The notes under the pieces: model-generated
Seen by the model: only the letters and a program-made list of their open reading frames with translations
Told to the model about the DNA's origin: nothing
Database searches by the model: none
Made by a program: the position numbers and the translations under genes
Assembly: GCA_963809925.1 (NCBI GenBank)
Contig: CAWELH010000007.1
Span: 6,133-70,132, forward strand
DNA: 64,000 nt
Origin: an uncultured Bacteroidales bacterium
Lineage (GTDB): Bacteria > Bacteroidota > Bacteroidia > Bacteroidales > GCA-2748055
Direction: 5' to 3'
Part shown: positions 1 to 64,000 of the stretch, one piece after another
Numbering within the stretch: the stretch's first letter is position 1
Layout of the letters: the number at the start of each line of letters is the position of its first letter

Positions 1-1575
1 GCCCTGGAGAGGTTGGAGAAGAAAAATGAGCGATATGAGGCTGTAATCAAGGAAAAAGACGATAAGATCAAGCAGCTTATCGACCAGCTTGCCTGGTATC
101 GCCGGAAGTTCTGGAAAGCTTCAAGTGAAAAGTTCATACCTGAAGATCCCAATCAACGCCGCATCGACTTTGACGGATTGGATGTCCTTCCCCAGGAAAA
201 GAAAGTCATTGAATCAGCAGAAAAAGAGATCATTTCCTATGAGCGCAAGAAGCCGGAGAAACCCAAGAAACAGCCGGTTCGTCTCCCGTTGCCCGATTAT
301 CTGCGACGTGAGAAAGAGGTGATTGAGCCTGAAGGTATAGATGAGAACTGGATCCGCATCGGGGAAGAGATCACCGAAACTTTAGAGCATAAGCCTGGAG
401 AGCTGTATGTTCGGCAGATCATCCGTCCAAAATATGTGCTTAAAAAGGAACTTCAGCAACAAAGGGAAGAGGCCGAAGGTGAGGTGCAGGAAAAAAATGT
501 AAAAATCGCTGTTCTTCCGCTTTTGCCCCTGCCACGAAGTAATGCCGGCGCAAGCCTGCTTACTGAACTGCAATTAAGCAAATACCTTTATCACATCCCG
601 TTTCACCGGAAGATAGAAATGTTGAAACAATGTGGCTTCTCTTTGCCTGCATCAACGGTCAATGGATGGTTCCAGGGTAGTTGTGATCTTCTTCGTGCTT
701 TATATTACCGTCTCCGGGAGTTGGTACTGGCCTGTGATTACATCCAGGTAGACGAGAGCACAGTTCCCGTGATAAACAACGCAAAGAAACGGACGGTTAA
801 AGCCTACCTCTGGGTGGTTCGATCGGTAATGGAAAACCTGGTATTTTTTCATTATGATAAAGGGTCCCGGGCCCAGAGAGTAGTGATCGATTTATTACAT
901 AATTATCAGGGAGCCGTTCAGACGGATGGTTATGAGGCATATTCTATCTACGAGAATAAGAAAGGGGTATTGCTATTAGGCTGCTGGGCGCATGCCAGGC
1001 GGAAGTTTACCGAGGCTTTGAAGGAGGATAAGTCAGGGGCAGAGTATGCCCTCAAACAAATCGGCTTGATATATAACGTTGAATCCATGGCCTCAGACCA
1101 GGAGATGGATTATGATCAGCGCGCGGCCTTGCGTCAGAGGCTGGCTTACCCAATACTTACTGCTTTCGAGAAATGGATCGTCAGCTATTATCCTAAAACC
1201 TTACCCAAAGGCAGGATGAATAAGGCTTTGTCTTACACTTACGCGTTGTTCCACCGCTTATCAAGATATCACCTGGACGGGCGTTACCAGATCGACAACA
1301 ATGGGATCGAAAATGCAATACGTCCTCTGGCGGTCGGACGGCGCAACTATCTGTTTTGTGGCAATCATGATGCCGCAGAGAATGCTGCCATTATGTATTC
1401 ACTTATCGGAAGCTGCAAAGCCAATGATGTAGATCCCCGGGAATGGTTAACTGATGTGCTTACAAGGATACCGGAATATAACAACGACTATAGCAAAGAC
1501 CTGGCGGAACTATTACCGCACAAATGGAAGGCATCCAAAAAACTCCGGGAAACTCCAACGAATCTCCAACAATAG
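1..1575 (+). CDS. IS66 family transposase (TnpC-type DDE)
   Basis: The reading frame is open to nt 1, and the listed start at 13 is only a TTG. Motifs YIQVDESTVPV, VQTDGYEAY, LGCWAHARRKF and IDNNGIENAIRPLAVGRRNYLFCG...DPREWLTDVL are characteristic of IS66 transposases. Confidence 0.9.
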   Translation, partial: ALERLEKKNERYEAVIKEKDDKIKQLIDQLAWYRRKFWKASSEKFIPEDPNQRRIDFDGLDVLPQEKKVIESAEKEIISYERKKPEKPKKQPVRLPLPDYLRREKEVIEPEGIDENWIRIGEEITETLEHKPGELYVRQIIRPKYVLKKELQQQREEAEGEVQEKNVKIAVLPLLPLPRSNAGASLLTELQLSKYLYHIPFHRKIEMLKQCGFSLPASTVNGWFQGSCDLLRALYYRLRELVLACDYIQVDESTVPVINNAKKRTVKAYLWVVRSVMENLVFFHYDKGSRAQRVVIDLLHNYQGAVQTDGYEAYSIYENKKGVLLLGCWAHARRKFTEALKEDKSGAEYALKQIGLIYNVESMASDQEMDYDQRAALRQRLAYPILTAFEKWIVSYYPKTLPKGRMNKALSYTYALFHRLSRYHLDGRYQIDNNGIENAIRPLAVGRRNYLFCGNHDAAENAAIMYSLIGSCKANDVDPREWLTDVLTRIPEYNNDYSKDLAELLPHKWKASKKLRETPTNLQQ

Positions 1576-1714
1576 TCGGATTTTGTTAGAATAGTTGCAT
1601 CTCTTCCAAAGAACATCCAACCAAATCCAACGAATCTCCAGGAATTATTGAATTTTTTGGATCTTTTTTGAATTTTTTTTCAAACTTGAAAGACGTGCAA
1701 GGCCGAAGGCTTAC
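1..1714 (+). mobile_element. IS66-family insertion sequence, 3' portion (left end lies outside the window)
   Basis: Contains the IS66 transposase ORF. About 140 bp downstream, the reverse complement of 1694-1714 reads GTAAGCCTTCGGCCTTGCACG, which matches the GTAAGC-type terminal inverted repeat typical of IS66 ends. The left end and target duplication cannot be seen. Confidence 0.6.
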
Positions 1715-2132
1715 TTTGATTTGGTCATAAAATTGAATTTAATTTCTTTACAATGAGATAAGAAGGATTGTCAGCTTAAAAAATAAGTCAAGGAGCTTCG
1801 CAAAATTCCGAAGGCCTTCAATACATAAATTCATTTTTTGCAATGAGAATCGATTTTAATTTCGGAAAGTTACTCAGAATCCATAGGACCCGGAGGAAAA
1901 ATCAAGATAAATGATTCCAAGAGAACATTTCACTAAAATGAAGGTTTTGATGATGTTTGGATTATTAATAACTATTTTTTGGAATCTTTTACTAATATCC
2001 TAAATTGGTATTTTCATGTTGGTATTTCAGAATATCATTCTTCGATATAACAATATTAATTGCTAATGCGTATTTTACATTATATACAAAACAGACATTA
2101 TCAATCAAATTAATTGTTAATAAGTGAATAAT

Positions 2133-2837
2133 TCAATATTTTCCAGGAATATTAAAATAGACTCCCCAATTAACTGAAATGCAATAAAGAGTAATATCCT
2201 TTAGAGCCTCTGGGATTCTATAAGCGAATATAGTGCGTTCCCCTTTTACGCTCCTTGTTAATCCATGCATATATCTTCCGTCCAGGAAAAGATTTACATT
2301 GTTGAAAAGTTGAAATTTTAAACCTAATCCGAGTAAATATCCCAGATTTACTTTATTGAAATCGACACTCGCATCATAATCACTATGATCGTATTTTATT
2401 ATATTCCCTACAGGCTCTGTTGACGAGCTTGTATTTTGATTCTCAACAGATATGAGAAGATCTGTATATAATCCCAAATACCCATAATATTTAATTGTAT
2501 TTCCAAATTGATACTGTGCGAATAAGGGAATCGATAAGTAATCAAGAGTAAAGTCTGCATGGTAACTTCCTCCGAGGGTTTGACTTGTGAATTCAAAACC
2601 CTTTGCTTGATAATCGATTTCAGTCAGTAATGATAAATACTTTTTAATCTTGTAACTAGCAAGAATACCAGAATTCCTAAGATTAGATTTCTTATCAAAT
2701 TTGTATAGAAAGCCACCATCGTTCCTATAATGAGCATTTGCCCAGCCTATTCCATCCTTAAATCCAATAGAAAGATTCTGTGCAGATATGTATGTAAATG
2801 CTAAAGAAAAAATTAAAAGAAAGTAGCACTTCTTCAT
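2133..2837 (-). CDS. outer-membrane beta-barrel protein (porin-type OMP family)
   Basis: Signal peptide MKKCYFLLIFSLAFTYISAQ. About 230 aa, aromatic-rich, with alternating strand-like periodicity typical of small Bacteroidota OM beta-barrels. Confidence 0.55.
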   Translation of the reverse strand: MKKCYFLLIFSLAFTYISAQNLSIGFKDGIGWANAHYRNDGGFLYKFDKKSNLRNSGILASYKIKKYLSLLTEIDYQAKGFEFTSQTLGGSYHADFTLDYLSIPLFAQYQFGNTIKYYGYLGLYTDLLISVENQNTSSSTEPVGNIIKYDHSDYDASVDFNKVNLGYLLGLGLKFQLFNNVNLFLDGRYMHGLTRSVKGERTIFAYRIPEALKDITLYCISVNWGVYFNIPGKY

Positions 2838-2928
2838 AAGTCTTAGAATAATTTATATTATCAATATAATTACTTTTTTTAAATAATTCGCATTTAGCGG
2901 AAAAATAATTTTTATTATAGAAATACAA

Positions 2929-4731
2929 TTACTTTTGTATTTCAATTATTTTTGTTATACATCCCTGATTAGAAATAACCTTTACTAAATATACTCCGTT
3001 GTTTAGGTCTTCAATATTTAAATCAATTAGTTTATCATTGGACCTAAATTCTTTTAAAATTGCACCATTCAGGTTAATAAGTTGAATGATTGCAAAACCA
3101 GCTTCATTTAAATTTATGGTTATGTTATTTTTAGTCGGATTTGGAAATATCTGAATGTCATTATAACAGTCTTGGACATGTGTTTCACGTAATTCCTTAG
3201 ACTCATTAATTTTTAAATATGAGTTTTCGGACATCGAACTTTTATTCTCACAACTTTCTACGATGAAAGGATAAGTTCGCCAGGGTCCAGCGATACCACC
3301 ATTTTTTGCCCTGACTTTTATTGTATTGGAACTTGGAAAAATTGCATATACGGTTGCATAATTTAGACTGTTCGATATACTTGCTCCACAGGGATAGCCA
3401 GTTACAACCCATTCATATTCTGTTGCCAAATCAATTTCGGAAATCGAAAACTCATAAGAGTTGCTTGTACAATATGGACCAGAACAAGCCGCTGTAATAA
3501 TTGATGGTTGGGATGGTGTAGAATAAACTGCATCGGGGTGGCTTACGTTGACAACAGCTCCTTGATGATAATTATAATTTTCACTTGCTGGAGTTAAATC
3601 ATTTAGTGCAAAATATCCATTATAATTCCCGTTAGCTCCCCAATTGACATGATAATAGGTATATAAGCTATATTCTTCGTAAATAGTTTTAATATATCCA
3701 TCTAAAACGAATGAATGACCGACACCATTTCCATTGTCTCCTCTATAAACAATCGGTTTACGCTTATCCAGATTACTTTTCAGAATATTGTCCCAGGTAT
3801 CATTAGAATAGTTGGATTTCGCAATATATTCTGCACTGGTGGAATATCCAAAATATGTTTCCAGGGCATCTGCTATAACGCTTATTGACCCTGTGCTAGA
3901 TTCATTGTATCCGTAATCTGTATTTATTGAAACTCCACAATGGTGAATTAATTTAGCTATCTCGAAACTAGTACCCCAACCGGCAATATCTGGCATATTT
4001 GCCCAATTATAAGTAGTGGTTCCAAAATTTGCGTTGTTATTATAAGAATTTGGCGGGTTATTGCTATCCTGATACGATTTTGATCCTGACCCATGAGCAG
4101 GTTTGTTCCAGAATTTCATAACCTGAGCCATTGCAACGGCTGTGCAGCCTGCATATGTATAAATTTCTTCTGTTTCATCGTACGGACATTGTTCGTTATA
4201 AAAACCTATTTGTCCCCACAAAGTTGTTGTTAAAGGGCTTTTGCTAAAAGTTTTTGGCCAGATTTCACAGTTGGCTGATTTTAATACCCCAGAACTAATC
4301 CCTGAATAATTTTCCCAAGCATGTGCTACCTCGTCCGTTTTTTCTAAATTGTTCTCCAGAGCATATAGAATCTGTGCTTTGTACCAATTTAATAAAGCAG
4401 AAAAGCCAAGAGGAAGCTCTTTGCCCGAATAACCATTTTTAAGTGAGAAACCCAAGACTGGCATAACAGCGTCACAAGCCGATACAATAATACATCCATC
4501 CTCAATATTGACCAGATATATTAAATTGATATTTTTTTCAGTTATCTCAGTTGTGCTAACAACTTTTATCTCTTCAAATTTTCTAGAACCACTTATTTCT
4601 CCGGTTAATTGATCAATTTGTGCGATGTAAAAATTCTTGGCTACCAAAATTGCTTTATCCTTATCAATAATTCCGGCAATAAGGTTAAAGGTCAGACACG
4701 ATATCAGTATTAACAATGATATTTTTTTCAT
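2929..4731 (-). CDS. C10 family (streptopain-like) cysteine peptidase with T9SS type A C-terminal sorting domain
   Basis: The Cys context GCTAVAMAQVMKFWNKP and His context GHSFVLDGY match peptidase family C10. The C-terminus FPNPTKNNITINL...GVYLVKVISNQG...IEIQK is a T9SS CTD. The likely start is ATG 4731 (MKKISLLILISC signal); the ORF is open to 4776. Confidence 0.8.
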   Translation of the reverse strand: MKKISLLILISCLTFNLIAGIIDKDKAILVAKNFYIAQIDQLTGEISGSRKFEEIKVVSTTEITEKNINLIYLVNIEDGCIIVSACDAVMPVLGFSLKNGYSGKELPLGFSALLNWYKAQILYALENNLEKTDEVAHAWENYSGISSGVLKSANCEIWPKTFSKSPLTTTLWGQIGFYNEQCPYDETEEIYTYAGCTAVAMAQVMKFWNKPAHGSGSKSYQDSNNPPNSYNNNANFGTTTYNWANMPDIAGWGTSFEIAKLIHHCGVSINTDYGYNESSTGSISVIADALETYFGYSTSAEYIAKSNYSNDTWDNILKSNLDKRKPIVYRGDNGNGVGHSFVLDGYIKTIYEEYSLYTYYHVNWGANGNYNGYFALNDLTPASENYNYHQGAVVNVSHPDAVYSTPSQPSIITAACSGPYCTSNSYEFSISEIDLATEYEWVVTGYPCGASISNSLNYATVYAIFPSSNTIKVRAKNGGIAGPWRTYPFIVESCENKSSMSENSYLKINESKELRETHVQDCYNDIQIFPNPTKNNITINLNEAGFAIIQLINLNGAILKEFRSNDKLIDLNIEDLNNGVYLVKVISNQGCITKIIEIQK

Positions 4732-5035
4732 TTTCTTAATTAGGTTTATGGTTTTACTAATCATATGACAGGGCATAAATTACCTTTATCTCTTTCCTTT
4801 ATGAAGTATATGATTCTATAATTGCCAATGAATTCAAATGATTTTGCCACATTCAAGAACCTCTATTCAAATCGAAATACTAAATTTTCTTTTATAAATC
4901 GAAATTAAAAATAAAAGTAGCCTAATAACGCAATTAATTTTCGACCTAAGCTAATAATAAATAATTAAAAAGAATGGGACAATATTAGGCTACCTTTTAG
5001 ATTATCTAAGATTTTATATAAAGGAATAGAAAATC

Positions 5036-5428
5036 ATGAAAACAAAAGCATTCACTTTGCCGGAGCTTTTGGTGGTATTGGTTATTATCGGGATACTGGT
5101 CTTATTGGCCCTCCCAAAACTGATGCCTCTGATATCAAGGGCAAAATCTACTGAAGCACAGCTTCAGCTTAAGCATCTCCAGACACTGGAAAAATCATAT
5201 TTCTATATGCATTCCAGATATTCGGGTGATCTTGCAGTTGTCGGTTTTGAACAAGAGAAGTTGGTAACCGAAGATGGTTCTGCAAATTATATGATAGAAA
5301 TCGTGGAAGCCGGAATGGAGGGTTTTAAGGCCAAAGCCACGGCTGTCGTTGATTTTGATGGTGATGGTAAATTCAACGTATGGGAAATCGATCAGGATAA
5401 CAACCTGGTCGAAGTAGTGGGGGACTAA
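5036..5428 (+). CDS. type IV pilin-like protein (prepilin-type N-terminal cleavage/methylation domain)
   Basis: Class III signal MKTKA|FTLPELLVVLVIIGILVLLALP with Glu at +5 after the predicted cleavage site. Small (130 aa) with a globular C-terminus. Confidence 0.75.
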   Translation: MKTKAFTLPELLVVLVIIGILVLLALPKLMPLISRAKSTEAQLQLKHLQTLEKSYFYMHSRYSGDLAVVGFEQEKLVTEDGSANYMIEIVEAGMEGFKAKATAVVDFDGDGKFNVWEIDQDNNLVEVVGD

Positions 5429-5431
5429 GCT

Positions 5432-5941
5432 ATGGAGACAATTTTAACTTTATTCTCAGGAATCATCCTTGGAACGATAGGGTATCAGGATTTCAGAACG
5501 AGAAAGATTTCTCTAATAACATTAGTCTGTCTGCTTCTGATTTCATTATGGATTTCTTCATCATCTCTTTCAATAGTTCTTTTATGTGAAAGAGTAATAT
5601 TAAATTCTTTACTAGCTCTTATATTATTGGTATCAGGGACACTTCTGGTAAAATTCTTAAGAAAACCTTCTGCAGTGAAGGATCTGATCGGCGCCGGAGA
5701 TTTTCTATTCCTTATTTCTATCAGCCCGCTTTTTTCTTTTGAATTTTACCTGGTGTTCCTGAATACCTCTTTTCTGATTTCTCTCCTTTTCTCAGGTGGG
5801 TACCATCTCTTTTCTAAATCAGGCAAAACCCTGATTATTCCATTGGCCGGAATTATGGCCTTATGTGTATTACTCGAAATTACTATCAAAATAACTTTTC
5901 ATATTAGTTGTATAGCCCAAATAGCCTCATATTTACTTTAA
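5432..5941 (+). CDS. A24 family prepilin peptidase-like membrane protein (short form)
   Basis: Polytopic membrane protein starting 3 nt after the pilin gene. Two Asp boxes, YQDFRTRKI and GAGDFLF, correspond to the catalytic aspartates of A24 peptidases. No methyltransferase region. Confidence 0.6.
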   Translation: METILTLFSGIILGTIGYQDFRTRKISLITLVCLLLISLWISSSSLSIVLLCERVILNSLLALILLVSGTLLVKFLRKPSAVKDLIGAGDFLFLISISPLFSFEFYLVFLNTSFLISLLFSGGYHLFSKSGKTLIIPLAGIMALCVLLEITIKITFHISCIAQIASYLL

Positions 5942-5949
5942 TTATCATT

Positions 5950-6228
5950 ATGATGGAATATTTGAAGTCTGAAATAGAAGTTGGTCTGAAATTACAAATA
6001 ACAGCTCAGCAAGCATGGAATTACCGAATAATACCCGATAGTTATGAAGCTGGTCGAATCAAAATATGGGGTAAATTGATGATTTCAAGGGGCGGAGGTT
6101 GCTTAAGCGGCAAAACCAGGCTTACCTGGCCCGATATTGACCATGGAAGAGCTGAAAAAAGCAGTAGAAACAGGAAGAGTTTTAAATTCATGCGATTATT
6201 TTTAATGAATATAATCAAATATCATTAA
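5950..6228 (+). pseudogene. possible truncated N-terminus of a GspE/PilB-type secretion ATPase
   Basis: Starts 8 nt after the peptidase gene. LKLQITAQQAWNYRIIPDSYEAGRIKIW resembles the T2SSE N-terminal domain, but the ORF stops after 92 aa with no ATPase core. Only about 185 bp remain before the convergent gene. Confidence 0.3.
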
Positions 6229-6412
6229 AGGTAAAATAAGAGGGACCTATAACTTGATAACTCATTTTCTTCTTTTGATCTCGTGCAGTCAGAAATTATC
6301 AAATCCGCCGATGAGCAGGCCCCCTTTCCCCGTTGAAATGATAGTTTATTTTGTCCCACCATCCCCTTCCCGGTAAGTATTTTAACTTCAGTCAAATCCC
6401 GTTTGTATATGA

Positions 6413-7516
6413 CTACCGGATCAGGTCCCGAATGACAGGGTACATGTTCTGCGATAATCGCCAAAAGCCCAAATCGGTCAAATGTATACCATCAACAGTA
6501 CCTTCATGATCACCGGCCACAAGTTTGTCCGCTTCCATATAATAGATATTCCGGTCTCCGTTTTGTATTAAATCCTTAAAAATACCCTTTAGCAAAAGAT
6601 TTTTCTCCTGTATATCGGTAAAGCCTGACTGATTAAAATACATCCTGGTGTTCTCAATATTTTCTACAAGAAGAATGGGTGTTTCCGGGTGTTTTTGCCT
6701 GATGATCTCCAAAAAGCGCTTGTATTTTTCATTTACCAGGTCCGCGGTGCAATTGGGCAGGCAGTCGATCACAAAACAGGAGGCATCGATGGTTGACATC
6801 GCTTCCGCAATCTCCAGGTCAAGCCTTCCGTTGCCGCTGAATCCAAGGTTGATGGTCTCGCGATCAAGCATGCGGGACAATATATTCGTGTATGCCATCC
6901 CAGGCCTGGAGGCACAACCGCCCTGCGTGATGCTGGTTCCATAAAAAACAACAGGCTTCCCCTTCCGGGGAGAATTGACCTGGGGCTTTCCAATTCGCGC
7001 AGTTTGTTCTACCCCAATTTCAAGACTAACCAATCCGTCGTATAAAGGCAGGTTGAGAAGGTATTCGTCATCATTCCCCTGCATACCGGAAATAAGGACG
7101 GCGGAACTTGCTTTCCCCGTGGGCCGCCCTGTGTTTACGAACTGCCATTCACCGTTTTTAAGGCAGTACATATCCAGCCCTTTAATACCCGTCGGGGCAA
7201 AATGATTCATAAATACGTCTTCCTTAACTTCCCATTTGACAGAGATAACCCTGGAATTGGTCCGGAAGCGCACAGCCATTCCACTACAGTTCTTTGATAA
7301 TTCCCAAACCGGGGGGCGGGTCTTGTCCTTGTAACTTGCGGGTAGCCGTTCGTAGTACGTTTCGGTATCGGGAAATCCTTTTCCAAGAAGTTGAAACTTA
7401 CTTGCGTCGGTATAGATAAGACTGTCAGGCGGGGCGGCGTAGCCCTGGAAAGGCAAAATCATTATGCTGCAAAACAGAGAAACTTTCAATACAGCAAGTA
7501 CTTTTAAATCTTTCAT
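6413..7516 (-). CDS. SGNH/GDSL hydrolase family protein with N-terminal beta-sandwich domain
   Basis: Block I VVFYGTSITQGG, block II-like GFSGNG and block V DGIHLTD (DxxH). Signal peptide after ATG 7516; the longer ORF to 7561 starts with TTG. Confidence 0.75.
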   Translation of the reverse strand: MKDLKVLAVLKVSLFCSIMILPFQGYAAPPDSLIYTDASKFQLLGKGFPDTETYYERLPASYKDKTRPPVWELSKNCSGMAVRFRTNSRVISVKWEVKEDVFMNHFAPTGIKGLDMYCLKNGEWQFVNTGRPTGKASSAVLISGMQGNDDEYLLNLPLYDGLVSLEIGVEQTARIGKPQVNSPRKGKPVVFYGTSITQGGCASRPGMAYTNILSRMLDRETINLGFSGNGRLDLEIAEAMSTIDASCFVIDCLPNCTADLVNEKYKRFLEIIRQKHPETPILLVENIENTRMYFNQSGFTDIQEKNLLLKGIFKDLIQNGDRNIYYMEADKLVAGDHEGTVDGIHLTDLGFWRLSQNMYPVIRDLIR

Positions 7517-7897
7517 TTTCTTCTTTTTATATTCAGGTTCATGAATTGAATCAGACTTCAATCCTCAAAAGATAAGAATTTAAATGCTGATACACTCCAG
7601 CGTTTTCTTCAAAGATATTACAGAATACTCCCCTTTTTCAAACTCTTGAACAATTATCATTTTTCTCAAAACTATCTGAAAGAGTCAATTTAAGACAAAC
7701 TTGTATGAATATCCGGATTTCAGTCGTAGATTGCAAGTCCCTGAGGATATTCCATTGGAGTTTCCAATCAATTCAATCTTCTTTAATCAATTTGAGAATG
7801 AGACTGGCCGGAAAAGAAAACATATTTAACTCTAAAGAATCGTTGTCTAAAGGTGGGGAGTATTCAAGATTTTTAGTGTAAATAATAATTAGAAAAT

Positions 7898-8512
7898 ATG
7901 CGAAGAATGATTTTTATGGCAATTTTCGTGATGGTACTGAATCAATGCCACAGCCAGATCATGGCACAGCAGAGATTGGATAAAAATACTGACCAGGAAG
8001 GCCTAATCTCACGAATAATATATAATGAAAAAGTAGCAGTTAAATTCGATTACTTTGGTGAATTGGTATTGCATCCGGGATTGCGCCTAGGAATCGACTA
8101 TACGCTATCATCGAAAAAGTGGGTTACAGTTCATTGGGATACGGATATAGGTGGCTATTGGCATCGATGGAATAACAGTGCGTTATTTGCTAAAACATCT
8201 ATTGGAACAAGGTTTCCTGTTTCATCCATGTTCGTCGATTTAGATATGGGCGCGGGATACATGCACTCATTTCCAGCCGGAAAGATTTATCAAAGGTCAG
8301 CAGACGGAGGTGTAGAAAAAGCGCCGAATTGGGGCCACGCTCATTTTATGCCCAATTTTTCGGTATTGTTGGGCTGGGATGGAAGCCGGAAAGCTAATTT
8401 ACCTCTTAGCATTCACATTGGAGCGGAAGCTTATTTGCAATCAGCGGTTAATCATACTTACATTCCACATGCTGCAGCAATAGTGGGTTTTACCTATAAA
8501 TTCAAAAAATAA
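7898..8512 (+). CDS. hypothetical secreted protein, possibly an outer-membrane beta-barrel
   Basis: Signal peptide MRRMIFMAIFVMVLNQCHSQ. The C-terminal GFTYKFKK aromatic terminus is typical of OM barrels. No catalytic motif recognised. Confidence 0.35.
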   Translation: MRRMIFMAIFVMVLNQCHSQIMAQQRLDKNTDQEGLISRIIYNEKVAVKFDYFGELVLHPGLRLGIDYTLSSKKWVTVHWDTDIGGYWHRWNNSALFAKTSIGTRFPVSSMFVDLDMGAGYMHSFPAGKIYQRSADGGVEKAPNWGHAHFMPNFSVLLGWDGSRKANLPLSIHIGAEAYLQSAVNHTYIPHAAAIVGFTYKFKK

Positions 8513-8517
8513 CGGTT

Positions 8518-9546
8518 ATGAGACATATTATTTTCGTATTTGTCCTATCAACATCATTTTTCATAAGCTCTTGTGAAAAAGAGAATTTCTACGCTGGAGA
8601 TCATTTCTTCATAAAAAATGCCGGGGCGGAAATGCCCGTTTACATAAAAGGAAATATCGAATCGAAAGTCTTTATCCTTTTTATCCATGGCGGACCCGGC
8701 GGTAATGCTTCACTGTCATCTTTTCTTCCAGTATCGAAAGAGTTGGAGAAAGACTATGCCTTTGTCTATTGGGATCAGCGGGCATCGGGTCTTTCACAGG
8801 GTAATCCAGACAAAGAAACATTTACTGTTGAGCAATTTGTAGAGGATCTTGACCTTGTAATTGATGCAATTAATTTACGTCACAATTATCCTAAAATTAT
8901 TTTTTATGGAATAAGCTGGGGCGGTGCATTAGGTAGTGCTTATTTAAGCACAGGTAATCACCAGGATAAGGTAGCAGGATTTATTATCATGGATAGTGGA
9001 CACAACTTGCTTGAGGGAATTCCAAAATCAGTTGTGTTTGTTAAAGATTACGCACAGGATCAAATAGATAATGGCGTAAGTGTTGACTATTGGACGGAAG
9101 CACGTGACTGGTGTGCAACAGTTCCCGATATGACAATAGTCGACAATTATTTCAAATATGACGAATACCTGGTTAAAACAAATGCTTATCGTCACGACCC
9201 CAATCAAGTAGTGCAAGGACCTGAAGTTGGAGCCGCAGGCGTTATGAATTCATACCTTTCGCTGGCAATATTTTTTAACGGAGGATATCTCGCAAAGAGA
9301 TTTAACATATTGGAATTAAACTTGAGTCCTCAAATGGTTAATATTAAGATACCTACCATGGTTATTTGGGGTAAGCATGATGGGGTAAATACCATTGAAA
9401 TGGGATATGATGCATTTAATAGCATCGGCGGACCAGATTTTACAGACAAAGAAATGGTGATACTTGAAAATAGCGCTCATGAAGGATATATAGAAGAACA
9501 GGAACTATTCATAAGTTCATTCCGGCGATTTGTGGATGGACATTGA
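8518..9546 (+). CDS. alpha/beta hydrolase (S33 proline iminopeptidase-like), probable lipoprotein
   Basis: HGGPGG oxyanion motif, GISWGGALG nucleophile elbow and a C-terminal ENSAHEG histidine region. Signal with SSC lipobox-like cysteine. Confidence 0.75.
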   Translation: MRHIIFVFVLSTSFFISSCEKENFYAGDHFFIKNAGAEMPVYIKGNIESKVFILFIHGGPGGNASLSSFLPVSKELEKDYAFVYWDQRASGLSQGNPDKETFTVEQFVEDLDLVIDAINLRHNYPKIIFYGISWGGALGSAYLSTGNHQDKVAGFIIMDSGHNLLEGIPKSVVFVKDYAQDQIDNGVSVDYWTEARDWCATVPDMTIVDNYFKYDEYLVKTNAYRHDPNQVVQGPEVGAAGVMNSYLSLAIFFNGGYLAKRFNILELNLSPQMVNIKIPTMVIWGKHDGVNTIEMGYDAFNSIGGPDFTDKEMVILENSAHEGYIEEQELFISSFRRFVDGH

Positions 9547-9933
9547 CAACATGGTGCTTTACATTATTTGTATTCTTGAAACAATATCACTGTGCGGTTA
9601 ACAAACATCAGGCGAAAATAAAATACGATTAAGTATGAACTTTTTTATGTAATTGAAGGAAGCCTATTCTTTGAAATTGAAGGGAAAGATAGCTTTATGA
9701 TAATCAAAGGCGGTATTTTTATTGTAAAAAAAGATATCAATCATAAAGATTCTTCTGATGAAGAATGCAAAATTATGGTAATAGAAAATAAAACTACTTT
9801 ACATACAGAAATTGGTATATCTGAAATAACGAAAGGTATTGACGATCAAAATCAACGCTTAAACTTACCTTAATGATGTTGAAAAATAAATTATTATAAT
9901 ATTTAACAATGGTAAATTGTAAAAAATATTAAA

Positions 9934-10335
9934 ATGGACAAAAAGATCTTGCTTTCAACCTTGTGGATTTTTGTAACCCTGAATTATTTGTATTGTGACA
10001 TAATGGGATTCATGGATGTTAACCTTTTAAAACAATATTTCACAGGAAATGTGGGAGGAATGACTATAAATGAAAGTTTTTTATTAGGTGCTGCAATCTT
10101 GATGGAAATACCGATAGCAATGGTTTTGCTGTCGAGAATATTAAATTATAGGTCCAACCGGTGGGCAAACATTATTGCTGGACTAATAATGACGCTTGTT
10201 CAAACAGCTACACTTTTTGCAGGTGTACCCACAAAATACTACTTATTCTGTAGCATAATCGAAATAGCAACTACTATAGTAATTGTGTGGCTCGCGTGGA
10301 AATGGATACTGCCAGGTACAGCGTCCGATAAGTAG
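9934..10335 (+). CDS. small integral membrane protein (DUF6326-like)
   Basis: 133 aa with four hydrophobic segments. The N-terminus LSTLWIFVTLNYLYCDIMGF resembles the DUF6326 family as I remember it. Confidence 0.45.
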   Translation: MDKKILLSTLWIFVTLNYLYCDIMGFMDVNLLKQYFTGNVGGMTINESFLLGAAILMEIPIAMVLLSRILNYRSNRWANIIAGLIMTLVQTATLFAGVPTKYYLFCSIIEIATTIVIVWLAWKWILPGTASDK

Positions 10336-10522
10336 GATTTAAAATAAGAAACGAATGAACATTCAGTATTAAGGAAGAAATGCTAAATTGCCATAAATAT
10401 CATGGCGGACAGACAATTGATGCAGGCTGGATGATAAATTTTATTGTAAGGAGAGGATGCAGAAGTACCTGTAGATAAGCAATAATGGATGACAAGAAGA
10501 TTAACCCCTCATAGTTATAGTC

Positions 10523-12010
10523 ATGAAGAAAAAATTATTGAATAACATGAGCCGCAGGCGTTTTATCGACACTACAGCAGTTGCCGCCGCAGGCATTTAC
10601 CATCGTTCCAAGTCACACCGTATCGGGATTAGGACACATTCCACCGAGCGACAAACTGAATATCGCCGGAATTGGCGTGGGAGGGAAAGGAAAGCAGAAC
10701 CTTGCACAATATTGTTGGACAGAATATTGTCGCCCTCTGTGATGTCGACTGGGATTATGCGGGAGACGTATTTAAGACCTATCCCTCAGCCAAACAGTGG
10801 AAGGATTTCCGTAAAATGCTGGAACAACAGAAGGATATTGATGCCGTTGTGATCGCCACTCCGGACCATTCCCATGCCATCCAGGCTATGGTGGCTATGC
10901 AGCTGGGTAAACATGTCTATGTTCAGAAACCGTTGACCCATACGGTATGGGAAGCCAGGCAACTGACTGAGGCCGCCCGCAAATATAAAGTAGCCACCCA
11001 AATGGGCAATGAAGGGCATTCGCAGGAAAGTGTCAGGAAGATAACGGAACTTATCCGAAGTGGTGTCATTGGCGAGGTGAAGGAGGTATACGTTACTACG
11101 AACCGACCGATCTGGCCCCAGGGCCTGGAGCGGCCACAAGGAACAACAGAAGGTCCCCGGCTACCTGGATTGGGATCTTTTTCTGGGCACCGCACCCTAC
11201 CGCCCTTACAACGAAGCCTATCACCCATGGAGCTGGAGAGCATGGTGGGACTTTGGTACCGGTGCACTGGGCGACATGGGTTGCCATGTGATGGATGTTC
11301 CATTCTACGCCATGAAACTAAAGTACCCTGTCAGGGTCCAGGCGAGTTCAACCGTTGTAAATACTGAAAGTGCACCCCAGGCATCGCGAGTGGAGTATAC
11401 TTTCCCTGCACGTGATGGAGTGCCAGGACTGGCCATGCCGGAAATGAAACTCATCTGGAGCGATGGCGGCATCATGCCTTCAAGACCTGATGAATTACCC
11501 GACGGCGTTAAAATGGGCGACTTCGGGGGAATGAACCTCTATATCGGAACGAAAGGGAAAATCATCAGCGGATATTATGGCAACGATTACAAAGTACTGC
11601 CTTATGATTTGCATTACGCAGAACCCAAAGCAACGATCGAAAGAGTGGAAATAAGCCCTCTGGGTGGCGGATTGCATGAAATGGACTGGGTTAGGGCATG
11701 CAAGGAAGATCCGGATTCGAGGAAAGAAGCGACCTCCAACTTCGGATATGCCGGTCCGCTGACCGAGACTGTAGTCATGGGAAACCTGGCTATCCGTCTT
11801 CAGGGACTGGAACGTGAACTGGACTGGGATGGTGCGAAAATGGCAATTACCAATATCGGTCCTGATGATAAATTGAGCCTTATTACCACAAACCAGTATA
11901 AAAAAGTTGATAAACAGCCTCAGTTCAATACCGAATATCAAGAGGTGAATGCACTTGATTTTTCAAAGGAACTGGTCAGACACAAGTACCGGGAAGGCTG
12001 GGGGTGGTAG
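10523..12010 (+). pseudogene. TAT-signal Gfo/Idh/MocA family oxidoreductase disrupted by three +1 frame changes
   Basis: The TAT signal SRRRFIDTTAVAAAG is in frame 2. The Rossmann motif [17 protein letters not shown] is in frame 3 (about 10593-10707). [10 protein letters not shown]...ATPDHSHA...VYVQKPL...NEGH is in frame 1. [50 protein letters not shown] is back in frame 2 from about 11137. Confidence 0.8.
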
Positions 12011-12143
12011 CGAGCATATTCATCTGAACATTAGGATTGTAGGAACATCAGGTTTGTCTGATCAGAAGTAATAAGACAAAATTCCTGGCTGTCGCCATCG
12101 TGTTTGTTTTGGCTACCTCATCTGCAAGTGTTATGGCCGGCTC

Positions 12144-12389
12144 TCAGACCCGACACCGGAGAAGTGATATCGTTACGGAAGACGGATAAGTAATCCAAAT
12201 ACTGTCCACATTAATATCAATCAAATTTGATGATTTATTTGCAGCATATTGGTATGGAGTAAGTGAATAATACTTTTCTGTATAATTATCTATATTAAAA
12301 ACCCCCAACAACGTTGGGTCATAAAGCCGTGCCCCGTAATCGTACCAATAAATTTCCACTTCCATTATAATCATCATGAAAATTTCCAC
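12144..12389 (-). pseudogene. Rhs/YD-repeat protein fragment (RHS repeat-associated core end only)
   Basis: YWYDYGARLYDPTLLGVFNIDNYTEKYYSLTPYQYAANKSSNLIDIN matches the conserved YDYGARxYDPxxGRxxxxDPLAEKYxxxSPYxYxxNNPxxxxDP core end. There is no upstream repeat body and no toxin domain. Upstream sequence shows a YD-like stretch (FHDDYNGSGNL) in another frame. Confidence 0.65.
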
Positions 12390-12480
12390 TCATTATGATG
12401 GTAATGTCATTCATCCGGGAATTTTTTATAATGGAGCTGCAGCATACTAAGAACGTTTTTCAGGATAAAACTAAAAATCT

Positions 12481-12945
12481 TTAAATCATTGCAGCCCTGG
12501 ATCCTTTAAGGTAATCCCGGATAGATGAACTTTTTAGTAGCTTTTCTTTTTGTTCATCCTGAAGTTTGATTTCCTTATTCCCTACGATTAATGATTCAAG
12601 TGGTATCCCGAGATAACGGTTCAGTAAGGTAATCATTTTTAAGGTTAATGCTCTTTTTCCATTTAATACTTCCGACACACGTGTCTTACCCCCAAACAAA
12701 GGAGCTACATCCTGTTGCTTTAAACCCATCTGTTCCATCCTGAATTTAATGGATTCAACAGGATTCGGCGCCTCCATGTGATGATGCTCCTTTTCATACT
12801 TTTCTACAAGCAATGAAAGGATTTCAATCTCTTCACCTTCAGGACTGTCAGGTTCAATAGGATTTTCAGTGCTGTGAATCAGCTTATAAATCCGATCACA
12901 GGCAGCATTATATTCATGCTCTGTTTTCAATATTTTAGTTTTCAT
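12481..12945 (-). CDS. higA: HigA-type antitoxin (XRE helix-turn-helix)
   Basis: 154 aa. The C-terminal HTH is LKQQDVAPLFGGKTRVSEVLNGKRALTLKMITLLNRYLGIPLESL. Overlaps the upstream toxin gene by 11 nt, with the toxin-first order typical of higBA. Confidence 0.75.
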   Translation of the reverse strand: MKTKILKTEHEYNAACDRIYKLIHSTENPIEPDSPEGEEIEILSLLVEKYEKEHHHMEAPNPVESIKFRMEQMGLKQQDVAPLFGGKTRVSEVLNGKRALTLKMITLLNRYLGIPLESLIVGNKEIKLQDEQKEKLLKSSSIRDYLKGSRAAMI

Positions 12946-13246
12946 ATTGTATCTTTTTTACGTCTATTTTATCATACTCCTCGTGGGTACCCATCCACAC
13001 GATGAATACAATCTTTAATTTATATTCTATATCAACGACAAGCCGGTATTCATTGCCTCTGATAATAAAAACCACTCTCTTCGAATTGATGATACTGGCA
13101 TTCCTGTACTTTAATTTCAGTTCGTTTGCATTATTCCAGGTCGAGTGATTAACTTCATATATCCAGGCTTTTAAATGCTCTTCGGCATTTTTGTACTTGC
13201 TCAACCTGCAATAATCCGTGAGGGTTTTTTCTTTAATAATTCGCAT
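12935..13246 (-). CDS. higB: HigB-type toxin (RelE-superfamily mRNA interferase)
   Basis: 103 aa. WIYEVNHSTWNNANELKLKYRNASII...VVFIIRGNEYRLVVDIEYKLKIVFIVWMGTHEEYDKIDV matches the HigB_toxin family pattern. Confidence 0.75.
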   Translation of the reverse strand: MRIIKEKTLTDYCRLSKYKNAEEHLKAWIYEVNHSTWNNANELKLKYRNASIINSKRVVFIIRGNEYRLVVDIEYKLKIVFIVWMGTHEEYDKIDVKKIQYEN

Positions 13247-13267
13247 GTAAAGCTAAGATACTGAAAA

Positions 13268-13285
13268 GTTACCAATTTGGGTAAC
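13268..13285. promoter_or_regulatory. palindrome GTTACC-N6-GGTAAC immediately upstream of higB (candidate HigA operator)
   Basis: Perfect 6-bp inverted repeat with a 6-bp spacer, 22-39 nt upstream of the higB start codon. Autoregulated TA operons commonly carry such sites. Confidence 0.4.
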
Positions 13286-13338
13286 ATTTTGCAATTATTT
13301 CTTCCGTTTTTAAAGAAGTTTATTCGGATTGGATTTAA

Positions 13339-13473
13339 ACAGCTGGTCCAAATGCCGGAAGTGGAGAAAACAGACCGGCTTCCGATGTGTTAGCCAGGCT
13401 GGCAAATGAGCTCGATGTAACCTCAGATTATCTGATGGATGGAACAATTAAAACTGATCCATTTAGTATGTAA
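13339..13473 (+). pseudogene. C-terminal fragment of an XRE-family HTH protein
   Basis: The frame reads GSGENRPASDVLARLANELDVTSDYLMDGTIKTDPFSM*, the second half of an HTH_3 domain. There is no start codon or N-terminal helix, and a stop lies directly upstream. Confidence 0.5.
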
Positions 13474-13756
13474 ATCATAGCACTCATTCTTTCATATTGT
13501 TCTGAGTTTATGCTTGAACAACCCAATATTTAAGAAATAAGAAGAAGAATTTGAGATTTTATTAAATTGGTTATTTACGTTGACGAACGTACGATATTCT
13601 TCCACGAACGTCAGTTTTTCGTCAAAAAAACTTCATTTTTAACAAATCTAGGCCTTTAAAAGGAAACCCAGCCTCTCCTATCTTCGTTCGATGTATTGAG
13701 TCAACATGAATAACCTAAGGATTGAGAGTTAAAAGCATATCAAGCTTTTTTAGTCT

Positions 13757-16693
13757 ATGTTAAAGCTTTTTGCTGTGATAAAGAAAATACAATTTCTGCT
13801 ATCTATTGGGATTTCTATGCTGACTGTCCATTTGTCTGCGCAGGATTGCAGTATTATTGCAAAGGCCAATGATATCACCCCCGACCGCCTGTGTTCTCCA
13901 GTGACTGTAAACTGGGACGTCACTTTCCGTGGGGTAAACAACGCCGGCAGACCTGTACAGGTTAAATACGACTGGGATGACGGAAATGTGGAAGTATTCA
14001 ATGCCGTAAACATTGATCCGTCACCCGGTGTACGAGAATGGGGATATACTGCATCACATGCTTACACATCGACGGGTGACAGGTGTAATTACCATCCTGT
14101 AGCAACACTTATCGTTGACGGTCAGGTCTGTACATCCTCTTCCCAGGAACAGATCGTCACAGTTTGGGATACAGATGATCAAAATGGCGGAAAACTCTCT
14201 ATAAATCCCCCGGTCTACCCAATTTGTTTCGGAAATGCAGCAAACGTCAGGTTCCGCGACGTAACCCTGTTCAATTGCGTACCCCCTCAGGAAAATGATG
14301 TGCCAAACCTTGCTACTCGCTGGATTCAGTGGGTATATGGAACAGATATCACCATGACCGGCAGTCCTGTCACCATCAATGGGACGCCCAAAGCTTTCCC
14401 GTATTACGGGTCCATCACCACCCTGCCCGGACCGGTTACCGGATCGGGCATTTACAGTGAAATCATGAATGTGGCCAATGATAAGCTGATCGGCCAATAC
14501 TTTGAGGTCACCCTTCGGTACTGGAACTATTGTAACCCCTATGATGACCCCCTCATCCCTGGTCCGCCGGCCGATCCGGTTAATGGGGACAATGACCCGG
14601 TTACAACCACTGCCATTATCCTGATCGTTCCTTTTCCGAACGCGAAAATCGATCCTGTCAACCCGGTTTGCCTGTACGATGGAAGTTTTCATTTATCTGC
14701 AGCCGATCCCGGGGGCAGCTGGAGTGGATCTGGTATCGTGAACAGTGGAACAGGGAAGTTTAGTCCCTCCGTAGCGGGAGCCGGAAACCACATCATACGG
14801 TACGAAATTACCGATGGCAACAGCTGCAGTGACTGGGACACCGTGGTTGTATCTGTCATGAACGCACCGGATGCAACCATCGTACCTGCAGGCCCCCTAT
14901 GCGATTACCATTCAGCAATACATCTGGTGGCAGGCACTCCATCAGGCACCTGGTCAGGAACCGGGATCACGGATACCATAAACGGACAATTCGATCCTTC
15001 CATCGCCGGGCCCGGTCAGCATATCATCTCGTTCACCACACTTCCCGATCTAAATGGTTGCTTTGCAAAGGATACCATTGATATACGAGTCGATCGGCCG
15101 CCGGATGCCCAATTCCTGACTCCCGACTCCGCATGGTGCGATACCGGTGATGATGAGACCTTCGCATTAATTGGGATAGATGGCACAAACGACCTGGATT
15201 ATGATCTGATCTGGGAATTGAACGGTGAAAAAGATACGATTTTCAATATAAGCAATGACAGCATTCAGGCCAGGCTTTATAACAAGGCAGGTATGAACCA
15301 TTACATACTCCGGAAAGTGATAGAGAATTTTGATCATCATTCATGTGAAAGCGTCCTTAATGATGCATTGAATATCAGGATTGCCCCGACTCCGGCTATG
15401 AACCTAAATCTAAACACAGATGGTGTGTGCAGTCCGGTAAGTGTGTCCATCAACACCACACCGGGGAATAACTATACCTATAAGTGGAAATTTAGCGACG
15501 GAACAAGTTTCACCGGTGACTCCGCTTTTGTTGCCCATACCTTTTATAATCTCGGAACGGAGGATACTTCATATCGGATCAATCTGATCATTAAAACTCC
15601 TGAGGGATGCATTGATAGTATTCATGACGTCCTTGATGTTTATCCAAATCCAAGGGCTGATTTCTTTGTATCACCGATGATCCAGGACTTCCCTGCTACA
15701 GAGGTCATCATAAATAACTTCTCCAGTGCCGGAAACTGGAACTACCTGTGGAGGTTCGGCGACGGGAATATCGCACATGAAAAACAACCCGGCGGACATG
15801 ATTTCAAGACTGCCGGTGATTTTACGATCACGCTGAGGATGTTCAGTGAATTTTGTTCCGACAGTATCGCAAAAAAAATCCGAATCCTTCCGCCACCTCC
15901 AATGGCGGCATTTACACCGGACACCACCGGCTGCAGTCCGCTGAGTGTAAAATTCATCAATAACAGCCAGTATGCCGAAACGTATTTGTGGGATTTTGAT
16001 GACGGTAGTTTTTCAAATGAAAAAGAGCCGGTACACAGCTTCTACAACAGTAAGGACTATATCGTGAAACTTCTTGTATCAGGGGTTAAAGGAAATGCCG
16101 ATGCCAAACACCTGATCAGGGTATTCCCCAACCCGCGGGCTGATTTCAATGCCTATCCCGACTCGGCAAGCCGTACCGACCAGGTGATTAAATTTACCAA
16201 CACTTCAGAACGGGCCGTTAAGTATATGTGGGATTTCGGCGACGGTTCATTTTCGACGGATATGAATCCCAGCTATGTCTATGGAAAGGAGGGGACGTTT
16301 GATATATCGTTGTATGTGTGGAGTGAAAACTTCTGTCCCGATACCATAACACGGGAAAAGTATATTAAGGTTATCGCGGGCGAAGGAAATTTGATATTTC
16401 CTAATGTTTTCAAATGGAACGGATCGGGTCCCACCGGTGGTTACTGGTCGACCGGTGAGATCGACAACACCGTATTTCATCCTCACTTTGAAAATGTCGT
16501 GGAGTACAAATTACTCATTTATAACCGTTGGGGAGAACTAATGTATACTTCCGGCAACCTGTACAAGGGTTGGGATGGTTATGTCATGAACGGAAAGCGC
16601 GCCAAGCAGGGGGTATATGTATATAAGGCATGGGTGAAATACATTGATGGCTCCACGGAGATAAAGGCCGGAGATGTTACCTTTCTGTACTAA
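13757..16693 (+). CDS. PKD-repeat protein with T9SS type B (gliding-motility CHU_C) C-terminal sorting domain
   Basis: Repeated PKD signatures: YKWKFSDGTSF, YLWRFGDGNIAHEKQP, YLWDFDDGSFSNEKEPVHSF and YMWDFGDGSFSTDMNPSYVY. The C-terminus IFPNVFKWNGSG...LLIYNRWGELMYTS...GWDGYVMNGKRAKQGVYVYKA is a type B CTD. Confidence 0.85.
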   Translation: MLKLFAVIKKIQFLLSIGISMLTVHLSAQDCSIIAKANDITPDRLCSPVTVNWDVTFRGVNNAGRPVQVKYDWDDGNVEVFNAVNIDPSPGVREWGYTASHAYTSTGDRCNYHPVATLIVDGQVCTSSSQEQIVTVWDTDDQNGGKLSINPPVYPICFGNAANVRFRDVTLFNCVPPQENDVPNLATRWIQWVYGTDITMTGSPVTINGTPKAFPYYGSITTLPGPVTGSGIYSEIMNVANDKLIGQYFEVTLRYWNYCNPYDDPLIPGPPADPVNGDNDPVTTTAIILIVPFPNAKIDPVNPVCLYDGSFHLSAADPGGSWSGSGIVNSGTGKFSPSVAGAGNHIIRYEITDGNSCSDWDTVVVSVMNAPDATIVPAGPLCDYHSAIHLVAGTPSGTWSGTGITDTINGQFDPSIAGPGQHIISFTTLPDLNGCFAKDTIDIRVDRPPDAQFLTPDSAWCDTGDDETFALIGIDGTNDLDYDLIWELNGEKDTIFNISNDSIQARLYNKAGMNHYILRKVIENFDHHSCESVLNDALNIRIAPTPAMNLNLNTDGVCSPVSVSINTTPGNNYTYKWKFSDGTSFTGDSAFVAHTFYNLGTEDTSYRINLIIKTPEGCIDSIHDVLDVYPNPRADFFVSPMIQDFPATEVIINNFSSAGNWNYLWRFGDGNIAHEKQPGGHDFKTAGDFTITLRMFSEFCSDSIAKKIRILPPPPMAAFTPDTTGCSPLSVKFINNSQYAETYLWDFDDGSFSNEKEPVHSFYNSKDYIVKLLVSGVKGNADAKHLIRVFPNPRADFNAYPDSASRTDQVIKFTNTSERAVKYMWDFGDGSFSTDMNPSYVYGKEGTFDISLYVWSENFCPDTITREKYIKVIAGEGNLIFPNVFKWNGSGPTGGYWSTGEIDNTVFHPHFENVVEYKLLIYNRWGELMYTSGNLYKGWDGYVMNGKRAKQGVYVYKAWVKYIDGSTEIKAGDVTFLY

Positions 16694-16744
16694 TTCTCAA
16701 TGCCCGGAATCGCTACGTGGTTATTGCCGGCCTTACGTATACAA

Positions 16745-16949
16745 CCAACCACGGGCAAAACCGTGGCTATTGTTGTTCTTCCAATCACCTCCAACCACGG
16801 GCAAAACCGTGGCTATTATTGGGCTACCGCTCCGCGGTCGGGAATATGATCTAACCTGGACTTTGTGTCCTTCTTTGCCATCTGCCGGGGCATCAGTAAT
16901 ATGTATTTCTTCCCTTCGACATTCGACATTCGATATTCGATATTCGACA
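16745..16949. repeat. composite intergenic repeat, copy A (two CCACGGGCAAAACCGTGG hairpins plus a TTCGAYA heptamer run)
   Basis: About 200 bp, nearly identical to 17024-17230. The 23-bp hairpin unit sits at 16749 and 16795. The heptamer array at 16915-16949 has 5 units. Confidence 0.9.
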
Positions 16950-17023
16950 TTCATTCCCTTCTTACAACACCGGGACATTTCCCAAAAACCGCATTGTATT
17001 TATTGGCATCCTTCCAATTCCAA

Positions 17024-17249
17024 ACATCCACGGGCAAAACCGTGGCTATTGTTGTTCTTCCAATCACCTCCATCCACGGGCAAAACCGTGGCTATTATTG
17101 GGCTACCGCTCCGCGGTCGGGAATATGATCTAACCTGGATTTTGTGTCCTTCTTTGCCATCTGCCGGGGCATCAGTAATATGTATTTCTTCCCTTCGACA
17201 TTCGACATTCGACATTCGATATTCGATATTCTATATTCCATATTCTATA
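17024..17249. repeat. composite intergenic repeat, copy B
   Basis: Offset 279 bp from copy A. Hairpin units sit at 17028 and 17074. The heptamer array at 17194-17249 has 8 units (TTCGACA x3, TTCGATA x2, then TTCTATA/TTCCATA/TTCTATA). Confidence 0.9.
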
Positions 17250-17287
17250 TTCATTTACCTTCCTAACCCCATAATTCCCTATTTCCC

Positions 17288-19516
17288 TCACTTCTCCAAA
17301 TGCTTCCCCAAAAATGAGATCAGTTCCAGCACCGACCGCTCATAATACAGTCCCAGGTTATGCGGCGTGTCGGGAAGAATCATCACCTTGTGGTCAATAC
17401 CGTTGGTCTCGAGCGTCCATGAAAACTCTTTAAAAGACTCCGGGCGGTCCTTCTCACCATTTACAAGGAAGAACCCAAAATTATTCTTTTTCCATAGAGG
17501 CAAAGCATTTTCGATGGCCTGCTGCGATTGCTCGTCGTTGTTACGAATACCCCCGCCCATGCTACCTGCGGCACAGAAAAGTTCTGGATGCATAATAGCC
17601 ATGTACACCGATCCGGCACCTCCCATAGAAAAGCCGGCAACAGCACGCGAAGCCGGTTGTGGTATTGTCCTGTAGCTTTTGTCGATGAGCGGGATCAGCT
17701 CTTCGGTGATCATCGACTCAACCTCGCCCCGGTAGCCACTCATTCCGCCATTGGGGAATACACAGATTACCGGTGGCAGAGCTCCCGATGCAATTGCTTT
17801 TGACACCCATTCGGAGAATCCTGCTGCATCAGCAGATTCATTGCCGCCAGCACCATGGAGAAAATAAATGACGGGATACCGGTTTTTTGTTTTTTTCGCG
17901 TAGCCTTCCGGTGTCCATACAACATATCCAACTTCATGTCCGAGCGCTTTGCTGTCCAGAACATGATGGGTCAGACCCGGCATTTCTTTAATTTCCGGGT
18001 TTACCCACTTAATTTCCCTCCGCTGCCTTCCGTTCTGACTTCCTTCATCGGCCACCGCAAAAAAGGTTGTTACAGATCCTGCCGGCGCTCTGTAGCTGAT
18101 AACACCATTATCCACATCAAAGCTGCCAATTGCGGTATAAAGTTCTTTCTCATCCTCCGTTGATCTGTACGCTGTGAATGACGTTGCCCTGCTGCCCGAA
18201 ATTGTGATGATGACGGTTTTGTCATAATCAGGATTGATATTGGTAACAACAAAGGCATCGGTTCCTTCTGACCTTCCCCGGCCAAAAGCAATCACGGGAA
18301 TTTCACTATCGTCGGAGATGGTTCGGCACACTTCCATACCGGTCTGACCCGCTCTGGTGAGCTGCTTGTAGAAATAATATCCCCTGCGGATTGAATAGCT
18401 GCTGTCTTCATTAACGATGAATGCTGAACCCGGGTTGGGGTCGCCGCCTACCCATTCTACCGGACGTTGAATTCCTGCCCAGGGAATAATACCGTTAACC
18501 CTGGCTGAATAAATATTATCGTGCATTTCCATAATAAACTTTGTATCCATCTTACTCCAGCTTGTTGAAGTTACCCATGCATGAATGTCGGGCTTTTTCT
18601 CCCTGATCATCTCCGTTCCAAGACTATTGTGGTCACCAAACCACCTGCCGTAGTTCCCATTGTAAAATCCATGGGATGTAATCAAACCAAGATCCTTAAC
18701 AGCTTCTTCGTCGCTGGCAATAGCATCGGAGTACCCCCAGAAGGAAAAGCGATACCAGTTACTTGTTTCACCAGGAGTGACGCCGACATCGCTGAGGCCG
18801 GCTTCTCCAAGCTTATCATGCGTGAGTTTAATCATCTCAGCAACCAGCTCCGGACTGTAATATAGATTGTAATCATGTCCACTTCCGATATTCGGATCTG
18901 AGCCGTCCATTGGCCAGCGTGACCAATCCTCCCCTTCATTATGAAGTGACACATAATTCACTGGAAATTGTTCTTTCTCTCTTAAATACTTTACCCAGCT
19001 TACGAGGTAATCAGCAAGATCGTCCTTATGCTCAGGATCCAGGTCCCTTCCCCTGATCACATTCTGCAAGGTCATATATGCCGGCGGACCGTAGAGGGTG
19101 GTAATTATATTGAGATCGGCTCCCCTCTCCCTGGTTTTGGCAAGCCCTGCCCTGACAAATTCCCGCATATATTTCGTGGTGGTCTCATGGTCGTAAGCAC
19201 CACCCTCAACCGTTTGATGAAACGGATCATAAAACATTTTGACCAGGCCTACCTTCAGTCCGTCCTCACCGAAAACCATATCGATGATCTCTGATTTTTC
19301 TTTCGAATCGAGAAGGCTGAAGCCACCATATTCCTGGGGGTACGCACTATAATCGGGCGTCTGGGCCGTTTCCACATAATTAAATCCGAAACCGTCCCAT
19401 GGCCGGATCCGATTGTTAAACTCAACTTTAACGCCCACGCCTTTTATGACAGGATATTGAGCGTAGATTGCGATGGTTGCCAGGACCAGGGAAGCAGTGA
19501 GAAGAAGCTTTTTCAT
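17288..19516 (-). CDS. two-domain secreted protein: N-terminal GH30-like TIM-barrel region fused to a C-terminal esterase (alpha/beta hydrolase, esterase-D/CE1-like)
   Basis: Signal peptide. WDGFGFNYVE...GGFSLLD...GLKVGLVKM and VSLHNEGEDW resemble GH30. The C-terminal YPVIYFLHGAGGNES and GFSMGGAGS nucleophile elbow indicate an esterase. Confidence 0.6.
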   Translation of the reverse strand: MKKLLLTASLVLATIAIYAQYPVIKGVGVKVEFNNRIRPWDGFGFNYVETAQTPDYSAYPQEYGGFSLLDSKEKSEIIDMVFGEDGLKVGLVKMFYDPFHQTVEGGAYDHETTTKYMREFVRAGLAKTRERGADLNIITTLYGPPAYMTLQNVIRGRDLDPEHKDDLADYLVSWVKYLREKEQFPVNYVSLHNEGEDWSRWPMDGSDPNIGSGHDYNLYYSPELVAEMIKLTHDKLGEAGLSDVGVTPGETSNWYRFSFWGYSDAIASDEEAVKDLGLITSHGFYNGNYGRWFGDHNSLGTEMIREKKPDIHAWVTSTSWSKMDTKFIMEMHDNIYSARVNGIIPWAGIQRPVEWVGGDPNPGSAFIVNEDSSYSIRRGYYFYKQLTRAGQTGMEVCRTISDDSEIPVIAFGRGRSEGTDAFVVTNINPDYDKTVIITISGSRATSFTAYRSTEDEKELYTAIGSFDVDNGVISYRAPAGSVTTFFAVADEGSQNGRQRREIKWVNPEIKEMPGLTHHVLDSKALGHEVGYVVWTPEGYAKKTKNRYPVIYFLHGAGGNESADAAGFSEWVSKAIASGALPPVICVFPNGGMSGYRGEVESMITEELIPLIDKSYRTIPQPASRAVAGFSMGGAGSVYMAIMHPELFCAAGSMGGGIRNNDEQSQQAIENALPLWKKNNFGFFLVNGEKDRPESFKEFSWTLETNGIDHKVMILPDTPHNLGLYYERSVLELISFLGKHLEK

Positions 19517-19952
19517 ATTGTTTTAGCGTAAAGTTAGTTTGTAGCTTTTAGCTCCTCTTCATACAAAACCGACCTATACTAAATTGAAAACCGTACCTCC
19601 CTCCTGCCCTTTGTTTGTCAAACTGCAGAAGCGCCAGAATCCCGGTTGTGTCGGTGATATGAATGAGAGATAAACAAACATATAAAATACCCTGATGATT
19701 TGCAAAAGAGCTGGTGGTATCAGGAAAGGCACAATTCAAACCGTTGGCACGAGAAATCACAGAATAAGCATGAACTGATCCCGTTCTGATATATTCTTTG
19801 TGAACCGGAGATAACCTTTTCAGACTTCCCACCACTGAAGAGATTGAACCTTTGACCCAAAGTTTGGTTATCACATACTGAATCCCGATCAGGGGGTCAC
19901 AGACTGGATAGCCCTATGGAGGGCTTACTTAGTTTTAGAGTATTAAATTAAA

Positions 19953-20999
19953 ATGTGCGTCATGGTAAGAAACATTCTGGTGATTTTACTGCTTCTGAAT
20001 TTTCATTCCGGTTCATCTCAGGAACCGCATCTTCAAAATTTACGACAATTGACTTTCGGCGGCGACAATGCCGAGGCTTATTTCAGCTTTGACGGAAAGC
20101 ATCTTTCATTTCAGAGCAACAATCCTTCCTGGGGCCTTAAATGCGATCAGATCTTCAGTTTGGATATTGAGGCAACGCTGCGCGATTCAAAAATAAAGCC
20201 CCGGCTCATCAGCACCGGAAAAGGACGGACTACCTGCAGTTATTACATGCCTGGTGACAGGCAGATACTTTATGCATCAACGCATGAAAGCGGGGAGGAA
20301 TGTCCCTATGTCCCAAAAATAGAAGGCAAATACCTATGGCCTGTATACAGCACCTACGATATCTATGTAGCAGACTTATCGGGAAAAATTATTAAAAAAC
20401 TGACCGACACACCAGGGTACGATGCCGAAGCAACCATTTCCCCGCAAGGGGATAAAATCGTTTTCACCAGTACAAGGAGTGGTGATCTGGAACTCTGGAC
20501 TATGGATATTGACGGAAGCCATCAGAAACAAATTACCTCCGGATTGGGATATGACGGAGGCGCCTTCTTTTCGCCCGATGGCAAAAAAATAGTCTTCAGA
20601 GCCTCGCGACCAAAAACTCCGGAAGATATTGCAGAGTATAAAAAGTTCCTTTCCCAAGGCCTTGTAGCGCCTGTCAACATGGAAATATATATTTGCAATG
20701 CTGATGGCAGCGATCTGAAACAGGTAACTCATCTGGGAAAGGCGAACTGGGCTCCTTTTTTCGATCCTTCCGGTAAGAAGATCATCTTTTCAAGCAATTA
20801 TTTTTCTGACCGTGGATACGATTTCCAGTTATTCATGATCAACCTTGACGGAAGCAGCCTGGAACAAATTACCACGGAAAGCAACTTTAACGCCTTCCCG
20901 ATGTTTTCTCCGGATGGTAAAAAGCTCGTCTTTTCTTCCAACAGGAATAACGGTGGTACGCATGATACCAATGTTTTCATCGCAGACTGGAAGGAATGA
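19953..20999 (+). CDS. TolB-like PD40/WD40-like beta-propeller protein
   Basis: Signal peptide. Repeated PD40 motifs: ISPQGDKIVFTS, FSPDGKKIVFRA, FDPSGKKIIFSS and FSPDGKKLVFSSNR. Confidence 0.7.
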   Translation: MCVMVRNILVILLLLNFHSGSSQEPHLQNLRQLTFGGDNAEAYFSFDGKHLSFQSNNPSWGLKCDQIFSLDIEATLRDSKIKPRLISTGKGRTTCSYYMPGDRQILYASTHESGEECPYVPKIEGKYLWPVYSTYDIYVADLSGKIIKKLTDTPGYDAEATISPQGDKIVFTSTRSGDLELWTMDIDGSHQKQITSGLGYDGGAFFSPDGKKIVFRASRPKTPEDIAEYKKFLSQGLVAPVNMEIYICNADGSDLKQVTHLGKANWAPFFDPSGKKIIFSSNYFSDRGYDFQLFMINLDGSSLEQITTESNFNAFPMFSPDGKKLVFSSNRNNGGTHDTNVFIADWKE

Positions 21000-21320
21000 T
21001 CCCTGAATAGAAAACATCCTCCGAAATCCAAATCCTTTCCGCGCATTCAATATATCCGATATCTTCGCGATACCTTTCCTGTGCGTTTTTGCAATCAGGA
21101 CTGGTCCACGAGTGCCTGATTTAATTTTCATCCCGAATACTCCGTTCAGCCGAAACTTATTATTTTTTCATAACATTGTGAAGACTTCTGACTCCCGTTT
21201 TCTTATTTTTGGAAGGCAGGGATACAACTATCACCTTAGATTGTGGAAAAATGGGATCATCATCCATTTAGGTTAAATTTACCGGCCTTGTGGGTGATTG
21301 AGCAAAATATCTCGAGGAAT

Positions 21321-22559
21321 ATGCGTAAAACAATAGGTAAAAAGGCACTGATTGCGATAAGTGCTATCGGCCCGGGTTTGTTCCTGATCGGCTACAATAT
21401 TGGAACCGGGAGTGTAACCACCATGGCAAAGACAGGAGCAGAGTATGGCATGAGTCTATTTTGGGCGCTGGTCCTCTCCTGTGTTTTCACGTTCATTCTG
21501 ATGGTCGCATATGGAAAGGTTACCCTGGTTACCGGCAAAACAGCGCTCTTTAATATTAAAACAGAATTTAAACAAGGTTGGATCCTTGCGCTTTACATCC
21601 TGATCACGTTGATCCTGGGAGAATTACTTTCCCTGATCGGTGTCATGGGTATTGTTGCTGATCTTGTACAGGAAGGGATCCGGCTGCTAACCCACGGTTA
21701 CATTTTAAAAACCGGTTGGATTATCCTGTTCTTTGTAGTATGTCTGTATATTTTATTGTGGTATGGACAATATAAGTCATTTGAAAAGGTGCTGACCATC
21801 TTTGTTATTATGATGGGGCTGGCCTTTCTGGTGGTTTTTATAATGGTAAGACCGTCGTTTTCCTCCATCCTTGCGGGTATGATTCCGGGCATTCCGCATA
21901 CAAAAGGTGCCTTGGGACTGATCGCTGCCATTGCCGGCACCACCTGTTCAGCGGCAGTATTCATAATGAGGAGCACCGTCGTGGCCGAGAAGGGTTGGGG
22001 GTTATCGGATCTGGGAAAGGAGAAGAAGGATGCGTTTGTCTCTGCCTTTGTGATGCTTTTCCTTAGCGCTGTTATCATGGCAGTATCGGCCGGCACGCTC
22101 CATGTTATGGGACTAAAGCTCGACAACACCGTTGAGATGATCAGCCTCTTCGAGCCAATTGGCGGTAAACTCGCTGCATTCATCCTGATCATCGGCATTG
22201 TCGGAGCTGGTTTATCCACGATATTCCCAATCGTCCTTATTGCACCCTGGCTAATTTCAGATTTTACAGGACGGCCCAGGAACATCCATTCGCCTTTATC
22301 ACGTATCCTGATTATGTTAGCCCTCCTTTTTGCATTCGGTTCGGTATTTCTAGAGCAGCGACCCCCTGCCCTGATGGTCTTTTCACAGGCAGCCCAGGCA
22401 TGCATCCTTCCGGCTGTTTCCATCCCTATTCTTATTCTGATTAACCGGACGTCGACCATGAACAGCTATAAGGCAACCTTCCGTGAAAGTATCGGTATCC
22501 TTGCGGTTATCCTGTATTCGCTACTCACTTCCTATTTTGCTATCGCTGAATTACTTTAG
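21321..22559 (+). CDS. Nramp-family transporter-like membrane protein (non-canonical metal-site motifs)
   Basis: The polytopic protein aligns by eye with MntH (GPGLFLIGYNIGTGSVTT...EYGMSLFW against GPAFIAAIGYIDPGNFAT...FGYQLLW). Likely start ATG 21321; the longer ORF begins with GTG at 21243. Confidence 0.65.
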   Translation: MRKTIGKKALIAISAIGPGLFLIGYNIGTGSVTTMAKTGAEYGMSLFWALVLSCVFTFILMVAYGKVTLVTGKTALFNIKTEFKQGWILALYILITLILGELLSLIGVMGIVADLVQEGIRLLTHGYILKTGWIILFFVVCLYILLWYGQYKSFEKVLTIFVIMMGLAFLVVFIMVRPSFSSILAGMIPGIPHTKGALGLIAAIAGTTCSAAVFIMRSTVVAEKGWGLSDLGKEKKDAFVSAFVMLFLSAVIMAVSAGTLHVMGLKLDNTVEMISLFEPIGGKLAAFILIIGIVGAGLSTIFPIVLIAPWLISDFTGRPRNIHSPLSRILIMLALLFAFGSVFLEQRPPALMVFSQAAQACILPAVSIPILILINRTSTMNSYKATFRESIGILAVILYSLLTSYFAIAELL

Positions 22560-22907
22560 GAATACTGCATTGCTCATCGGGCGATCATCCTTTATAATCC
22601 TATCTGTCTCTTCATCCAACATTCCGGAAAACGGAATGGGTATCAGGTTTCAGGATGCCGTTGTTCAGGAGAACATATTAAACGGTAACATACTGTAACT
22701 GTAACGAATCAAAAACCTCCAGCAATATGGAAGTGAGAGAAAAGCCATGGCAATTCTTCAGTTTGGTAATAAATGCTGAAGAGCATGAGTCGGATACGCT
22801 GAGATTTGTTCTTCCGGAGCATTAAGGGCGGTGGGTGGGGGGTGGGATCCCCTACATATATGTATATAAGAACGATATTGTAAGGGCACAATCTAAAACC
22901 AGTGTCG

Positions 22908-23085
22908 AAATAATCATGCGATAGAAAAAAATACGTCTGGTCCCTGAGCTTACCGAAGTCGGTCCCTGAGCTTGCCGAAGGGGTTCCAAATAATCATGCG
23001 ATAGAGAAAAATACGTCCGGTCCCTGAGCTTGCCGAAGGGGGTCCCTGAACTTGCCGAAGTCGGTCCCTGAGCCTGCCGAAGGGG
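22908..23085. repeat. REP-like intergenic repeat cluster (GGTCCCTGAGCTTGCCGAAG units)
   Basis: Five about 20-bp units at 22939, 22961, 23019, 23041 and 23063. They are embedded in a duplicated leader AAATAATCATGCGATAGARAAAAATACGTC at 22908 and 22988. Confidence 0.9.
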
Positions 23086-23121
23086 GCGATACGCCTCCAC
23101 TGAAGATACGGGAGCCTACCA

Positions 23122-23211
23122 ACCATCCTGGCCATTCAAACCACCCTAACCACACGGTCCATCCTAACCATACAGACCATCCGAACTATCCAGACCATCC
23201 TAACTATCCAG
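23122..23211. repeat. 18-bp imperfect tandem repeat (ACCATCCTAACYATMCAG-like), 5 units
   Basis: Units read directly at 23122, 23140, 23158, 23176 and 23194. Confidence 0.85.
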
Positions 23212-23548
23212 ATTAAACGTAGCATACAAATTATCTGTAATACAAAACAAACATAATCGCTCTTGAACATCAAATGTCTTTCTTTCTTAAAACTACCAAC
23301 CAATGCCCTGAAATCTTCTCCCCTTCTGGTACAATACAGGATGCAGTCTCTCCCACATCATTCTCCAAACCTTCCCGGCACCTCCCCCTCTCAAATCCTA
23401 AACTAACAATCCTCTCGCCGAATTCCTGAAAATTCATTTGCTCTCCATTTCTTAAGGAAATGCAACCGATTAACTTTGCAATTAGTTTAATACTTCCCGA
23501 AAAATGCGTTAAATTTGTTATTGAAAAGGAAACGAAATATTATTTGTT

Positions 23549-25126
23549 ATGAACCTTATCTTAAGAACAGGTAAATTTTTCACGTTTTACCTGCTCCTCT
23601 CCACTGTTCTTTTGTCGGGATGTTCGAAGAATCAGGGGAAGAATGCGATGATGATCGGTTTTGGCAAAGCCAACCTTTCCCCCGCAGGGATATATGAGGA
23701 TCCGGCAAGTGCCGATAATACACTTGTTGCCGGGGAGAAATATAAACGTGAGGAAAAATTTGCCATCTCCGACAGGGTGGCAGGAAGGTGGCGTCCGGGT
23801 TCAGGAATCACACGCAAAATTGTTGATTCGATTTTCGTCTCGGCCATGTACGGTGAGGACGAAAATGGCCCCTGGGCCATCGTGACACTGGATGCAACAG
23901 ACCTGTTCTTCGAAGATATAGATCTCGTGGAATCCCCGCTTACTAGTAAACTCGGCATCCCAAAGGAACGTATCGTCATCCTGCCTTCACATAGCCATGC
24001 AACACCACCACTCGAACCGGAAAAATTTCAGGAAGTGGTCCTCGATGCAGTAAGTCAGGCAAAAGCTAACCGGTCAGAAGTGGAGGTCGCTGCCCTTAGT
24101 CTGAAGCTGGATGGAAAAAAATATGTAATGAACCGGAGAGTATTCGTTGAAGGCATCGGCTCAAGAACAGTAATGTTTAACGACGGATGTGTGATCCATG
24201 ATAACTATGCCGATGTAACGGAACATATCCATGACTGGGTGAAGAATCTTGGGGTTGATCCTGAGAAATTCCTTGAAGCCGGTAAAGAATATGACACCAA
24301 CGGAGATGTCGACAATAACCTTCAAGCCTTATTTATACGTGATAAAAAAACCGGGGAGATAAAAGGCAGCTTCCTGCGTTTTGCTGCTCATGCCGTTATA
24401 GTTTCAGCTAAAGTTGTAAACGGAGATGTGTCAGCCGACTGGCCAGGCTATATGAAACGAAAAATAGAAACCAGCCTTGGAGGTATTGCACTCTTTGGTC
24501 AGGGGCCATGCGGCGATCTCCGGCCACTTAATAAGGAATACTCCCATGCATTTGCACGGCAATATGGCGAAACCCTCGCCGGGCTCCTTATTGCAAAATT
24601 CAACAATCTGACCTGGGAATCACTTAGTGAATTGGGGTTCTATACCCAGCCCGTGGAATTGTCTCTCCTCGGGAACATCTTTTATTCTAAAGATGAACTG
24701 AAGACTGAAATGGATAAAGTGGAAGACCTGTACGACAAGGAAAAAGACCCGATGAAGAAAAGAGAGCTTCAAAATAAATTCTGGGGTCTGTACCGGATAC
24801 CTACGGTAAATAAAATTGTCCGGCCGGAATGGAAGGATAAGAAGGAAGTGCCTGCCCATGTCTACGGACTCCGCTTTAATGATCACGTGATCGTAGCCAT
24901 ACAGGGTGAGATATTTACGGAAATCGGGAAGGAAATGGTTGAACCCTACGATGAAAAAAAACCCATTCTTGTCAGCATTGCCAATGAATACATTTCGTAC
25001 ATCCCTACCGATAAACAGAGACTTACCGGTGGATATGAGCCCAGCGTTTCCATCGTACAGCCCGGAAGCCCTGCAAAACTTATTCAGGCGGTTCACCAAC
25101 TTTTAGACAGAATCTATGAAAATTAG
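23549..25126 (+). CDS. lipoprotein, neutral/alkaline ceramidase N-terminal domain-like hydrolase (tentative)
   Basis: Lipobox LLSGCS. MIGFGKANLSPAG and LPSHSHATP resemble the N-terminal and HxH zinc motifs of non-lysosomal ceramidase-like proteins. Confidence 0.4.
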   Translation: MNLILRTGKFFTFYLLLSTVLLSGCSKNQGKNAMMIGFGKANLSPAGIYEDPASADNTLVAGEKYKREEKFAISDRVAGRWRPGSGITRKIVDSIFVSAMYGEDENGPWAIVTLDATDLFFEDIDLVESPLTSKLGIPKERIVILPSHSHATPPLEPEKFQEVVLDAVSQAKANRSEVEVAALSLKLDGKKYVMNRRVFVEGIGSRTVMFNDGCVIHDNYADVTEHIHDWVKNLGVDPEKFLEAGKEYDTNGDVDNNLQALFIRDKKTGEIKGSFLRFAAHAVIVSAKVVNGDVSADWPGYMKRKIETSLGGIALFGQGPCGDLRPLNKEYSHAFARQYGETLAGLLIAKFNNLTWESLSELGFYTQPVELSLLGNIFYSKDELKTEMDKVEDLYDKEKDPMKKRELQNKFWGLYRIPTVNKIVRPEWKDKKEVPAHVYGLRFNDHVIVAIQGEIFTEIGKEMVEPYDEKKPILVSIANEYISYIPTDKQRLTGGYEPSVSIVQPGSPAKLIQAVHQLLDRIYEN

Positions 25127-25874
25127 CAAAGAATATTGTGGTATCCTTGACCCCGAATGCGTTGGCGGTGGTATCATCAAAAAATCCATCCTGGCATGCG
25201 AAATCGATGGCATCCAAACCACATACATCCAGCTTCCGGAAGAGAGCAGCCTGATTCTGCATCCTGAACCGGGCACCATCAGCGTATTTCTGATGCTCAT
25301 CGGAAAAGGAAATATCCGCCATAACAATTTGTCATTCGCGATTGATGAAGTCTCACTATTTGCACCGGTTACCGGAACAGACATTACTATTCTTTCAGGA
25401 AGAGGACTTCTGGGATTGCTGGAAATCAGAATCACGCTGACAGAGAGTGACATACGGGCAATTTTGGAAAAGAAAGACCTGTTCCCGTATTTCATGCCCT
25501 ATTCAAAATGCCGGAAATACAGGGAATCCATAAAGAGCGAGAAGACAATCAGCCGAATGATCCTTCCGGAAAACATCGTTCCGAGGTTTTGTGTGGGTTC
25601 GGTGGAAACCACCGGCCCTGATAATGTAAGTACCCACTCCCACCCCATGCTTGAACAATTCTTTTTCGGATTGCCGGGAAACCAATGCACAGTTCATGCC
25701 GATGGCGAGGATTCACAGTTTGTAGGAAATTTTCTTCTTCACATCCCTTTGGGTTCGGAGCATGCTGTAAGTGTTGAAACAGGGAACCAACTCCACTATA
25801 TATGGATGGACTTGTTCCGATCACTCGAAGACATGGAATATATGCAGACCACTCATATTATGGAAGATCAATAA
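25116..25874 (+). CDS. cupin domain protein
   Basis: STHSHPMLEQFFFGLPG and LLHIPLGSEHAV fit the two cupin motifs. The start overlaps the upstream stop by 11 nt. Confidence 0.55.
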   Translation: MKISKEYCGILDPECVGGGIIKKSILACEIDGIQTTYIQLPEESSLILHPEPGTISVFLMLIGKGNIRHNNLSFAIDEVSLFAPVTGTDITILSGRGLLGLLEIRITLTESDIRAILEKKDLFPYFMPYSKCRKYRESIKSEKTISRMILPENIVPRFCVGSVETTGPDNVSTHSHPMLEQFFFGLPGNQCTVHADGEDSQFVGNFLLHIPLGSEHAVSVETGNQLHYIWMDLFRSLEDMEYMQTTHIMEDQ

Positions 25875-25900
25875 ACATGTCTTTGTAACAGGCGCAACGA

Positions 25901-28471
25901 CTAATACCGTATCGTAATATTATTCACACCTGTGTTTTTTACAGAAAAGACAGCATATCTTGAATCTTCAACGCTTTTTAACTGAAATTCAATCACTTTC
26001 TTATTACAAACAATTTCTTTTACCATTTTATCATGCGGTAGTAATACCTCCACATCCGTATCAACAGAAGTCCCGGTAAACAGAAGATTTAGCACATCAG
26101 CACCGGCGTCAAAGCGGTAGGAGATATACCCTCCGGATGCCTCATATTTAATAGTCACATCCGCTTTTTGGACACCAGCTGCCTCCCATCTGGGGACCAG
26201 CAGTGCTTTGTTGTAAGCCCTCCCCTGGTCCTTAACCCCGGCAAGCCCTTCAACCAGGGAGTAAGTTATGGCTGCTGCGGCCCAATTATCGGGTGCACCG
26301 TACGATACCTTCGAAGGGATGAAAAATACTGGCTTATCGCTAAGTGTCATGCCGAGCACCATCCACTTTACGTGTGTATCGGAGCCTCTGCATTCAATCG
26401 AATCGATTGTCTTTTCCGGAAACGGATTTTCAATACCTGTCACATAGACACCAATATCGGCCACAACTGAATTGCTACCTGTCCATGCAACCTCGAACAG
26501 ATTTACCGACTTGTACTGTGGCCATTCGTACTTCCTGTGGGTTCTGGGGAAGTGATAATACCCCACCTGATCGTTGGTAAGGGGTTTTGTGTATGAGCTG
26601 CCATCACTGTAATGAAACACAACACTACCGGCATAATACTTCCCGTTGGGTTCAGGGGAATGGCTGATGGTAAAGGCAGGATCATGAACGGCATGCAGTA
26701 GGTACAGTGAAGCAGACTTCCGATTAACGGGGACGCTGACGTCCGACAGGTACCCCGGGTCGCCGGACAAACCTATACATGACTTGCCTTTATTTTGTCC
26801 CGAATCAATTACCATAAAAGGGATGCCACTGAATATCTGATCTCCCGTCGGGAAGGCGGAAAGATCATCGGCTCCCTCATTTATCCAGCCGGGAAACTCC
26901 GGATTATTATTGCTACTAAGGCCGGCATTGCAAGCATCTGCAATCGTAATTGAAGTGAAATTTCTCTCCGGCACCTCAGGCATGGCCCCACGGTAGACAC
27001 ATTTAATGCTGTACCCTGAATTCACTGCCAGCTCATGGATCCTGCGAAGGATATCCACCGCGTAATCCTCATATCCGTTCTCAAAAGCACCATGCGACAG
27101 TTCTCCGGCTACGATCGGCGATACGCCCCCGTTCATATATTCCCATTTATCCATATGCCATCCCTTTTCATAAGGAGGGTAACACAGATACCACTCACCA
27201 GGCGACGATTTGGGCATTTCTTTCCTGATCTGCTGGTAAGTTTGGATGATCTTCACACATTTTTCATGCGAAATACCCTTATTCATAACATATGCATTGG
27301 AGAGGGTAACCTGTTCCGATTCATCGGTTCCTCCAAAATCATTCTTAAAAAGATTTTCTACCGGGATCCAATGATTATAATAGTTTCCCTTCCAGCACAA
27401 AGCATCTGTTCTCATTCTCAATGCATCGCCGGTTTGTTTGATTTTCCCGGCTTCATCTGCACGACCTGCATACCTGAGCATCTCGCTCAGATAATCGCAG
27501 CCCACAGCCAGCCCTATATTATCGGCGTATAAGATCCCGAACTGACTCTTGTCAGGGTATGTCATGACTATTCTGTATTCCCCGAACCGGTATGCTTCAT
27601 CGTCGGGCAGAAAATCCCAGATATCGATACTATGTCCACGCTTAAGAAGTTGGTATTCTTCCGACCACCTCATTTTATCCGAAGTGCAATAGCTGATAAT
27701 CTTTAATGCATTATCGAGGTGGCTTTTCATCCACTTATCATCCCCCGTTGCCTTCCATACGTAATACAAACCTTCAATAAAATGAAATTCACTCATATTT
27801 TCGATGGGTGCACGAATAAAAAATCCGTTGGAAGGAATTTTGCCTACCGGAAGGTTCAGGTATTCCTTACCGTAGCGCTGGGTATAATGCTTGATGTTCC
27901 CTGTATTCTGATGATAAAAATCATACATCATTCCGTCATCGGCCTGACTGTCTGCATAGAAATCCATGCCTGACTCAAGATCGGCATAAAAGTATTTCAT
28001 ACCCTTTGTAGTATGAACATGATCCTGAAGCCAGCCTGCAAATGTGTTATAGACTTTACCATCGAAGCGGTTATAATCCGTACCTGAATGAACCATTGTC
28101 CAGTATGCGATATCCAGCAATTCACCAAACTCACCATTTTCGTCTTCAATTGTGGTTTTGCAATCGACCCGGAAACTCTCTGTTTCCAGAAGCTTCCCTG
28201 AGCGGTCGAGATGAAATACCGTTTGGGTTCCGAGTGCTCCGCCAATCTGGAATTTTGTAGCTCCGGACACCATTGTCCGGAAATATTCATGGCCATTTCC
28301 ATCCTGAACGAAGACTGTACCACGTTTTAAAGGCACAAGCTCAACCCATTCCAGCGGTTTATATTGTTCCTGCCGATGATTGATCAGTGTTTGCCCTTTG
28401 GCAGAGATTGCGAATGCCATCAGTATGATGATTACTGCCTGGCTCTTAAGAGTGAAGAATAAGGTTTTCAT
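25901..28471 (-). CDS. secreted hypothetical protein, possible (alpha/alpha)6 six-hairpin glycosidase/lyase-like enzyme
   Basis: Signal peptide. The central region (YADNIGLAVGCDYLSEMLRYAGRADEAGKIKQTGDALRMRTDALCW...MNGGVSPIVAGELSHGAFENGYEDYAVDILRRI) has the helical-repeat character of six-hairpin enzymes. No family signature recognised. Confidence 0.4.
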   Translation of the reverse strand: MKTLFFTLKSQAVIIILMAFAISAKGQTLINHRQEQYKPLEWVELVPLKRGTVFVQDGNGHEYFRTMVSGATKFQIGGALGTQTVFHLDRSGKLLETESFRVDCKTTIEDENGEFGELLDIAYWTMVHSGTDYNRFDGKVYNTFAGWLQDHVHTTKGMKYFYADLESGMDFYADSQADDGMMYDFYHQNTGNIKHYTQRYGKEYLNLPVGKIPSNGFFIRAPIENMSEFHFIEGLYYVWKATGDDKWMKSHLDNALKIISYCTSDKMRWSEEYQLLKRGHSIDIWDFLPDDEAYRFGEYRIVMTYPDKSQFGILYADNIGLAVGCDYLSEMLRYAGRADEAGKIKQTGDALRMRTDALCWKGNYYNHWIPVENLFKNDFGGTDESEQVTLSNAYVMNKGISHEKCVKIIQTYQQIRKEMPKSSPGEWYLCYPPYEKGWHMDKWEYMNGGVSPIVAGELSHGAFENGYEDYAVDILRRIHELAVNSGYSIKCVYRGAMPEVPERNFTSITIADACNAGLSSNNNPEFPGWINEGADDLSAFPTGDQIFSGIPFMVIDSGQNKGKSCIGLSGDPGYLSDVSVPVNRKSASLYLLHAVHDPAFTISHSPEPNGKYYAGSVVFHYSDGSSYTKPLTNDQVGYYHFPRTHRKYEWPQYKSVNLFEVAWTGSNSVVADIGVYVTGIENPFPEKTIDSIECRGSDTHVKWMVLGMTLSDKPVFFIPSKVSYGAPDNWAAAAITYSLVEGLAGVKDQGRAYNKALLVPRWEAAGVQKADVTIKYEASGGYISYRFDAGADVLNLLFTGTSVDTDVEVLLPHDKMVKEIVCNKKVIEFQLKSVEDSRYAVFSVKNTGVNNITIRY

Positions 28472-28556
28472 GTTGACCGGTATTACATATTTAACTTCAT
28501 GGTCAATAAAGCATGGTTTGCTTTATATTCCGGCGGGAGTATTGTTCTGAAGCGGA

Positions 28557-31013
28557 TTATTTTTTTGTACGGGCATCCCGTAGAAGTTTGACAATTTCTT
28601 CATGACCGTTGTCTCTGGCCCGTTCCAATGCACTGAATCCATCAGAGTCCCGGTAATTTATATCGGCACCTTCTTTCAGCAATTCCTTGACCTTTGCAAG
28701 ATCACCCTGCCAGGCGGCTCTCAACAGTTCCGGACCGTTCTTTCCACCGGAAGCCACTGTCTCAGTTTCTGTGGGATTGTTTATTACAGCGGAATCCGGT
28801 AGTTTACTATTCCGGATAATGTATGCAATGACCGGCAGATTCGCATTTTCCGAGATCTCCAGTGCAGTTTTTCCAGCTTTGTCTCTTAAGGTTGTATCCG
28901 CTCCACGTTCAACCAGTTCTAGTACGATATCCTGATAGCCCATTTCGGCTGCAAAATGGAGCGCCGTCTTTCCGCTATTGTCAGTTTCGTTAATCTTTGC
29001 TCCCTTATCGAGAAGCAATTTCACGACATCTGCGTGAACTTCAGGTAGATAGGTGTAAAAGTAGAAACCCTGCATTGCTGCCCAGTGAAGGGCCGTCCTG
29101 CCATTTATGTCCCTGGCTTCAATATCGGAACCCGCATCGATCAGATCGCGAATCCTTTTCAGAGAAAGTTCCGGATCCTGCCTCCATGTTTTAACGGCGT
29201 TTGCAACCGCTGCATGAAGGGCTGTCCAACCATCTGCAGTGACTGCCTTGATGTCAGGCCCGGCCTCCAAAACCATCTTAAAAATATCGTATTTGTTATA
29301 ATCCTTGTGGCGGTCACTTTTCTCATGATTTCCCACAAACGTTGCGGCTGCCATATGAAGCGGGGTCCAGCCGTCGTATGCGGCTGCATTAATATCGGCA
29401 CCGGCATCAAGAAGCAGTTTAACGGCGTCACCGTCGCCATTCAGGATGGCTGTGTGAAGCCAGGTCCAGCCATTATGCATGGTCTCATTCTTTTTCCCCT
29501 CGGCAATAAGCTTTTCCACCATTGAGTATGCCGTGACATTCCCGCCATCAGGCATAAGCTGGTATCCCCTTTTCCTGGGGAATGCTCCCGAATTGCCCCA
29601 TTTCTCACCCTCTTTACCCTCCGGCACTACCCACGATTCCGGTAGTGCCTGCACGGTTCCTGATGTTCTGAGTTTTCGGCTGCTTGCCTGCAGGGTCACA
29701 ACACTACCTGGAGGGAGATTTAGGACGCCGCCGCGGCCAAGCTTTCCAATGTTTTCACAATTGTGGTTTTCATCCGAGAGATATATTTCAAATTTGTAGT
29801 TGGCTTCGATCAGGGTTTGAACGGCTGAATCACTTTTATTGATAATAACAGAAGTCAGGGTTCCGTTCACGGGATGATAAAAAGCCGAAACTGAGAGACG
29901 TTCGTCATCCGTTTGAGCTTCAATTCGAACTGCTCCGGGCCGGATAAATCGATAAAATTGCTTTGATGCGTAGTATTTCGGTCCTGGTTTTCCATCAACC
30001 AGAATACAATAATTACCGTCGTCTCCGGCATTGCCCGATAACTGCCAGTAAATCCATGCGCTGAAATTGCCGTACACCAGGTAATCCTGGATATCTGATG
30101 CCATCTTCAATGCGCCTTTCCATGACTGTTCGTGGCCGGAAGTTTCTGTCATCCAGTTCTGACGTCCATATTTTTTCGTCTCATCCACCCACTTGATCAG
30201 CTGGTCTTTTCCTCCCTGCCGGTGAGTACAGAACTGACCGTTAAACTTACTAGTTTGCGGATCATTCATTGTCGGTTGAATATTGAACAGCATCCTGTCA
30301 ACAAACATCATATCTTCCGGTATGAGGATTTGCGTGTTGATGCCTTCTTTTTCGAATTTAACCATCAGGGCCCTTACAGCTTCCTTCAGAACCCATGGAT
30401 TGTAGATGCATGAACGGTAAAATTCAGGGAAAAGCAATTCATTCTGCACACTGACCCAATTGATATCAATGCCGTAATTTTTCTTCGCAAGAATGATCTG
30501 TGCAGCCATATATTCCGCAAATTCACTGAAGAGATCAGCCCTGAGAAATCCGCCCTGGATGGGTGCATGGTTCGTTTTTAAAAAGTCGGGGGGCGACCAT
30601 GGAGTGGCCATAAAACGATTGATACCCCGCTTCTTAAATTCATTCATTAGCAGCATTGAACTTTCCAGCCCTTTCCTGCTAAGGTTGTCTCCAAGCCAGA
30701 AACCGTCCCAGTTGAAATGATCCGGATCGCTGTCATCGTTGACCCACTCCGTATGTTCCATCAGCGGAACCCTGACGATACTCATACCGAGATCATTTAC
30801 AACAAGGTCAAAAAAATCCGGATCAGAATATTCCGGAGGGAATTCTTTATAATTCGCAATACAGCTTCCAAATCCTTCGATTGTCTGATACGAAATGGAG
30901 GGGTCAATGGCGATGCTGGTCTCCGCCACAGGTATGTCCCGCTGGCAGCCTTCGATGATGAATGCCACGGAGAATATCATCCCAAAAAGAGCCGGGAATA
31001 AAAGATTTTTCAT
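28557..31013 (-). CDS. lipoprotein: GH30-like glycoside hydrolase fused to a C-terminal ankyrin-repeat array
   Basis: Lipobox IIEGC. GH30-like motifs are YQTIEGFGSC, GMSIVRVPL, VSVQNELLFPE (acid/base NE) and NWMTETSGH (nucleophile TE). The C-terminal 300 aa carry about 7-8 ankyrin repeats (GWTPLHMAA, GRTALHWAAMQG, GKTALHFAAEMGYQDIVLELVERGAD and others). Likely start ATG 31013. Confidence 0.7.
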   Translation of the reverse strand: MKNLLFPALFGMIFSVAFIIEGCQRDIPVAETSIAIDPSISYQTIEGFGSCIANYKEFPPEYSDPDFFDLVVNDLGMSIVRVPLMEHTEWVNDDSDPDHFNWDGFWLGDNLSRKGLESSMLLMNEFKKRGINRFMATPWSPPDFLKTNHAPIQGGFLRADLFSEFAEYMAAQIILAKKNYGIDINWVSVQNELLFPEFYRSCIYNPWVLKEAVRALMVKFEKEGINTQILIPEDMMFVDRMLFNIQPTMNDPQTSKFNGQFCTHRQGGKDQLIKWVDETKKYGRQNWMTETSGHEQSWKGALKMASDIQDYLVYGNFSAWIYWQLSGNAGDDGNYCILVDGKPGPKYYASKQFYRFIRPGAVRIEAQTDDERLSVSAFYHPVNGTLTSVIINKSDSAVQTLIEANYKFEIYLSDENHNCENIGKLGRGGVLNLPPGSVVTLQASSRKLRTSGTVQALPESWVVPEGKEGEKWGNSGAFPRKRGYQLMPDGGNVTAYSMVEKLIAEGKKNETMHNGWTWLHTAILNGDGDAVKLLLDAGADINAAAYDGWTPLHMAAATFVGNHEKSDRHKDYNKYDIFKMVLEAGPDIKAVTADGWTALHAAVANAVKTWRQDPELSLKRIRDLIDAGSDIEARDINGRTALHWAAMQGFYFYTYLPEVHADVVKLLLDKGAKINETDNSGKTALHFAAEMGYQDIVLELVERGADTTLRDKAGKTALEISENANLPVIAYIIRNSKLPDSAVINNPTETETVASGGKNGPELLRAAWQGDLAKVKELLKEGADINYRDSDGFSALERARDNGHEEIVKLLRDARTKK

Positions 31014-31059
31014 AGAGACAGATGTATTAGCTTCAATAAAGATATTCAATTCCCACGGT

Positions 31060-32253
31060 TTACGTTCTCAAAACCTGAAGTAATCTTAGTATGGCTTCAA
31101 TGTAATAGTAATCGGCATAAGATAGAGGAATGTCGATGCCGGCTCTGGCTGGCTTGGATACCACACTGTGTTTCAGTAAAAATCCACCGTTTTCACCTTT
31201 CGAATCAAAATACCCGGGTTCTGACAGGCAGAAAACAATGTTCTTCCCGGTTTCGAGATATTTTTTTTCCCCGGTGTGCATATAGAGTTCAATCATGGCT
31301 GAAGCAATGATGGAAGCAGCTGATGCATCCTTTTCCTCACCCGAATCTGAAGAGAGCGCAAAGTCCCAGCAGGGCACATATTCGTCACCAAGCTTTGTTA
31401 TCAGGTAATCTGCGATATGCCTGGACTGAATAAGATAGTTCGTGTCAGCGGTCTCCCTGTACATCATCGTAAATCCATAAAAGCCCCAGGCCTGTCCCCT
31501 TGACCACGAAGAACTATCATAGGCGCCCTGTAATGTTCCTTTCCGGATTGGCTTGCCGGTTACTGTATCATAATCAACAACATGAAAACAACTGTAGTTA
31601 TCCATATAGTGACTTTTCATAGTCTTGTATGAATGGCTTCCGGCTATACGGGAAAAAGTCTCACCTCCGCTATGTTTGCTGGCCCACATCAGTAATTCGA
31701 GATTCATCATGTTATCGATGATCACTGGGTATTGCTTCCACCAGCCGGGAAAATCCCACGACCTGAGGCAACCTACTGTCGGGGAAAATCGCCTGCTGAG
31801 TGATTCTGCACTCTGAAGCAGGACCCGCTTATAGTCGGGGTTTTTCGTGATGCGATATCCGTTACCATAACTGCAGTACATCATAAAACCCAGGTCGTGA
31901 GTACCGGTTTCATACTGCTGGTCTTCCAGAATTTGTGTATAATATTCAGCTTTCCTCTTCCAGAAATTATCATTTGTATATTCATAGAAATACCACAATG
32001 TTCCGGGAAAAAATCCACTGGTCCAGCCTGACGGGTCTGTCCCGACGAACCGGCCGTTCTTGAACGAATAAGGGATCTGACCGGCCTGGCCAAAATCGGT
32101 AAGTATCTGTTTATACTGTGAAGTTGCCACATCCATGATTTCTGTCAGGTGCTCTTCTTCATCCTTGCTTAACGTACTTGTATTTGTATTACAGTTCGTT
32201 AAACCCAAGCCTGTCAGTACTAAAAATCCGATAAGTACGATAACGCTCTTCAT
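31060..32253 (-). CDS. GH88 unsaturated glucuronyl hydrolase
   Basis: WTSGFFPGTLWYFYEYT, THDLGFMMYCSYGNGY, SRGQAWGFYGFTMMYRET and DASAASIIASA are characteristic of glycosyl hydrolase family 88. Confidence 0.85.
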   Translation of the reverse strand: MKSVIVLIGFLVLTGLGLTNCNTNTSTLSKDEEEHLTEIMDVATSQYKQILTDFGQAGQIPYSFKNGRFVGTDPSGWTSGFFPGTLWYFYEYTNDNFWKRKAEYYTQILEDQQYETGTHDLGFMMYCSYGNGYRITKNPDYKRVLLQSAESLSRRFSPTVGCLRSWDFPGWWKQYPVIIDNMMNLELLMWASKHSGGETFSRIAGSHSYKTMKSHYMDNYSCFHVVDYDTVTGKPIRKGTLQGAYDSSSWSRGQAWGFYGFTMMYRETADTNYLIQSRHIADYLITKLGDEYVPCWDFALSSDSGEEKDASAASIIASAMIELYMHTGEKKYLETGKNIVFCLSEPGYFDSKGENGGFLLKHSVVSKPARAGIDIPLSYADYYYIEAILRLLQVLRT

Positions 32254-32281
32254 GAATTTGCTTAAAAATTAGGTTATTATC

Positions 32282-34072
32282 TCAGTGTGACTTTCTAATC
32301 ACTAATTTCATGCATGCCTTTGACTTATCCCCAACAAAAACAAGAAACCAGATTCCACTGTCGAATGACTCCAGGTTACAGGTGAGGGCATCGGCACCCG
32401 GACTGATGAGCTGCCGTTCCTTTTGCTCTCCCCGCAGGTTGAAAAACAGCAGTTCATTATATTTGGCTCCTCCAAAATCTATATGCAACGAGTTCCCTGC
32501 CGGGTTAGGAAACACTTCCGGAACCTGAGCATCTTCCTCCGTTTTAAAGATATGGTCAGATTCGGAGACGTAGATTCGCACAGTCCTGCTCATGCTTTTC
32601 GGTCCGCCGGATTTGCCTGTTCCATCGTCGCTCAGCGTGACGGTCACATCCACCATACCTGTATCCGACGGCACGAAGGTAATGCAGGCCTCGCCCTCCT
32701 CATCACCCCAGGCGTGATCCAAAGAGGTAACGGCACGGCTGTGACTTTTTTCCAGGAAAATTTCAAGCCCCTGTTTTTCCTCATCACCATCCGAAATCTC
32801 CGAAATCCAAATAGTATCCTGATCGGTAGAAATATGCGTATATACCTCGGCAGGTAGATTGAAGCCGGGGGCCTGGTTTTCCGGCAGGTAAAATCCCGGA
32901 TCCAGGATAACCAGTGCCCCGTCAAATTCACCGTTTTCATTGTCACTCCTCAGCTCATGCCGGGAGAAATATAAACGCCCTTTGCTGTCACGGATATTAT
33001 TTCCCGTGAAGGTATAGTCGCCGGATCCGAACTCCGCGGGGAATTCATAGACAGAAGCTACTTCACCCGTCATCACATGCATCCTGATCAGGCGGTAAGG
33101 CTTCTGCGCCGGAACTGCATACAGATCCTTTTCGTCGGGAGAAAGGAATAAGGTCAGTACGCCGCCACCATATGGGTTTATATTTCCCAGATCAGTCAGT
33201 TCCTTCGAGGCCACATCAAGTTGATACACTGATCCTTCAGGATCGAGAATGTATGCGATACTCCGGTCAGTGGTCATGGCCAGTCCGTTCCAGAATGGAC
33301 GCCCCCCTTTATAGCCGGTTTTTATAGTTGTGTCATTCTGAAAATCATAGACATACATATTTTCCCAACCCCAGGAATAGGTGATGTTCCCCATTTCATC
33401 CGGAATCAGGGTCCTGGTGATATTACCGTTGAGCCGTAATCCATCGATCACACGATCGACCTTCCCCGAAAGTGTATTATAGTAAACAAGATCTCCGTAG
33501 GGATTTCCATAGCCAACAATATAATTCATTGATGGAATGGATGTTAAACTTATGAGTCCTCTGTTTTTCTGAACAACCCCGTCTGGAAGACCACTGCTTA
33601 CATCAATCAGTTTGTCGAGCGATATATCATATGCAAGGATATGTGAGCCTCTAAATTCTGTAAGATCTTCTGTGGGTGAGGGACTGGGCTGGGTTCCGAT
33701 ATACATCTTACCATTCATGTACACGATATCGGTATGACCTTTCGACACTACTTCCTTAGGCTCCCTGTTTCCGGCCTGATCGAGAACATGATTATATGTA
33801 TCAATGAAGCGCTTCTCACCCTTGTCGAAATTGTACCGGAATAAGGCAACATCTTCCTCATGACCGGCCCATTCGTTATTGTTTCCGAAAGCAATGTAGA
33901 CATTATCATCCGGGTCAATGCCAATTGAATTCCAGCAAAACTGAAGCGGGAATCCTGCCGGCTTGATTTCACTGAATGACACAACCTTAACTGTGATCTG
34001 TCCCCACGAATCTGCCACACCCGGAAAAATTGTCAGGATAAATACAGCGATCAATTTATCGGGTGACTTCAT
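32282..34072 (-). CDS. T9SS-secreted hypothetical protein, probable beta-propeller body
   Basis: Signal peptide. Strand-rich repetitive body. The C-terminal VFPNPAGNSLHIDF...GIWFLVFVGDKSKACMKLVIRK is a type A CTD. Confidence 0.5.
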   Translation of the reverse strand: MKSPDKLIAVFILTIFPGVADSWGQITVKVVSFSEIKPAGFPLQFCWNSIGIDPDDNVYIAFGNNNEWAGHEEDVALFRYNFDKGEKRFIDTYNHVLDQAGNREPKEVVSKGHTDIVYMNGKMYIGTQPSPSPTEDLTEFRGSHILAYDISLDKLIDVSSGLPDGVVQKNRGLISLTSIPSMNYIVGYGNPYGDLVYYNTLSGKVDRVIDGLRLNGNITRTLIPDEMGNITYSWGWENMYVYDFQNDTTIKTGYKGGRPFWNGLAMTTDRSIAYILDPEGSVYQLDVASKELTDLGNINPYGGGVLTLFLSPDEKDLYAVPAQKPYRLIRMHVMTGEVASVYEFPAEFGSGDYTFTGNNIRDSKGRLYFSRHELRSDNENGEFDGALVILDPGFYLPENQAPGFNLPAEVYTHISTDQDTIWISEISDGDEEKQGLEIFLEKSHSRAVTSLDHAWGDEEGEACITFVPSDTGMVDVTVTLSDDGTGKSGGPKSMSRTVRIYVSESDHIFKTEEDAQVPEVFPNPAGNSLHIDFGGAKYNELLFFNLRGEQKERQLISPGADALTCNLESFDSGIWFLVFVGDKSKACMKLVIRKSH

Positions 34073-34089
34073 GCGCAGGCCTCTGTTTA

Positions 34090-36247
34090 TTAATGATGAA
34101 TAATAAAAGTTGTTCTTGCAAGTTCTGCCCGTTCAGCGTTAACCGCCAGTATATACAGCCCATTTTGAAGATAGCTGATATCCAGTGGACATGAAGCTCC
34201 TTCCTGAAGGTTTTCCGGTTGGCTGTTCAAAAGTAGCTTACCGTTCATATCGAATATTCGGATGATATAGGGTCCGGGATATGACCGATTGAATCTGATA
34301 TTGAGTCTGTCGGAAGCGGGAACCGGGTATAACGAAAAGATATCTTCGGTCCGTGCAGAATGACCATCCGGGGTTGCATCAAACCTGACATTCGTTCCAA
34401 CATATGACGAGGACGTTACACCGCGGAACGATTTGATCCTGTAATAATAAATCCCTTTTCCAGCGACGTCAGAATCAGAATACGAGGTTACATTTTCTCC
34501 CGTAGTAATCAAATCAAGGTAGGTCTCTCCACCGTCGATTGATTTCTCAATGTTAAATCCGTCTTCGTCAGTATTAATATCTGTCCATGCGAGCATTACA
34601 GATCTCTCCTCACCACTGAATGTTGCATTGAATTTAACTGGTGCATAGGGCGCGGGTGTATAGCCATTTAAAAAGACACGTACAAGTTCGATCCCGTTTC
34701 CGGTTCCAAGGTTTTTACTGTATAATTTTTCCTGCGGGTTATTCCAGTGTTCATAAATCCCAAGTGAGTAATCCACGATCGTACCATCACCCTCCGGATC
34801 GTACGCAATTCCAGGGGGTCGTTGCAAAGGATCTGCAGCCTGGATCAGAAAATCGTCTACACCTGCGGTGGTTGCCAAATTGTCGTTCCAGGTTTCGGTG
34901 CTGATAAAATCAAGTGCCACCGACTCAATGGCAACCGGATCGACCGACAATAACAATGATGAAGGGTAGTCGTCGTTGAACGGCGTCTGCTGAAATTTTA
35001 CGGGTGAAGACCAGGCGTTGGCGCTGCTCCAGAGCATATCGCCGATATTCAGGATGGTTTTTCCTCCCAGCTCTTTATGTGCCATCAGATCAACAAAATG
35101 GCGGTAGTGATTGTAACCCTGCTGATTCTCAACGAGTGAAGAATGCATGTGTTGGGCAGTATTTCTCATGTTCGAGCCAAAATGATTTTTAGTATTGTTT
35201 GAAAATCCGGCCGAACTGTGATGCTTTACTACGGAAATGTTGATCATATAATCAGCTTCTGTGAAATGTACCGGCAGGTAGTCCCCACCACTGCCATCGC
35301 TGAATTGGATAACCTGTTGGGCAGAACTCACTACCTTCGTCCTTCCGGCAGCCCCGTCCTCAAGGCTAAGATATACTACATTGGGGAAATCCGGTGCAAC
35401 CATCCCGTAATACTGATCGGGGAAGTACGATCCCGGGATCGCCGATGGAGATGTCTTCCTGTCTGACGCCCACAACGTTGATAAGCTGATTTAAAACCGA
35501 CCAGTATACCTGGGGTGAGGTATCGATCATATTCAGATTTTCATCTTTATTATGCCCGTCCATATTGCTGTCATCACAGGTCACAAAATTCACTTTTATC
35601 GCAATCTTCTCACCCTCTGAATAGCCGGTCTCATCCTTCCCTTTTGACTGATTGTAATACATGAATAACTTACTCCACGCACCTTCAATGGTTTCGGTGC
35701 CGGTAAGTGCGAGCAGACCTTGTGAAAGCATATCCTGGACAGCTGTAAGATTGGTATACCCGGGCATATACCAGTTCTGATCTTCCCGCCATGTATTCGG
35801 ACATGTCTCATCCACTGCGTCGGGATTCCATACCCAGACAACTTTACCTGTCATTTCTCCCGTACTCTCTCCTATTGGTTGATTTGGCAGAAAAACAGCT
35901 GCTTCCATGGATTTTGAAAAAACTTCACCAGGGTCCAGGAAGTTCAGGTGTACGATGACCAGAAGCGCAAGGATCAGGACCAATACTGCAGGAACATATC
36001 TGGATTTTTTAAAAAGCTCCGCAGATTTTCGAAATATAACGGATGAACCCAGGATTCCGGTAAAGTAAATTACAAATGCTGCAGCAACCGGGAAGGCGGC
36101 TCTTTGACAAGGATAGGATGCCCTGGATGGCTTCGGGATTACCCGTAACAGAAACCAGATCAGTGCGATGATGCCAATGATTGGGAAAAACCACCTCCGT
36201 TTGCTTTCTCTGTAAAATAGTATAAGTCTATCGTATCGTTTTCTCAT
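34090..36247 (-). pseudogene. DUF362-like domain / FN3 / T9SS-CTD protein split by one frameshift (or an assembly indel)
   Basis: ORF 35366-36247 ends ...DISIGDPG, and ORF 34090-35475 continues ...SYFPDQYYGMVA in the +1 frame. The junction is at the CCCGGG run at 35432-35437. The N-terminus has TM segments and the KPSRASYPCQRAAFP motif, then EKIAIKVNFV (DUF362-like), one FN3 domain and the CTD LYPVPASDRLNIRF...GLYILAV. Confidence 0.6.
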
Positions 36248-36271
36248 TCACTTTCCAGTTTAAGATCGTTA

Positions 36272-38800
36272 CTATTCCTTTGTGAACCGGATGACCGTTT
36301 GATGATCAGCAGTAATCACTCTGATAAAATATATCCCTCCGGCGAACTGACTGACATCGATATGCAATTCATTCTCTGACATGCTTTCCCCGGAAAAGAT
36401 CCGGCTTCCGATAATATCCATGATCTCAATCCTCAGAATTTTCTCTTCCGCTTTGATTGTAATATTTCCTTCCGAAGGATTTGGAAACACCAATACTCCC
36501 CCACCTTTTCCACTTCGCGAAACTCCCAGTGTGAAATTGAACGGAGTTGAAACCCTCGATTCATTGCCATCAAGATCCAGGGCGGAAACACCGATCCTAT
36601 ATGTCATTCCCTCGGTTGCACCGGTCACTGTATAGCTTAACTGCTCAGTTGTGCCATGAAGATTGTTGTCAAGGTAAACATTATAACCGGTCACACCAAT
36701 GTTATCTGTGGCAGGATCCCAGCTGATGGTGAAGCCGGTAGATGCAATATCCAAAATCGTTACATTAGCAGGTGATGAAGGAGGCTGGGAATCAGCTACT
36801 CTGATCATCAACTCATTGCTCTGTTCCGATTCATTCCCGGCCGGATCGACGGAGCTGACAGTTACGGCATACGTGATTCCCATTTGCAGATCAGAAATTG
36901 AAATGACGGTGTCCTGGTAAATGTCATCGGTATACAATGTTCCGTCCAAATATACTTTATAGCCCCATATCTCCCTGTCGTCGACAGAACGGTCCCATTT
37001 AAAGGTCAGGGAATGATCAGTTACCCCTACCATCTCCGGGTTTCCGGGTTTGGAGGGGGGATTTGTATCGGGGTCAAGCGTCATGAATTGTGCATCCCGG
37101 CTGCCTGACTCATTCCCGGAAACATCAACAGCTTTTACGGTGACTGTGTACTCCGTTTCCGGACTCAGCCTGTAGATGGTAAACGCAGTATCTTTCACCA
37201 GCGTAGCATTTGCACGATCATCACCAAAGTAGATGTTATAGCCAAGAGTGCGTTCATTGTCAGTGGCCCACAACCATGAAATCCGTACCGATGCATCCGT
37301 AATATGACTTGTCATCACAGCAGGGGGGATCTCCGGAGGAATCTCGTCTGTATCCAGCGAAAATCCATGGGCAATATAAGCTATGACAGACTCTGCCGAA
37401 TATTCAGGCCACCATGTTCTTACCGGACGTTGGTAAGCCCGTTGAAGAAAGCTGTCTACTGAGCCAGGCCTTCCGAGATTCTGATGATAATCACCCACTG
37501 ATCTGTCAGGATCGAGCCATCCCGGATCCGGCGTTTCCTTGTTTCTGTCCTTGTAAAATTTATAAATGATATTATCCTCTTTTTCAACACTTCCTCCGAT
37601 TCCGTTTACATCATCATACCCGGCAATGGCTTCGCCATCTTTGTTCAGGCTGTTGGCAATGATGTTGCGTTGTATCCTGCAAGGTATTGCAATACCTCCA
37701 ATGCCCAGACGGGCTGCTGTCCTTGGGTAGTCTATGTCCAGAGAATCCATAAGACGGGTTTCCAGAAATACATTGTCGCTCACAGTGGTCATATCCATAT
37801 CGGTTACCCAGTTGAACATTTCCGTCCAGTCTTCTTCCACATAGTTGAAGCCGACATTGATGTTTACTGCATTCTGAAGAAACAGGTTGCCGGTTGCGCT
37901 TCCCCCTGATCTTAGCTGAATCCCGTGAGCAGATCCCCGGGCCAGGATATTATTCCTGATGATGATCTTTGAAGGATCCGGATTATATCCCGACATATAA
38001 ATATTATGATTGAACATATTAGGGCCTGAACCCGCAACCTTTTCATTCCATCCGTTATGGTCAAAAAGGCAATCTTCTACCAAAACGCCTTCCGTCCGGT
38101 GTATATATATTCCCTGGGTTCTTGTTCTCAGTTCATTAACAAAATAAGAATCGGGAGCATACGAATGATGAGCGATCACCCGTCTCAGTTTCAGGTTCAC
38201 ATATTTGTTGGAGATATCTGCAGGGCTGAATGCCCCGAGGCTGGCGAAATTTGCAATACAATCCTCAATAAGAATATTTTCGCCGTATCCCAGCATATTA
38301 AAAACATCCACCTTCTCATCACTACTGAAATCGGGGGAATCAGGGTCGTGTTTGTATCCGTACCATTCCAGACCGACAAATGCCAGATTTGATGCTTCGG
38401 CATTGAAAGTGGACATAAAGGATACATCAATATTAAACCTGGGCCTTGGACCTTCGTCCCCGTAGTAACTTACGAGTATTGGTTCCGTTGCAGATCTTCC
38501 CGACTTGAACGATCCCAGACCGGCTACGGTAAACCATTCGTCTCCCCGTTTAAAGAGCAGATGATCGGGATAGCCGCTCCGGACAAGCGAAACAGCCCTG
38601 GCTATGGACTGCACGGGGGTTTCCGCAGACAATCCGTCGTTTGTATCCAGGCCAGAAGAACTGCTGACGTAGATGATTCTCGAATCGGCAGAAGGTGCAA
38701 CGATCGTCCACCCTCCCTCATCAAGGGGCAGTTGGGGTAACACCGTTACACAGATGAGCAGAAGCAACAATACCGCGTATACCCTTTTAAGAATGGTCAT
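36272..38800 (-). CDS. right-handed parallel beta-helix protein with three FN3 domains and a T9SS type A CTD (candidate polysaccharide lyase/hydrolase)
   Basis: The N-terminus DTNDGLSAETPVQSIARAVSLVRSGYPDHLLFKRGDEW and NHNIYMSG...NNILARGSAHGIQLRSGG...NLFLQN are typical beta-helix repeats. Three FN3 modules are present (for example SWDPATDNIGVTGYNVYLD). The CTD is VFPNPSEGNITIKA...GGIYFIRV. Confidence 0.65.
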   Translation of the reverse strand: MTILKRVYAVLLLLLICVTVLPQLPLDEGGWTIVAPSADSRIIYVSSSSGLDTNDGLSAETPVQSIARAVSLVRSGYPDHLLFKRGDEWFTVAGLGSFKSGRSATEPILVSYYGDEGPRPRFNIDVSFMSTFNAEASNLAFVGLEWYGYKHDPDSPDFSSDEKVDVFNMLGYGENILIEDCIANFASLGAFSPADISNKYVNLKLRRVIAHHSYAPDSYFVNELRTRTQGIYIHRTEGVLVEDCLFDHNGWNEKVAGSGPNMFNHNIYMSGYNPDPSKIIIRNNILARGSAHGIQLRSGGSATGNLFLQNAVNINVGFNYVEEDWTEMFNWVTDMDMTTVSDNVFLETRLMDSLDIDYPRTAARLGIGGIAIPCRIQRNIIANSLNKDGEAIAGYDDVNGIGGSVEKEDNIIYKFYKDRNKETPDPGWLDPDRSVGDYHQNLGRPGSVDSFLQRAYQRPVRTWWPEYSAESVIAYIAHGFSLDTDEIPPEIPPAVMTSHITDASVRISWLWATDNERTLGYNIYFGDDRANATLVKDTAFTIYRLSPETEYTVTVKAVDVSGNESGSRDAQFMTLDPDTNPPSKPGNPEMVGVTDHSLTFKWDRSVDDREIWGYKVYLDGTLYTDDIYQDTVISISDLQMGITYAVTVSSVDPAGNESEQSNELMIRVADSQPPSSPANVTILDIASTGFTISWDPATDNIGVTGYNVYLDNNLHGTTEQLSYTVTGATEGMTYRIGVSALDLDGNESRVSTPFNFTLGVSRSGKGGGVLVFPNPSEGNITIKAEEKILRIEIMDIIGSRIFSGESMSENELHIDVSQFAGGIYFIRVITADHQTVIRFTKE

Positions 38801-38860
38801 AGTTTCCCTGATTTTTTAGCATTGATCGGTTTCAGAATACCTGCTCAAACAGAAAGGGCA

Positions 38861-40495
38861 TTAGTATCCTTTGTTTTGTTTCATACTTGTCAGGTCAAGT
38901 TCCGCCTGTGGCAGGGGTAACAATTTATGGTAGTTCTGCACCCGGTCGCCGATAGGCTCACCGGTGTGATAAGGAACGAACCTGCTCATGACTGCTATAA
39001 GGCTGTCTCTCCTGACAAGATCCCTGAAGCGTTTCCATTCAAACGCAAGTTCATAGCTTCGCTCCTTCCAAATTGTATCCCAGCAAGCCTCCTGGCTTAA
39101 GCCCATCGGTACGTCAGCCGGCACCGCCCGTTGCTGTCCGCCGGCAAACCTTGCCCTTGCCCTGAGCTGATTAAGGTAACCTATTGCTTCGGCAGTTTTA
39201 CCGGTTTCATTTAATGCCTCTGCTGCAATCAGCAACACCTCCCCATACCTTAAAACAGGAACATTAAACGACGCAGCGATGCCGTCGGGCCAGGTTTCGA
39301 CAGGCCCCGGATACCTTGTCCATTTTGCGCATCCCGGCGCTTTGATTGCCTGATCCGTGAGCGCGGTATAGTTGATCATCTGTGTCGTGTCTCCATTGAC
39401 CGAACTGGTAGTTATGGCATAGTCCGTTTCAAAGCTGACCTCTCTCCGGTAGTCCCCGGGAATAAATGAATTATAGAATGACATGGGTGGGACGTATCCG
39501 CTCCATCCTCCGACATCCCAGGGTTTTCTCAGAGGCACAAAACCGTTGTTGTTATTTCGCCAGCCGTCGAAATCCTGGCCTGCCGCATACCCTCCTTTGG
39601 CTTCGGAAAAATAATCCACAGAGTAAATATGTTCTTTTGTATCACCCACTTCTCCATTGAAAAGATCCTGGAAATCTTCCACAAGGTCGTAGCCAAAAGC
39701 AGCCTTATTTTTGATTACTTCTTCGGCATAAAAGGCAGCAGCTTCCCAGTGAGAAGAAAAGCTTCCTTTCAGACTTTCCACATAAGCTTCATCTATCGTA
39801 CGGTAGTCATATGAATTTCTGAAAACATCGTTAAATGTGGCCAGATCGAGATGAACCTTGGCCAGCAATGTAAGGGCCGTTCCCCTGGATGCCTTGTTGC
39901 GGGATACACCGTAGTTCTCGGGTAAATGATCGAGACACCAGGTAAGGTCGTCGATGATATGACCTAAGATCTCTTCTGCCGGCGTGCGGGTAATGCCCGA
40001 GCCGTCTGCCGGATTTGGGAGCAGTTCTTCAAGATAGGGGACATCGCCAAACATGCCCACCAGCTCGAAGTAGGTGAAATCACGTAGCCAGAGAACCTCG
40101 GCCCGGTACATATCCTTCTTCTCATCCGTCATCTCCACGTTTTTGATTTTCGGAAGAATCATGTTTGCATAAGCAATCCTTGAATACGATGCACGGTATA
40201 CAACATCGGTCATATCTGATGGTGTATACCTGAACTCATTGAAGTTGAACCGGTAGGGCCTGAAGGTCGTCGGATCAACGTCGTATTCTTCCGAAAGCAT
40301 GTCGTAGACATCATAGTCCTGTGAGATCTGCGCATCGGTTGCGGTATTATACAAACCTAGGACCGCAGCTTCCAGGTCGCCTTCACTCTTAAAGTACGAT
40401 TCAGGAGTAAGCACTCCTATTGGTTTTTCCTCCAGGTCGGCACAGGAAGAAAGGATTAATACGAGAACACCGAAAATATATGCTAATTTTTTCAT
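38861..40495 (-). CDS. susD: SusD/RagB family nutrient-binding outer-membrane lipoprotein
   Basis: Lipobox LILSSCADLEE. TPR-like SusD pattern, positioned directly downstream of susC. C-terminus LPLPQAELDLTSMKQNKGY. Confidence 0.9.
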   Translation of the reverse strand: MKKLAYIFGVLVLILSSCADLEEKPIGVLTPESYFKSEGDLEAAVLGLYNTATDAQISQDYDVYDMLSEEYDVDPTTFRPYRFNFNEFRYTPSDMTDVVYRASYSRIAYANMILPKIKNVEMTDEKKDMYRAEVLWLRDFTYFELVGMFGDVPYLEELLPNPADGSGITRTPAEEILGHIIDDLTWCLDHLPENYGVSRNKASRGTALTLLAKVHLDLATFNDVFRNSYDYRTIDEAYVESLKGSFSSHWEAAAFYAEEVIKNKAAFGYDLVEDFQDLFNGEVGDTKEHIYSVDYFSEAKGGYAAGQDFDGWRNNNNGFVPLRKPWDVGGWSGYVPPMSFYNSFIPGDYRREVSFETDYAITTSSVNGDTTQMINYTALTDQAIKAPGCAKWTRYPGPVETWPDGIAASFNVPVLRYGEVLLIAAEALNETGKTAEAIGYLNQLRARARFAGGQQRAVPADVPMGLSQEACWDTIWKERSYELAFEWKRFRDLVRRDSLIAVMSRFVPYHTGEPIGDRVQNYHKLLPLPQAELDLTSMKQNKGY

Positions 40496-40590
40496 ACTGA
40501 TAGTTTTGTTTGTTACACTGCCGGATACCTGTTAAATTTTTAAATGAAGCTTATTATAATTTACGATAATCATCGCTGTAACATCCTCAT

Positions 40591-40773
40591 TTAATATTCT
40601 TTGTTCTGTTTCAGACCTGTAAGTTCGATCTCGCGCCAGGGTATTCGCCATCCGTTGAAGGTCGGTCCTGCCCCATCATGCCCTTTGGCCTCTGAGAAGA
40701 AGTCGCGGGAAGGTGCTACTTCACAAGCCAGGACATTCATAATCTGAGGCATACGTATTCTTCGGTTCATCAT
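40591..40773 (-). pseudogene. internally deleted susD remnant
   Basis: DFFSEAKGHDGAGPTFNGWR matches DYFSEAKGGYAAGQDFDGWR of the adjacent SusD. IPWREIELTGLKQNKEY matches its C-terminus LPLPQAELDLTSMKQNKGY. The 3' ends are also alignable at nucleotide level. Confidence 0.6.
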
Positions 40774-40800
40774 TTTATCCCCATTGCTTTCGTGAAACGA

Positions 40801-43800
40801 CTAGAAGCCAATTTTTAGACCGAAAGTGAAACCTCTCACACTTGGGTAGTTACCGTCGTCAACACCATGAAATATATCGGAATTCTTGTATCGGCTCACC
40901 TCCGGATCGTACCCCTTGTAGTTAGTCCAGAGGTATAGGTTCTGTCCGCTCACATATACCTTAAATTCTGCAATATGAATTATATCAAGCCATTTCCGGG
41001 GCAGGCTGTAGCCAAGGGTGACATTCTGCAGCCGGATGTATGTTCCATCCTCGATGAAGCGATCGGTCGGCAGCATTTTATTATAAGCCGAGACTTTGGG
41101 AACATCGGTAAATACCCATTGTTCTGATTCCGCATCGTAATAGCTCCGCTTATCCCATGCTTCCTTGCTCAGATTCGTGCTCGGGTTCATGGTCTCCAGC
41201 CTTTGCCTTGTAAGGTTATAAATATCGCCACCCATTGATGCCTGGATAAAGATCCCCAGACTCCAGCCCTTATAGCTGAAAGTGTTGTTCATTCCCCATA
41301 CAAAATCAGGGAATGCCGAACCGATCAGTACCCGGTCCTTCGTTTCTTCAAATTTGCCGTTGCTGTCGGTGTCAGCATATTTAGGGCCTCCCAGGGAGCC
41401 CCCGTTCGCGTCAGCTTCTTCTTTATCCTGGTAAACGCCAACGTAGTGGAGTCCTACAAAGGAGCTAAGCGGCTCCCCTTTGATCATATACATCATATCC
41501 TGGGAAAGTGCAGTTGAAAGGGTAGCATTGGACGGTACGATCGTATCATTGTCGGCCAGATCCAGGATCAGATTTTTATTGGTCGAAATATTGAAATCGG
41601 TTTCCCATTTAAATGGTGCTGAAATGTTAAAGGTATGGATACTGAATTCAAATCCTTTGTTGGATACTTCTCCGACATTTACTGTCCCCTGAGCAAATCC
41701 GGATGTTCCGGGAAATTTCTTGTCCAGCAACAGGTCGTAAGTCAGCTTGTCGTAATAATCGGCGGTCATGGTGATACGGTTGTTGAAAAGTCCGATATCG
41801 AGGCCAATATCCATCTGTTTAGTAGATTCCCATCCGAGTTCACTGTTAGAAACCGTAAGGGGTACCACGACACCTATTCGTTGGTTGTTATTCAGTACGC
41901 CGTTTGTGATTGCCAGCCTGGCGAGCGATTTATAGGAACCGATCTCCGCATTTCCGACCATACCATAGCTGGCCCTGGCTTTAAGTTCGCTGATGAAATT
42001 CACATTTGACATGAACGATTCATTATGGATTTTCCAGGCAACTGCTCCCGATGGGAAAAACCCATACTTTTTGTTGACTGCAAATACGGAAGAACCATCG
42101 ACTCTGCCATTAAGAGTTATGGAATACCTGTCTGTCAGGTCATAATGAATCCGGCCCAGATACGACTCAAACTGCCTGGTGGATTTTCCCGATGACATGG
42201 AGGAGTATACATCAGCTGCGCCAATATTGAGATAGTTAAACATGAATGCATCACTTACAAAGCCATACCCTCTGCCGTTATAATCCTCCCTGCTCTCCTT
42301 TTCCCAGGTATACCCCAGAAGTGCTAGCACATGATGGTTGGGATTAAAAGTTTTATCGAAAGTGAGAATGTTTTCATTTACAAAGCGGAATATTTGATAA
42401 TTATTATACCATGCCTCACCGGAATTTCCCGCTGGTGATACTTTACTTGAGCCGACGATGCTTTCCTGAAGGTTCGCCTGGCCATGTCTCCGGTACGTCG
42501 TAGCAATACCCGCTGATGTTTTGAAATGGAGTGACGGCAGAATGGTCAGTTCAGCGGAAAAATCAGAAAGGAGATCATCAAGCTGAAGTTCAGAGACCGG
42601 AACAGGAATAGTGACAACGGAAAGGGGGTTATCCGCTGGTATTGAGAGCTTGTCGTACTGCCAGACTCCAAGTGTATCTCTTGGTTCAAAAAGCGGGCTG
42701 TATCCGAGAATGTTGTTAGAGACTCCGATACCATCCCAGAACCCTGTTTCACCTAAGTATGCTTTCCTGCTTGCGTTGGTGTTCAGACTTACTTTGAGCC
42801 ATTTATTTACCTTTGCATCGATATTCATTCGGGCAGAATACCTTTTAAATTCGGATGAGGGTACGATCCCCTTCTGATCATAAAGGTTGCCTGAAAGGTA
42901 ATACCTCATCTTTTCATTCCCTCCCGAAAAGGACAACTGGTATTCATCGGTTTCACCCTGCCTGTATACGAGGTCGTGCCAGTCAACATCCCAATCGATC
43001 TCTTCCGGTTTGGTAGGAAAACGCCGGCTCCCTATAACCGGATATGGTCTTTTGTCACCATCGTTGTGGTAGGTTTCATTGATCATATAACCGTACTCCT
43101 GGGAATTCAGAACATCGATCTTTTGGGAAATATTCTGAATTGACTTTGAATAGGTGAACTCAAATTTATCCTTCCCCGGATTTCCGGATTTTGTGGTAAC
43201 GAGCACGACGCCATTTGATGCCCTGGCGCCATAGATGGCAAGCGCAGAGGCATCTTTCAGGATGTCGATCCTCTCTATGTCGTTGGGGTTAATATCCTCG
43301 AGTTGTCCTCCCGGGAATCCGTCTATTACGATCAGCGGATCATTTCCGCTACTGATGGAATTGACACCACGGATCCTCATCCGTATCGCTCCGCCAGGTG
43401 CGCCGCTGTTTTGAGTTATTTCAACACCAGCTGCACGGCCCTGAAGAAGAAGATCAGCCCTGGCAACAGGCATACCCTGAACATCTTCAGGTTTAACGGT
43501 CGAAACGGAGCCTGTAAGATCCTTTTTCTTGATTGTACCATATCCGATCACAACAATCTCATCAAGGCTCTTGGTTTCAAGCTTAAGGGCCATGTCTATC
43601 CTGCTCCGGCTGCCAATCCCGAGTTCCTCTGTCTCGTAGCCTACATAAGAAAAGACCAGTGTCTCATCGTTCTCCTGAAGAGCCAGTTCATAATGACCGG
43701 AGATATCTGAAATCGTTCCCCTGACGGTACCTTTAACGCTCACATTAACACCGGGCAGAGGGGTCCCGTCAGCTGCATCAGTGATGGTACCTGAAACAGA

Positions 43801-43884
43801 ACGCTGCCCATATGCAGCTGTCATAAGGCTTATAAAAAACAGGGAAAGAAATATTTTCTTTATTATACATTGATATGTATGCAT
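40801..43884 (-). CDS. susC: SusC/RagA family TonB-dependent outer-membrane transporter
   Basis: Signal peptide. Carboxypeptidase-regulatory-like domain VSGTITDAADGTPLPGVNVSVKGT, TonB-box/plug DEIVVIGYGT, a long barrel and C-terminus GFTFGLKIGF. Likely start ATG 43884; the longer ORF starts with TTG. Confidence 0.95.
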   Translation of the reverse strand: MHTYQCIIKKIFLSLFFISLMTAAYGQRSVSGTITDAADGTPLPGVNVSVKGTVRGTISDISGHYELALQENDETLVFSYVGYETEELGIGSRSRIDMALKLETKSLDEIVVIGYGTIKKKDLTGSVSTVKPEDVQGMPVARADLLLQGRAAGVEITQNSGAPGGAIRMRIRGVNSISSGNDPLIVIDGFPGGQLEDINPNDIERIDILKDASALAIYGARASNGVVLVTTKSGNPGKDKFEFTYSKSIQNISQKIDVLNSQEYGYMINETYHNDGDKRPYPVIGSRRFPTKPEEIDWDVDWHDLVYRQGETDEYQLSFSGGNEKMRYYLSGNLYDQKGIVPSSEFKRYSARMNIDAKVNKWLKVSLNTNASRKAYLGETGFWDGIGVSNNILGYSPLFEPRDTLGVWQYDKLSIPADNPLSVVTIPVPVSELQLDDLLSDFSAELTILPSLHFKTSAGIATTYRRHGQANLQESIVGSSKVSPAGNSGEAWYNNYQIFRFVNENILTFDKTFNPNHHVLALLGYTWEKESREDYNGRGYGFVSDAFMFNYLNIGAADVYSSMSSGKSTRQFESYLGRIHYDLTDRYSITLNGRVDGSSVFAVNKKYGFFPSGAVAWKIHNESFMSNVNFISELKARASYGMVGNAEIGSYKSLARLAITNGVLNNNQRIGVVVPLTVSNSELGWESTKQMDIGLDIGLFNNRITMTADYYDKLTYDLLLDKKFPGTSGFAQGTVNVGEVSNKGFEFSIHTFNISAPFKWETDFNISTNKNLILDLADNDTIVPSNATLSTALSQDMMYMIKGEPLSSFVGLHYVGVYQDKEEADANGGSLGGPKYADTDSNGKFEETKDRVLIGSAFPDFVWGMNNTFSYKGWSLGIFIQASMGGDIYNLTRQRLETMNPSTNLSKEAWDKRSYYDAESEQWVFTDVPKVSAYNKMLPTDRFIEDGTYIRLQNVTLGYSLPRKWLDIIHIAEFKVYVSGQNLYLWTNYKGYDPEVSRYKNSDIFHGVDDGNYPSVRGFTFGLKIGF

Positions 43885-44030
43885 TTCTGTAAAGTGTTTA
43901 GATGGTAGTTTTATATCCGTCAACTTTGAACCAATATTCAATCCGGGACAGCGTGTATCCCACCGCAGAGAGTACTTTGCCTTTGTGAAAGTTTGCGTTT
44001 AGAACGCCGGATTTGAAATTAACTTTAATA

Positions 44031-44054
44031 ACTCCCGGCATAAATGCCGGGAGT
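44031..44054 (-). terminator. perfect 10-bp stem / 4-nt loop hairpin between the upstream cargo gene and susC
   Basis: ACTCCCGGCA-TAAA-TGCCGGGAGT. On the minus strand it is followed by TATTAAAGTT, a weak U-tract. It lies 55 nt after the stop of the 44109-46319 gene and 147 nt before the susC start. Confidence 0.4.
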
Positions 44055-44108
44055 ATTACCGTTAACCAACTAATTGAAACTCCTTACTTCTCTTACTAAC
44101 TGGTAAAC

Positions 44109-46319
44109 CTATTCTTTCAGGAATTTTTCAACGGCAGAATGATCGTTCCTGTCAACAACCTTTACAAAGTAGAGGCCCCTGTTCAGTGTCGATACATTTA
44201 TTGAAATTTCGCCTGAGGCGGTGGTATTCGAAACCCTTCTAAGCAGTTGTCCGGAAACATTCGTGATCTCAACATATTTTACATTCTCTATGCCTGAGAT
44301 CTGTAGAAAATCGGAAACCGGGTTCGGGTACAATTTTAATTTTCCGGCAAGCGCATTATAAATTCCGGTTTCACCATCGAGACGGATCAGCGGAAAGTTG
44401 CTGGCATCCTGGTTCATATTGGTGGCAAAAAGGAGAAGAATTGTTTCTCTTCCTGCACCGTCATTGTCGTTTATGGCAACATTGGTTGTGAACTTATTCC
44501 CCACTTCAGGTATAAACGGATTCTCATTGCCAATGCCGTTTAGTGCCGTCCATGGCAAAGCCATTTCGAGTTCGTATCCGTTGTCTCCGTCCTCCAGGTC
44601 CCATTTCTCCAAGGAAGCACCATTGAAATCCCTGATGGTGTTGGCGGTGTTATTTCCATTGGACACAGTCTGAGCCATGGTAGCACCGTAAATATAAAGG
44701 AGCTTCTCATTACCTGGCTGCTGATCGGGCAGGTAGAACATGTTATATCCGGAACGCTTGTCAATCTTGTCGGTCATGATCAGCGCAAATTCAATCCCGT
44801 CATTTTCCCATGAATTTGCTTCTGTGGTCACAAATACCTGGTCAACGACTCTGAAATATGCATAGAGGTAATCCTCATCCCAAAGCAGTTGTACCTTTGC
44901 GCTCAGATCGGCTGCTGATTCGGGGGCCACCAGACCTTCACCGTCATTGACATCTGTAATTTCAATTGCATTGTCATATGTATACCATTCATCAAAGAAG
45001 GCATCGATATATACCGGATTTGCATCTGTTACTTTCAGTGCGCTATATGTCGGGTACGGCGGAGCATAGGTCTCAATACCATAATCCTTGGTCGTTACAC
45101 CGTCTTCTGCGGTAACCCTGTACACCATTCCTGTGGCGACAAGCGCTGCCGGATCGGTGACTTCCGTACTGCCGTCAAATATAGCTTCTGTGGCATTTTC
45201 CTGTGGCCTGATTTTGCCGAGGAAGATCTCGACAGTAGTCCCTTCAATGGTAGATATCACATCTGTCCCTTCATCATATTCAAGCGGAGAAAAGAACGCC
45301 GCAATGGTAACATCGCTGCTCAGACTAAGTGATTCGAGACCGTATTCCTTTAACATACCTGCCTCAGAGGTAACAAGAAGTGTCATGGTGTTCATCACAA
45401 CTTCAGCACCATCTACTGCCATCTTAATACCACTTTCGTCGGGATTGAGAACCATGGCACTGGCACCCGCAGGGAGTGTTAATGCTGCAAGTAACTGATC
45501 AACCGTAGTTCCCTCCGGTACATCTGCAATCATGTCATCCGCCAAGGTACCAATGGAAGTAGTTACGCTCACATCTGTGCTGCCAACGAATTCCGTAATG
45601 GCCTCAACGGTGATATCATCAAAGTAACCGCCGTCATTCCATGAACCAAATCCGATCATTCCTGCATCATCAATGGAAGCATCATCAACCGACAGGAAAG
45701 GTGTGCCTTCATATTTCAGGATCACTTTGCTTCCTACTTTTTCCAGGGTTACAACATGAAAAAGTGTATCCTGGAACTTGGATATACTCTGGTTGATTGT
45801 TATGTTCAATCCTCCGGATCCACCGCGCAATCCTTCTCCTTCAACAAATGCAGCAGCCGTTGGAGATGGTGATGTGCCAAAATTGACATAGTTAAAGTTC
45901 AGGTCATCAACATATCCCCAAATGATACCGGCGTCCCAGTTGCCATTGGCTTCGTCAAACCACGGTCTTGCAACCGACATCGTGACCTTGAAATTGGTAA
46001 AGTTCTGCCCTTCGACATGAGTAAACTCACCAAGCGCTGAGCCTGAACCAGCTCCATATTCCGTTTCAGCTCCATCCGGATCAAACCACGGATCACCACT
46101 GTAATGCAGCGGATTTATGTTGGATGTCATAATGGCATATACCGTATTTTCCCCGTACAGGTAGGTTGCCCAGTTGGCGGAGTTGTACTCAGTATAGTTC
46201 GTCCTGTCACCCCAAACTGCGTCATCAGAGAAAATATCCGTCTGGGCATTTAGTATACCGGGCAAAATGCCCAGTAAAAGGACCAAAAAAGTCAGAATTG
46301 TGAGTTTAGCTTTTTTCAT
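44109..46319 (-). CDS. T9SS-secreted glycan-binding-type protein (LamG/concanavalin-like N-domain, repeated Ig-like modules, CBM9-like domain, type A CTD)
   Basis: Signal peptide after ATG 46319. CBM9-like DEWYTYDNAIEITDV...LLWDEDYLYAYFRVVDQ...NDGIEFAL. CTD LYPNPVSDFLQISG...GLYFVKVVD. Confidence 0.6.
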   Translation of the reverse strand: MKKAKLTILTFLVLLLGILPGILNAQTDIFSDDAVWGDRTNYTEYNSANWATYLYGENTVYAIMTSNINPLHYSGDPWFDPDGAETEYGAGSGSALGEFTHVEGQNFTNFKVTMSVARPWFDEANGNWDAGIIWGYVDDLNFNYVNFGTSPSPTAAAFVEGEGLRGGSGGLNITINQSISKFQDTLFHVVTLEKVGSKVILKYEGTPFLSVDDASIDDAGMIGFGSWNDGGYFDDITVEAITEFVGSTDVSVTTSIGTLADDMIADVPEGTTVDQLLAALTLPAGASAMVLNPDESGIKMAVDGAEVVMNTMTLLVTSEAGMLKEYGLESLSLSSDVTIAAFFSPLEYDEGTDVISTIEGTTVEIFLGKIRPQENATEAIFDGSTEVTDPAALVATGMVYRVTAEDGVTTKDYGIETYAPPYPTYSALKVTDANPVYIDAFFDEWYTYDNAIEITDVNDGEGLVAPESAADLSAKVQLLWDEDYLYAYFRVVDQVFVTTEANSWENDGIEFALIMTDKIDKRSGYNMFYLPDQQPGNEKLLYIYGATMAQTVSNGNNTANTIRDFNGASLEKWDLEDGDNGYELEMALPWTALNGIGNENPFIPEVGNKFTTNVAINDNDGAGRETILLLFATNMNQDASNFPLIRLDGETGIYNALAGKLKLYPNPVSDFLQISGIENVKYVEITNVSGQLLRRVSNTTASGEISINVSTLNRGLYFVKVVDRNDHSAVEKFLKE

Positions 46320-46551
46320 AATAGTATTAGTTTGATGTTTAAAAAAGAATAATTGATAGTTTGCGTTTACCGGGCAAAATTCCCGGAAATGAAACTGCAA
46401 CTGTTGATTATACTAAATTATGAAGTAAAATTTCTGAAGGTTTTCATCGGGGTTTCAAATCATTGTATAATTGTACAGTTCTGATTATCAGGTAAATATT
46501 ATTTAGAATGAAACAAAATGACAAGAATTTGAAACGAATTGTAAAGGGGGA

Positions 46552-46655
46552 GGGAGTTAGGGAGTTATGAAGTTTGGGAGTTATGAAGTTTGGGAGCTAT
46601 GAAGTTTGGGGGTTAGGGAGTTTGGGGGTTATGAAGTTTGGGGGTTATGAAGTTT
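46552..46655. repeat. 16-bp imperfect tandem repeat (GGGRGYTATGAAGTTT) with two 8-bp half units
   Basis: Full units start at 46560, 46576, 46592, 46624 and 46640; half units start at 46552, 46608 and 46616. The array lies in the divergent intergenic region of the PUL. Confidence 0.9.
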
Positions 46656-46887
46656 GAACCTGCAATAGTTTTCCGGACATACGAACACGCCTTAGAACTT
46701 TCATAGTCTTGTGGATGGGTTTATGGAGGTGTGCCAACATTTCTAGTAACTAACAGAAAATCGTCGAGCGTAAAGCAGGAAGCAGACGTAAAGACTCTCC
46801 GATAGATTTTCAAGACGGACAGATAGTTGTTATGAATAAGTTTTCCTCATTTTTAAATTCAAATTATTTATTAAAAAATTAAACAAG

Positions 46888-49800
46888 ATGAAACAGTGGA
46901 GTAAAATCTTCAATATTAAAGAGGGAAGTATACGATTTAAGAATACTCTTATTCAATTGATGCTAATAGGGATAATGACCCTTTGGAGCACCAGCGTTTT
47001 TGGAGGTGAAGATTTGACAGTTATTGTTACCGCAAGCAGCGAAAATCCTCCATCTGAGGGTATCGAAAATATACATGACGGTAACTTGAATAATAAGTGG
47101 TTTGGCGGAGGATCATCAAACTGGGTTCAATTTGCCTATTCCACAGCTCAAATTTGGAACATTTATGCAATGACTTCAGCAAACGATTTCCCAAATCGTG
47201 ATGCCAAAGATTGGACATTGAGTGGATCCAATGATGGCAGCAATTGGGTAACAATTGATACACGCACAGATCAGCCTGTGTGGTCCGGGAGAAACAGTAC
47301 ACTGAAGTTTCCTTTTTCAAATTCAACGGCTTATTTATATTATAAACTTGATATAATTGATAATCATGAGGAGTGGGGTACTCAACTTGCAGAACTGGCA
47401 TTTTCCTATATTGATTCATCTGATATAGAATCACCTTCAGTTCCTGAAGGTCTTTCAGCTTCCGATGTTACAGCTAATTCATTTACATTATCATGGAATG
47501 CATCTTCAGACAACATAGGTGTTACAGGATATGAAGTTTTTAGAGACGGGATGACCCAGGGGACTCTTTCCGATACCTCAATGGACATATCAGGGCTTTT
47601 CCCGGCTGCAATCTATTCTATGACTGTAAGGGCTCGTGATGAATTGGGCAACTGGTCAGCTCAAAGTTCAGAATTACAGGTTGCGACTAATGACGATCAT
47701 GATACAATAACAAATAGATTAATAACCGCAAGTAATGAAAATGCTCCATTAGAAGGTATTGATAAGTTAATGGATGGAAATATCTACAGTAAATGGCTTT
47801 GCTCTGGTAATACCGCATGGGCAAAAGTGCAATATCCCGCAGCGAAAATAATTAATGAATATCATATTGCTTCCGCAAATGATTCCCCAGAAAGAGATCC
47901 AAAAGATTGGACTATACTTGGATCAAACGACGGTGTGAATTGGGATACTTTGGATACCCGAACAAACGAGACCTGGACGGGCAGGTATTCTACAAATTCT
48001 TACTCTTTCAGCAACAGTTTGGGGTATACTTACTATAAATGGAATATCATTTTAAATAATGGTGGCAACCTTATACAGTGTGCGGAGCTAAGCCTTAGGA
48101 ATTCATCGGATCCTGATTTACAAGCGCCAACTGTACCGACAGGTTTATCCATTAATAATGTTCAAAAAACACTATTTACACTCAGGTGGAACGCATCTAC
48201 CGATAATATTGTAACTACTCTTTATGAAGTATTTAAGGATGGTGTTTCAATAGGAACTACTACAATTACCTGGATAGATGTTACTGGACTGGATTGCAGT
48301 ACATCTTATGATTTAACTGTTAGAGCAAGGGATGCCGCTGGAAATTGGTCGGAACAAAGTAATGCCATAACCCAGGAAACACAAATATGTGTTGATAATA
48401 TACCTCCAGGTGTTCCACAAGGACTTTTCGCGACAGATGTCACAACAAATTCATTACACTTAAATTGGGTAGTATCAGTTGATAACGTGTCAACGAATCT
48501 GTATGAGGTATTTCAGAATGGTAAATCTGTTGGAACAACTGCTAAAAACTCAAAGGATTTTAGCGGATTAGCACAAAATACATTCTATTCATATACAGTA
48601 CGTGCCCGTGATATAAATAACAACTGGTCGGAAAAAAGCGTACCAATGAGCGTTGTTACTTTAGATGGTAAGCAACACAAAAGCAATATGCAAATGGCAA
48701 GCGGGTTTAATGGTATTGGCTGGTACGAAGGCTGGTCCCCATATTGGCCATCCGGAATCGACTGGACTACTGTTCAGAACCCATGGCTGCCACAATTTAT
48801 TACCGATTTACAGGCTTATAGTTCATGCATAAGACCAAATGGGTTTACAGGTGGTGATGCTGCTCTGTTAATGGAGAATTGGGATGACCGAATCCAGAAG
48901 ACAGATGATCAGTATTCCTCTACTTTACCCATGCAAATAAGCCTAACTGAGTTTAGTGCCAGACGATCAATAGCATACGAATGGCAAATTGATCTGTGTA
49001 ACAGGGTTGGGGCAGATTATTGGGTAAATATACCATTTACTGCTACGGATGAATGCGTGCGTCAAATTGCAGAATTTATAAAAACTGAACTCGATCCAGG
49101 CCTGAAGGTATATGTTGAATGGTCGAATGAAACATGGAACTCAGGATATTATCAGTATCATTATTGTCTTGTTAAAGGTATTGAACTTGGATTAGACAGC
49201 CCCATATCATACAAAGGACAAGATGTCTATCCATCGGCTACCCGGGCGTATACTGTTTATCGGTCGATTCAGGTATTTGATATTTTTGAAAGTGTGTTCG
49301 GTGTCAACAGTCCCAGGATTGTAAAGACAATCTGCAGTCAACTTGGATATTCCAACTGGCTCGAATATATTAATATCTGGGGCGATACCCACCCAATAGC
49401 TAATATGGATCTCGCGTTGATTAATGCACCTGATATTAATCCCAAAAAAATAAAAGTTGACGCTTATGGTATGGGCGCCTATATAAATGGTAATTCAATA
49501 TCTGAGTATTATGATGACCTAAACAATAACGTCATTCAAAGGATTATTGAAACAAAGAACTCCCTGGAAATGGAAGGTTCAGGTACTAAGTTAGTTTTGT
49601 ATGAAGGAGGTATTGACGCGAGTACAAATGCCATTGCGCTGGCCCACGACCCTGCAATATATCAATTCATGTACGATATGTACGATGCGTATGGGAAATA
49701 TGTTGAAGGACCGTTCTGTTTCTCGAACCATGTTGGCGCATTTTTAAATGATGCAGCCTGGGGATTGTTAGAAACAACCGGGCAATCAATTGACGATGCC

Positions 49801-50163
49801 CACAAATACCGGGCTACTGTTGATTGGGTATATACAAATAATAACATTGTGGATACCATTACTGCACCTGATACAATTACGAATATTTTAGTTAAAGAGA
49901 TTACCGATAATTCAGGACTGATGATTTATCCAAATCCTGCAAGACATAACGTGAATATCGTTATGACCTCTGCTGAACACAATAATGTCTTTATCAAAAT
50001 TATGGATCTAAATGGCAAAGAAGTGATAAATACGACAAAACCTGTATGTGAAGGGGAGAACAAAATTTCGATGGATGTCAGCATATTAAAGAATGGAATC
50101 TACTTCATTAGTGTGGCTAATGGTAATTCAATTTTATCTAATAAATTGATAATAATTAGATAA
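46888..50163 (+). CDS. T9SS-secreted multidomain protein: [F5/8 type C (CBM32-like)-FN3]x2, a third FN3, an uncharacterised TIM-barrel-like catalytic candidate, type A CTD
   Basis: Discoidin-type motifs ENIHDGNLNNKWFGGGSSNWVQFAY and IDKLMDGNIYSKWLCSGNTAWAKVQY. FN3 modules with SWNASSDNIGVTGYEVFRDG-type cores. The central region has YVEWSNETWN and LYEGGID. CTD IYPNPARHNVNIVM...GIYFISV. Confidence 0.7.
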   Translation: MKQWSKIFNIKEGSIRFKNTLIQLMLIGIMTLWSTSVFGGEDLTVIVTASSENPPSEGIENIHDGNLNNKWFGGGSSNWVQFAYSTAQIWNIYAMTSANDFPNRDAKDWTLSGSNDGSNWVTIDTRTDQPVWSGRNSTLKFPFSNSTAYLYYKLDIIDNHEEWGTQLAELAFSYIDSSDIESPSVPEGLSASDVTANSFTLSWNASSDNIGVTGYEVFRDGMTQGTLSDTSMDISGLFPAAIYSMTVRARDELGNWSAQSSELQVATNDDHDTITNRLITASNENAPLEGIDKLMDGNIYSKWLCSGNTAWAKVQYPAAKIINEYHIASANDSPERDPKDWTILGSNDGVNWDTLDTRTNETWTGRYSTNSYSFSNSLGYTYYKWNIILNNGGNLIQCAELSLRNSSDPDLQAPTVPTGLSINNVQKTLFTLRWNASTDNIVTTLYEVFKDGVSIGTTTITWIDVTGLDCSTSYDLTVRARDAAGNWSEQSNAITQETQICVDNIPPGVPQGLFATDVTTNSLHLNWVVSVDNVSTNLYEVFQNGKSVGTTAKNSKDFSGLAQNTFYSYTVRARDINNNWSEKSVPMSVVTLDGKQHKSNMQMASGFNGIGWYEGWSPYWPSGIDWTTVQNPWLPQFITDLQAYSSCIRPNGFTGGDAALLMENWDDRIQKTDDQYSSTLPMQISLTEFSARRSIAYEWQIDLCNRVGADYWVNIPFTATDECVRQIAEFIKTELDPGLKVYVEWSNETWNSGYYQYHYCLVKGIELGLDSPISYKGQDVYPSATRAYTVYRSIQVFDIFESVFGVNSPRIVKTICSQLGYSNWLEYINIWGDTHPIANMDLALINAPDINPKKIKVDAYGMGAYINGNSISEYYDDLNNNVIQRIIETKNSLEMEGSGTKLVLYEGGIDASTNAIALAHDPAIYQFMYDMYDAYGKYVEGPFCFSNHVGAFLNDAAWGLLETTGQSIDDAHKYRATVDWVYTNNNIVDTITAPDTITNILVKEITDNSGLMIYPNPARHNVNIVMTSAEHNNVFIKIMDLNGKEVINTTKPVCEGENKISMDVSILKNGIYFISVANGNSILSNKLIIIR

Positions 50164-50691
50164 TACTTTCTTATTGTCAGTAAGTTTAATTAGAGATTGC
50201 CGGCAGAAATTTAAGTGTTTTTCAGAGACTGCCGGCAACATCTATAAACAATGTAGATTGTCAGCAACTTTTTTTAATGGATATTTTCTGAATCTAAGAT
50301 GCCTAATGATTGTTGCTAAAGATTTCAAGACAGATATTCAAGACTCTCAGACGGACGTTTCAATCGTACATTCCTCAAGTACATGGACAAATTAATGAAT
50401 AATAATTATACAGTGATTTCATGAAATTGAACAGAGTAACCATCACATTTAAGGGAAAAAGCATCAATCTGATGGAGACTGTGATCCAGATAATAATAAT
50501 AGTATTACTTCTGTTTCTTATATCAAATATATTTGGTCAAACCAATTGAGAAGAAAAAAAACCGGCAAAATCCGATCTGGAACCTTTTTTAACTGATCAG
50601 GATCAAGGTTCCAATCATATCCAATTACAGGAAGGAATCCCTTATATTGCCGAAAATATATTTGTTATTTCCAATAATCTATAATTCAAGC

Positions 50692-51894
50692 ATGTTTAAA
50701 AAACTGATTAACTTAGTAAGTATATTTGTTGTGTTTTTTACTACCAGTTATACTATGTCAAACGATGGGGAAATATTGAATACCTCAGATTATCAAAATG
50801 ATACAATCAGAGCTCCTGATATCTGGAATGTTCCGGACATTAATGGTGAAGCTGATGATATGTGTTGGGATAGTGTTGCCTGGCACAATATGGATCAGGT
50901 TTGGGTGCCTATTGATGAAGACATCGATAGTACTGATTTTTATGGAAGGTTTAAAATTATTTGGTCCTCAAAAACAAATCTCCTGTATATTATTGCCGAG
51001 ATAACTGATGATATTCGGGTGGATGGATATGTGTACGATGAAAAAGACAACACTTACCCAGCCTATGATTGCATAGAATTATTCTTTGACGAAGATCATT
51101 CAGGGCATGAGCATGTATTTGATTACATTAAATCAGATGGTACTACACCAAGTTTATACAATTCAGAGAATGCCTTTTCGTATCATCTTGATGCAGTTTC
51201 ACCTTCAGACGGACAGGTTGTACAGGATTTTTATGCTTGCGATATTGACGGAAAAAACTGGTGGCCTGATGGAGCAATGACCATGAATTATGCCTCTCAT
51301 TTTCCTGAATTTGCCATGAAAAAAAATGGCAACATCTATACTTACGAGATGTCTCTGATGGCATACGATACTACCTACGATAAGAATATTGATAGTTCAA
51401 GAGTCCAGCTTCATGAAGGAAAAATTTCCGGATTTACACTTGCTTTTTGTGATGATGATACTCCAGGAAATCCGGTGAGACAAACTTTTATTGGATCAAC
51501 ACCTGCCAACAGAAATCATTTGACTAAAGAAGGCAATTATGACTATATGTGGGAAAACGCCGATGACTATGGAATTCTTGAACTGGTTTCAAAGACGTCG
51601 CAGACTGTCAGCGACAGATCAATAAAATTGAATCCATCAGAAAAAAATGAATTGTTAATTTATCCTAATCCTTCAAGTGACAGACTCAATATGGCATTAT
51701 CCAATAATTTCACAGGATCAGTTCATTTTACAATTTTTAATATTCAGGGTATTGAGTTTTTGAATGAAACACTTAATAAGCCTTCAACAAAACTGATAAT
51801 CCCTGTAAATATTCAACAATATCCTGAAGGAACCTACTTTCTTAAAGTGAAGTATGGCGATACTGAATTGATTACAGAATTTATGAAACTATAA
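50692..51894 (+). CDS. T9SS-secreted CBM9-like carbohydrate-binding protein
   Basis: Signal peptide after ATG 50692. DDMCWDSVAWHNMDQVWVP...FKIIWSSKTNLLYIIAEITDD...YDCIELFFDEDHSG is CBM9-like. CTD IYPNPSSDRLNMAL...GTYFLKVKYG. Confidence 0.65.
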   Translation: MFKKLINLVSIFVVFFTTSYTMSNDGEILNTSDYQNDTIRAPDIWNVPDINGEADDMCWDSVAWHNMDQVWVPIDEDIDSTDFYGRFKIIWSSKTNLLYIIAEITDDIRVDGYVYDEKDNTYPAYDCIELFFDEDHSGHEHVFDYIKSDGTTPSLYNSENAFSYHLDAVSPSDGQVVQDFYACDIDGKNWWPDGAMTMNYASHFPEFAMKKNGNIYTYEMSLMAYDTTYDKNIDSSRVQLHEGKISGFTLAFCDDDTPGNPVRQTFIGSTPANRNHLTKEGNYDYMWENADDYGILELVSKTSQTVSDRSIKLNPSEKNELLIYPNPSSDRLNMALSNNFTGSVHFTIFNIQGIEFLNETLNKPSTKLIIPVNIQQYPEGTYFLKVKYGDTELITEFMKL

Positions 51895-52062
51895 CTTTAA
51901 CCACTAATATTTTATACTACTAAAAATACGTCAGGGGCAGACTAACATTGCCAACATAAAATTCATTGTAATTCCGTCATCAATTTATCAAGAATCCATT
52001 TTGAAGATTTGATTAGCAATCCATAAATAAATTCTGAAGTGTAAAATTAACTGAATAAAAAG

Positions 52063-52301
52063 ATGCGCAAGTTGTTTCATGTACTGGTCAGAATATGCCT
52101 GGTAATGAGTTCTGGTATTCTTTATGCTCAGCCTGAATCCGGAAATGACCTGACACATCAGCCTTCTCCATGGATATGGGGGTGAAGTATTATAACGCGT
52201 TTGATTATATTCCTTGCGATGTAAAGATTAGTGAGAACACAGCATGTACCCTTGAATACAGCTACGACCATTTTTATATTCGTCGACTGGCAGAGAAATA
52301 A
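52063..52301 (+). pseudogene. collapsed remnant of a GH92-like alpha-mannosidase gene (signal peptide piece plus internal fragment)
   Basis: ATG 52063 gives MRKLFHVLVRICLVMSSGILYAQPESGNDLT..., which stops after 41 codons. From 52182 another frame reads KYYNAFDYIPCDVKISENTACTLEYSYDHFYIRRLAEK*, resembling the GH92 motif GYIPxD...SVSxTLEYAYDDWCIAQLAK. Confidence 0.45.
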
Positions 52302-52330
52302 AATTATCCCCTAATGAGACCATTTTTCGC

Positions 52331-55300
52331 ATGAGAGTTCGTCTGCAATTCATATTCATCATGTTGTTTAGTGTTTCAGCACTGTTTTCTCAACCGGAAC
52401 AGCTGACATTTCAACATTTTGCTTCAAATGAAGGACTTCCACATTCCGTTGTAACGTGCATGCACCAGGACACGAATGGGTATCTTTGGATAGGAACTGG
52501 TAACGGATTAATAAAATATGATGGTTACGATTTCAAAGTCTATAAATCAATGCTTTATGACACTAACACGTTAAGCAATGATGGGATAAAATGTATTTCC
52601 GAAGACAAGCATGGTAATTTATGGATTGGAACACAACAGGGCCTGAACAGGTTTAACCCGGAAACTGAAATATCCGAACGTTTTCTGCCTGATAAAAATA
52701 AACAAAATAGTTTATTACAAAATAATGTCAATTCTCTCTTCATTGATTCACTTGGACTTATATATATAGGTACTGAAGGTTTGCAGGTATTTAACCCTGG
52801 AACGAAAATATTTACAATTCTGGACACTGCAAGTATTACAAGTGCTGTGTTATCAATACTTAAAGATGAGTCCGGAGAACTTTTGGTTTCAACATCAGAT
52901 GGTTTTTTCAATGTAGACCTGCATTCTGGCATCACAACAAGGTTTCCCTGCACCGGCCTGATAGAAAAGGAACAAAAGGGAGTATTAAACGGTTGCGCAG
53001 TTAACCAGGTTATGCGGGATAATTTTGAGGCCGAAACTTTTTGGTTAGCTACGAATACAGGTATCAGTGAATTAAACAAAAATTCTGGTTGGTTTACTAA
53101 TTATCGGTTTGAAGAGTTTAATGAGAAAAATGCGGAAAACTCAGGAACTCTATGTCTATATATTGAGAAGAGTGGTAAAATCTGGACAGGTACTCAATCG
53201 CAGGGAATATTTATTTTTAATCCCGTAAATTCTGTCTTTGAAACCAATCTCAAAACCAATCCTCTTGATCCTAAATCTCTAAGCGATAATACTATAAGTG
53301 GAATTACTGCTGATTGCTTTGGGAATCTATGGATAGGAACAATTGGTGGAGGACTGAATAAGACACTTCTGGATGCACCCAAGTTCAGGAGATATCTTTA
53401 CTTCCCAACTAATTCGGCAGGGTTAAACGACAAAACAGTATGGTCCATTCATGAGGATCAGCATAACAAGGTGTGGATTGGTACTGAGAATAATGGAATT
53501 GATGTATTAGACCGTTCGACAGGGAAATTCTCATATTATACGAATAAACAAGGTTTAAAAAACCAGGTAGGACCTGGAATTGTCGGGGATATCTGCGAGG
53601 ATAAGGATGGTTATATCTGGGCTGTAACTTGGTCCGGAACGTTGAATAAAATCGATCCAAATACCGGTAATGTGAAAGTTTACAGGGGAGGGCCGGAACC
53701 ATACAATAATTTAAAAGGGTGGTCATTTCGCGTAATATTAAGTGACAGGGATAATGTCTTGTGGGTCGGTTCCTGGGATAAAGGGATTGAGATTTTTGAT
53801 AAAAAAAAGGAGAAGTCCTCAAAACTTATCTTCGGGAAATACACCATTGATGACCGGATTTCTTCCCTTATACAAGGAAAATCTGGTATTATCTGGTGCG
53901 GTACTAATACAGGCATTTATGCCATGAACCCTGATAAAAAGGAGATTAATTTTTATCCTTTGAATACAGCCGATAGCACAGGCATTCAATGTAACGAGAT
54001 CAAAGCACTATATGGGGAAAATGACAGCATTCTTTGGATAGCAACACAGGGATGTGGTCTTTACAGGTTAAACACAGTCTCCGGAGAAGTATCTAATTAT
54101 GACATGAAGGACGGGCTTCCGGATAATAATATTTATGCAGTGTGTCCCGATAACCATGGCCATCTGTGGTTGAGCACCGGTAACGGAATATCTGATTTTG
54201 ATGTCACCAGTAATACTTTTCGAAATTACGATAAATCAGATGGTCTTCAAAGCAATGAGTTTAAATGGGGAGCATATTTTCAAAACACCAGAGGCGAGAT
54301 ATTCTTCGGTGGCATAAACGGCTTTGATATATTTAATCCTGATAGCATCCGGGACAACCGGTATACTTCGAAAACAGTACTTACTGATTTTAAAATTTCG
54401 AATACGCAGATAAATCCAGGTGATAGTATAAATGGGCGGGTGTTGCTGTCGAAACTTATAGGTTATACCGACCATCTCGAACTTTCATACAAGGAATCAG
54501 ATATCTCCTTTGAGTTCGCCGCTTTACATTTTGCTTCTTCCGAAAAGAACAAGTTTGCATATATAATGAAAGGTTATGATGCAGGCTGGAAATATACCGA
54601 TGCTTCCAAACGGTTTGCAGTTTACACAAACATGGATCCCGGGAATTACACTTTTCGGGTAAAATCATCCAACAATGATGGTATCTGGTGTAAACCGGAA
54701 GATGAGGTGGCACTGAAGATTTATATTTCCCCGCCTTTCTGGAAGACATGGTGGTTCAGAATCACAATAATCCTTATAATATTTACAGCATTTTACTCTC
54801 TATACCTGATGCGTACTCACCGGTTGAGACTTCAAAAACTGGTATTGGAAAAAACAGTGTCAGAACGAACCCATGAAATTAACTTGCAGAAAGATGTCCT
54901 GAGGAATCAGAAGGAAGAACTTGCAATACAGGCCGATAATTTGCAGGAAGCCAACATTTTGCTTACAGCGCACAGTGAAGAACTTCAATCATTTTCCGAA
55001 GAGCTTAGAGTACAGGGTGAAGAACTATTCGAGGCTAATGAGGAACTCATAAGGCTAAATGCTACCAAAGACCGTTTGTTTTCCATCATCGCGCATGATC
55101 TTAAAAATCCCTTTCAGGCGATATTAGGATCATCCGGGTTATTGGCTGTACAATTTAACACCTTGGATGAGAACAAGAGAAAACAGTACATCGATAATAT
55201 ATTTGAATCCGCTAGAAACGCGCACAATCTGCTGGAGAATCTGCTAGAATGGGCACGTTCGCAAATTAACAGGATTGAATTCAGACCAGAGTATATTAGT

Positions 55301-56617
55301 CTTGTCACGATAGTGCAAAAGGCTATCCAGCTAATGAGTCTCCAGGCATCTGATAAAAAAATATCGGTGACCACTGATATTTCTGAAGACCATACTGCTT
55401 ATGCCGACAACAAAATGGTTGAAACCATCATCCGGAATTTTCTGGGCAATGCTATCAAATTCACGTCCGAAGGAGGAAAAATCCACATAGGTTTCCATGA
55501 AGAAGCAAACGGGATGGTTTGTGTGGAAGTTGCAGATAATGGTATTGGGATGGAAAAGGATGTTTTAGATAAACTGTTCCGTATCGATGAAGCTCATATC
55601 GGGACAGGAACAGCCGGTGAACAGGGAACCGGTCTCGGGTTAATTCTGTGTCGCGAATTTGCGGAAAGTAATGGTGGGAGCATCGATGCACAAAGTGAAC
55701 CTGGAAAAGGCAGCAGGTTTAGTTTACATCTTCACCGCAAGAAATCTAGCTACCTTGAATATAATAGTAAAATGCAATCGGTGGAATTTTTCATTCACAA
55801 GAAACAGGAGGTGAATGTGGTTTCGGTTGAATCAGTAAGAAAGCCAGTAAAGGATCGGTACCACTTACTGATTATAGACGATAATTTTAATATTAGAAAA
55901 AGCATTGTTGCGCAACTGGAAGAACAATACCTGATATCAGAAGCATCAGATGGGAAACAGGCATTGGAAATTGCCTTTAGAAAAATACCGGATATGGTCA
56001 TCAGCGATGTGATGATGCCTGAAATGGATGGTTTCGAATTGTGCAAAATTCTCAAGGAAGATAAAAGAACGAGTCACATTCCGATTATCCTTTTAACTGC
56101 AAGAGTCTCCGACAATAGTAGAATGCTGGGATTTAACCTTGGCGCTGACGAATACATCACCAAACCGTTTAACATTGAGGTGCTTGAATCACGAATTTAT
56201 AACCTTATTTCTCAGCGCGAGAAATTAAGAAATCTGTTTCGGGATGAGATATTACTGACCCCTAAAAAAACAACCGTTAATTCTCTGGACGAAATATTCT
56301 TCAGCAAGATACAGGAGATAATAGATAAATATATGGATGACAGCTCTTTTAACCCTGGCACATTGGCTCATGAACTTGGAATAAGTCGGGCTGTTTTGTA
56401 TAAGAAATTTAAATATTTGACCGATTACAGTGTCAATGAATATATTCAGATAATCAGGATTAAAAGGGCAGCTGCGTTATTGCTTGAAGGAAATAATTCG
56501 GTCACCGATGCTGCATATGCCACAGGTTTTAAGAATCCTAATCACTTCAGCAGGGTATTCAGTCAGTATTATCATGAATCACCTTCTAAATATATGGCTG
56601 AAAAAAAGAAGGAGTAG
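52331..56617 (+). CDS. hybrid two-component system regulator (periplasmic propeller/Y_Y_Y sensor, HisKA-HATPase, receiver, AraC-type HTH)
   Basis: 1428 aa. Repeated GNLWIGT/LWIGT propeller motifs, a TM segment WWFRITIILIIF, the H-box FSIIAHDLKNP, the ATPase G-boxes DNGIGM and GTGLGL, the receiver LLIIDDN...DVMMPEMDG, and the C-terminal AraC HTH YATGFKNPNHFSRVF. Confidence 0.95.
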   Translation: MRVRLQFIFIMLFSVSALFSQPEQLTFQHFASNEGLPHSVVTCMHQDTNGYLWIGTGNGLIKYDGYDFKVYKSMLYDTNTLSNDGIKCISEDKHGNLWIGTQQGLNRFNPETEISERFLPDKNKQNSLLQNNVNSLFIDSLGLIYIGTEGLQVFNPGTKIFTILDTASITSAVLSILKDESGELLVSTSDGFFNVDLHSGITTRFPCTGLIEKEQKGVLNGCAVNQVMRDNFEAETFWLATNTGISELNKNSGWFTNYRFEEFNEKNAENSGTLCLYIEKSGKIWTGTQSQGIFIFNPVNSVFETNLKTNPLDPKSLSDNTISGITADCFGNLWIGTIGGGLNKTLLDAPKFRRYLYFPTNSAGLNDKTVWSIHEDQHNKVWIGTENNGIDVLDRSTGKFSYYTNKQGLKNQVGPGIVGDICEDKDGYIWAVTWSGTLNKIDPNTGNVKVYRGGPEPYNNLKGWSFRVILSDRDNVLWVGSWDKGIEIFDKKKEKSSKLIFGKYTIDDRISSLIQGKSGIIWCGTNTGIYAMNPDKKEINFYPLNTADSTGIQCNEIKALYGENDSILWIATQGCGLYRLNTVSGEVSNYDMKDGLPDNNIYAVCPDNHGHLWLSTGNGISDFDVTSNTFRNYDKSDGLQSNEFKWGAYFQNTRGEIFFGGINGFDIFNPDSIRDNRYTSKTVLTDFKISNTQINPGDSINGRVLLSKLIGYTDHLELSYKESDISFEFAALHFASSEKNKFAYIMKGYDAGWKYTDASKRFAVYTNMDPGNYTFRVKSSNNDGIWCKPEDEVALKIYISPPFWKTWWFRITIILIIFTAFYSLYLMRTHRLRLQKLVLEKTVSERTHEINLQKDVLRNQKEELAIQADNLQEANILLTAHSEELQSFSEELRVQGEELFEANEELIRLNATKDRLFSIIAHDLKNPFQAILGSSGLLAVQFNTLDENKRKQYIDNIFESARNAHNLLENLLEWARSQINRIEFRPEYISLVTIVQKAIQLMSLQASDKKISVTTDISEDHTAYADNKMVETIIRNFLGNAIKFTSEGGKIHIGFHEEANGMVCVEVADNGIGMEKDVLDKLFRIDEAHIGTGTAGEQGTGLGLILCREFAESNGGSIDAQSEPGKGSRFSLHLHRKKSSYLEYNSKMQSVEFFIHKKQEVNVVSVESVRKPVKDRYHLLIIDDNFNIRKSIVAQLEEQYLISEASDGKQALEIAFRKIPDMVISDVMMPEMDGFELCKILKEDKRTSHIPIILLTARVSDNSRMLGFNLGADEYITKPFNIEVLESRIYNLISQREKLRNLFRDEILLTPKKTTVNSLDEIFFSKIQEIIDKYMDDSSFNPGTLAHELGISRAVLYKKFKYLTDYSVNEYIQIIRIKRAAALLLEGNNSVTDAAYATGFKNPNHFSRVFSQYYHESPSKYMAEKKKE

Positions 56618-56897
56618 ATATGCTGATGATCAAACTAATACCGGCGGGGAATTTCAAAAAGCTATCTGAAGCTGTTTGAACAATGAAAATTGGCTTTCAG
56701 CCCTGATTTGCCCTCCGTATTTTTTATGAAGGAGGGATGTCTTCATAATGAAGTGCTTTGTAAACTGAGAGGTTCAAACAATGATGAGTAAGCGGTTTGG
56801 GGGTGATGAGGTGATTCCTGTCCTACCACAACAGTTGAGTCGTTGCCATACTGTAGTCATGGATTTACCCATGGACGGTAAATAAACTTCACAACTC

Positions 56898-57788
56898 TTA
56901 AAATCCGGCAGGCCATTCTTCCCTGCCTTTGATGTTCACATTCAATGCATATACCAGACCGCCCAAAAAGTGGCCCGATTTGTCGAGACCGTGAAGGATA
57001 TCTGCACCCCCTTCACATGCGGAGGTTATGAAAAGGGTGTCGAGTGCCGGACCTCCGAACATGACGCTGGAGGGCTGTACCGCCGGAACCGCAAATTCAG
57101 CCATCACCTTTCCTGATGGTGATATCCGCCGTATACATGAGGCACCCCAGAAGGCCACCCAGATGTACCCCTCAGAATCCATGGTGATACCATCTGGCGA
57201 ACCGGCATCTGTACCGGAGGTATGATACCAGGTTTCAGGATTACTGATACTCCCCGATCTTATGTCGTATTCATACCTCCTGATCGTACCTGCAAGACTG
57301 TCGGTGTGATAAAAGTACTTGTGATCAGGAGAGAAGGTCATCCCGTTTGATATACCAATACCCTCGAGCAAAACCTGCGGAGACTTAATCCGTTCAAAAC
57401 TATACAGTATACCGTCTTTCAGGTTTTCCTTTTTTGTCCCTGCAATAAGTCGGCCGGCAGGATCGGTGGTTACGTCGTTGAAACGTTCGTTTTTTTCGAA
57501 GGGCAGGCTGTAAATCTGATGCAGGATACTCCTGCCTTTACTGTTTTCAAGTATGAACACACCCTGATCGGAACAAATCACCAAATTGCCTTCCGTGGTG
57601 AATGCCATCCCGCCGGTTTGCATCCTGCCCGACCAGAAAAGCGCAGACTCTCCTGTTTGAGCATCATATCGCCAAATCTCTCCATTGAGGATATCTGTCC
57701 AGTATAACGCCTTTTCTCTCACGTTCCATAACGGGCATTCAGCAAGGTGGAATATTTTATCGCAAATCGGGTGAATTTCAATATTCAT
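56898..57788 (-). CDS. SMP-30/gluconolactonase/LRE family protein
   Basis: ECPLWNVREKALYWTDILNGEIWRYD, SNGMTFSPDHKYFYHTDS and PDGITMDSEGYIWVAFWG. The start overlaps the upstream stop as ATGA. Confidence 0.85.
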   Translation of the reverse strand: MNIEIHPICDKIFHLAECPLWNVREKALYWTDILNGEIWRYDAQTGESALFWSGRMQTGGMAFTTEGNLVICSDQGVFILENSKGRSILHQIYSLPFEKNERFNDVTTDPAGRLIAGTKKENLKDGILYSFERIKSPQVLLEGIGISNGMTFSPDHKYFYHTDSLAGTIRRYEYDIRSGSISNPETWYHTSGTDAGSPDGITMDSEGYIWVAFWGASCIRRISPSGKVMAEFAVPAVQPSSVMFGGPALDTLFITSACEGGADILHGLDKSGHFLGGLVYALNVNIKGREEWPAGF

Positions 57789-58951
57789 CTTTTCAGGATA
57801 TACGTTTGCATTGTGTATGCATCCATAACCATACGAAACAACTCATCCGTGGAGTTCAGTCCGCAATACCGGCCAAGCGCGACTTCCGGACCTTCCTGTT
57901 TTATGGTTCTGATGACTTCCAGCGTCCCCGGATCTGATGACCCCTCGTAACAAAGCGCCGCCGCTATGGCACGTGCATAGGCATAGGGTTTCCTGCCGTG
58001 TTTCAGACAAAGCAGGGCCGGTCCAAGTAGCCGTTCGTCCCTGCCAAGCTTCCGCCGGAGATCCCGGGCATTGCGTTCTATAGGATCATTCAATGCCGGA
58101 TCGGTATATTTTTTTGTTGCCAGTGCCATGAAGGCTTTCTGTTCCTCTTCTTTGATGCCGAATTCCCTGGTCAGCCCATACGATGACTCCTCCCTGATCA
58201 TATCAAAAAAAGTACTGAATTCCAGGGCCGCCTCATGCAGGATACGGAATCCGTTAACCCAACCAACATAGGAAATCGGACCGTTTGTTCCGTTAAACGT
58301 ATATAACTTCCTTATCAGCTCGTTTGAAAAATGTGACCGGGGTAAAAAACCGGTAACATTCGGAATCTTCCCCACAAAAGCATCCCTGTCGAGAGGCAGC
58401 GACCACCAGTCGTGCATCCTGAGTGCCAGCGGCTCCTTTTGCTTAATATGTTCCGGAGCTTCCATGCCTGTTCTCAACACCTGCGTTTCCACCAGACCCA
58501 GACGATGATCGACAAAATAACGAAAAGCCTCCTCCGCTCCTTCGAGCAGTGTCTCCCTGATCCTGGCTGCAGGGTGAAGTGCATTTTCGCAGATCAGCCA
58601 GTTCATATTCTGATTCAGGTTCCGCTTCTTCAGCAATTCTTTCATCATCGCTGCAACAGAAGAGATATGGTTTGCGCCGACACTCGTAACCAGGATTTCA
58701 ACCCTGTTTAACACCTCCTGGATCGTTTCCGGATGATGAATGTCAAATGCACCTTCTATGCTGATGTATTCTGTGTCATCCCCATCAGATCCGGCAATAT
58801 CAACCCGGTATTTCTTCTCCTGATTCAGGAGCCCGACCAACTCTTCAGATGCATCCGCAAACCATAATTTGTACCCGCTCCTGTGGAAAAGCTGACCGAT
58901 GAATCCTCTGCCGATCTTTCCTGCTCCAAAAATGATGACTTCCTTATTCAT
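57785..58951 (-). CDS. mannitol-1-phosphate 5-dehydrogenase (MtlD)-family dehydrogenase, paralog 2
   Basis: N-terminus IIFGAGKIGRGFIGQLF, then LICEN, RKLYTFNGTNG and DPIERNARDLRRKLGRDERLLGP. These parallel E. coli MtlD ([51 protein letters not shown]). Confidence 0.7.
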   Translation of the reverse strand: MNKEVIIFGAGKIGRGFIGQLFHRSGYKLWFADASEELVGLLNQEKKYRVDIAGSDGDDTEYISIEGAFDIHHPETIQEVLNRVEILVTSVGANHISSVAAMMKELLKKRNLNQNMNWLICENALHPAARIRETLLEGAEEAFRYFVDHRLGLVETQVLRTGMEAPEHIKQKEPLALRMHDWWSLPLDRDAFVGKIPNVTGFLPRSHFSNELIRKLYTFNGTNGPISYVGWVNGFRILHEAALEFSTFFDMIREESSYGLTREFGIKEEEQKAFMALATKKYTDPALNDPIERNARDLRRKLGRDERLLGPALLCLKHGRKPYAYARAIAAALCYEGSSDPGTLEVIRTIKQEGPEVALGRYCGLNSTDELFRMVMDAYTMQTYILKR

Positions 58952-60413
58952 AACTAATATTCAATTGCTTCTGAAGAGTTAAAAACAAATTATATTTCTT
59001 CTGGTATTCATCCCTGAGAGACGGATCAGGTTTCACAAGATTGAAGGTGGCTGCAGGTGGGTTCACTATATCTTTTCCTTTTTTAACCGCGGTCATATGG
59101 TTAATCAGTCCCCTGATCGCCAATTCCGGATCTTCTGAGACCTGAATTTCACGACCCAGCACAGAAGCCCTGATCAGGTTGAGCAAGCTGTTCTTTGATG
59201 TTCCGCCGCCGGAAAACAAGCTACCCGGAAGAGTCCCGTTTATAGATAATAATGACTGCCGACGGGCGAAGGCGATGGATTCCAGGATAGAACGAAACAA
59301 ATGGGCGCGGGTATGAATTGTTCGTAGTCCGATAAAGGAAGCCGTAAGAGCGCTGTTCCAGAAAGGAGCGCGTTCCCCTTCAAGATACGGGATGAACACG
59401 GGGCAATCCGATGGTTTGAGCTGTTCTGCTTCCGTGGTAAGAGCGGACAATATTTTTTCATCCGTCTCATTCCCAAGAATGTTTTCAATGAACCAGGTTA
59501 CCAGGTTCCCTCCCGTATTTGCACTTCCATAACTTACAAAGCCATCGTCAAGGGCCACAACCATATGTGTTTTTCCGGGCAAAGGCGATTTTTTAAAGTA
59601 AAAGCCAGCAATCTCGGAAGTATTCCCCAGAATGAATGCATCACCATCATGAAGTGTCATGCTCAGAAAAGAAGCATAAAAATCGGCCATAGAAGGAAAG
59701 ACAAAGGTCTTTTCCGGAAATCCAAAACGATTTCCGATCTCAGGAAGAACAGGCTTAGATTGCTCTGTGATCTCAGGAAACCGGGCCTCCTCCAACCCGA
59801 GGTATTCGAGGTATCTCCTAACATACGTTTTCCCGGTCTGATGTACCATACTTACCTGTGCACTGAAATGTGTGGTAAGTGAATTTGTTAGTTTAGTGAA
59901 GATGGCATCACCGGCCTGAATGAAATGAGTGCCTGGAAGAAAACCTGCCTGGTTTGCAGCCATAAGCTTAGTAAGGAGCCAGTTGGTTCCCAAAGGCAGG
60001 TATGAAGCCATATTCTTCAGGGCACGTTCACCTCCGGTAAGGTGCTCAAGTTCTTCTAGTGCGGTAGAGCTGGTGCTGTCAAGCCAAACGGAGAAACGGT
60101 TCCGGACAGGCTGCTGTATAGCATCGTCCCACTCCAGTAAACTGGAAACATGACTACATATCCCGATATAGCATTTTTCAATACCTTTCTCACTGAGAAA
60201 ATGTCCGAGTAAGCCGAATAGTTCAAAAACCTTTTCCTCCATGGAATGATAGTCCGAAAGCACCGACCCCCCTGCAGCATAAATCAGTTCATTATTAATG
60301 CGTCCGGGGAAAATGATTTCTTTTGAAATCCCCGGACAATAGACACCGAGCTTGATGACCGATGTCCCAATGTCGAGTGCGGCAAAGGCTATATTTTCAT
60401 TATCCCTGTTCAA
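58944..60413 (-). CDS. FGGY-family carbohydrate kinase
   Basis: N-terminal AALDIGTSVIKLG phosphate-1 motif and C-terminal GGGTSKNSLLNLIRASVLGREI. The TTG start overlaps the upstream TGA (TTGA); the stop overlaps the next start by 8 nt. Confidence 0.85.
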   Translation of the reverse strand: MNRDNENIAFAALDIGTSVIKLGVYCPGISKEIIFPGRINNELIYAAGGSVLSDYHSMEEKVFELFGLLGHFLSEKGIEKCYIGICSHVSSLLEWDDAIQQPVRNRFSVWLDSTSSTALEELEHLTGGERALKNMASYLPLGTNWLLTKLMAANQAGFLPGTHFIQAGDAIFTKLTNSLTTHFSAQVSMVHQTGKTYVRRYLEYLGLEEARFPEITEQSKPVLPEIGNRFGFPEKTFVFPSMADFYASFLSMTLHDGDAFILGNTSEIAGFYFKKSPLPGKTHMVVALDDGFVSYGSANTGGNLVTWFIENILGNETDEKILSALTTEAEQLKPSDCPVFIPYLEGERAPFWNSALTASFIGLRTIHTRAHLFRSILESIAFARRQSLLSINGTLPGSLFSGGGTSKNSLLNLIRASVLGREIQVSEDPELAIRGLINHMTAVKKGKDIVNPPAATFNLVKPDPSLRDEYQKKYNLFLTLQKQLNISYE

Positions 60414-61567
60414 TATTCATTTTCCTTATATTTTTTTTTAATCAGATGGAACAATGTTTCCTCTGGTTGAAGTGAACAAACCCCCGTTAGAATATCATCG
60501 ATTCCACGCTTTTGAATTTCATTTTGGAGGCTGAAGCCGGTATCCTTATCCTGAAAGAAAAATCCTGCCAGTATACCTTCTATCAATCCTTCAGGGTGAA
60601 TACCATGTTTTATCGCCAGTAAGGCGGGACCAATTAGCCGGTCATCTCTGCCAAGTTTGCGGGCCGGATCTGCACCGTTCCTTGATATAGGATCGGGAAG
60701 ACCTTTATCTGAAAATTTTTTGAATGCAGATTCAACCCACTCAGCCTGCTCGTCGGGATCAAAGTTAAATTCTGCAACCTGAGCCTGCGATGTTTCCGCT
60801 GCAGCCAGTCTGGCTGTTTTCAGGATTTCCGGATCAACAGCGGCTTCATAGAGCTGGGTATAGCCCTTTTTATATCCCAGAAAGGTAATAACAGCATTAA
60901 TGCAATTGTAGGTATAGATCTTTCGTCTGACCTGGTTTTTGAAATCGGGCAATGGTTTCAGTCCTATAATTTTCGGCACATTCCCTTTGAAGGCATCGCC
61001 ATCACATGGCAGATCAAAGTAGTCCTGAGCCAGGATATCCAGGGCACATCCTTTGGAAGTATGCAGACAGGTTCTTAGGATCATGGCATCAGAAAAACCG
61101 GCCTTTTCTGTCAACCATTCGATAAAGGCCATATCGCCGGAAAGTGAAGAAATTTTATTCCGTATTGTAGTGGAAGCGTTGCTGAAATTTTCGCACATCA
61201 CAAAATTCAGGGGTTTACCTGGATTTTGCTGGAAGCGTTGACGAAGTGCAGGTAACAAGGTCTCTGCGAGATCCGGCAGGTTATTGCCAAAAACAGCGGT
61301 AAAGGCGATATCGGCATCTACCAGGTATTTCATCCAGCTGTCATTTCCGGTATGAAATACACCGAAGGGATGAATGGTACAATCCTTCGATACATCACCA
61401 ATGATCCTAACTGTATATACCTCATCGCCTTGCATCTGTCTGACCAGCTTTATATTGCTGTCAATCAGGATAATGCGATATCCGCTTAAGTAAGCCAGGT
61501 GTGCGGCAAAACCTCTTCCGGTTTTCCCTGCCCCAAATATGACAGCCAGTGGATGATGACTTGACAT
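60410..61567 (-). CDS. MtlD-family dehydrogenase, paralog 1
   Basis: VIFGAGKTGRGFAAHLAYLSGY, FVMCEN, RRKIYTYNCINA and DPISRNGADPARKLGRDDRLIGP. Same architecture as 57785-58951. Confidence 0.7.
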   Translation of the reverse strand: MSSHHPLAVIFGAGKTGRGFAAHLAYLSGYRIILIDSNIKLVRQMQGDEVYTVRIIGDVSKDCTIHPFGVFHTGNDSWMKYLVDADIAFTAVFGNNLPDLAETLLPALRQRFQQNPGKPLNFVMCENFSNASTTIRNKISSLSGDMAFIEWLTEKAGFSDAMILRTCLHTSKGCALDILAQDYFDLPCDGDAFKGNVPKIIGLKPLPDFKNQVRRKIYTYNCINAVITFLGYKKGYTQLYEAAVDPEILKTARLAAAETSQAQVAEFNFDPDEQAEWVESAFKKFSDKGLPDPISRNGADPARKLGRDDRLIGPALLAIKHGIHPEGLIEGILAGFFFQDKDTGFSLQNEIQKRGIDDILTGVCSLQPEETLFHLIKKKYKENEY

Positions 61568-61578
61568 AAAAAACGGAT

Positions 61579-62352
61579 TTAGGTGGACAAATCGGGATCG
61601 AGAGCAAAACCCCCGTCATATCGTACAAGGCTTCCGGTCATATAAGAGGAGGCATCTGATGCGAGGAAGTAGGTTAGTCCGGCAGCCTCTTCAGGCTTTC
61701 CGGCCCGACCGAGCGGTATGGTTCCTTTTGCCTGTTCTTCAATCTGTGCTGCGGAATAAAACTTCTGTTCACCCTCTGTGTTGAACCAGCCAAGGATAAT
61801 ACCGTTCACCCTAATATGGTCACCTGCCACCGCCCTGGCTATATGGCGCACCATATGGTTTAATGCGGCTTTTGTGAGGGCGTAGGCGAAACCTGTTGGA
61901 TTTACAAATTCACCCTGATTCGAGCTGTGAATAACAATATTTCCGGGCATCGACATTTCTTTCCAATGATCAATAAACAACCTGGACAGGCTGAAGTTAC
62001 CCAAAATATTGACATCGAAGGTCTGCTGCAGCAGTTCTGTGTCCGTCTCACTGAAGGTGGCCTTTTTTTGAAACGCAGCATTGAGGACGAGTACATCCGG
62101 GATTTTACCATCAGCACAGGAAGCCTCGAAAATCCGTCTCACGTGTTTCGGATCACCGACATCTCCCTGAACGAGGATGCCCTTGCCGCCGGCTTCTTCA
62201 ACACGGATAAGGGTTTCTTCAGCACTATCGAGGGCAGAAAGGTAATTTATGATGACGGTAGCCCCATCTTCTGCGAATCTGATGGCACATGCCCGGCCTA
62301 TTCCTTTGCCGGCACCCGTGATCAGAATCTTTTTATTCCTGAAGTCACTCAT
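61579..62352 (-). CDS. short-chain dehydrogenase/reductase (SDR)
   Basis: TGAGKGIGRA cofactor motif, NAAF, the catalytic YALTKAALNHM (YxxxK), 257 aa. Confidence 0.9.
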   Translation of the reverse strand: MSDFRNKKILITGAGKGIGRACAIRFAEDGATVIINYLSALDSAEETLIRVEEAGGKGILVQGDVGDPKHVRRIFEASCADGKIPDVLVLNAAFQKKATFSETDTELLQQTFDVNILGNFSLSRLFIDHWKEMSMPGNIVIHSSNQGEFVNPTGFAYALTKAALNHMVRHIARAVAGDHIRVNGIILGWFNTEGEQKFYSAAQIEEQAKGTIPLGRAGKPEEAAGLTYFLASDASSYMTGSLVRYDGGFALDPDLST

Positions 62353-62368
62353 ATGTGTAATTAACGGT

Positions 62369-63409
62369 TTATGGTATATTTAGTACGGCTTTTACCGCTT
62401 CCCTCTTCTGCAACTTATCGAAGGCTTCTTCCCAACGCTCCAGCGAATATTGATGAGTAATGATCTGGCTGATCTTTGCCTGGTTTCTTTCCAGAATGCC
62501 AATAGCTTTATCCCAGCTGCTGTGTGATGATGTTGCTGAGAAGATCACCTCCAGTACATTCAGGACTGCATCATTGAAGGGAAAAGGGATTTGCCTCTGT
62601 TCAGCGATCCCCAGTGCAATAAATCTTCCACCCTTTCGCAATATCCTGATGCCCTGATCGATTGCTGCTGGCGCACCAGAACAGTCGATCACACAATCGG
62701 CCTTCCAGCCTCCGTTTATTTCCGGAATGATTCGTTCAATATCAGCAGTGGTCGATAAAACTTCTGTTGCTCCCAGTGTGGCGGCCAGGTTATATCGCAT
62801 TCTGGAATTTCCTGTTGGCGTAACACATATGATATTTTTCACTCCAAAGTCAAGCAGTGCGATAAGAGTAAACAATCCAATGGAACCCATACCATAAATT
62901 ACGGTGAAGTCGTCCGCACTGATCCTGCCCCGTTCAATACAGCCATAAACACAAATGGCCATCGGCTCAGCCATGGCGGCTATCTCGGGTGGCAGTACAG
63001 CCGGAATTTTATGCACGCAATAATCGGGTTGAACGGTATATTCTGCATAGACTCCCTGAGATTTCCAGCCCGGAGGCTGTTTTTCCGGACAGAGTTCGTA
63101 ATGCCCGGAAAGGCATTGTTTACATTTCATGCATGCCCCTTTGGCCAGTTCACAGACAACAGGGTCTCCGACAGAGAATGCCTTCTGAACAGCTTTTCCC
63201 AATCCGGCTATCCGACCGCTGAATTCGTGGCCCACAATATTATTGTCGGGCATTTCCATCGAACCATGCAGCACATGCAGATCGGATGTGCATATACCAA
63301 TGGAAGAAACCCTGATCAGAATATCGTTATCGTTCTCCACTTCCGGTGCCGGTGTTTCCACCAGCTGGAAATGAACACCACCATCCGAAAATTTTTTTAT
63401 CGCCTTCAT
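62369..63409 (-). CDS. zinc-dependent medium-chain alcohol/polyol dehydrogenase (sorbitol dehydrogenase-like MDR)
   Basis: GICTSDLH and GHEFSGRIAGLG (catalytic zinc), CxxCxxCxxxxxxxC-type structural zinc region CMKCKQCLSGHYELC, and GMGSIGL Rossmann motif. Confidence 0.9.
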   Translation of the reverse strand: MKAIKKFSDGGVHFQLVETPAPEVENDNDILIRVSSIGICTSDLHVLHGSMEMPDNNIVGHEFSGRIAGLGKAVQKAFSVGDPVVCELAKGACMKCKQCLSGHYELCPEKQPPGWKSQGVYAEYTVQPDYCVHKIPAVLPPEIAAMAEPMAICVYGCIERGRISADDFTVIYGMGSIGLFTLIALLDFGVKNIICVTPTGNSRMRYNLAATLGATEVLSTTADIERIIPEINGGWKADCVIDCSGAPAAIDQGIRILRKGGRFIALGIAEQRQIPFPFNDAVLNVLEVIFSATSSHSSWDKAIGILERNQAKISQIITHQYSLERWEEAFDKLQKREAVKAVLNIP

Positions 63410-63430
63410 CGTCTTTTGTATTCTATATCT

Positions 63431-64000
63431 TTATTTCCAGTCTTCAAAAAACGCTGGTTCCGCCAGCAACTGAACATGTCCGTTTTCAGGCGCAGCAAGC
63501 ATAAACATGATTGCATCAGCAATATCATCCGGATTGAGCATTTTTTCCAGGTTTTGTGTCCCGGATTTTATATGCAGGTTCGTTTTTGTTGAACCTGGAC
63601 ATATGCAGCCGATCCTGATACCATGTTCTCTCAGTTCGAGCTGCAGATTTCTTGAAAAACCGACAATGGCCCACTTGCTCGCCATATATGCCGATGCGCC
63701 CGGCATTCCCGATTTCAGACCCGACATGCTGGACACATTTATAATAATGCCCTGTTTTTGACCGATCATGTATCGGGTCACAGCCTGTGTAACAAGGAAA
63801 GTTCCTTTCACATTTACATCGAAAATAAGATCCCAGAACGCTTCGTCCATTGCCACAAATTCCTTCCATAGTGAGATGCCGGCAGAATTCACAAGCATAT
63901 CGATATTGCCTGCATCACGATAAAACCGATTCACAGCATCGATCACCGCCTCAGGATCCCTGATATCGGCCTCATAGCATTTGATATGCCGGGGCATAAT
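63431..64000 (-). CDS. SDR family oxidoreductase, N-terminus beyond the window edge
   Basis: NSAG, SSMSGLKSGMPGASAYMASKWAIVGF (S...YxxxK) and CPGSTKT. The Rossmann TGxxxGxG region is missing, so the gene continues past nt 64000. Confidence 0.8.
   Translation of the reverse strand: MMPRHIKCYEADIRDPEAVIDAVNRFYRDAGNIDMLVNSAGISLWKEFVAMDEAFWDLIFDVNVKGTFLVTQAVTRYMIGQKQGIIINVSSMSGLKSGMPGASAYMASKWAIVGFSRNLQLELREHGIRIGCICPGSTKTNLHIKSGTQNLEKMLNPDDIADAIMFMLAAPENGHVQLLAEPAFFEDWK

Follow-up and report, generated by a model that had tools for sequence, protein, structure and literature searches.

A kinase gene between two sister MtlD-like dehydrogenase genes forms the conserved core of a sugar-breakdown operon in a few Bacteroidota and Planctomycetota

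Several described systems share part of their gene content with the operon reported here. The Klebsiella dal (DalD, DalK, DalT) and Pseudomonas mtl operons encode a long-chain free-polyol dehydrogenase, one per kinase, with no lactonase; known D-arabitol systems pair a mannitol-dehydrogenase-family enzyme with an FGGY kinase and an MFS transporter. The E. coli L-idonate pathway (IdnT, IdnD, IdnO, IdnK) and Pseudomonas KguK/KguD combine a transporter, dehydrogenases and a kinase and end at 6-phosphogluconate with no dehydratase or aldolase. Their enzymes are a Zn-MDR, an SDR, a P-loop or PfkB kinase and a 2-hydroxyacid dehydrogenase, with no MtlD-type enzyme and no FGGY kinase. De Ley-Doudoroff and other oxidative aldose pathways use an aldose dehydrogenase, an SMP-30 lactonase, a DgoR-type GntR/FCD regulator and a DgoT transporter, and the fructan PUL of Bacteroides thetaiotaomicron (BT1754-BT1765) includes a PfkB fructokinase.

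We analyzed a 64,000-nucleotide stretch of a contig from an uncultured Bacteroidales bacterium (the window). Like the dal and mtl operons, the operon at its end brings together a mannitol-dehydrogenase-family enzyme, an FGGY kinase and a sugar transporter, but it has two such dehydrogenases rather than one free-polyol dehydrogenase per kinase, and it alone has a lactonase. On the model proposed below it would share with the L-idonate and 2-ketogluconate routes a transporter, two dehydrogenases that invert or reduce keto-aldonates and a kinase leading to 6-phosphogluconate; unlike them, it uses MtlD-type enzymes and an FGGY kinase, with an aldose dehydrogenase and a lactonase attached. The operon and related loci between them also share the kind of SDR aldose dehydrogenase, SMP-30 lactonase, GntR/FCD regulator and ACS-type MFS transporter of De Ley-Doudoroff-type pathways, whereas the second half of those pathways is dehydratase-kinase-aldolase and that of the operon is dehydrogenase-kinase-dehydrogenase.

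Within the window, the ORF listing contains seven co-directional minus-strand ORFs. Extending the contig past position 64000, as originally proposed, completed the gene for SDR-A and placed a symporter gene first, with a leader and a hybrid two-component regulator (HTCS) gene upstream (Table 1). The common direction of the genes thus stood, and their predicted number rose from seven to eight: the operon is tightly packed and lies entirely on the minus strand, from an SSF Na+/solute symporter gene outside the window to an SMP-30 lactonase gene. The ORF listing also bore out the three gene overlaps claimed earlier, of 4 nt between MtlD-like 1 and the FGGY kinase (60410-60413), 8 nt between the kinase and MtlD-like 2 (58944-58951) and 4 nt between MtlD-like 2 and the lactonase (57785-57788). 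The remaining gaps among in-window genes are 11, 16 and 21 nt, matching the predicted range of 9-21 nt at its upper end, and on the extended contig the SDR-A and symporter genes overlap by 14 nt. Promoter and terminator consensus matches within the operon were not above those in shuffled controls. Pfam agreed with the predicted family of each of the seven in-window genes, and the reading of the locus as a translationally coupled catabolic operon is supported.

Table 1. Genes and other features of the operon and its upstream region. Positions are those of the window; extrapolated positions lie on the extended contig.
Feature	Position	Strand	Evidence
SSF Na+/solute symporter, 524 aa	extrapolated 64155-65729 (L002 7288-8862), beyond window	-	Pfam SSF 213 bits
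SDR-A, 245 aa	63431-64000, cut by window end; to extrapolated 64168 (L002 6564-7301)	-	Pfam adh_short 164 bits
Zn-MDR, Zn-dependent medium-chain dehydrogenase, 346 aa	62369-63409	-	Pfam ADH_N, ADH_zinc_N, Glu_dehyd_C
SDR-B, glucose-1-dehydrogenase-like, 257 aa	61579-62352	-	PDB matches, NCBIfam score
MtlD-like 1 (clade M1), M1PDH-type long-chain dehydrogenase, 385 aa	60410-61567	-	Pfam Mannitol_dh, Mannitol_dh_C
FGGY-family kinase, 489 aa, TTG start	58944-60413	-	Pfam FGGY_C 80 bits
MtlD-like 2 (clade M2), 388 aa	57785-58951	-	Pfam Mannitol_dh, Mannitol_dh_C
SMP-30/gluconolactonase-family sugar lactonase, 296 aa	56898-57788	-	Pfam SGL 235 bits, full length
Leader, 590 nt, two copies of AATACTTGTAAA	extrapolated 65730-66316	-	read directly
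Hybrid two-component regulator, 1394 aa	extrapolated 66317-70501 (L002 9450-13634)	-	Pfam domains

The conserved core of the operon is the kinase gene between the two sister dehydrogenase genes (hereafter the triad). MtlD-like 1, FGGY kinase and MtlD-like 2 occur in identical order in all 17 readable related loci (12/12 from genomes and 5/5 from metagenomes), with the order in the two shortest or incomplete contigs checked over their readable part only. These loci belong to a few Bacteroidota and Planctomycetota, and their triad genes often overlap. Because this order recurs across genome and metagenome loci, the arrangement is more than chance, and the sugar-breakdown operon is real. In the tree, M1 and M2 form two sister clades, each monophyletic with respect to the other (support 100/99), and branch congruently, with Planctomycetota basal, the window lineage next and a Chitinophagaceae crown; the two paralogs therefore diverged on closely related substrates.

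Both MtlD-like proteins are most similar in the PDB to 3H2Z (E 1e-38 for MtlD-like 1 and 5e-40 for MtlD-like 2), and their top equivalog scores, 220 and 205 bits, fall well short of the cut-off of 356. We compared them with a reference set of M1PDHs comprising E. coli/Shigella MtlD (3H2Z), S. aureus M1PDH (5JNM) and A. baumannii MtlD. Identity to these enzymes is only about 25-30%, but M1 and M2 have the same Pfam domains and length (about 385 aa) and, in alignments, retain the catalytic Lys and two Asn and the NAD-type Asp. Four of the five basic residues in the phosphate pocket of true M1PDHs are also kept: the DxxxR, RK and (D/E)R residues are present in both paralogs, and RxxxRK begins with Ala instead of Arg in M1 and with a variable residue in M2. 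Structures and mutagenesis have shown that the phosphate of M1P/F6P is held by the DxxxR, RK and (D/E)R residues, which M2DH lacks (PMC6623548, PMC9168451). The corresponding five positions in the carboxylate-binding E. coli proteins UxuB, YeiQ and YdfI are Q, M, Q, K and R. The prediction that two proteins of the polyol-phosphate (M1PDH) type flank the kinase is upheld.

Both clades nevertheless differ from M1PDHs at the substrate itself. The substrate His of KxxxxNxxH is Asn, and the Asp of V(D/N)RxV, which holds the terminal CH2OH beside the reacting carbon, is Leu (roles as assigned in PMC9168451). Such replacements would be expected if the group beside the reacting carbon were no longer CH2OH but, for example, a carboxylate. 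Also new in both paralogs is an invariant Lys at the site equivalent to residue 316 of E. coli MtlD. Whereas M1PDH genes lie beside a PTS gene, M1 and M2 are a sister pair around a kinase. Public records name relatives of MtlD-like 2 'mannitol-1-phosphate 5-dehydrogenase' or 'hypothetical'; the mannitol-enzyme annotation of both dehydrogenases is a mislabel.

The kinase, judged by its sequence, belongs to a distinct FGGY subfamily. Its FGGY_N score (24.7 bits) is under the Pfam cut-off of 28.8, and it scores 88 bits against XylB (cut-off 380) and 80 bits against GntK (cut-off 648). Its relatives comprise about 110 clusters at 34-51% identity, after which scores fall to E 1e-23, and invariant residues include D14 (in DIGTS), D244 and GGG 402-404. 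The closest solved relative is, weakly, an FGGY gluconate kinase (E 8e-18); among E. coli paralogs FucK scores highest against the kinase profile, and genes of the nearest out-group subfamilies adjoin those for HpcH/HpaI or KDPG aldolases and a TctC acid-uptake receptor. The subfamily is rare, occurring in 2/60 relatives and in none of 400 sampled genomes of the phylum.

Among the accessory proteins, for which the transporter, regulator and SDR assignments all score under curated cut-offs, SDR-B is a candidate aldose 1-dehydrogenase. Its top full-length PDB matches are Bacillus glucose 1-dehydrogenases (E 6e-37), it scores 179 bits against the NCBIfam glucose 1-DH subfamily (cut-off 215), and it also matches an L-rhamnose 1-dehydrogenase model. 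SDR-B adjoins the triad in four loci from two phyla (L005, L006, L012 and L014; 57-69% identity). The lactonase most resembles Caulobacter xylonolactonase (7PLB, E 1e-31) and regucalcins; it has orthologs in L005 and L006, and two Planctomycetota loci, L014 and L112, have more distant lactonases (32-34% identity) beside the triad, where a GntR/FCD regulator that is divergent from the triad is paired with the lactonase. The Zn-MDR has intact catalytic Zn ligands (C40, H61, E62) and structural Cys cluster (93/96/99/107), and orthologs lie beside the triad in nine other loci (60-67% identity). Its closest PDB structures are archaeal threonine dehydrogenase, xylitol dehydrogenase and ketose reductase, and its top E. 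coli paralog (30% identity) maps to 1.860 Mb, which we take to be the ydj region, followed by Tdh and LgoD. SDR-A, which has the TGxxxGIG and YxxxK motifs, is limited to the window and L005. The symporter (NCBIfam sss superfamily, 324 bits) has orthologs at 75% and 62% identity that are likewise first in the operons of L005 and L006. We infer that the operon is controlled by the upstream HTCS, which has Reg_prop, Y_Y_Y, HisKA, HATPase_c, Response_reg and HTH_18/AraC domains. In L011 the sole triad companion is an MFS protein whose best model is a D-galactonate transporter subfamily, with no aldose dehydrogenase or lactonase, and in Chitinophagaceae crown loci the triad is joined by a Zn-MDR and a neutral sugar porter of XylE-like type, with no lactonase. 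As a group, the accessory genes point towards a sugar acid as intermediate, with entry from aldose to aldonate, and the earlier 'sugar/polyol' label is probably too narrow.

None of the operon's genes reached an NCBIfam equivalog cut-off, and no characterized operon or pathway with this gene set was found in the literature searched, in keeping with the original view that it matches no nameable pathway; it probably encodes an undescribed route. Our preferred reading, held tentatively, is an oxidative, phosphorylating route that takes a neutral aldose through a sugar acid, with NAD-linked inversion by the paralog pair. The symporter would import the sugar, SDR-B would oxidize it at C1 to a lactone, the lactonase would open the lactone to an aldonate and the kinase would phosphorylate the terminal primary hydroxyl. 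The sister dehydrogenases would then act in sequence on the phosphorylated acid, one converting a secondary alcohol into a keto intermediate that its sister reduces with opposite stereochemistry, a redox-neutral inversion yielding a central metabolite. In its simplest form the conversion would run from 6-phospho-D-mannonate through 2-dehydro-6-phosphogluconate to 6-phosphogluconate. Extra entry or side steps would come from the Zn-MDR and SDR-A, and the HTCS would be the regulator. Gene content, operon structure, triad conservation, motif states and accessory-gene associations are read directly from the data; the order of the steps, the placing of both dehydrogenases after the kinase, the position oxidized and, above all, the identity of the sugar are what we infer.

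This model is favored by the conservation of the triad as a unit, by the sister relationship of M1 and M2, and by the phosphate-pocket residues that both paralogs keep together with their shared His and Asp losses. It is further supported by the recurrence of SDR-B and lactonase beside the triad in two phyla, by the GntR/FCD regulators and galactonate-transporter-like MFS protein, and by the kinase's affinity to gluconate kinase and the acid-linked neighbors of its out-groups. Isomerase, aldolase, dehydratase and phosphatase genes are absent from all 17 triad loci, so the product of the triad should already be central, and the genome has two 6-phosphogluconate dehydrogenase genes. Against the model, the companions of the triad in the Chitinophagaceae crown and the GH32 PULs there point to fructose or hexitols rather than an aldonate. 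D-mannonate is the only hexonate whose 6-phosphate becomes central by inversion at C2, the genome's UxuA, UxaC and Eda already serve mannonate, and mannose is normally used without oxidation. We know of no member of this dehydrogenase family that oxidizes beside a carboxylate, and the alignments showed no clearly placed new basic residue for one in M1 or M2, Lys 316 being unplaced in three dimensions. The similarity to gluconate kinase is weak, with FucK ahead among E. coli paralogs.

The retained phosphate pockets and the neutral-sugar transporters (SSF, XylE-like porters) also fit a non-PTS polyol-phosphate route, a possible though somewhat doubtful reading. Here the kinase would be a polyol kinase and the paralogs would work in parallel, each oxidizing one of two epimeric polyol phosphates (a glucitol-6-P and a mannitol-1-P type, say, or a pair of pentitol phosphates), derived from an imported hexitol or pentitol or from a ketose reduced by the Zn-MDR or an SDR, and yielding fructose-6-P or xylulose-/ribulose-5-P. 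Because Bacteroidota, to our knowledge, generally lack sugar PTS systems, a kinase could take over from the PTS step supplying MtlD, SrlD or GatD; the pathway would be complete with no more enzymes, and the Zn-MDR is similar to xylitol/sorbitol dehydrogenases and ketose reductase. In L003, L004, L007 and L008 the triad lies inside SusC/SusD/GH32 fructan-type PULs with the cassette in the place of fructokinase; L004 and L008 resemble BT1754-BT1765 in their SusC, SusD, GH32 enzymes and single inner-membrane sugar transporter but have a Zn-MDR-triad cassette instead of PfkB. This GH32 association is confined to one shallow crown clade and so represents few independent events. The reading also leaves the lactonase, SDR-B, GntR/FCD regulators and galactonate-transporter-like MFS protein unexplained and does not account for the loss, in both paralogs, of the His and Asp with which true M1PDHs handle these very substrates, and no such polyol kinase was found in the literature searched. 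A dal/mtl-type operon is unlikely: if the oxidation of free polyols by M1, M2, the Zn-MDR and the SDRs led to a single ketose (D-xylulose or fructose, for instance) for phosphorylation by the kinase, as with Klebsiella DalD/DalK or the Pseudomonas mtl operon, both paralogs should not be of the short M1PDH type with phosphorylated-substrate residues that M2DH-type enzymes lack. The D-arabitol precedent, XylB as the top NCBIfam model for the kinase and the closeness of the Zn-MDR to xylitol dehydrogenase count in its favor, but a strict 1:1:1 triad with sister paralogs is ill-suited to simple broadening of substrate range, and the lactonase and GntR/FCD regulator go unexplained.

It is quite unlikely that an L-aldonate is inverted first and phosphorylated afterwards, in the manner of the L-idonate route of E. 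coli (IdnD/IdnO/IdnK) or the L-galactose route of Bacteroides vulgatus, with an L-aldose passing through lactone, L-aldonate, C5 keto-uronate and D-aldonate to reach, for example, 6-phosphogluconate by the kinase. Three of the basic residues conserved in M1 and M2 are missing from UxuB, YeiQ and YdfI, which still have the Asp lost from M1 and M2, the kinase gene sits between the two dehydrogenase genes, and a central metabolite would be reached from L-idonate only, L-idose being no natural free sugar. An aldose dehydrogenase and a lactonase are nonetheless present, Zn-MDRs and mannitol-dehydrogenase-family enzymes catalyze L-aldonate inversion steps in known pathways (among E. coli proteins LgoD ranks third as a match to the Zn-MDR), the kinase somewhat resembles gluconate kinase, and a GH39-like and a heparinase-like gene lie near the L012 triad; the GH39 family includes iduronidases. 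Very improbable is a 6-deoxy sugar route in which the kinase, like FucK and RhaB, adds phosphate to C1 of a 6-deoxy-ketose and the paralogs oxidize and reduce C5 beside the terminal methyl to give inversion or a 2,5-diketone, with the aldolase encoded elsewhere. Both paralogs have a hydrophobic pocket beside the reacting carbon (Leu, Thr and either Tyr, in M1, or Phe, in M2), the His-to-Asn change is located where M1P carries its C2 hydroxyl, FucK is the top E. coli paralog by kinase profile and SDR-B matches the L-rhamnose model, but the pocket argument concerns three residues without a structure, an isomerase or aldolase occurs in 0/17 loci, and 6-deoxy-aldonates made by SDR-B and the lactonase would offer the kinase no primary hydroxyl.

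Two further parts of the original prediction fared less well. Because the genome encodes UxuA, UxaC and KDPG aldolase (Eda) away from the operon, the missing Kdu/Kdg-type genes are uninformative as a clue. The proposal that the operon processes the products of the neighboring PUL is weak: a convergent HTCS gene lies between them, and the operon has its own HTCS and transporter. Comparison of the window PUL with the orthologous loci gave one weak similarity only (25% over 416 aa). GH32 genes occur elsewhere in the window genome, with the operon outside any GH32 PUL, and in a same-genus genome the same operon adjoins a GH116 gene instead of the PUL.

Seven co-directional genes had been predicted at the end of the window, and the ORF listing and Pfam agree with both their arrangement and their domain content. 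They are SDR-A (cut at the window end), Zn-MDR, SDR-B, MtlD-like 1 (M1), an FGGY kinase with a TTG start, MtlD-like 2 (M2) and an SMP-30/gluconolactonase-family protein (hereafter the lactonase). Intergenic gaps are 11, 16 and 21 nt, and the overlaps of 4, 8 and 4 nt lie at exactly the positions given in the original prediction. Reading the contig past the window end, as had been proposed, completed SDR-A (245 aa) and revealed an additional, first gene of the operon, an SSF Na+/solute symporter of 524 aa that overlaps SDR-A by 14 nt. Upstream of the symporter, on the same strand, are a 590-nt leader and then the gene for a 1394-aa hybrid two-component regulator (HTCS), so that the unit consists of a regulator, a leader and eight genes. 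Matches to consensus promoters and terminators within the operon were not above shuffled controls. The leader holds two copies of the 12-mer AATACTTGTAAA, about 240 nt apart, which may serve the AraC-type output domain as an operator. The leader also contains a 43-codon ORF with no conserved counterpart in L005 or L006, two of the loci carrying related genes.

Coordinates of the operon, its surroundings and features of related loci
Feature	Locus	Coordinates	Strand
Sugar operon	window	56898-64000	minus
AATACTTGTAAA, first copy	L002 (contig stretch extending past the window end)	9272-9283 (extrapolated window 66139-66150)	minus
AATACTTGTAAA, second copy	L002	9032-9043 (extrapolated window 65899-65910)	minus
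SusC/SusD arm of the neighbouring PUL	window	38861-43941	
Convergent HTCS gene	window	52331-56617	
PUL-region ORF, 525 aa	window	23549-25126	
PUL-region ORF, 856 aa	window	25901-28471	
PUL-region ORF, 293 aa	window	35366-36247	
Putative GH88	window	31060-32253	
Fructan-type PUL	L004	970-15544	
Fructan-type PUL	L008	1378-15548	
Group II intron reverse transcriptase/maturase with HNH	L004	16827-18563	
Heparinase II/III-like (DUF4962) and GH39-like proteins	L012	13765-15918, 5097-7691	
Out-group FGGY neighbourhood (example)	L117	7632-13573	
Distant FGGY kinase and MtlD2-like gene	L120	1097-3315	
Third MtlD-like gene, 409 aa	L108	9112-10341 (G000:C10 ~116.1-117.3 kb)	minus
Neighbours of the third MtlD-like gene	L108	1967-9105	minus

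The original prediction also held that the operon may serve the neighbouring polysaccharide utilisation locus (PUL); a functional link is possible, but conservation does not support it. T9SS cargo genes and a convergent HTCS gene follow the SusC/SusD arm of the PUL before the operon is reached, and the operon has its own HTCS and its own transporter. Among the orthologous loci compared, conserved linkage of this PUL with the operon was largely not found: in a genome of the same genus the operon adjoins a GH116 gene, and in L006 it lies 3' of a ROK regulator, near a sulfatase and a beta-helix/CBM9 protein that shares only 25% identity with a protein of the window's PUL. Most proteins of the PUL itself belong to no clear family. 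Three ORFs of the PUL region have no Pfam match at E 0.01, and the putative GH88 barely reaches its cut-off (27.1 versus 26.6 bits).

For all seven enzymes the superfamily is clear (Pfam), and all fall short of every NCBIfam equivalog and subfamily cut-off; the transporter and regulator assignments all lie under curated cut-offs. The Zn-MDR has its Pfam domains, with the catalytic Cys-His-Glu zinc ligands and the structural Cys4 site intact, and misses the Tdh, IolM, GatD and IdnD equivalog cut-offs (NCBIfam). It is equidistant from threonine, xylitol and sorbitol dehydrogenases and ketose reductase, and its best E. coli paralog is only 30% identical. SDR-B carries the TGxxxGIG and YxxxK motifs, finds Bacillus glucose 1-dehydrogenases as its full-length best PDB matches, and scores 179 bits against a cut-off of 215 for the glucose 1-dehydrogenase subfamily NF005559. 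The lactonase matches SGL with 234.6 bits over profile positions 1-245 of 246 (Pfam), and is thus a predicted member of the SMP-30/gluconolactonase/LRE-like sugar lactonase family; its best PDB matches are the Caulobacter xylonolactonase 7PLB and regucalcins.

The kinase scores 79.8 bits for FGGY_C and 24.7 bits for FGGY_N, the latter slightly below the 28.8 cut-off (Pfam). Residues D14 (in DIGTS), D244 and G403-G404 are invariant across 17 homologs, with a GGG from position 402, and these features place the protein among the FGGY carbohydrate kinases. Within this family it is an outlier, scoring 88 bits against an equivalog cut-off of 380 for XylB, 80 against 648 for GntK_FGGY, 55 against 590 for GlpK and 30 against 471 for FucK (NCBIfam). 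Relatives at 34-51% identity form about 110 clusters among 5.8 billion proteins, and beyond this subfamily E drops from ~1e-65 (truncated relatives) to ~1e-23. An ESM Atlas search returned generic FGGY clusters only, and the closest solved structure is an FGGY gluconate kinase (E 8e-18). The distribution of the subfamily is rare and patchy: it was present in two of 60 relatives and in none of 400 genomes sampled evenly across the phylum. One of the two kinase-bearing relatives belongs to the same genus, and its operon comprises the same eight genes, with identities of only 46-75%.

In the nearest out-group FGGY subfamily (28-31% identity; loci L114-L119), the kinase gene is always flanked by radical-SAM, MOSC, HpcH/HpaI aldolase, M20 peptidase and amidohydrolase_2 genes, and at locus L123 an out-group FGGY gene adjoins a KDPG aldolase and a TctC receptor; these loci represent a further uncharacterised acid-sugar cluster. 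At L120, a more distant FGGY kinase (26% identity) is followed directly by an MtlD2-like gene (38% identity), and the pairing of kinase and dehydrogenase may therefore predate the triad of M1, kinase and M2.

Across 185,579 species, each represented by one genome, a scan found at least 12 loci orthologous to this triad, in Chitinophagaceae, other Bacteroidota MAGs and three Planctomycetota, and a metagenome scan added five more, making 17 in total among the matches listed; neighbourhood statistics refer to these 17 loci, many of which are mutually related. M1, the kinase and M2 occur in identical order in every listed locus, mostly with overlaps. One of the loci, L009, comes from a strain that can be cultured, Segetibacter aerophilus NBRC 106135. 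The Zn-MDR lies ahead of the triad in the window, in L005, in seven Chitinophagaceae genome loci and in two metagenome loci. SDR-B stands beside the triad in the window, L005, L006, L012 and L014, and the lactonase is found in the window, L005 and L006, with more distant forms in L014 and L112. The SSF symporter accompanies the triad in the window, L005 and L006, a XylE-like sugar porter lies 3' of it in six Chitinophagaceae loci, and the sole companion in L011 is an MFS transporter that scores best against the model of the D-galactonate transporter subfamily.

The Chitinophagaceae crown lacks the lactonase and SDR-B, and its cassette comprises the Zn-MDR, the triad and a neutral sugar porter. 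In four loci (L003, L004, L007 and L008) this cassette lies within fructan-type PULs composed of SusC, SusD and one or two GH32 genes, at the expected place of a fructokinase. The sole inner-membrane transporter and sole kinase of these loci are those of the Zn-MDR-triad-MFS cassette, and a PfkB fructokinase is absent from all four. L008 terminates with a LacI-type regulator, and a group II intron lies just 3' of the GH32 PUL in L004. In L012, from Planctomycetota, heparinase II/III-like and GH39-like proteins beside the triad hint at a uronic-acid-containing glycan there.

Both dehydrogenases of the triad exceed the Pfam cut-offs of 27 and 30.7 bits for Mannitol_dh and Mannitol_dh_C (M1, 75.1 and 54.8 bits; M2, 85.4 and 40.7 bits). 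Against the mannitol-1-phosphate 5-dehydrogenase models NF002645-NF002653, M1 reached at best 220 and M2 205 bits with a cut-off of 356, which would place both outside these equivalogs. In a maximum-likelihood tree, M1 and M2 form two reciprocally monophyletic sister clades with congruent internal branching, indicating that the duplication is old and that inheritance or transfer has involved the triad as a whole; neither clade includes E. coli MtlD or the genome's third MtlD-like gene.

Individual residues were interpreted with the help of two papers on structure and mutagenesis (PMC6623548; PMC9168451). The catalytic Lys and both oxyanion Asn are retained in both clades, and an Asp ends the second Rossmann strand, which indicates use of NAD. 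The KxxxxNxxH catalytic consensus of polyol-specific long-chain dehydrogenases (PMC9168451) is broken, its His being replaced by Asn in 13 of 13 M1 and 12 of 12 M2 sequences; E. coli MtlD, UxuB, YeiQ and YdfI and the genome's third paralog keep this His. Within the phosphate motif RxxxRKxxxx(E/D)R plus DxxxR, the elements DxxxR, RK and (D/E)R, which bind the phosphate of M1P/F6P and are missing in M2DH-type enzymes (PMC6623548; PMC9168451), do not vary in either clade. At the position of the first Arg, M1 has Ala and M2 varies; in S. aureus M1PDH this Arg is the least important one, and its mutation has only a moderate effect (PMC6623548). In the carboxylate-binding E. coli enzymes UxuB, YeiQ and YdfI, the five basic positions read Q, M, Q, K and R. 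M1 and M2 also share further derived changes: the V(D/N)RxV Asp, which in PfM2DH holds the terminal CH2OH beside the reacting carbon (PMC9168451), has become Leu, the adjacent Ile has become Thr, and position 316 (E. coli MtlD numbering) has gained an invariant Lys. We read these patterns as suggesting that M1 and M2 act on very similar substrates, whose far end would be anionic, most likely phosphorylated, and whose end beside the reacting carbon would be unlike that of mannitol-1-phosphate.

A sugar-acid intermediate is suggested by several independent lines of evidence. SDR-B and the lactonase recur as a pair in both deep lineages, and in two Planctomycetota loci, L014 and L112, MtlD1-FGGY-MtlD2-SDR-B runs divergently from the lactonase and a GntR/FCD regulator. 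The ACS-type MFS of L011 occurs without an aldose dehydrogenase, the kinase is weakly similar to gluconate kinase, and its out-groups adjoin HpcH/HpaI or KDPG aldolases and a TctC receptor. None of the 17 loci contains an isomerase, aldolase, dehydratase or phosphatase. Loss of the V(D/N)RxV Asp would also fit a carboxylate beside the reacting carbon. The route that accounts for most of this evidence, which we propose tentatively, is one in which an aldose would be oxidised to a lactone and the lactone opened to an aldonate, the aldonate would be phosphorylated at its terminal position, and the paralog pair would oxidise and then re-reduce the phospho-aldonate to give a central phospho-acid. 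Two Gnd genes indicate that the genome can use 6-phosphogluconate. Against this route, however, D-mannonate is the only hexonate made central by C2 inversion of its 6-phosphate, and a check for canonical mannonate use found UxuA, UxaC and Eda in the genome, which weakens D-mannonate as the physiological substrate.

A polyol-phosphate route without a PTS, in a hexitol or a ketose version, seems to us somewhat less probable than the phospho-aldonate route. The crown cassette favours it, having neither lactonase nor SDR-B and occupying the fructokinase place in four GH32 PULs, but these loci are close kin within a shallow Chitinophagaceae clade of the tree and thus represent few independent events. 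Three further alternatives have smaller shares of probability. Sulfoquinovose, with the anion pocket binding the sulfonate, was considered and rejected: sulfogluconate offers the kinase no primary hydroxyl, and sulfoquinovosidase and isomerase are absent. A sulfoglycolysis paper that mentions FGGY proved to have no bearing on this operon. Returning to the phospho-aldonate route, we regard as rather doubtful the wider proposal that the triad is a new, self-contained entry of a sugar acid into central metabolism, in which an FGGY acid-sugar kinase and then a pair of M1PDH-derived paralogs epimerising the phosphorylated acid via a keto intermediate would replace the dehydratase and aldolase of the Entner-Doudoroff and De Ley-Doudoroff pathways, and which would have moved between Bacteroidota and Planctomycetota and been plugged into differing uptake systems and PULs.

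The original prediction could name no pathway for this gene set, and curated family models and the searchable literature gave no matching characterised operon either. Literature searches on polyol, mannitol and sorbitol kinases and FGGY with M1P or S6P found nothing relevant, nor did those on L-sorbose-1-P reductase, phospho-mannonate or phospho-idonate, and clusters of mannitol-dehydrogenase-family and FGGY genes. The enzyme families are all well known and the architecture is new; the chemistry is probably new as well. If the phospho-aldonate route holds, it would be a new type of sugar-acid catabolism, the mannitol-dehydrogenase family would gain two specificities and the FGGY family one, and a systematic misannotation would be corrected among relatives, which public records name 'mannitol-1-phosphate 5-dehydrogenase', 'xylulokinase' or 'hypothetical'. 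The module is compact and clearly delimited, is conserved across two phyla and carries diagnostic residues (Asn for His, Leu for Asp), making it a tractable target for enzyme screening. Because it takes the place of a fructokinase in Chitinophagaceae fructan PULs, the reading of soil carbon flow from plant and microbial fructans may change.

The genome's third MtlD-like gene lies elsewhere, with same-strand neighbours encoding two HAD phosphatases, an aldo-keto reductase, a PHP-like protein, a class II aldolase::SDR fusion and a Zn-MDR. The group resembles an independent cluster, either of the M1P-dehydrogenase/phosphatase type or for a deoxy-sugar.
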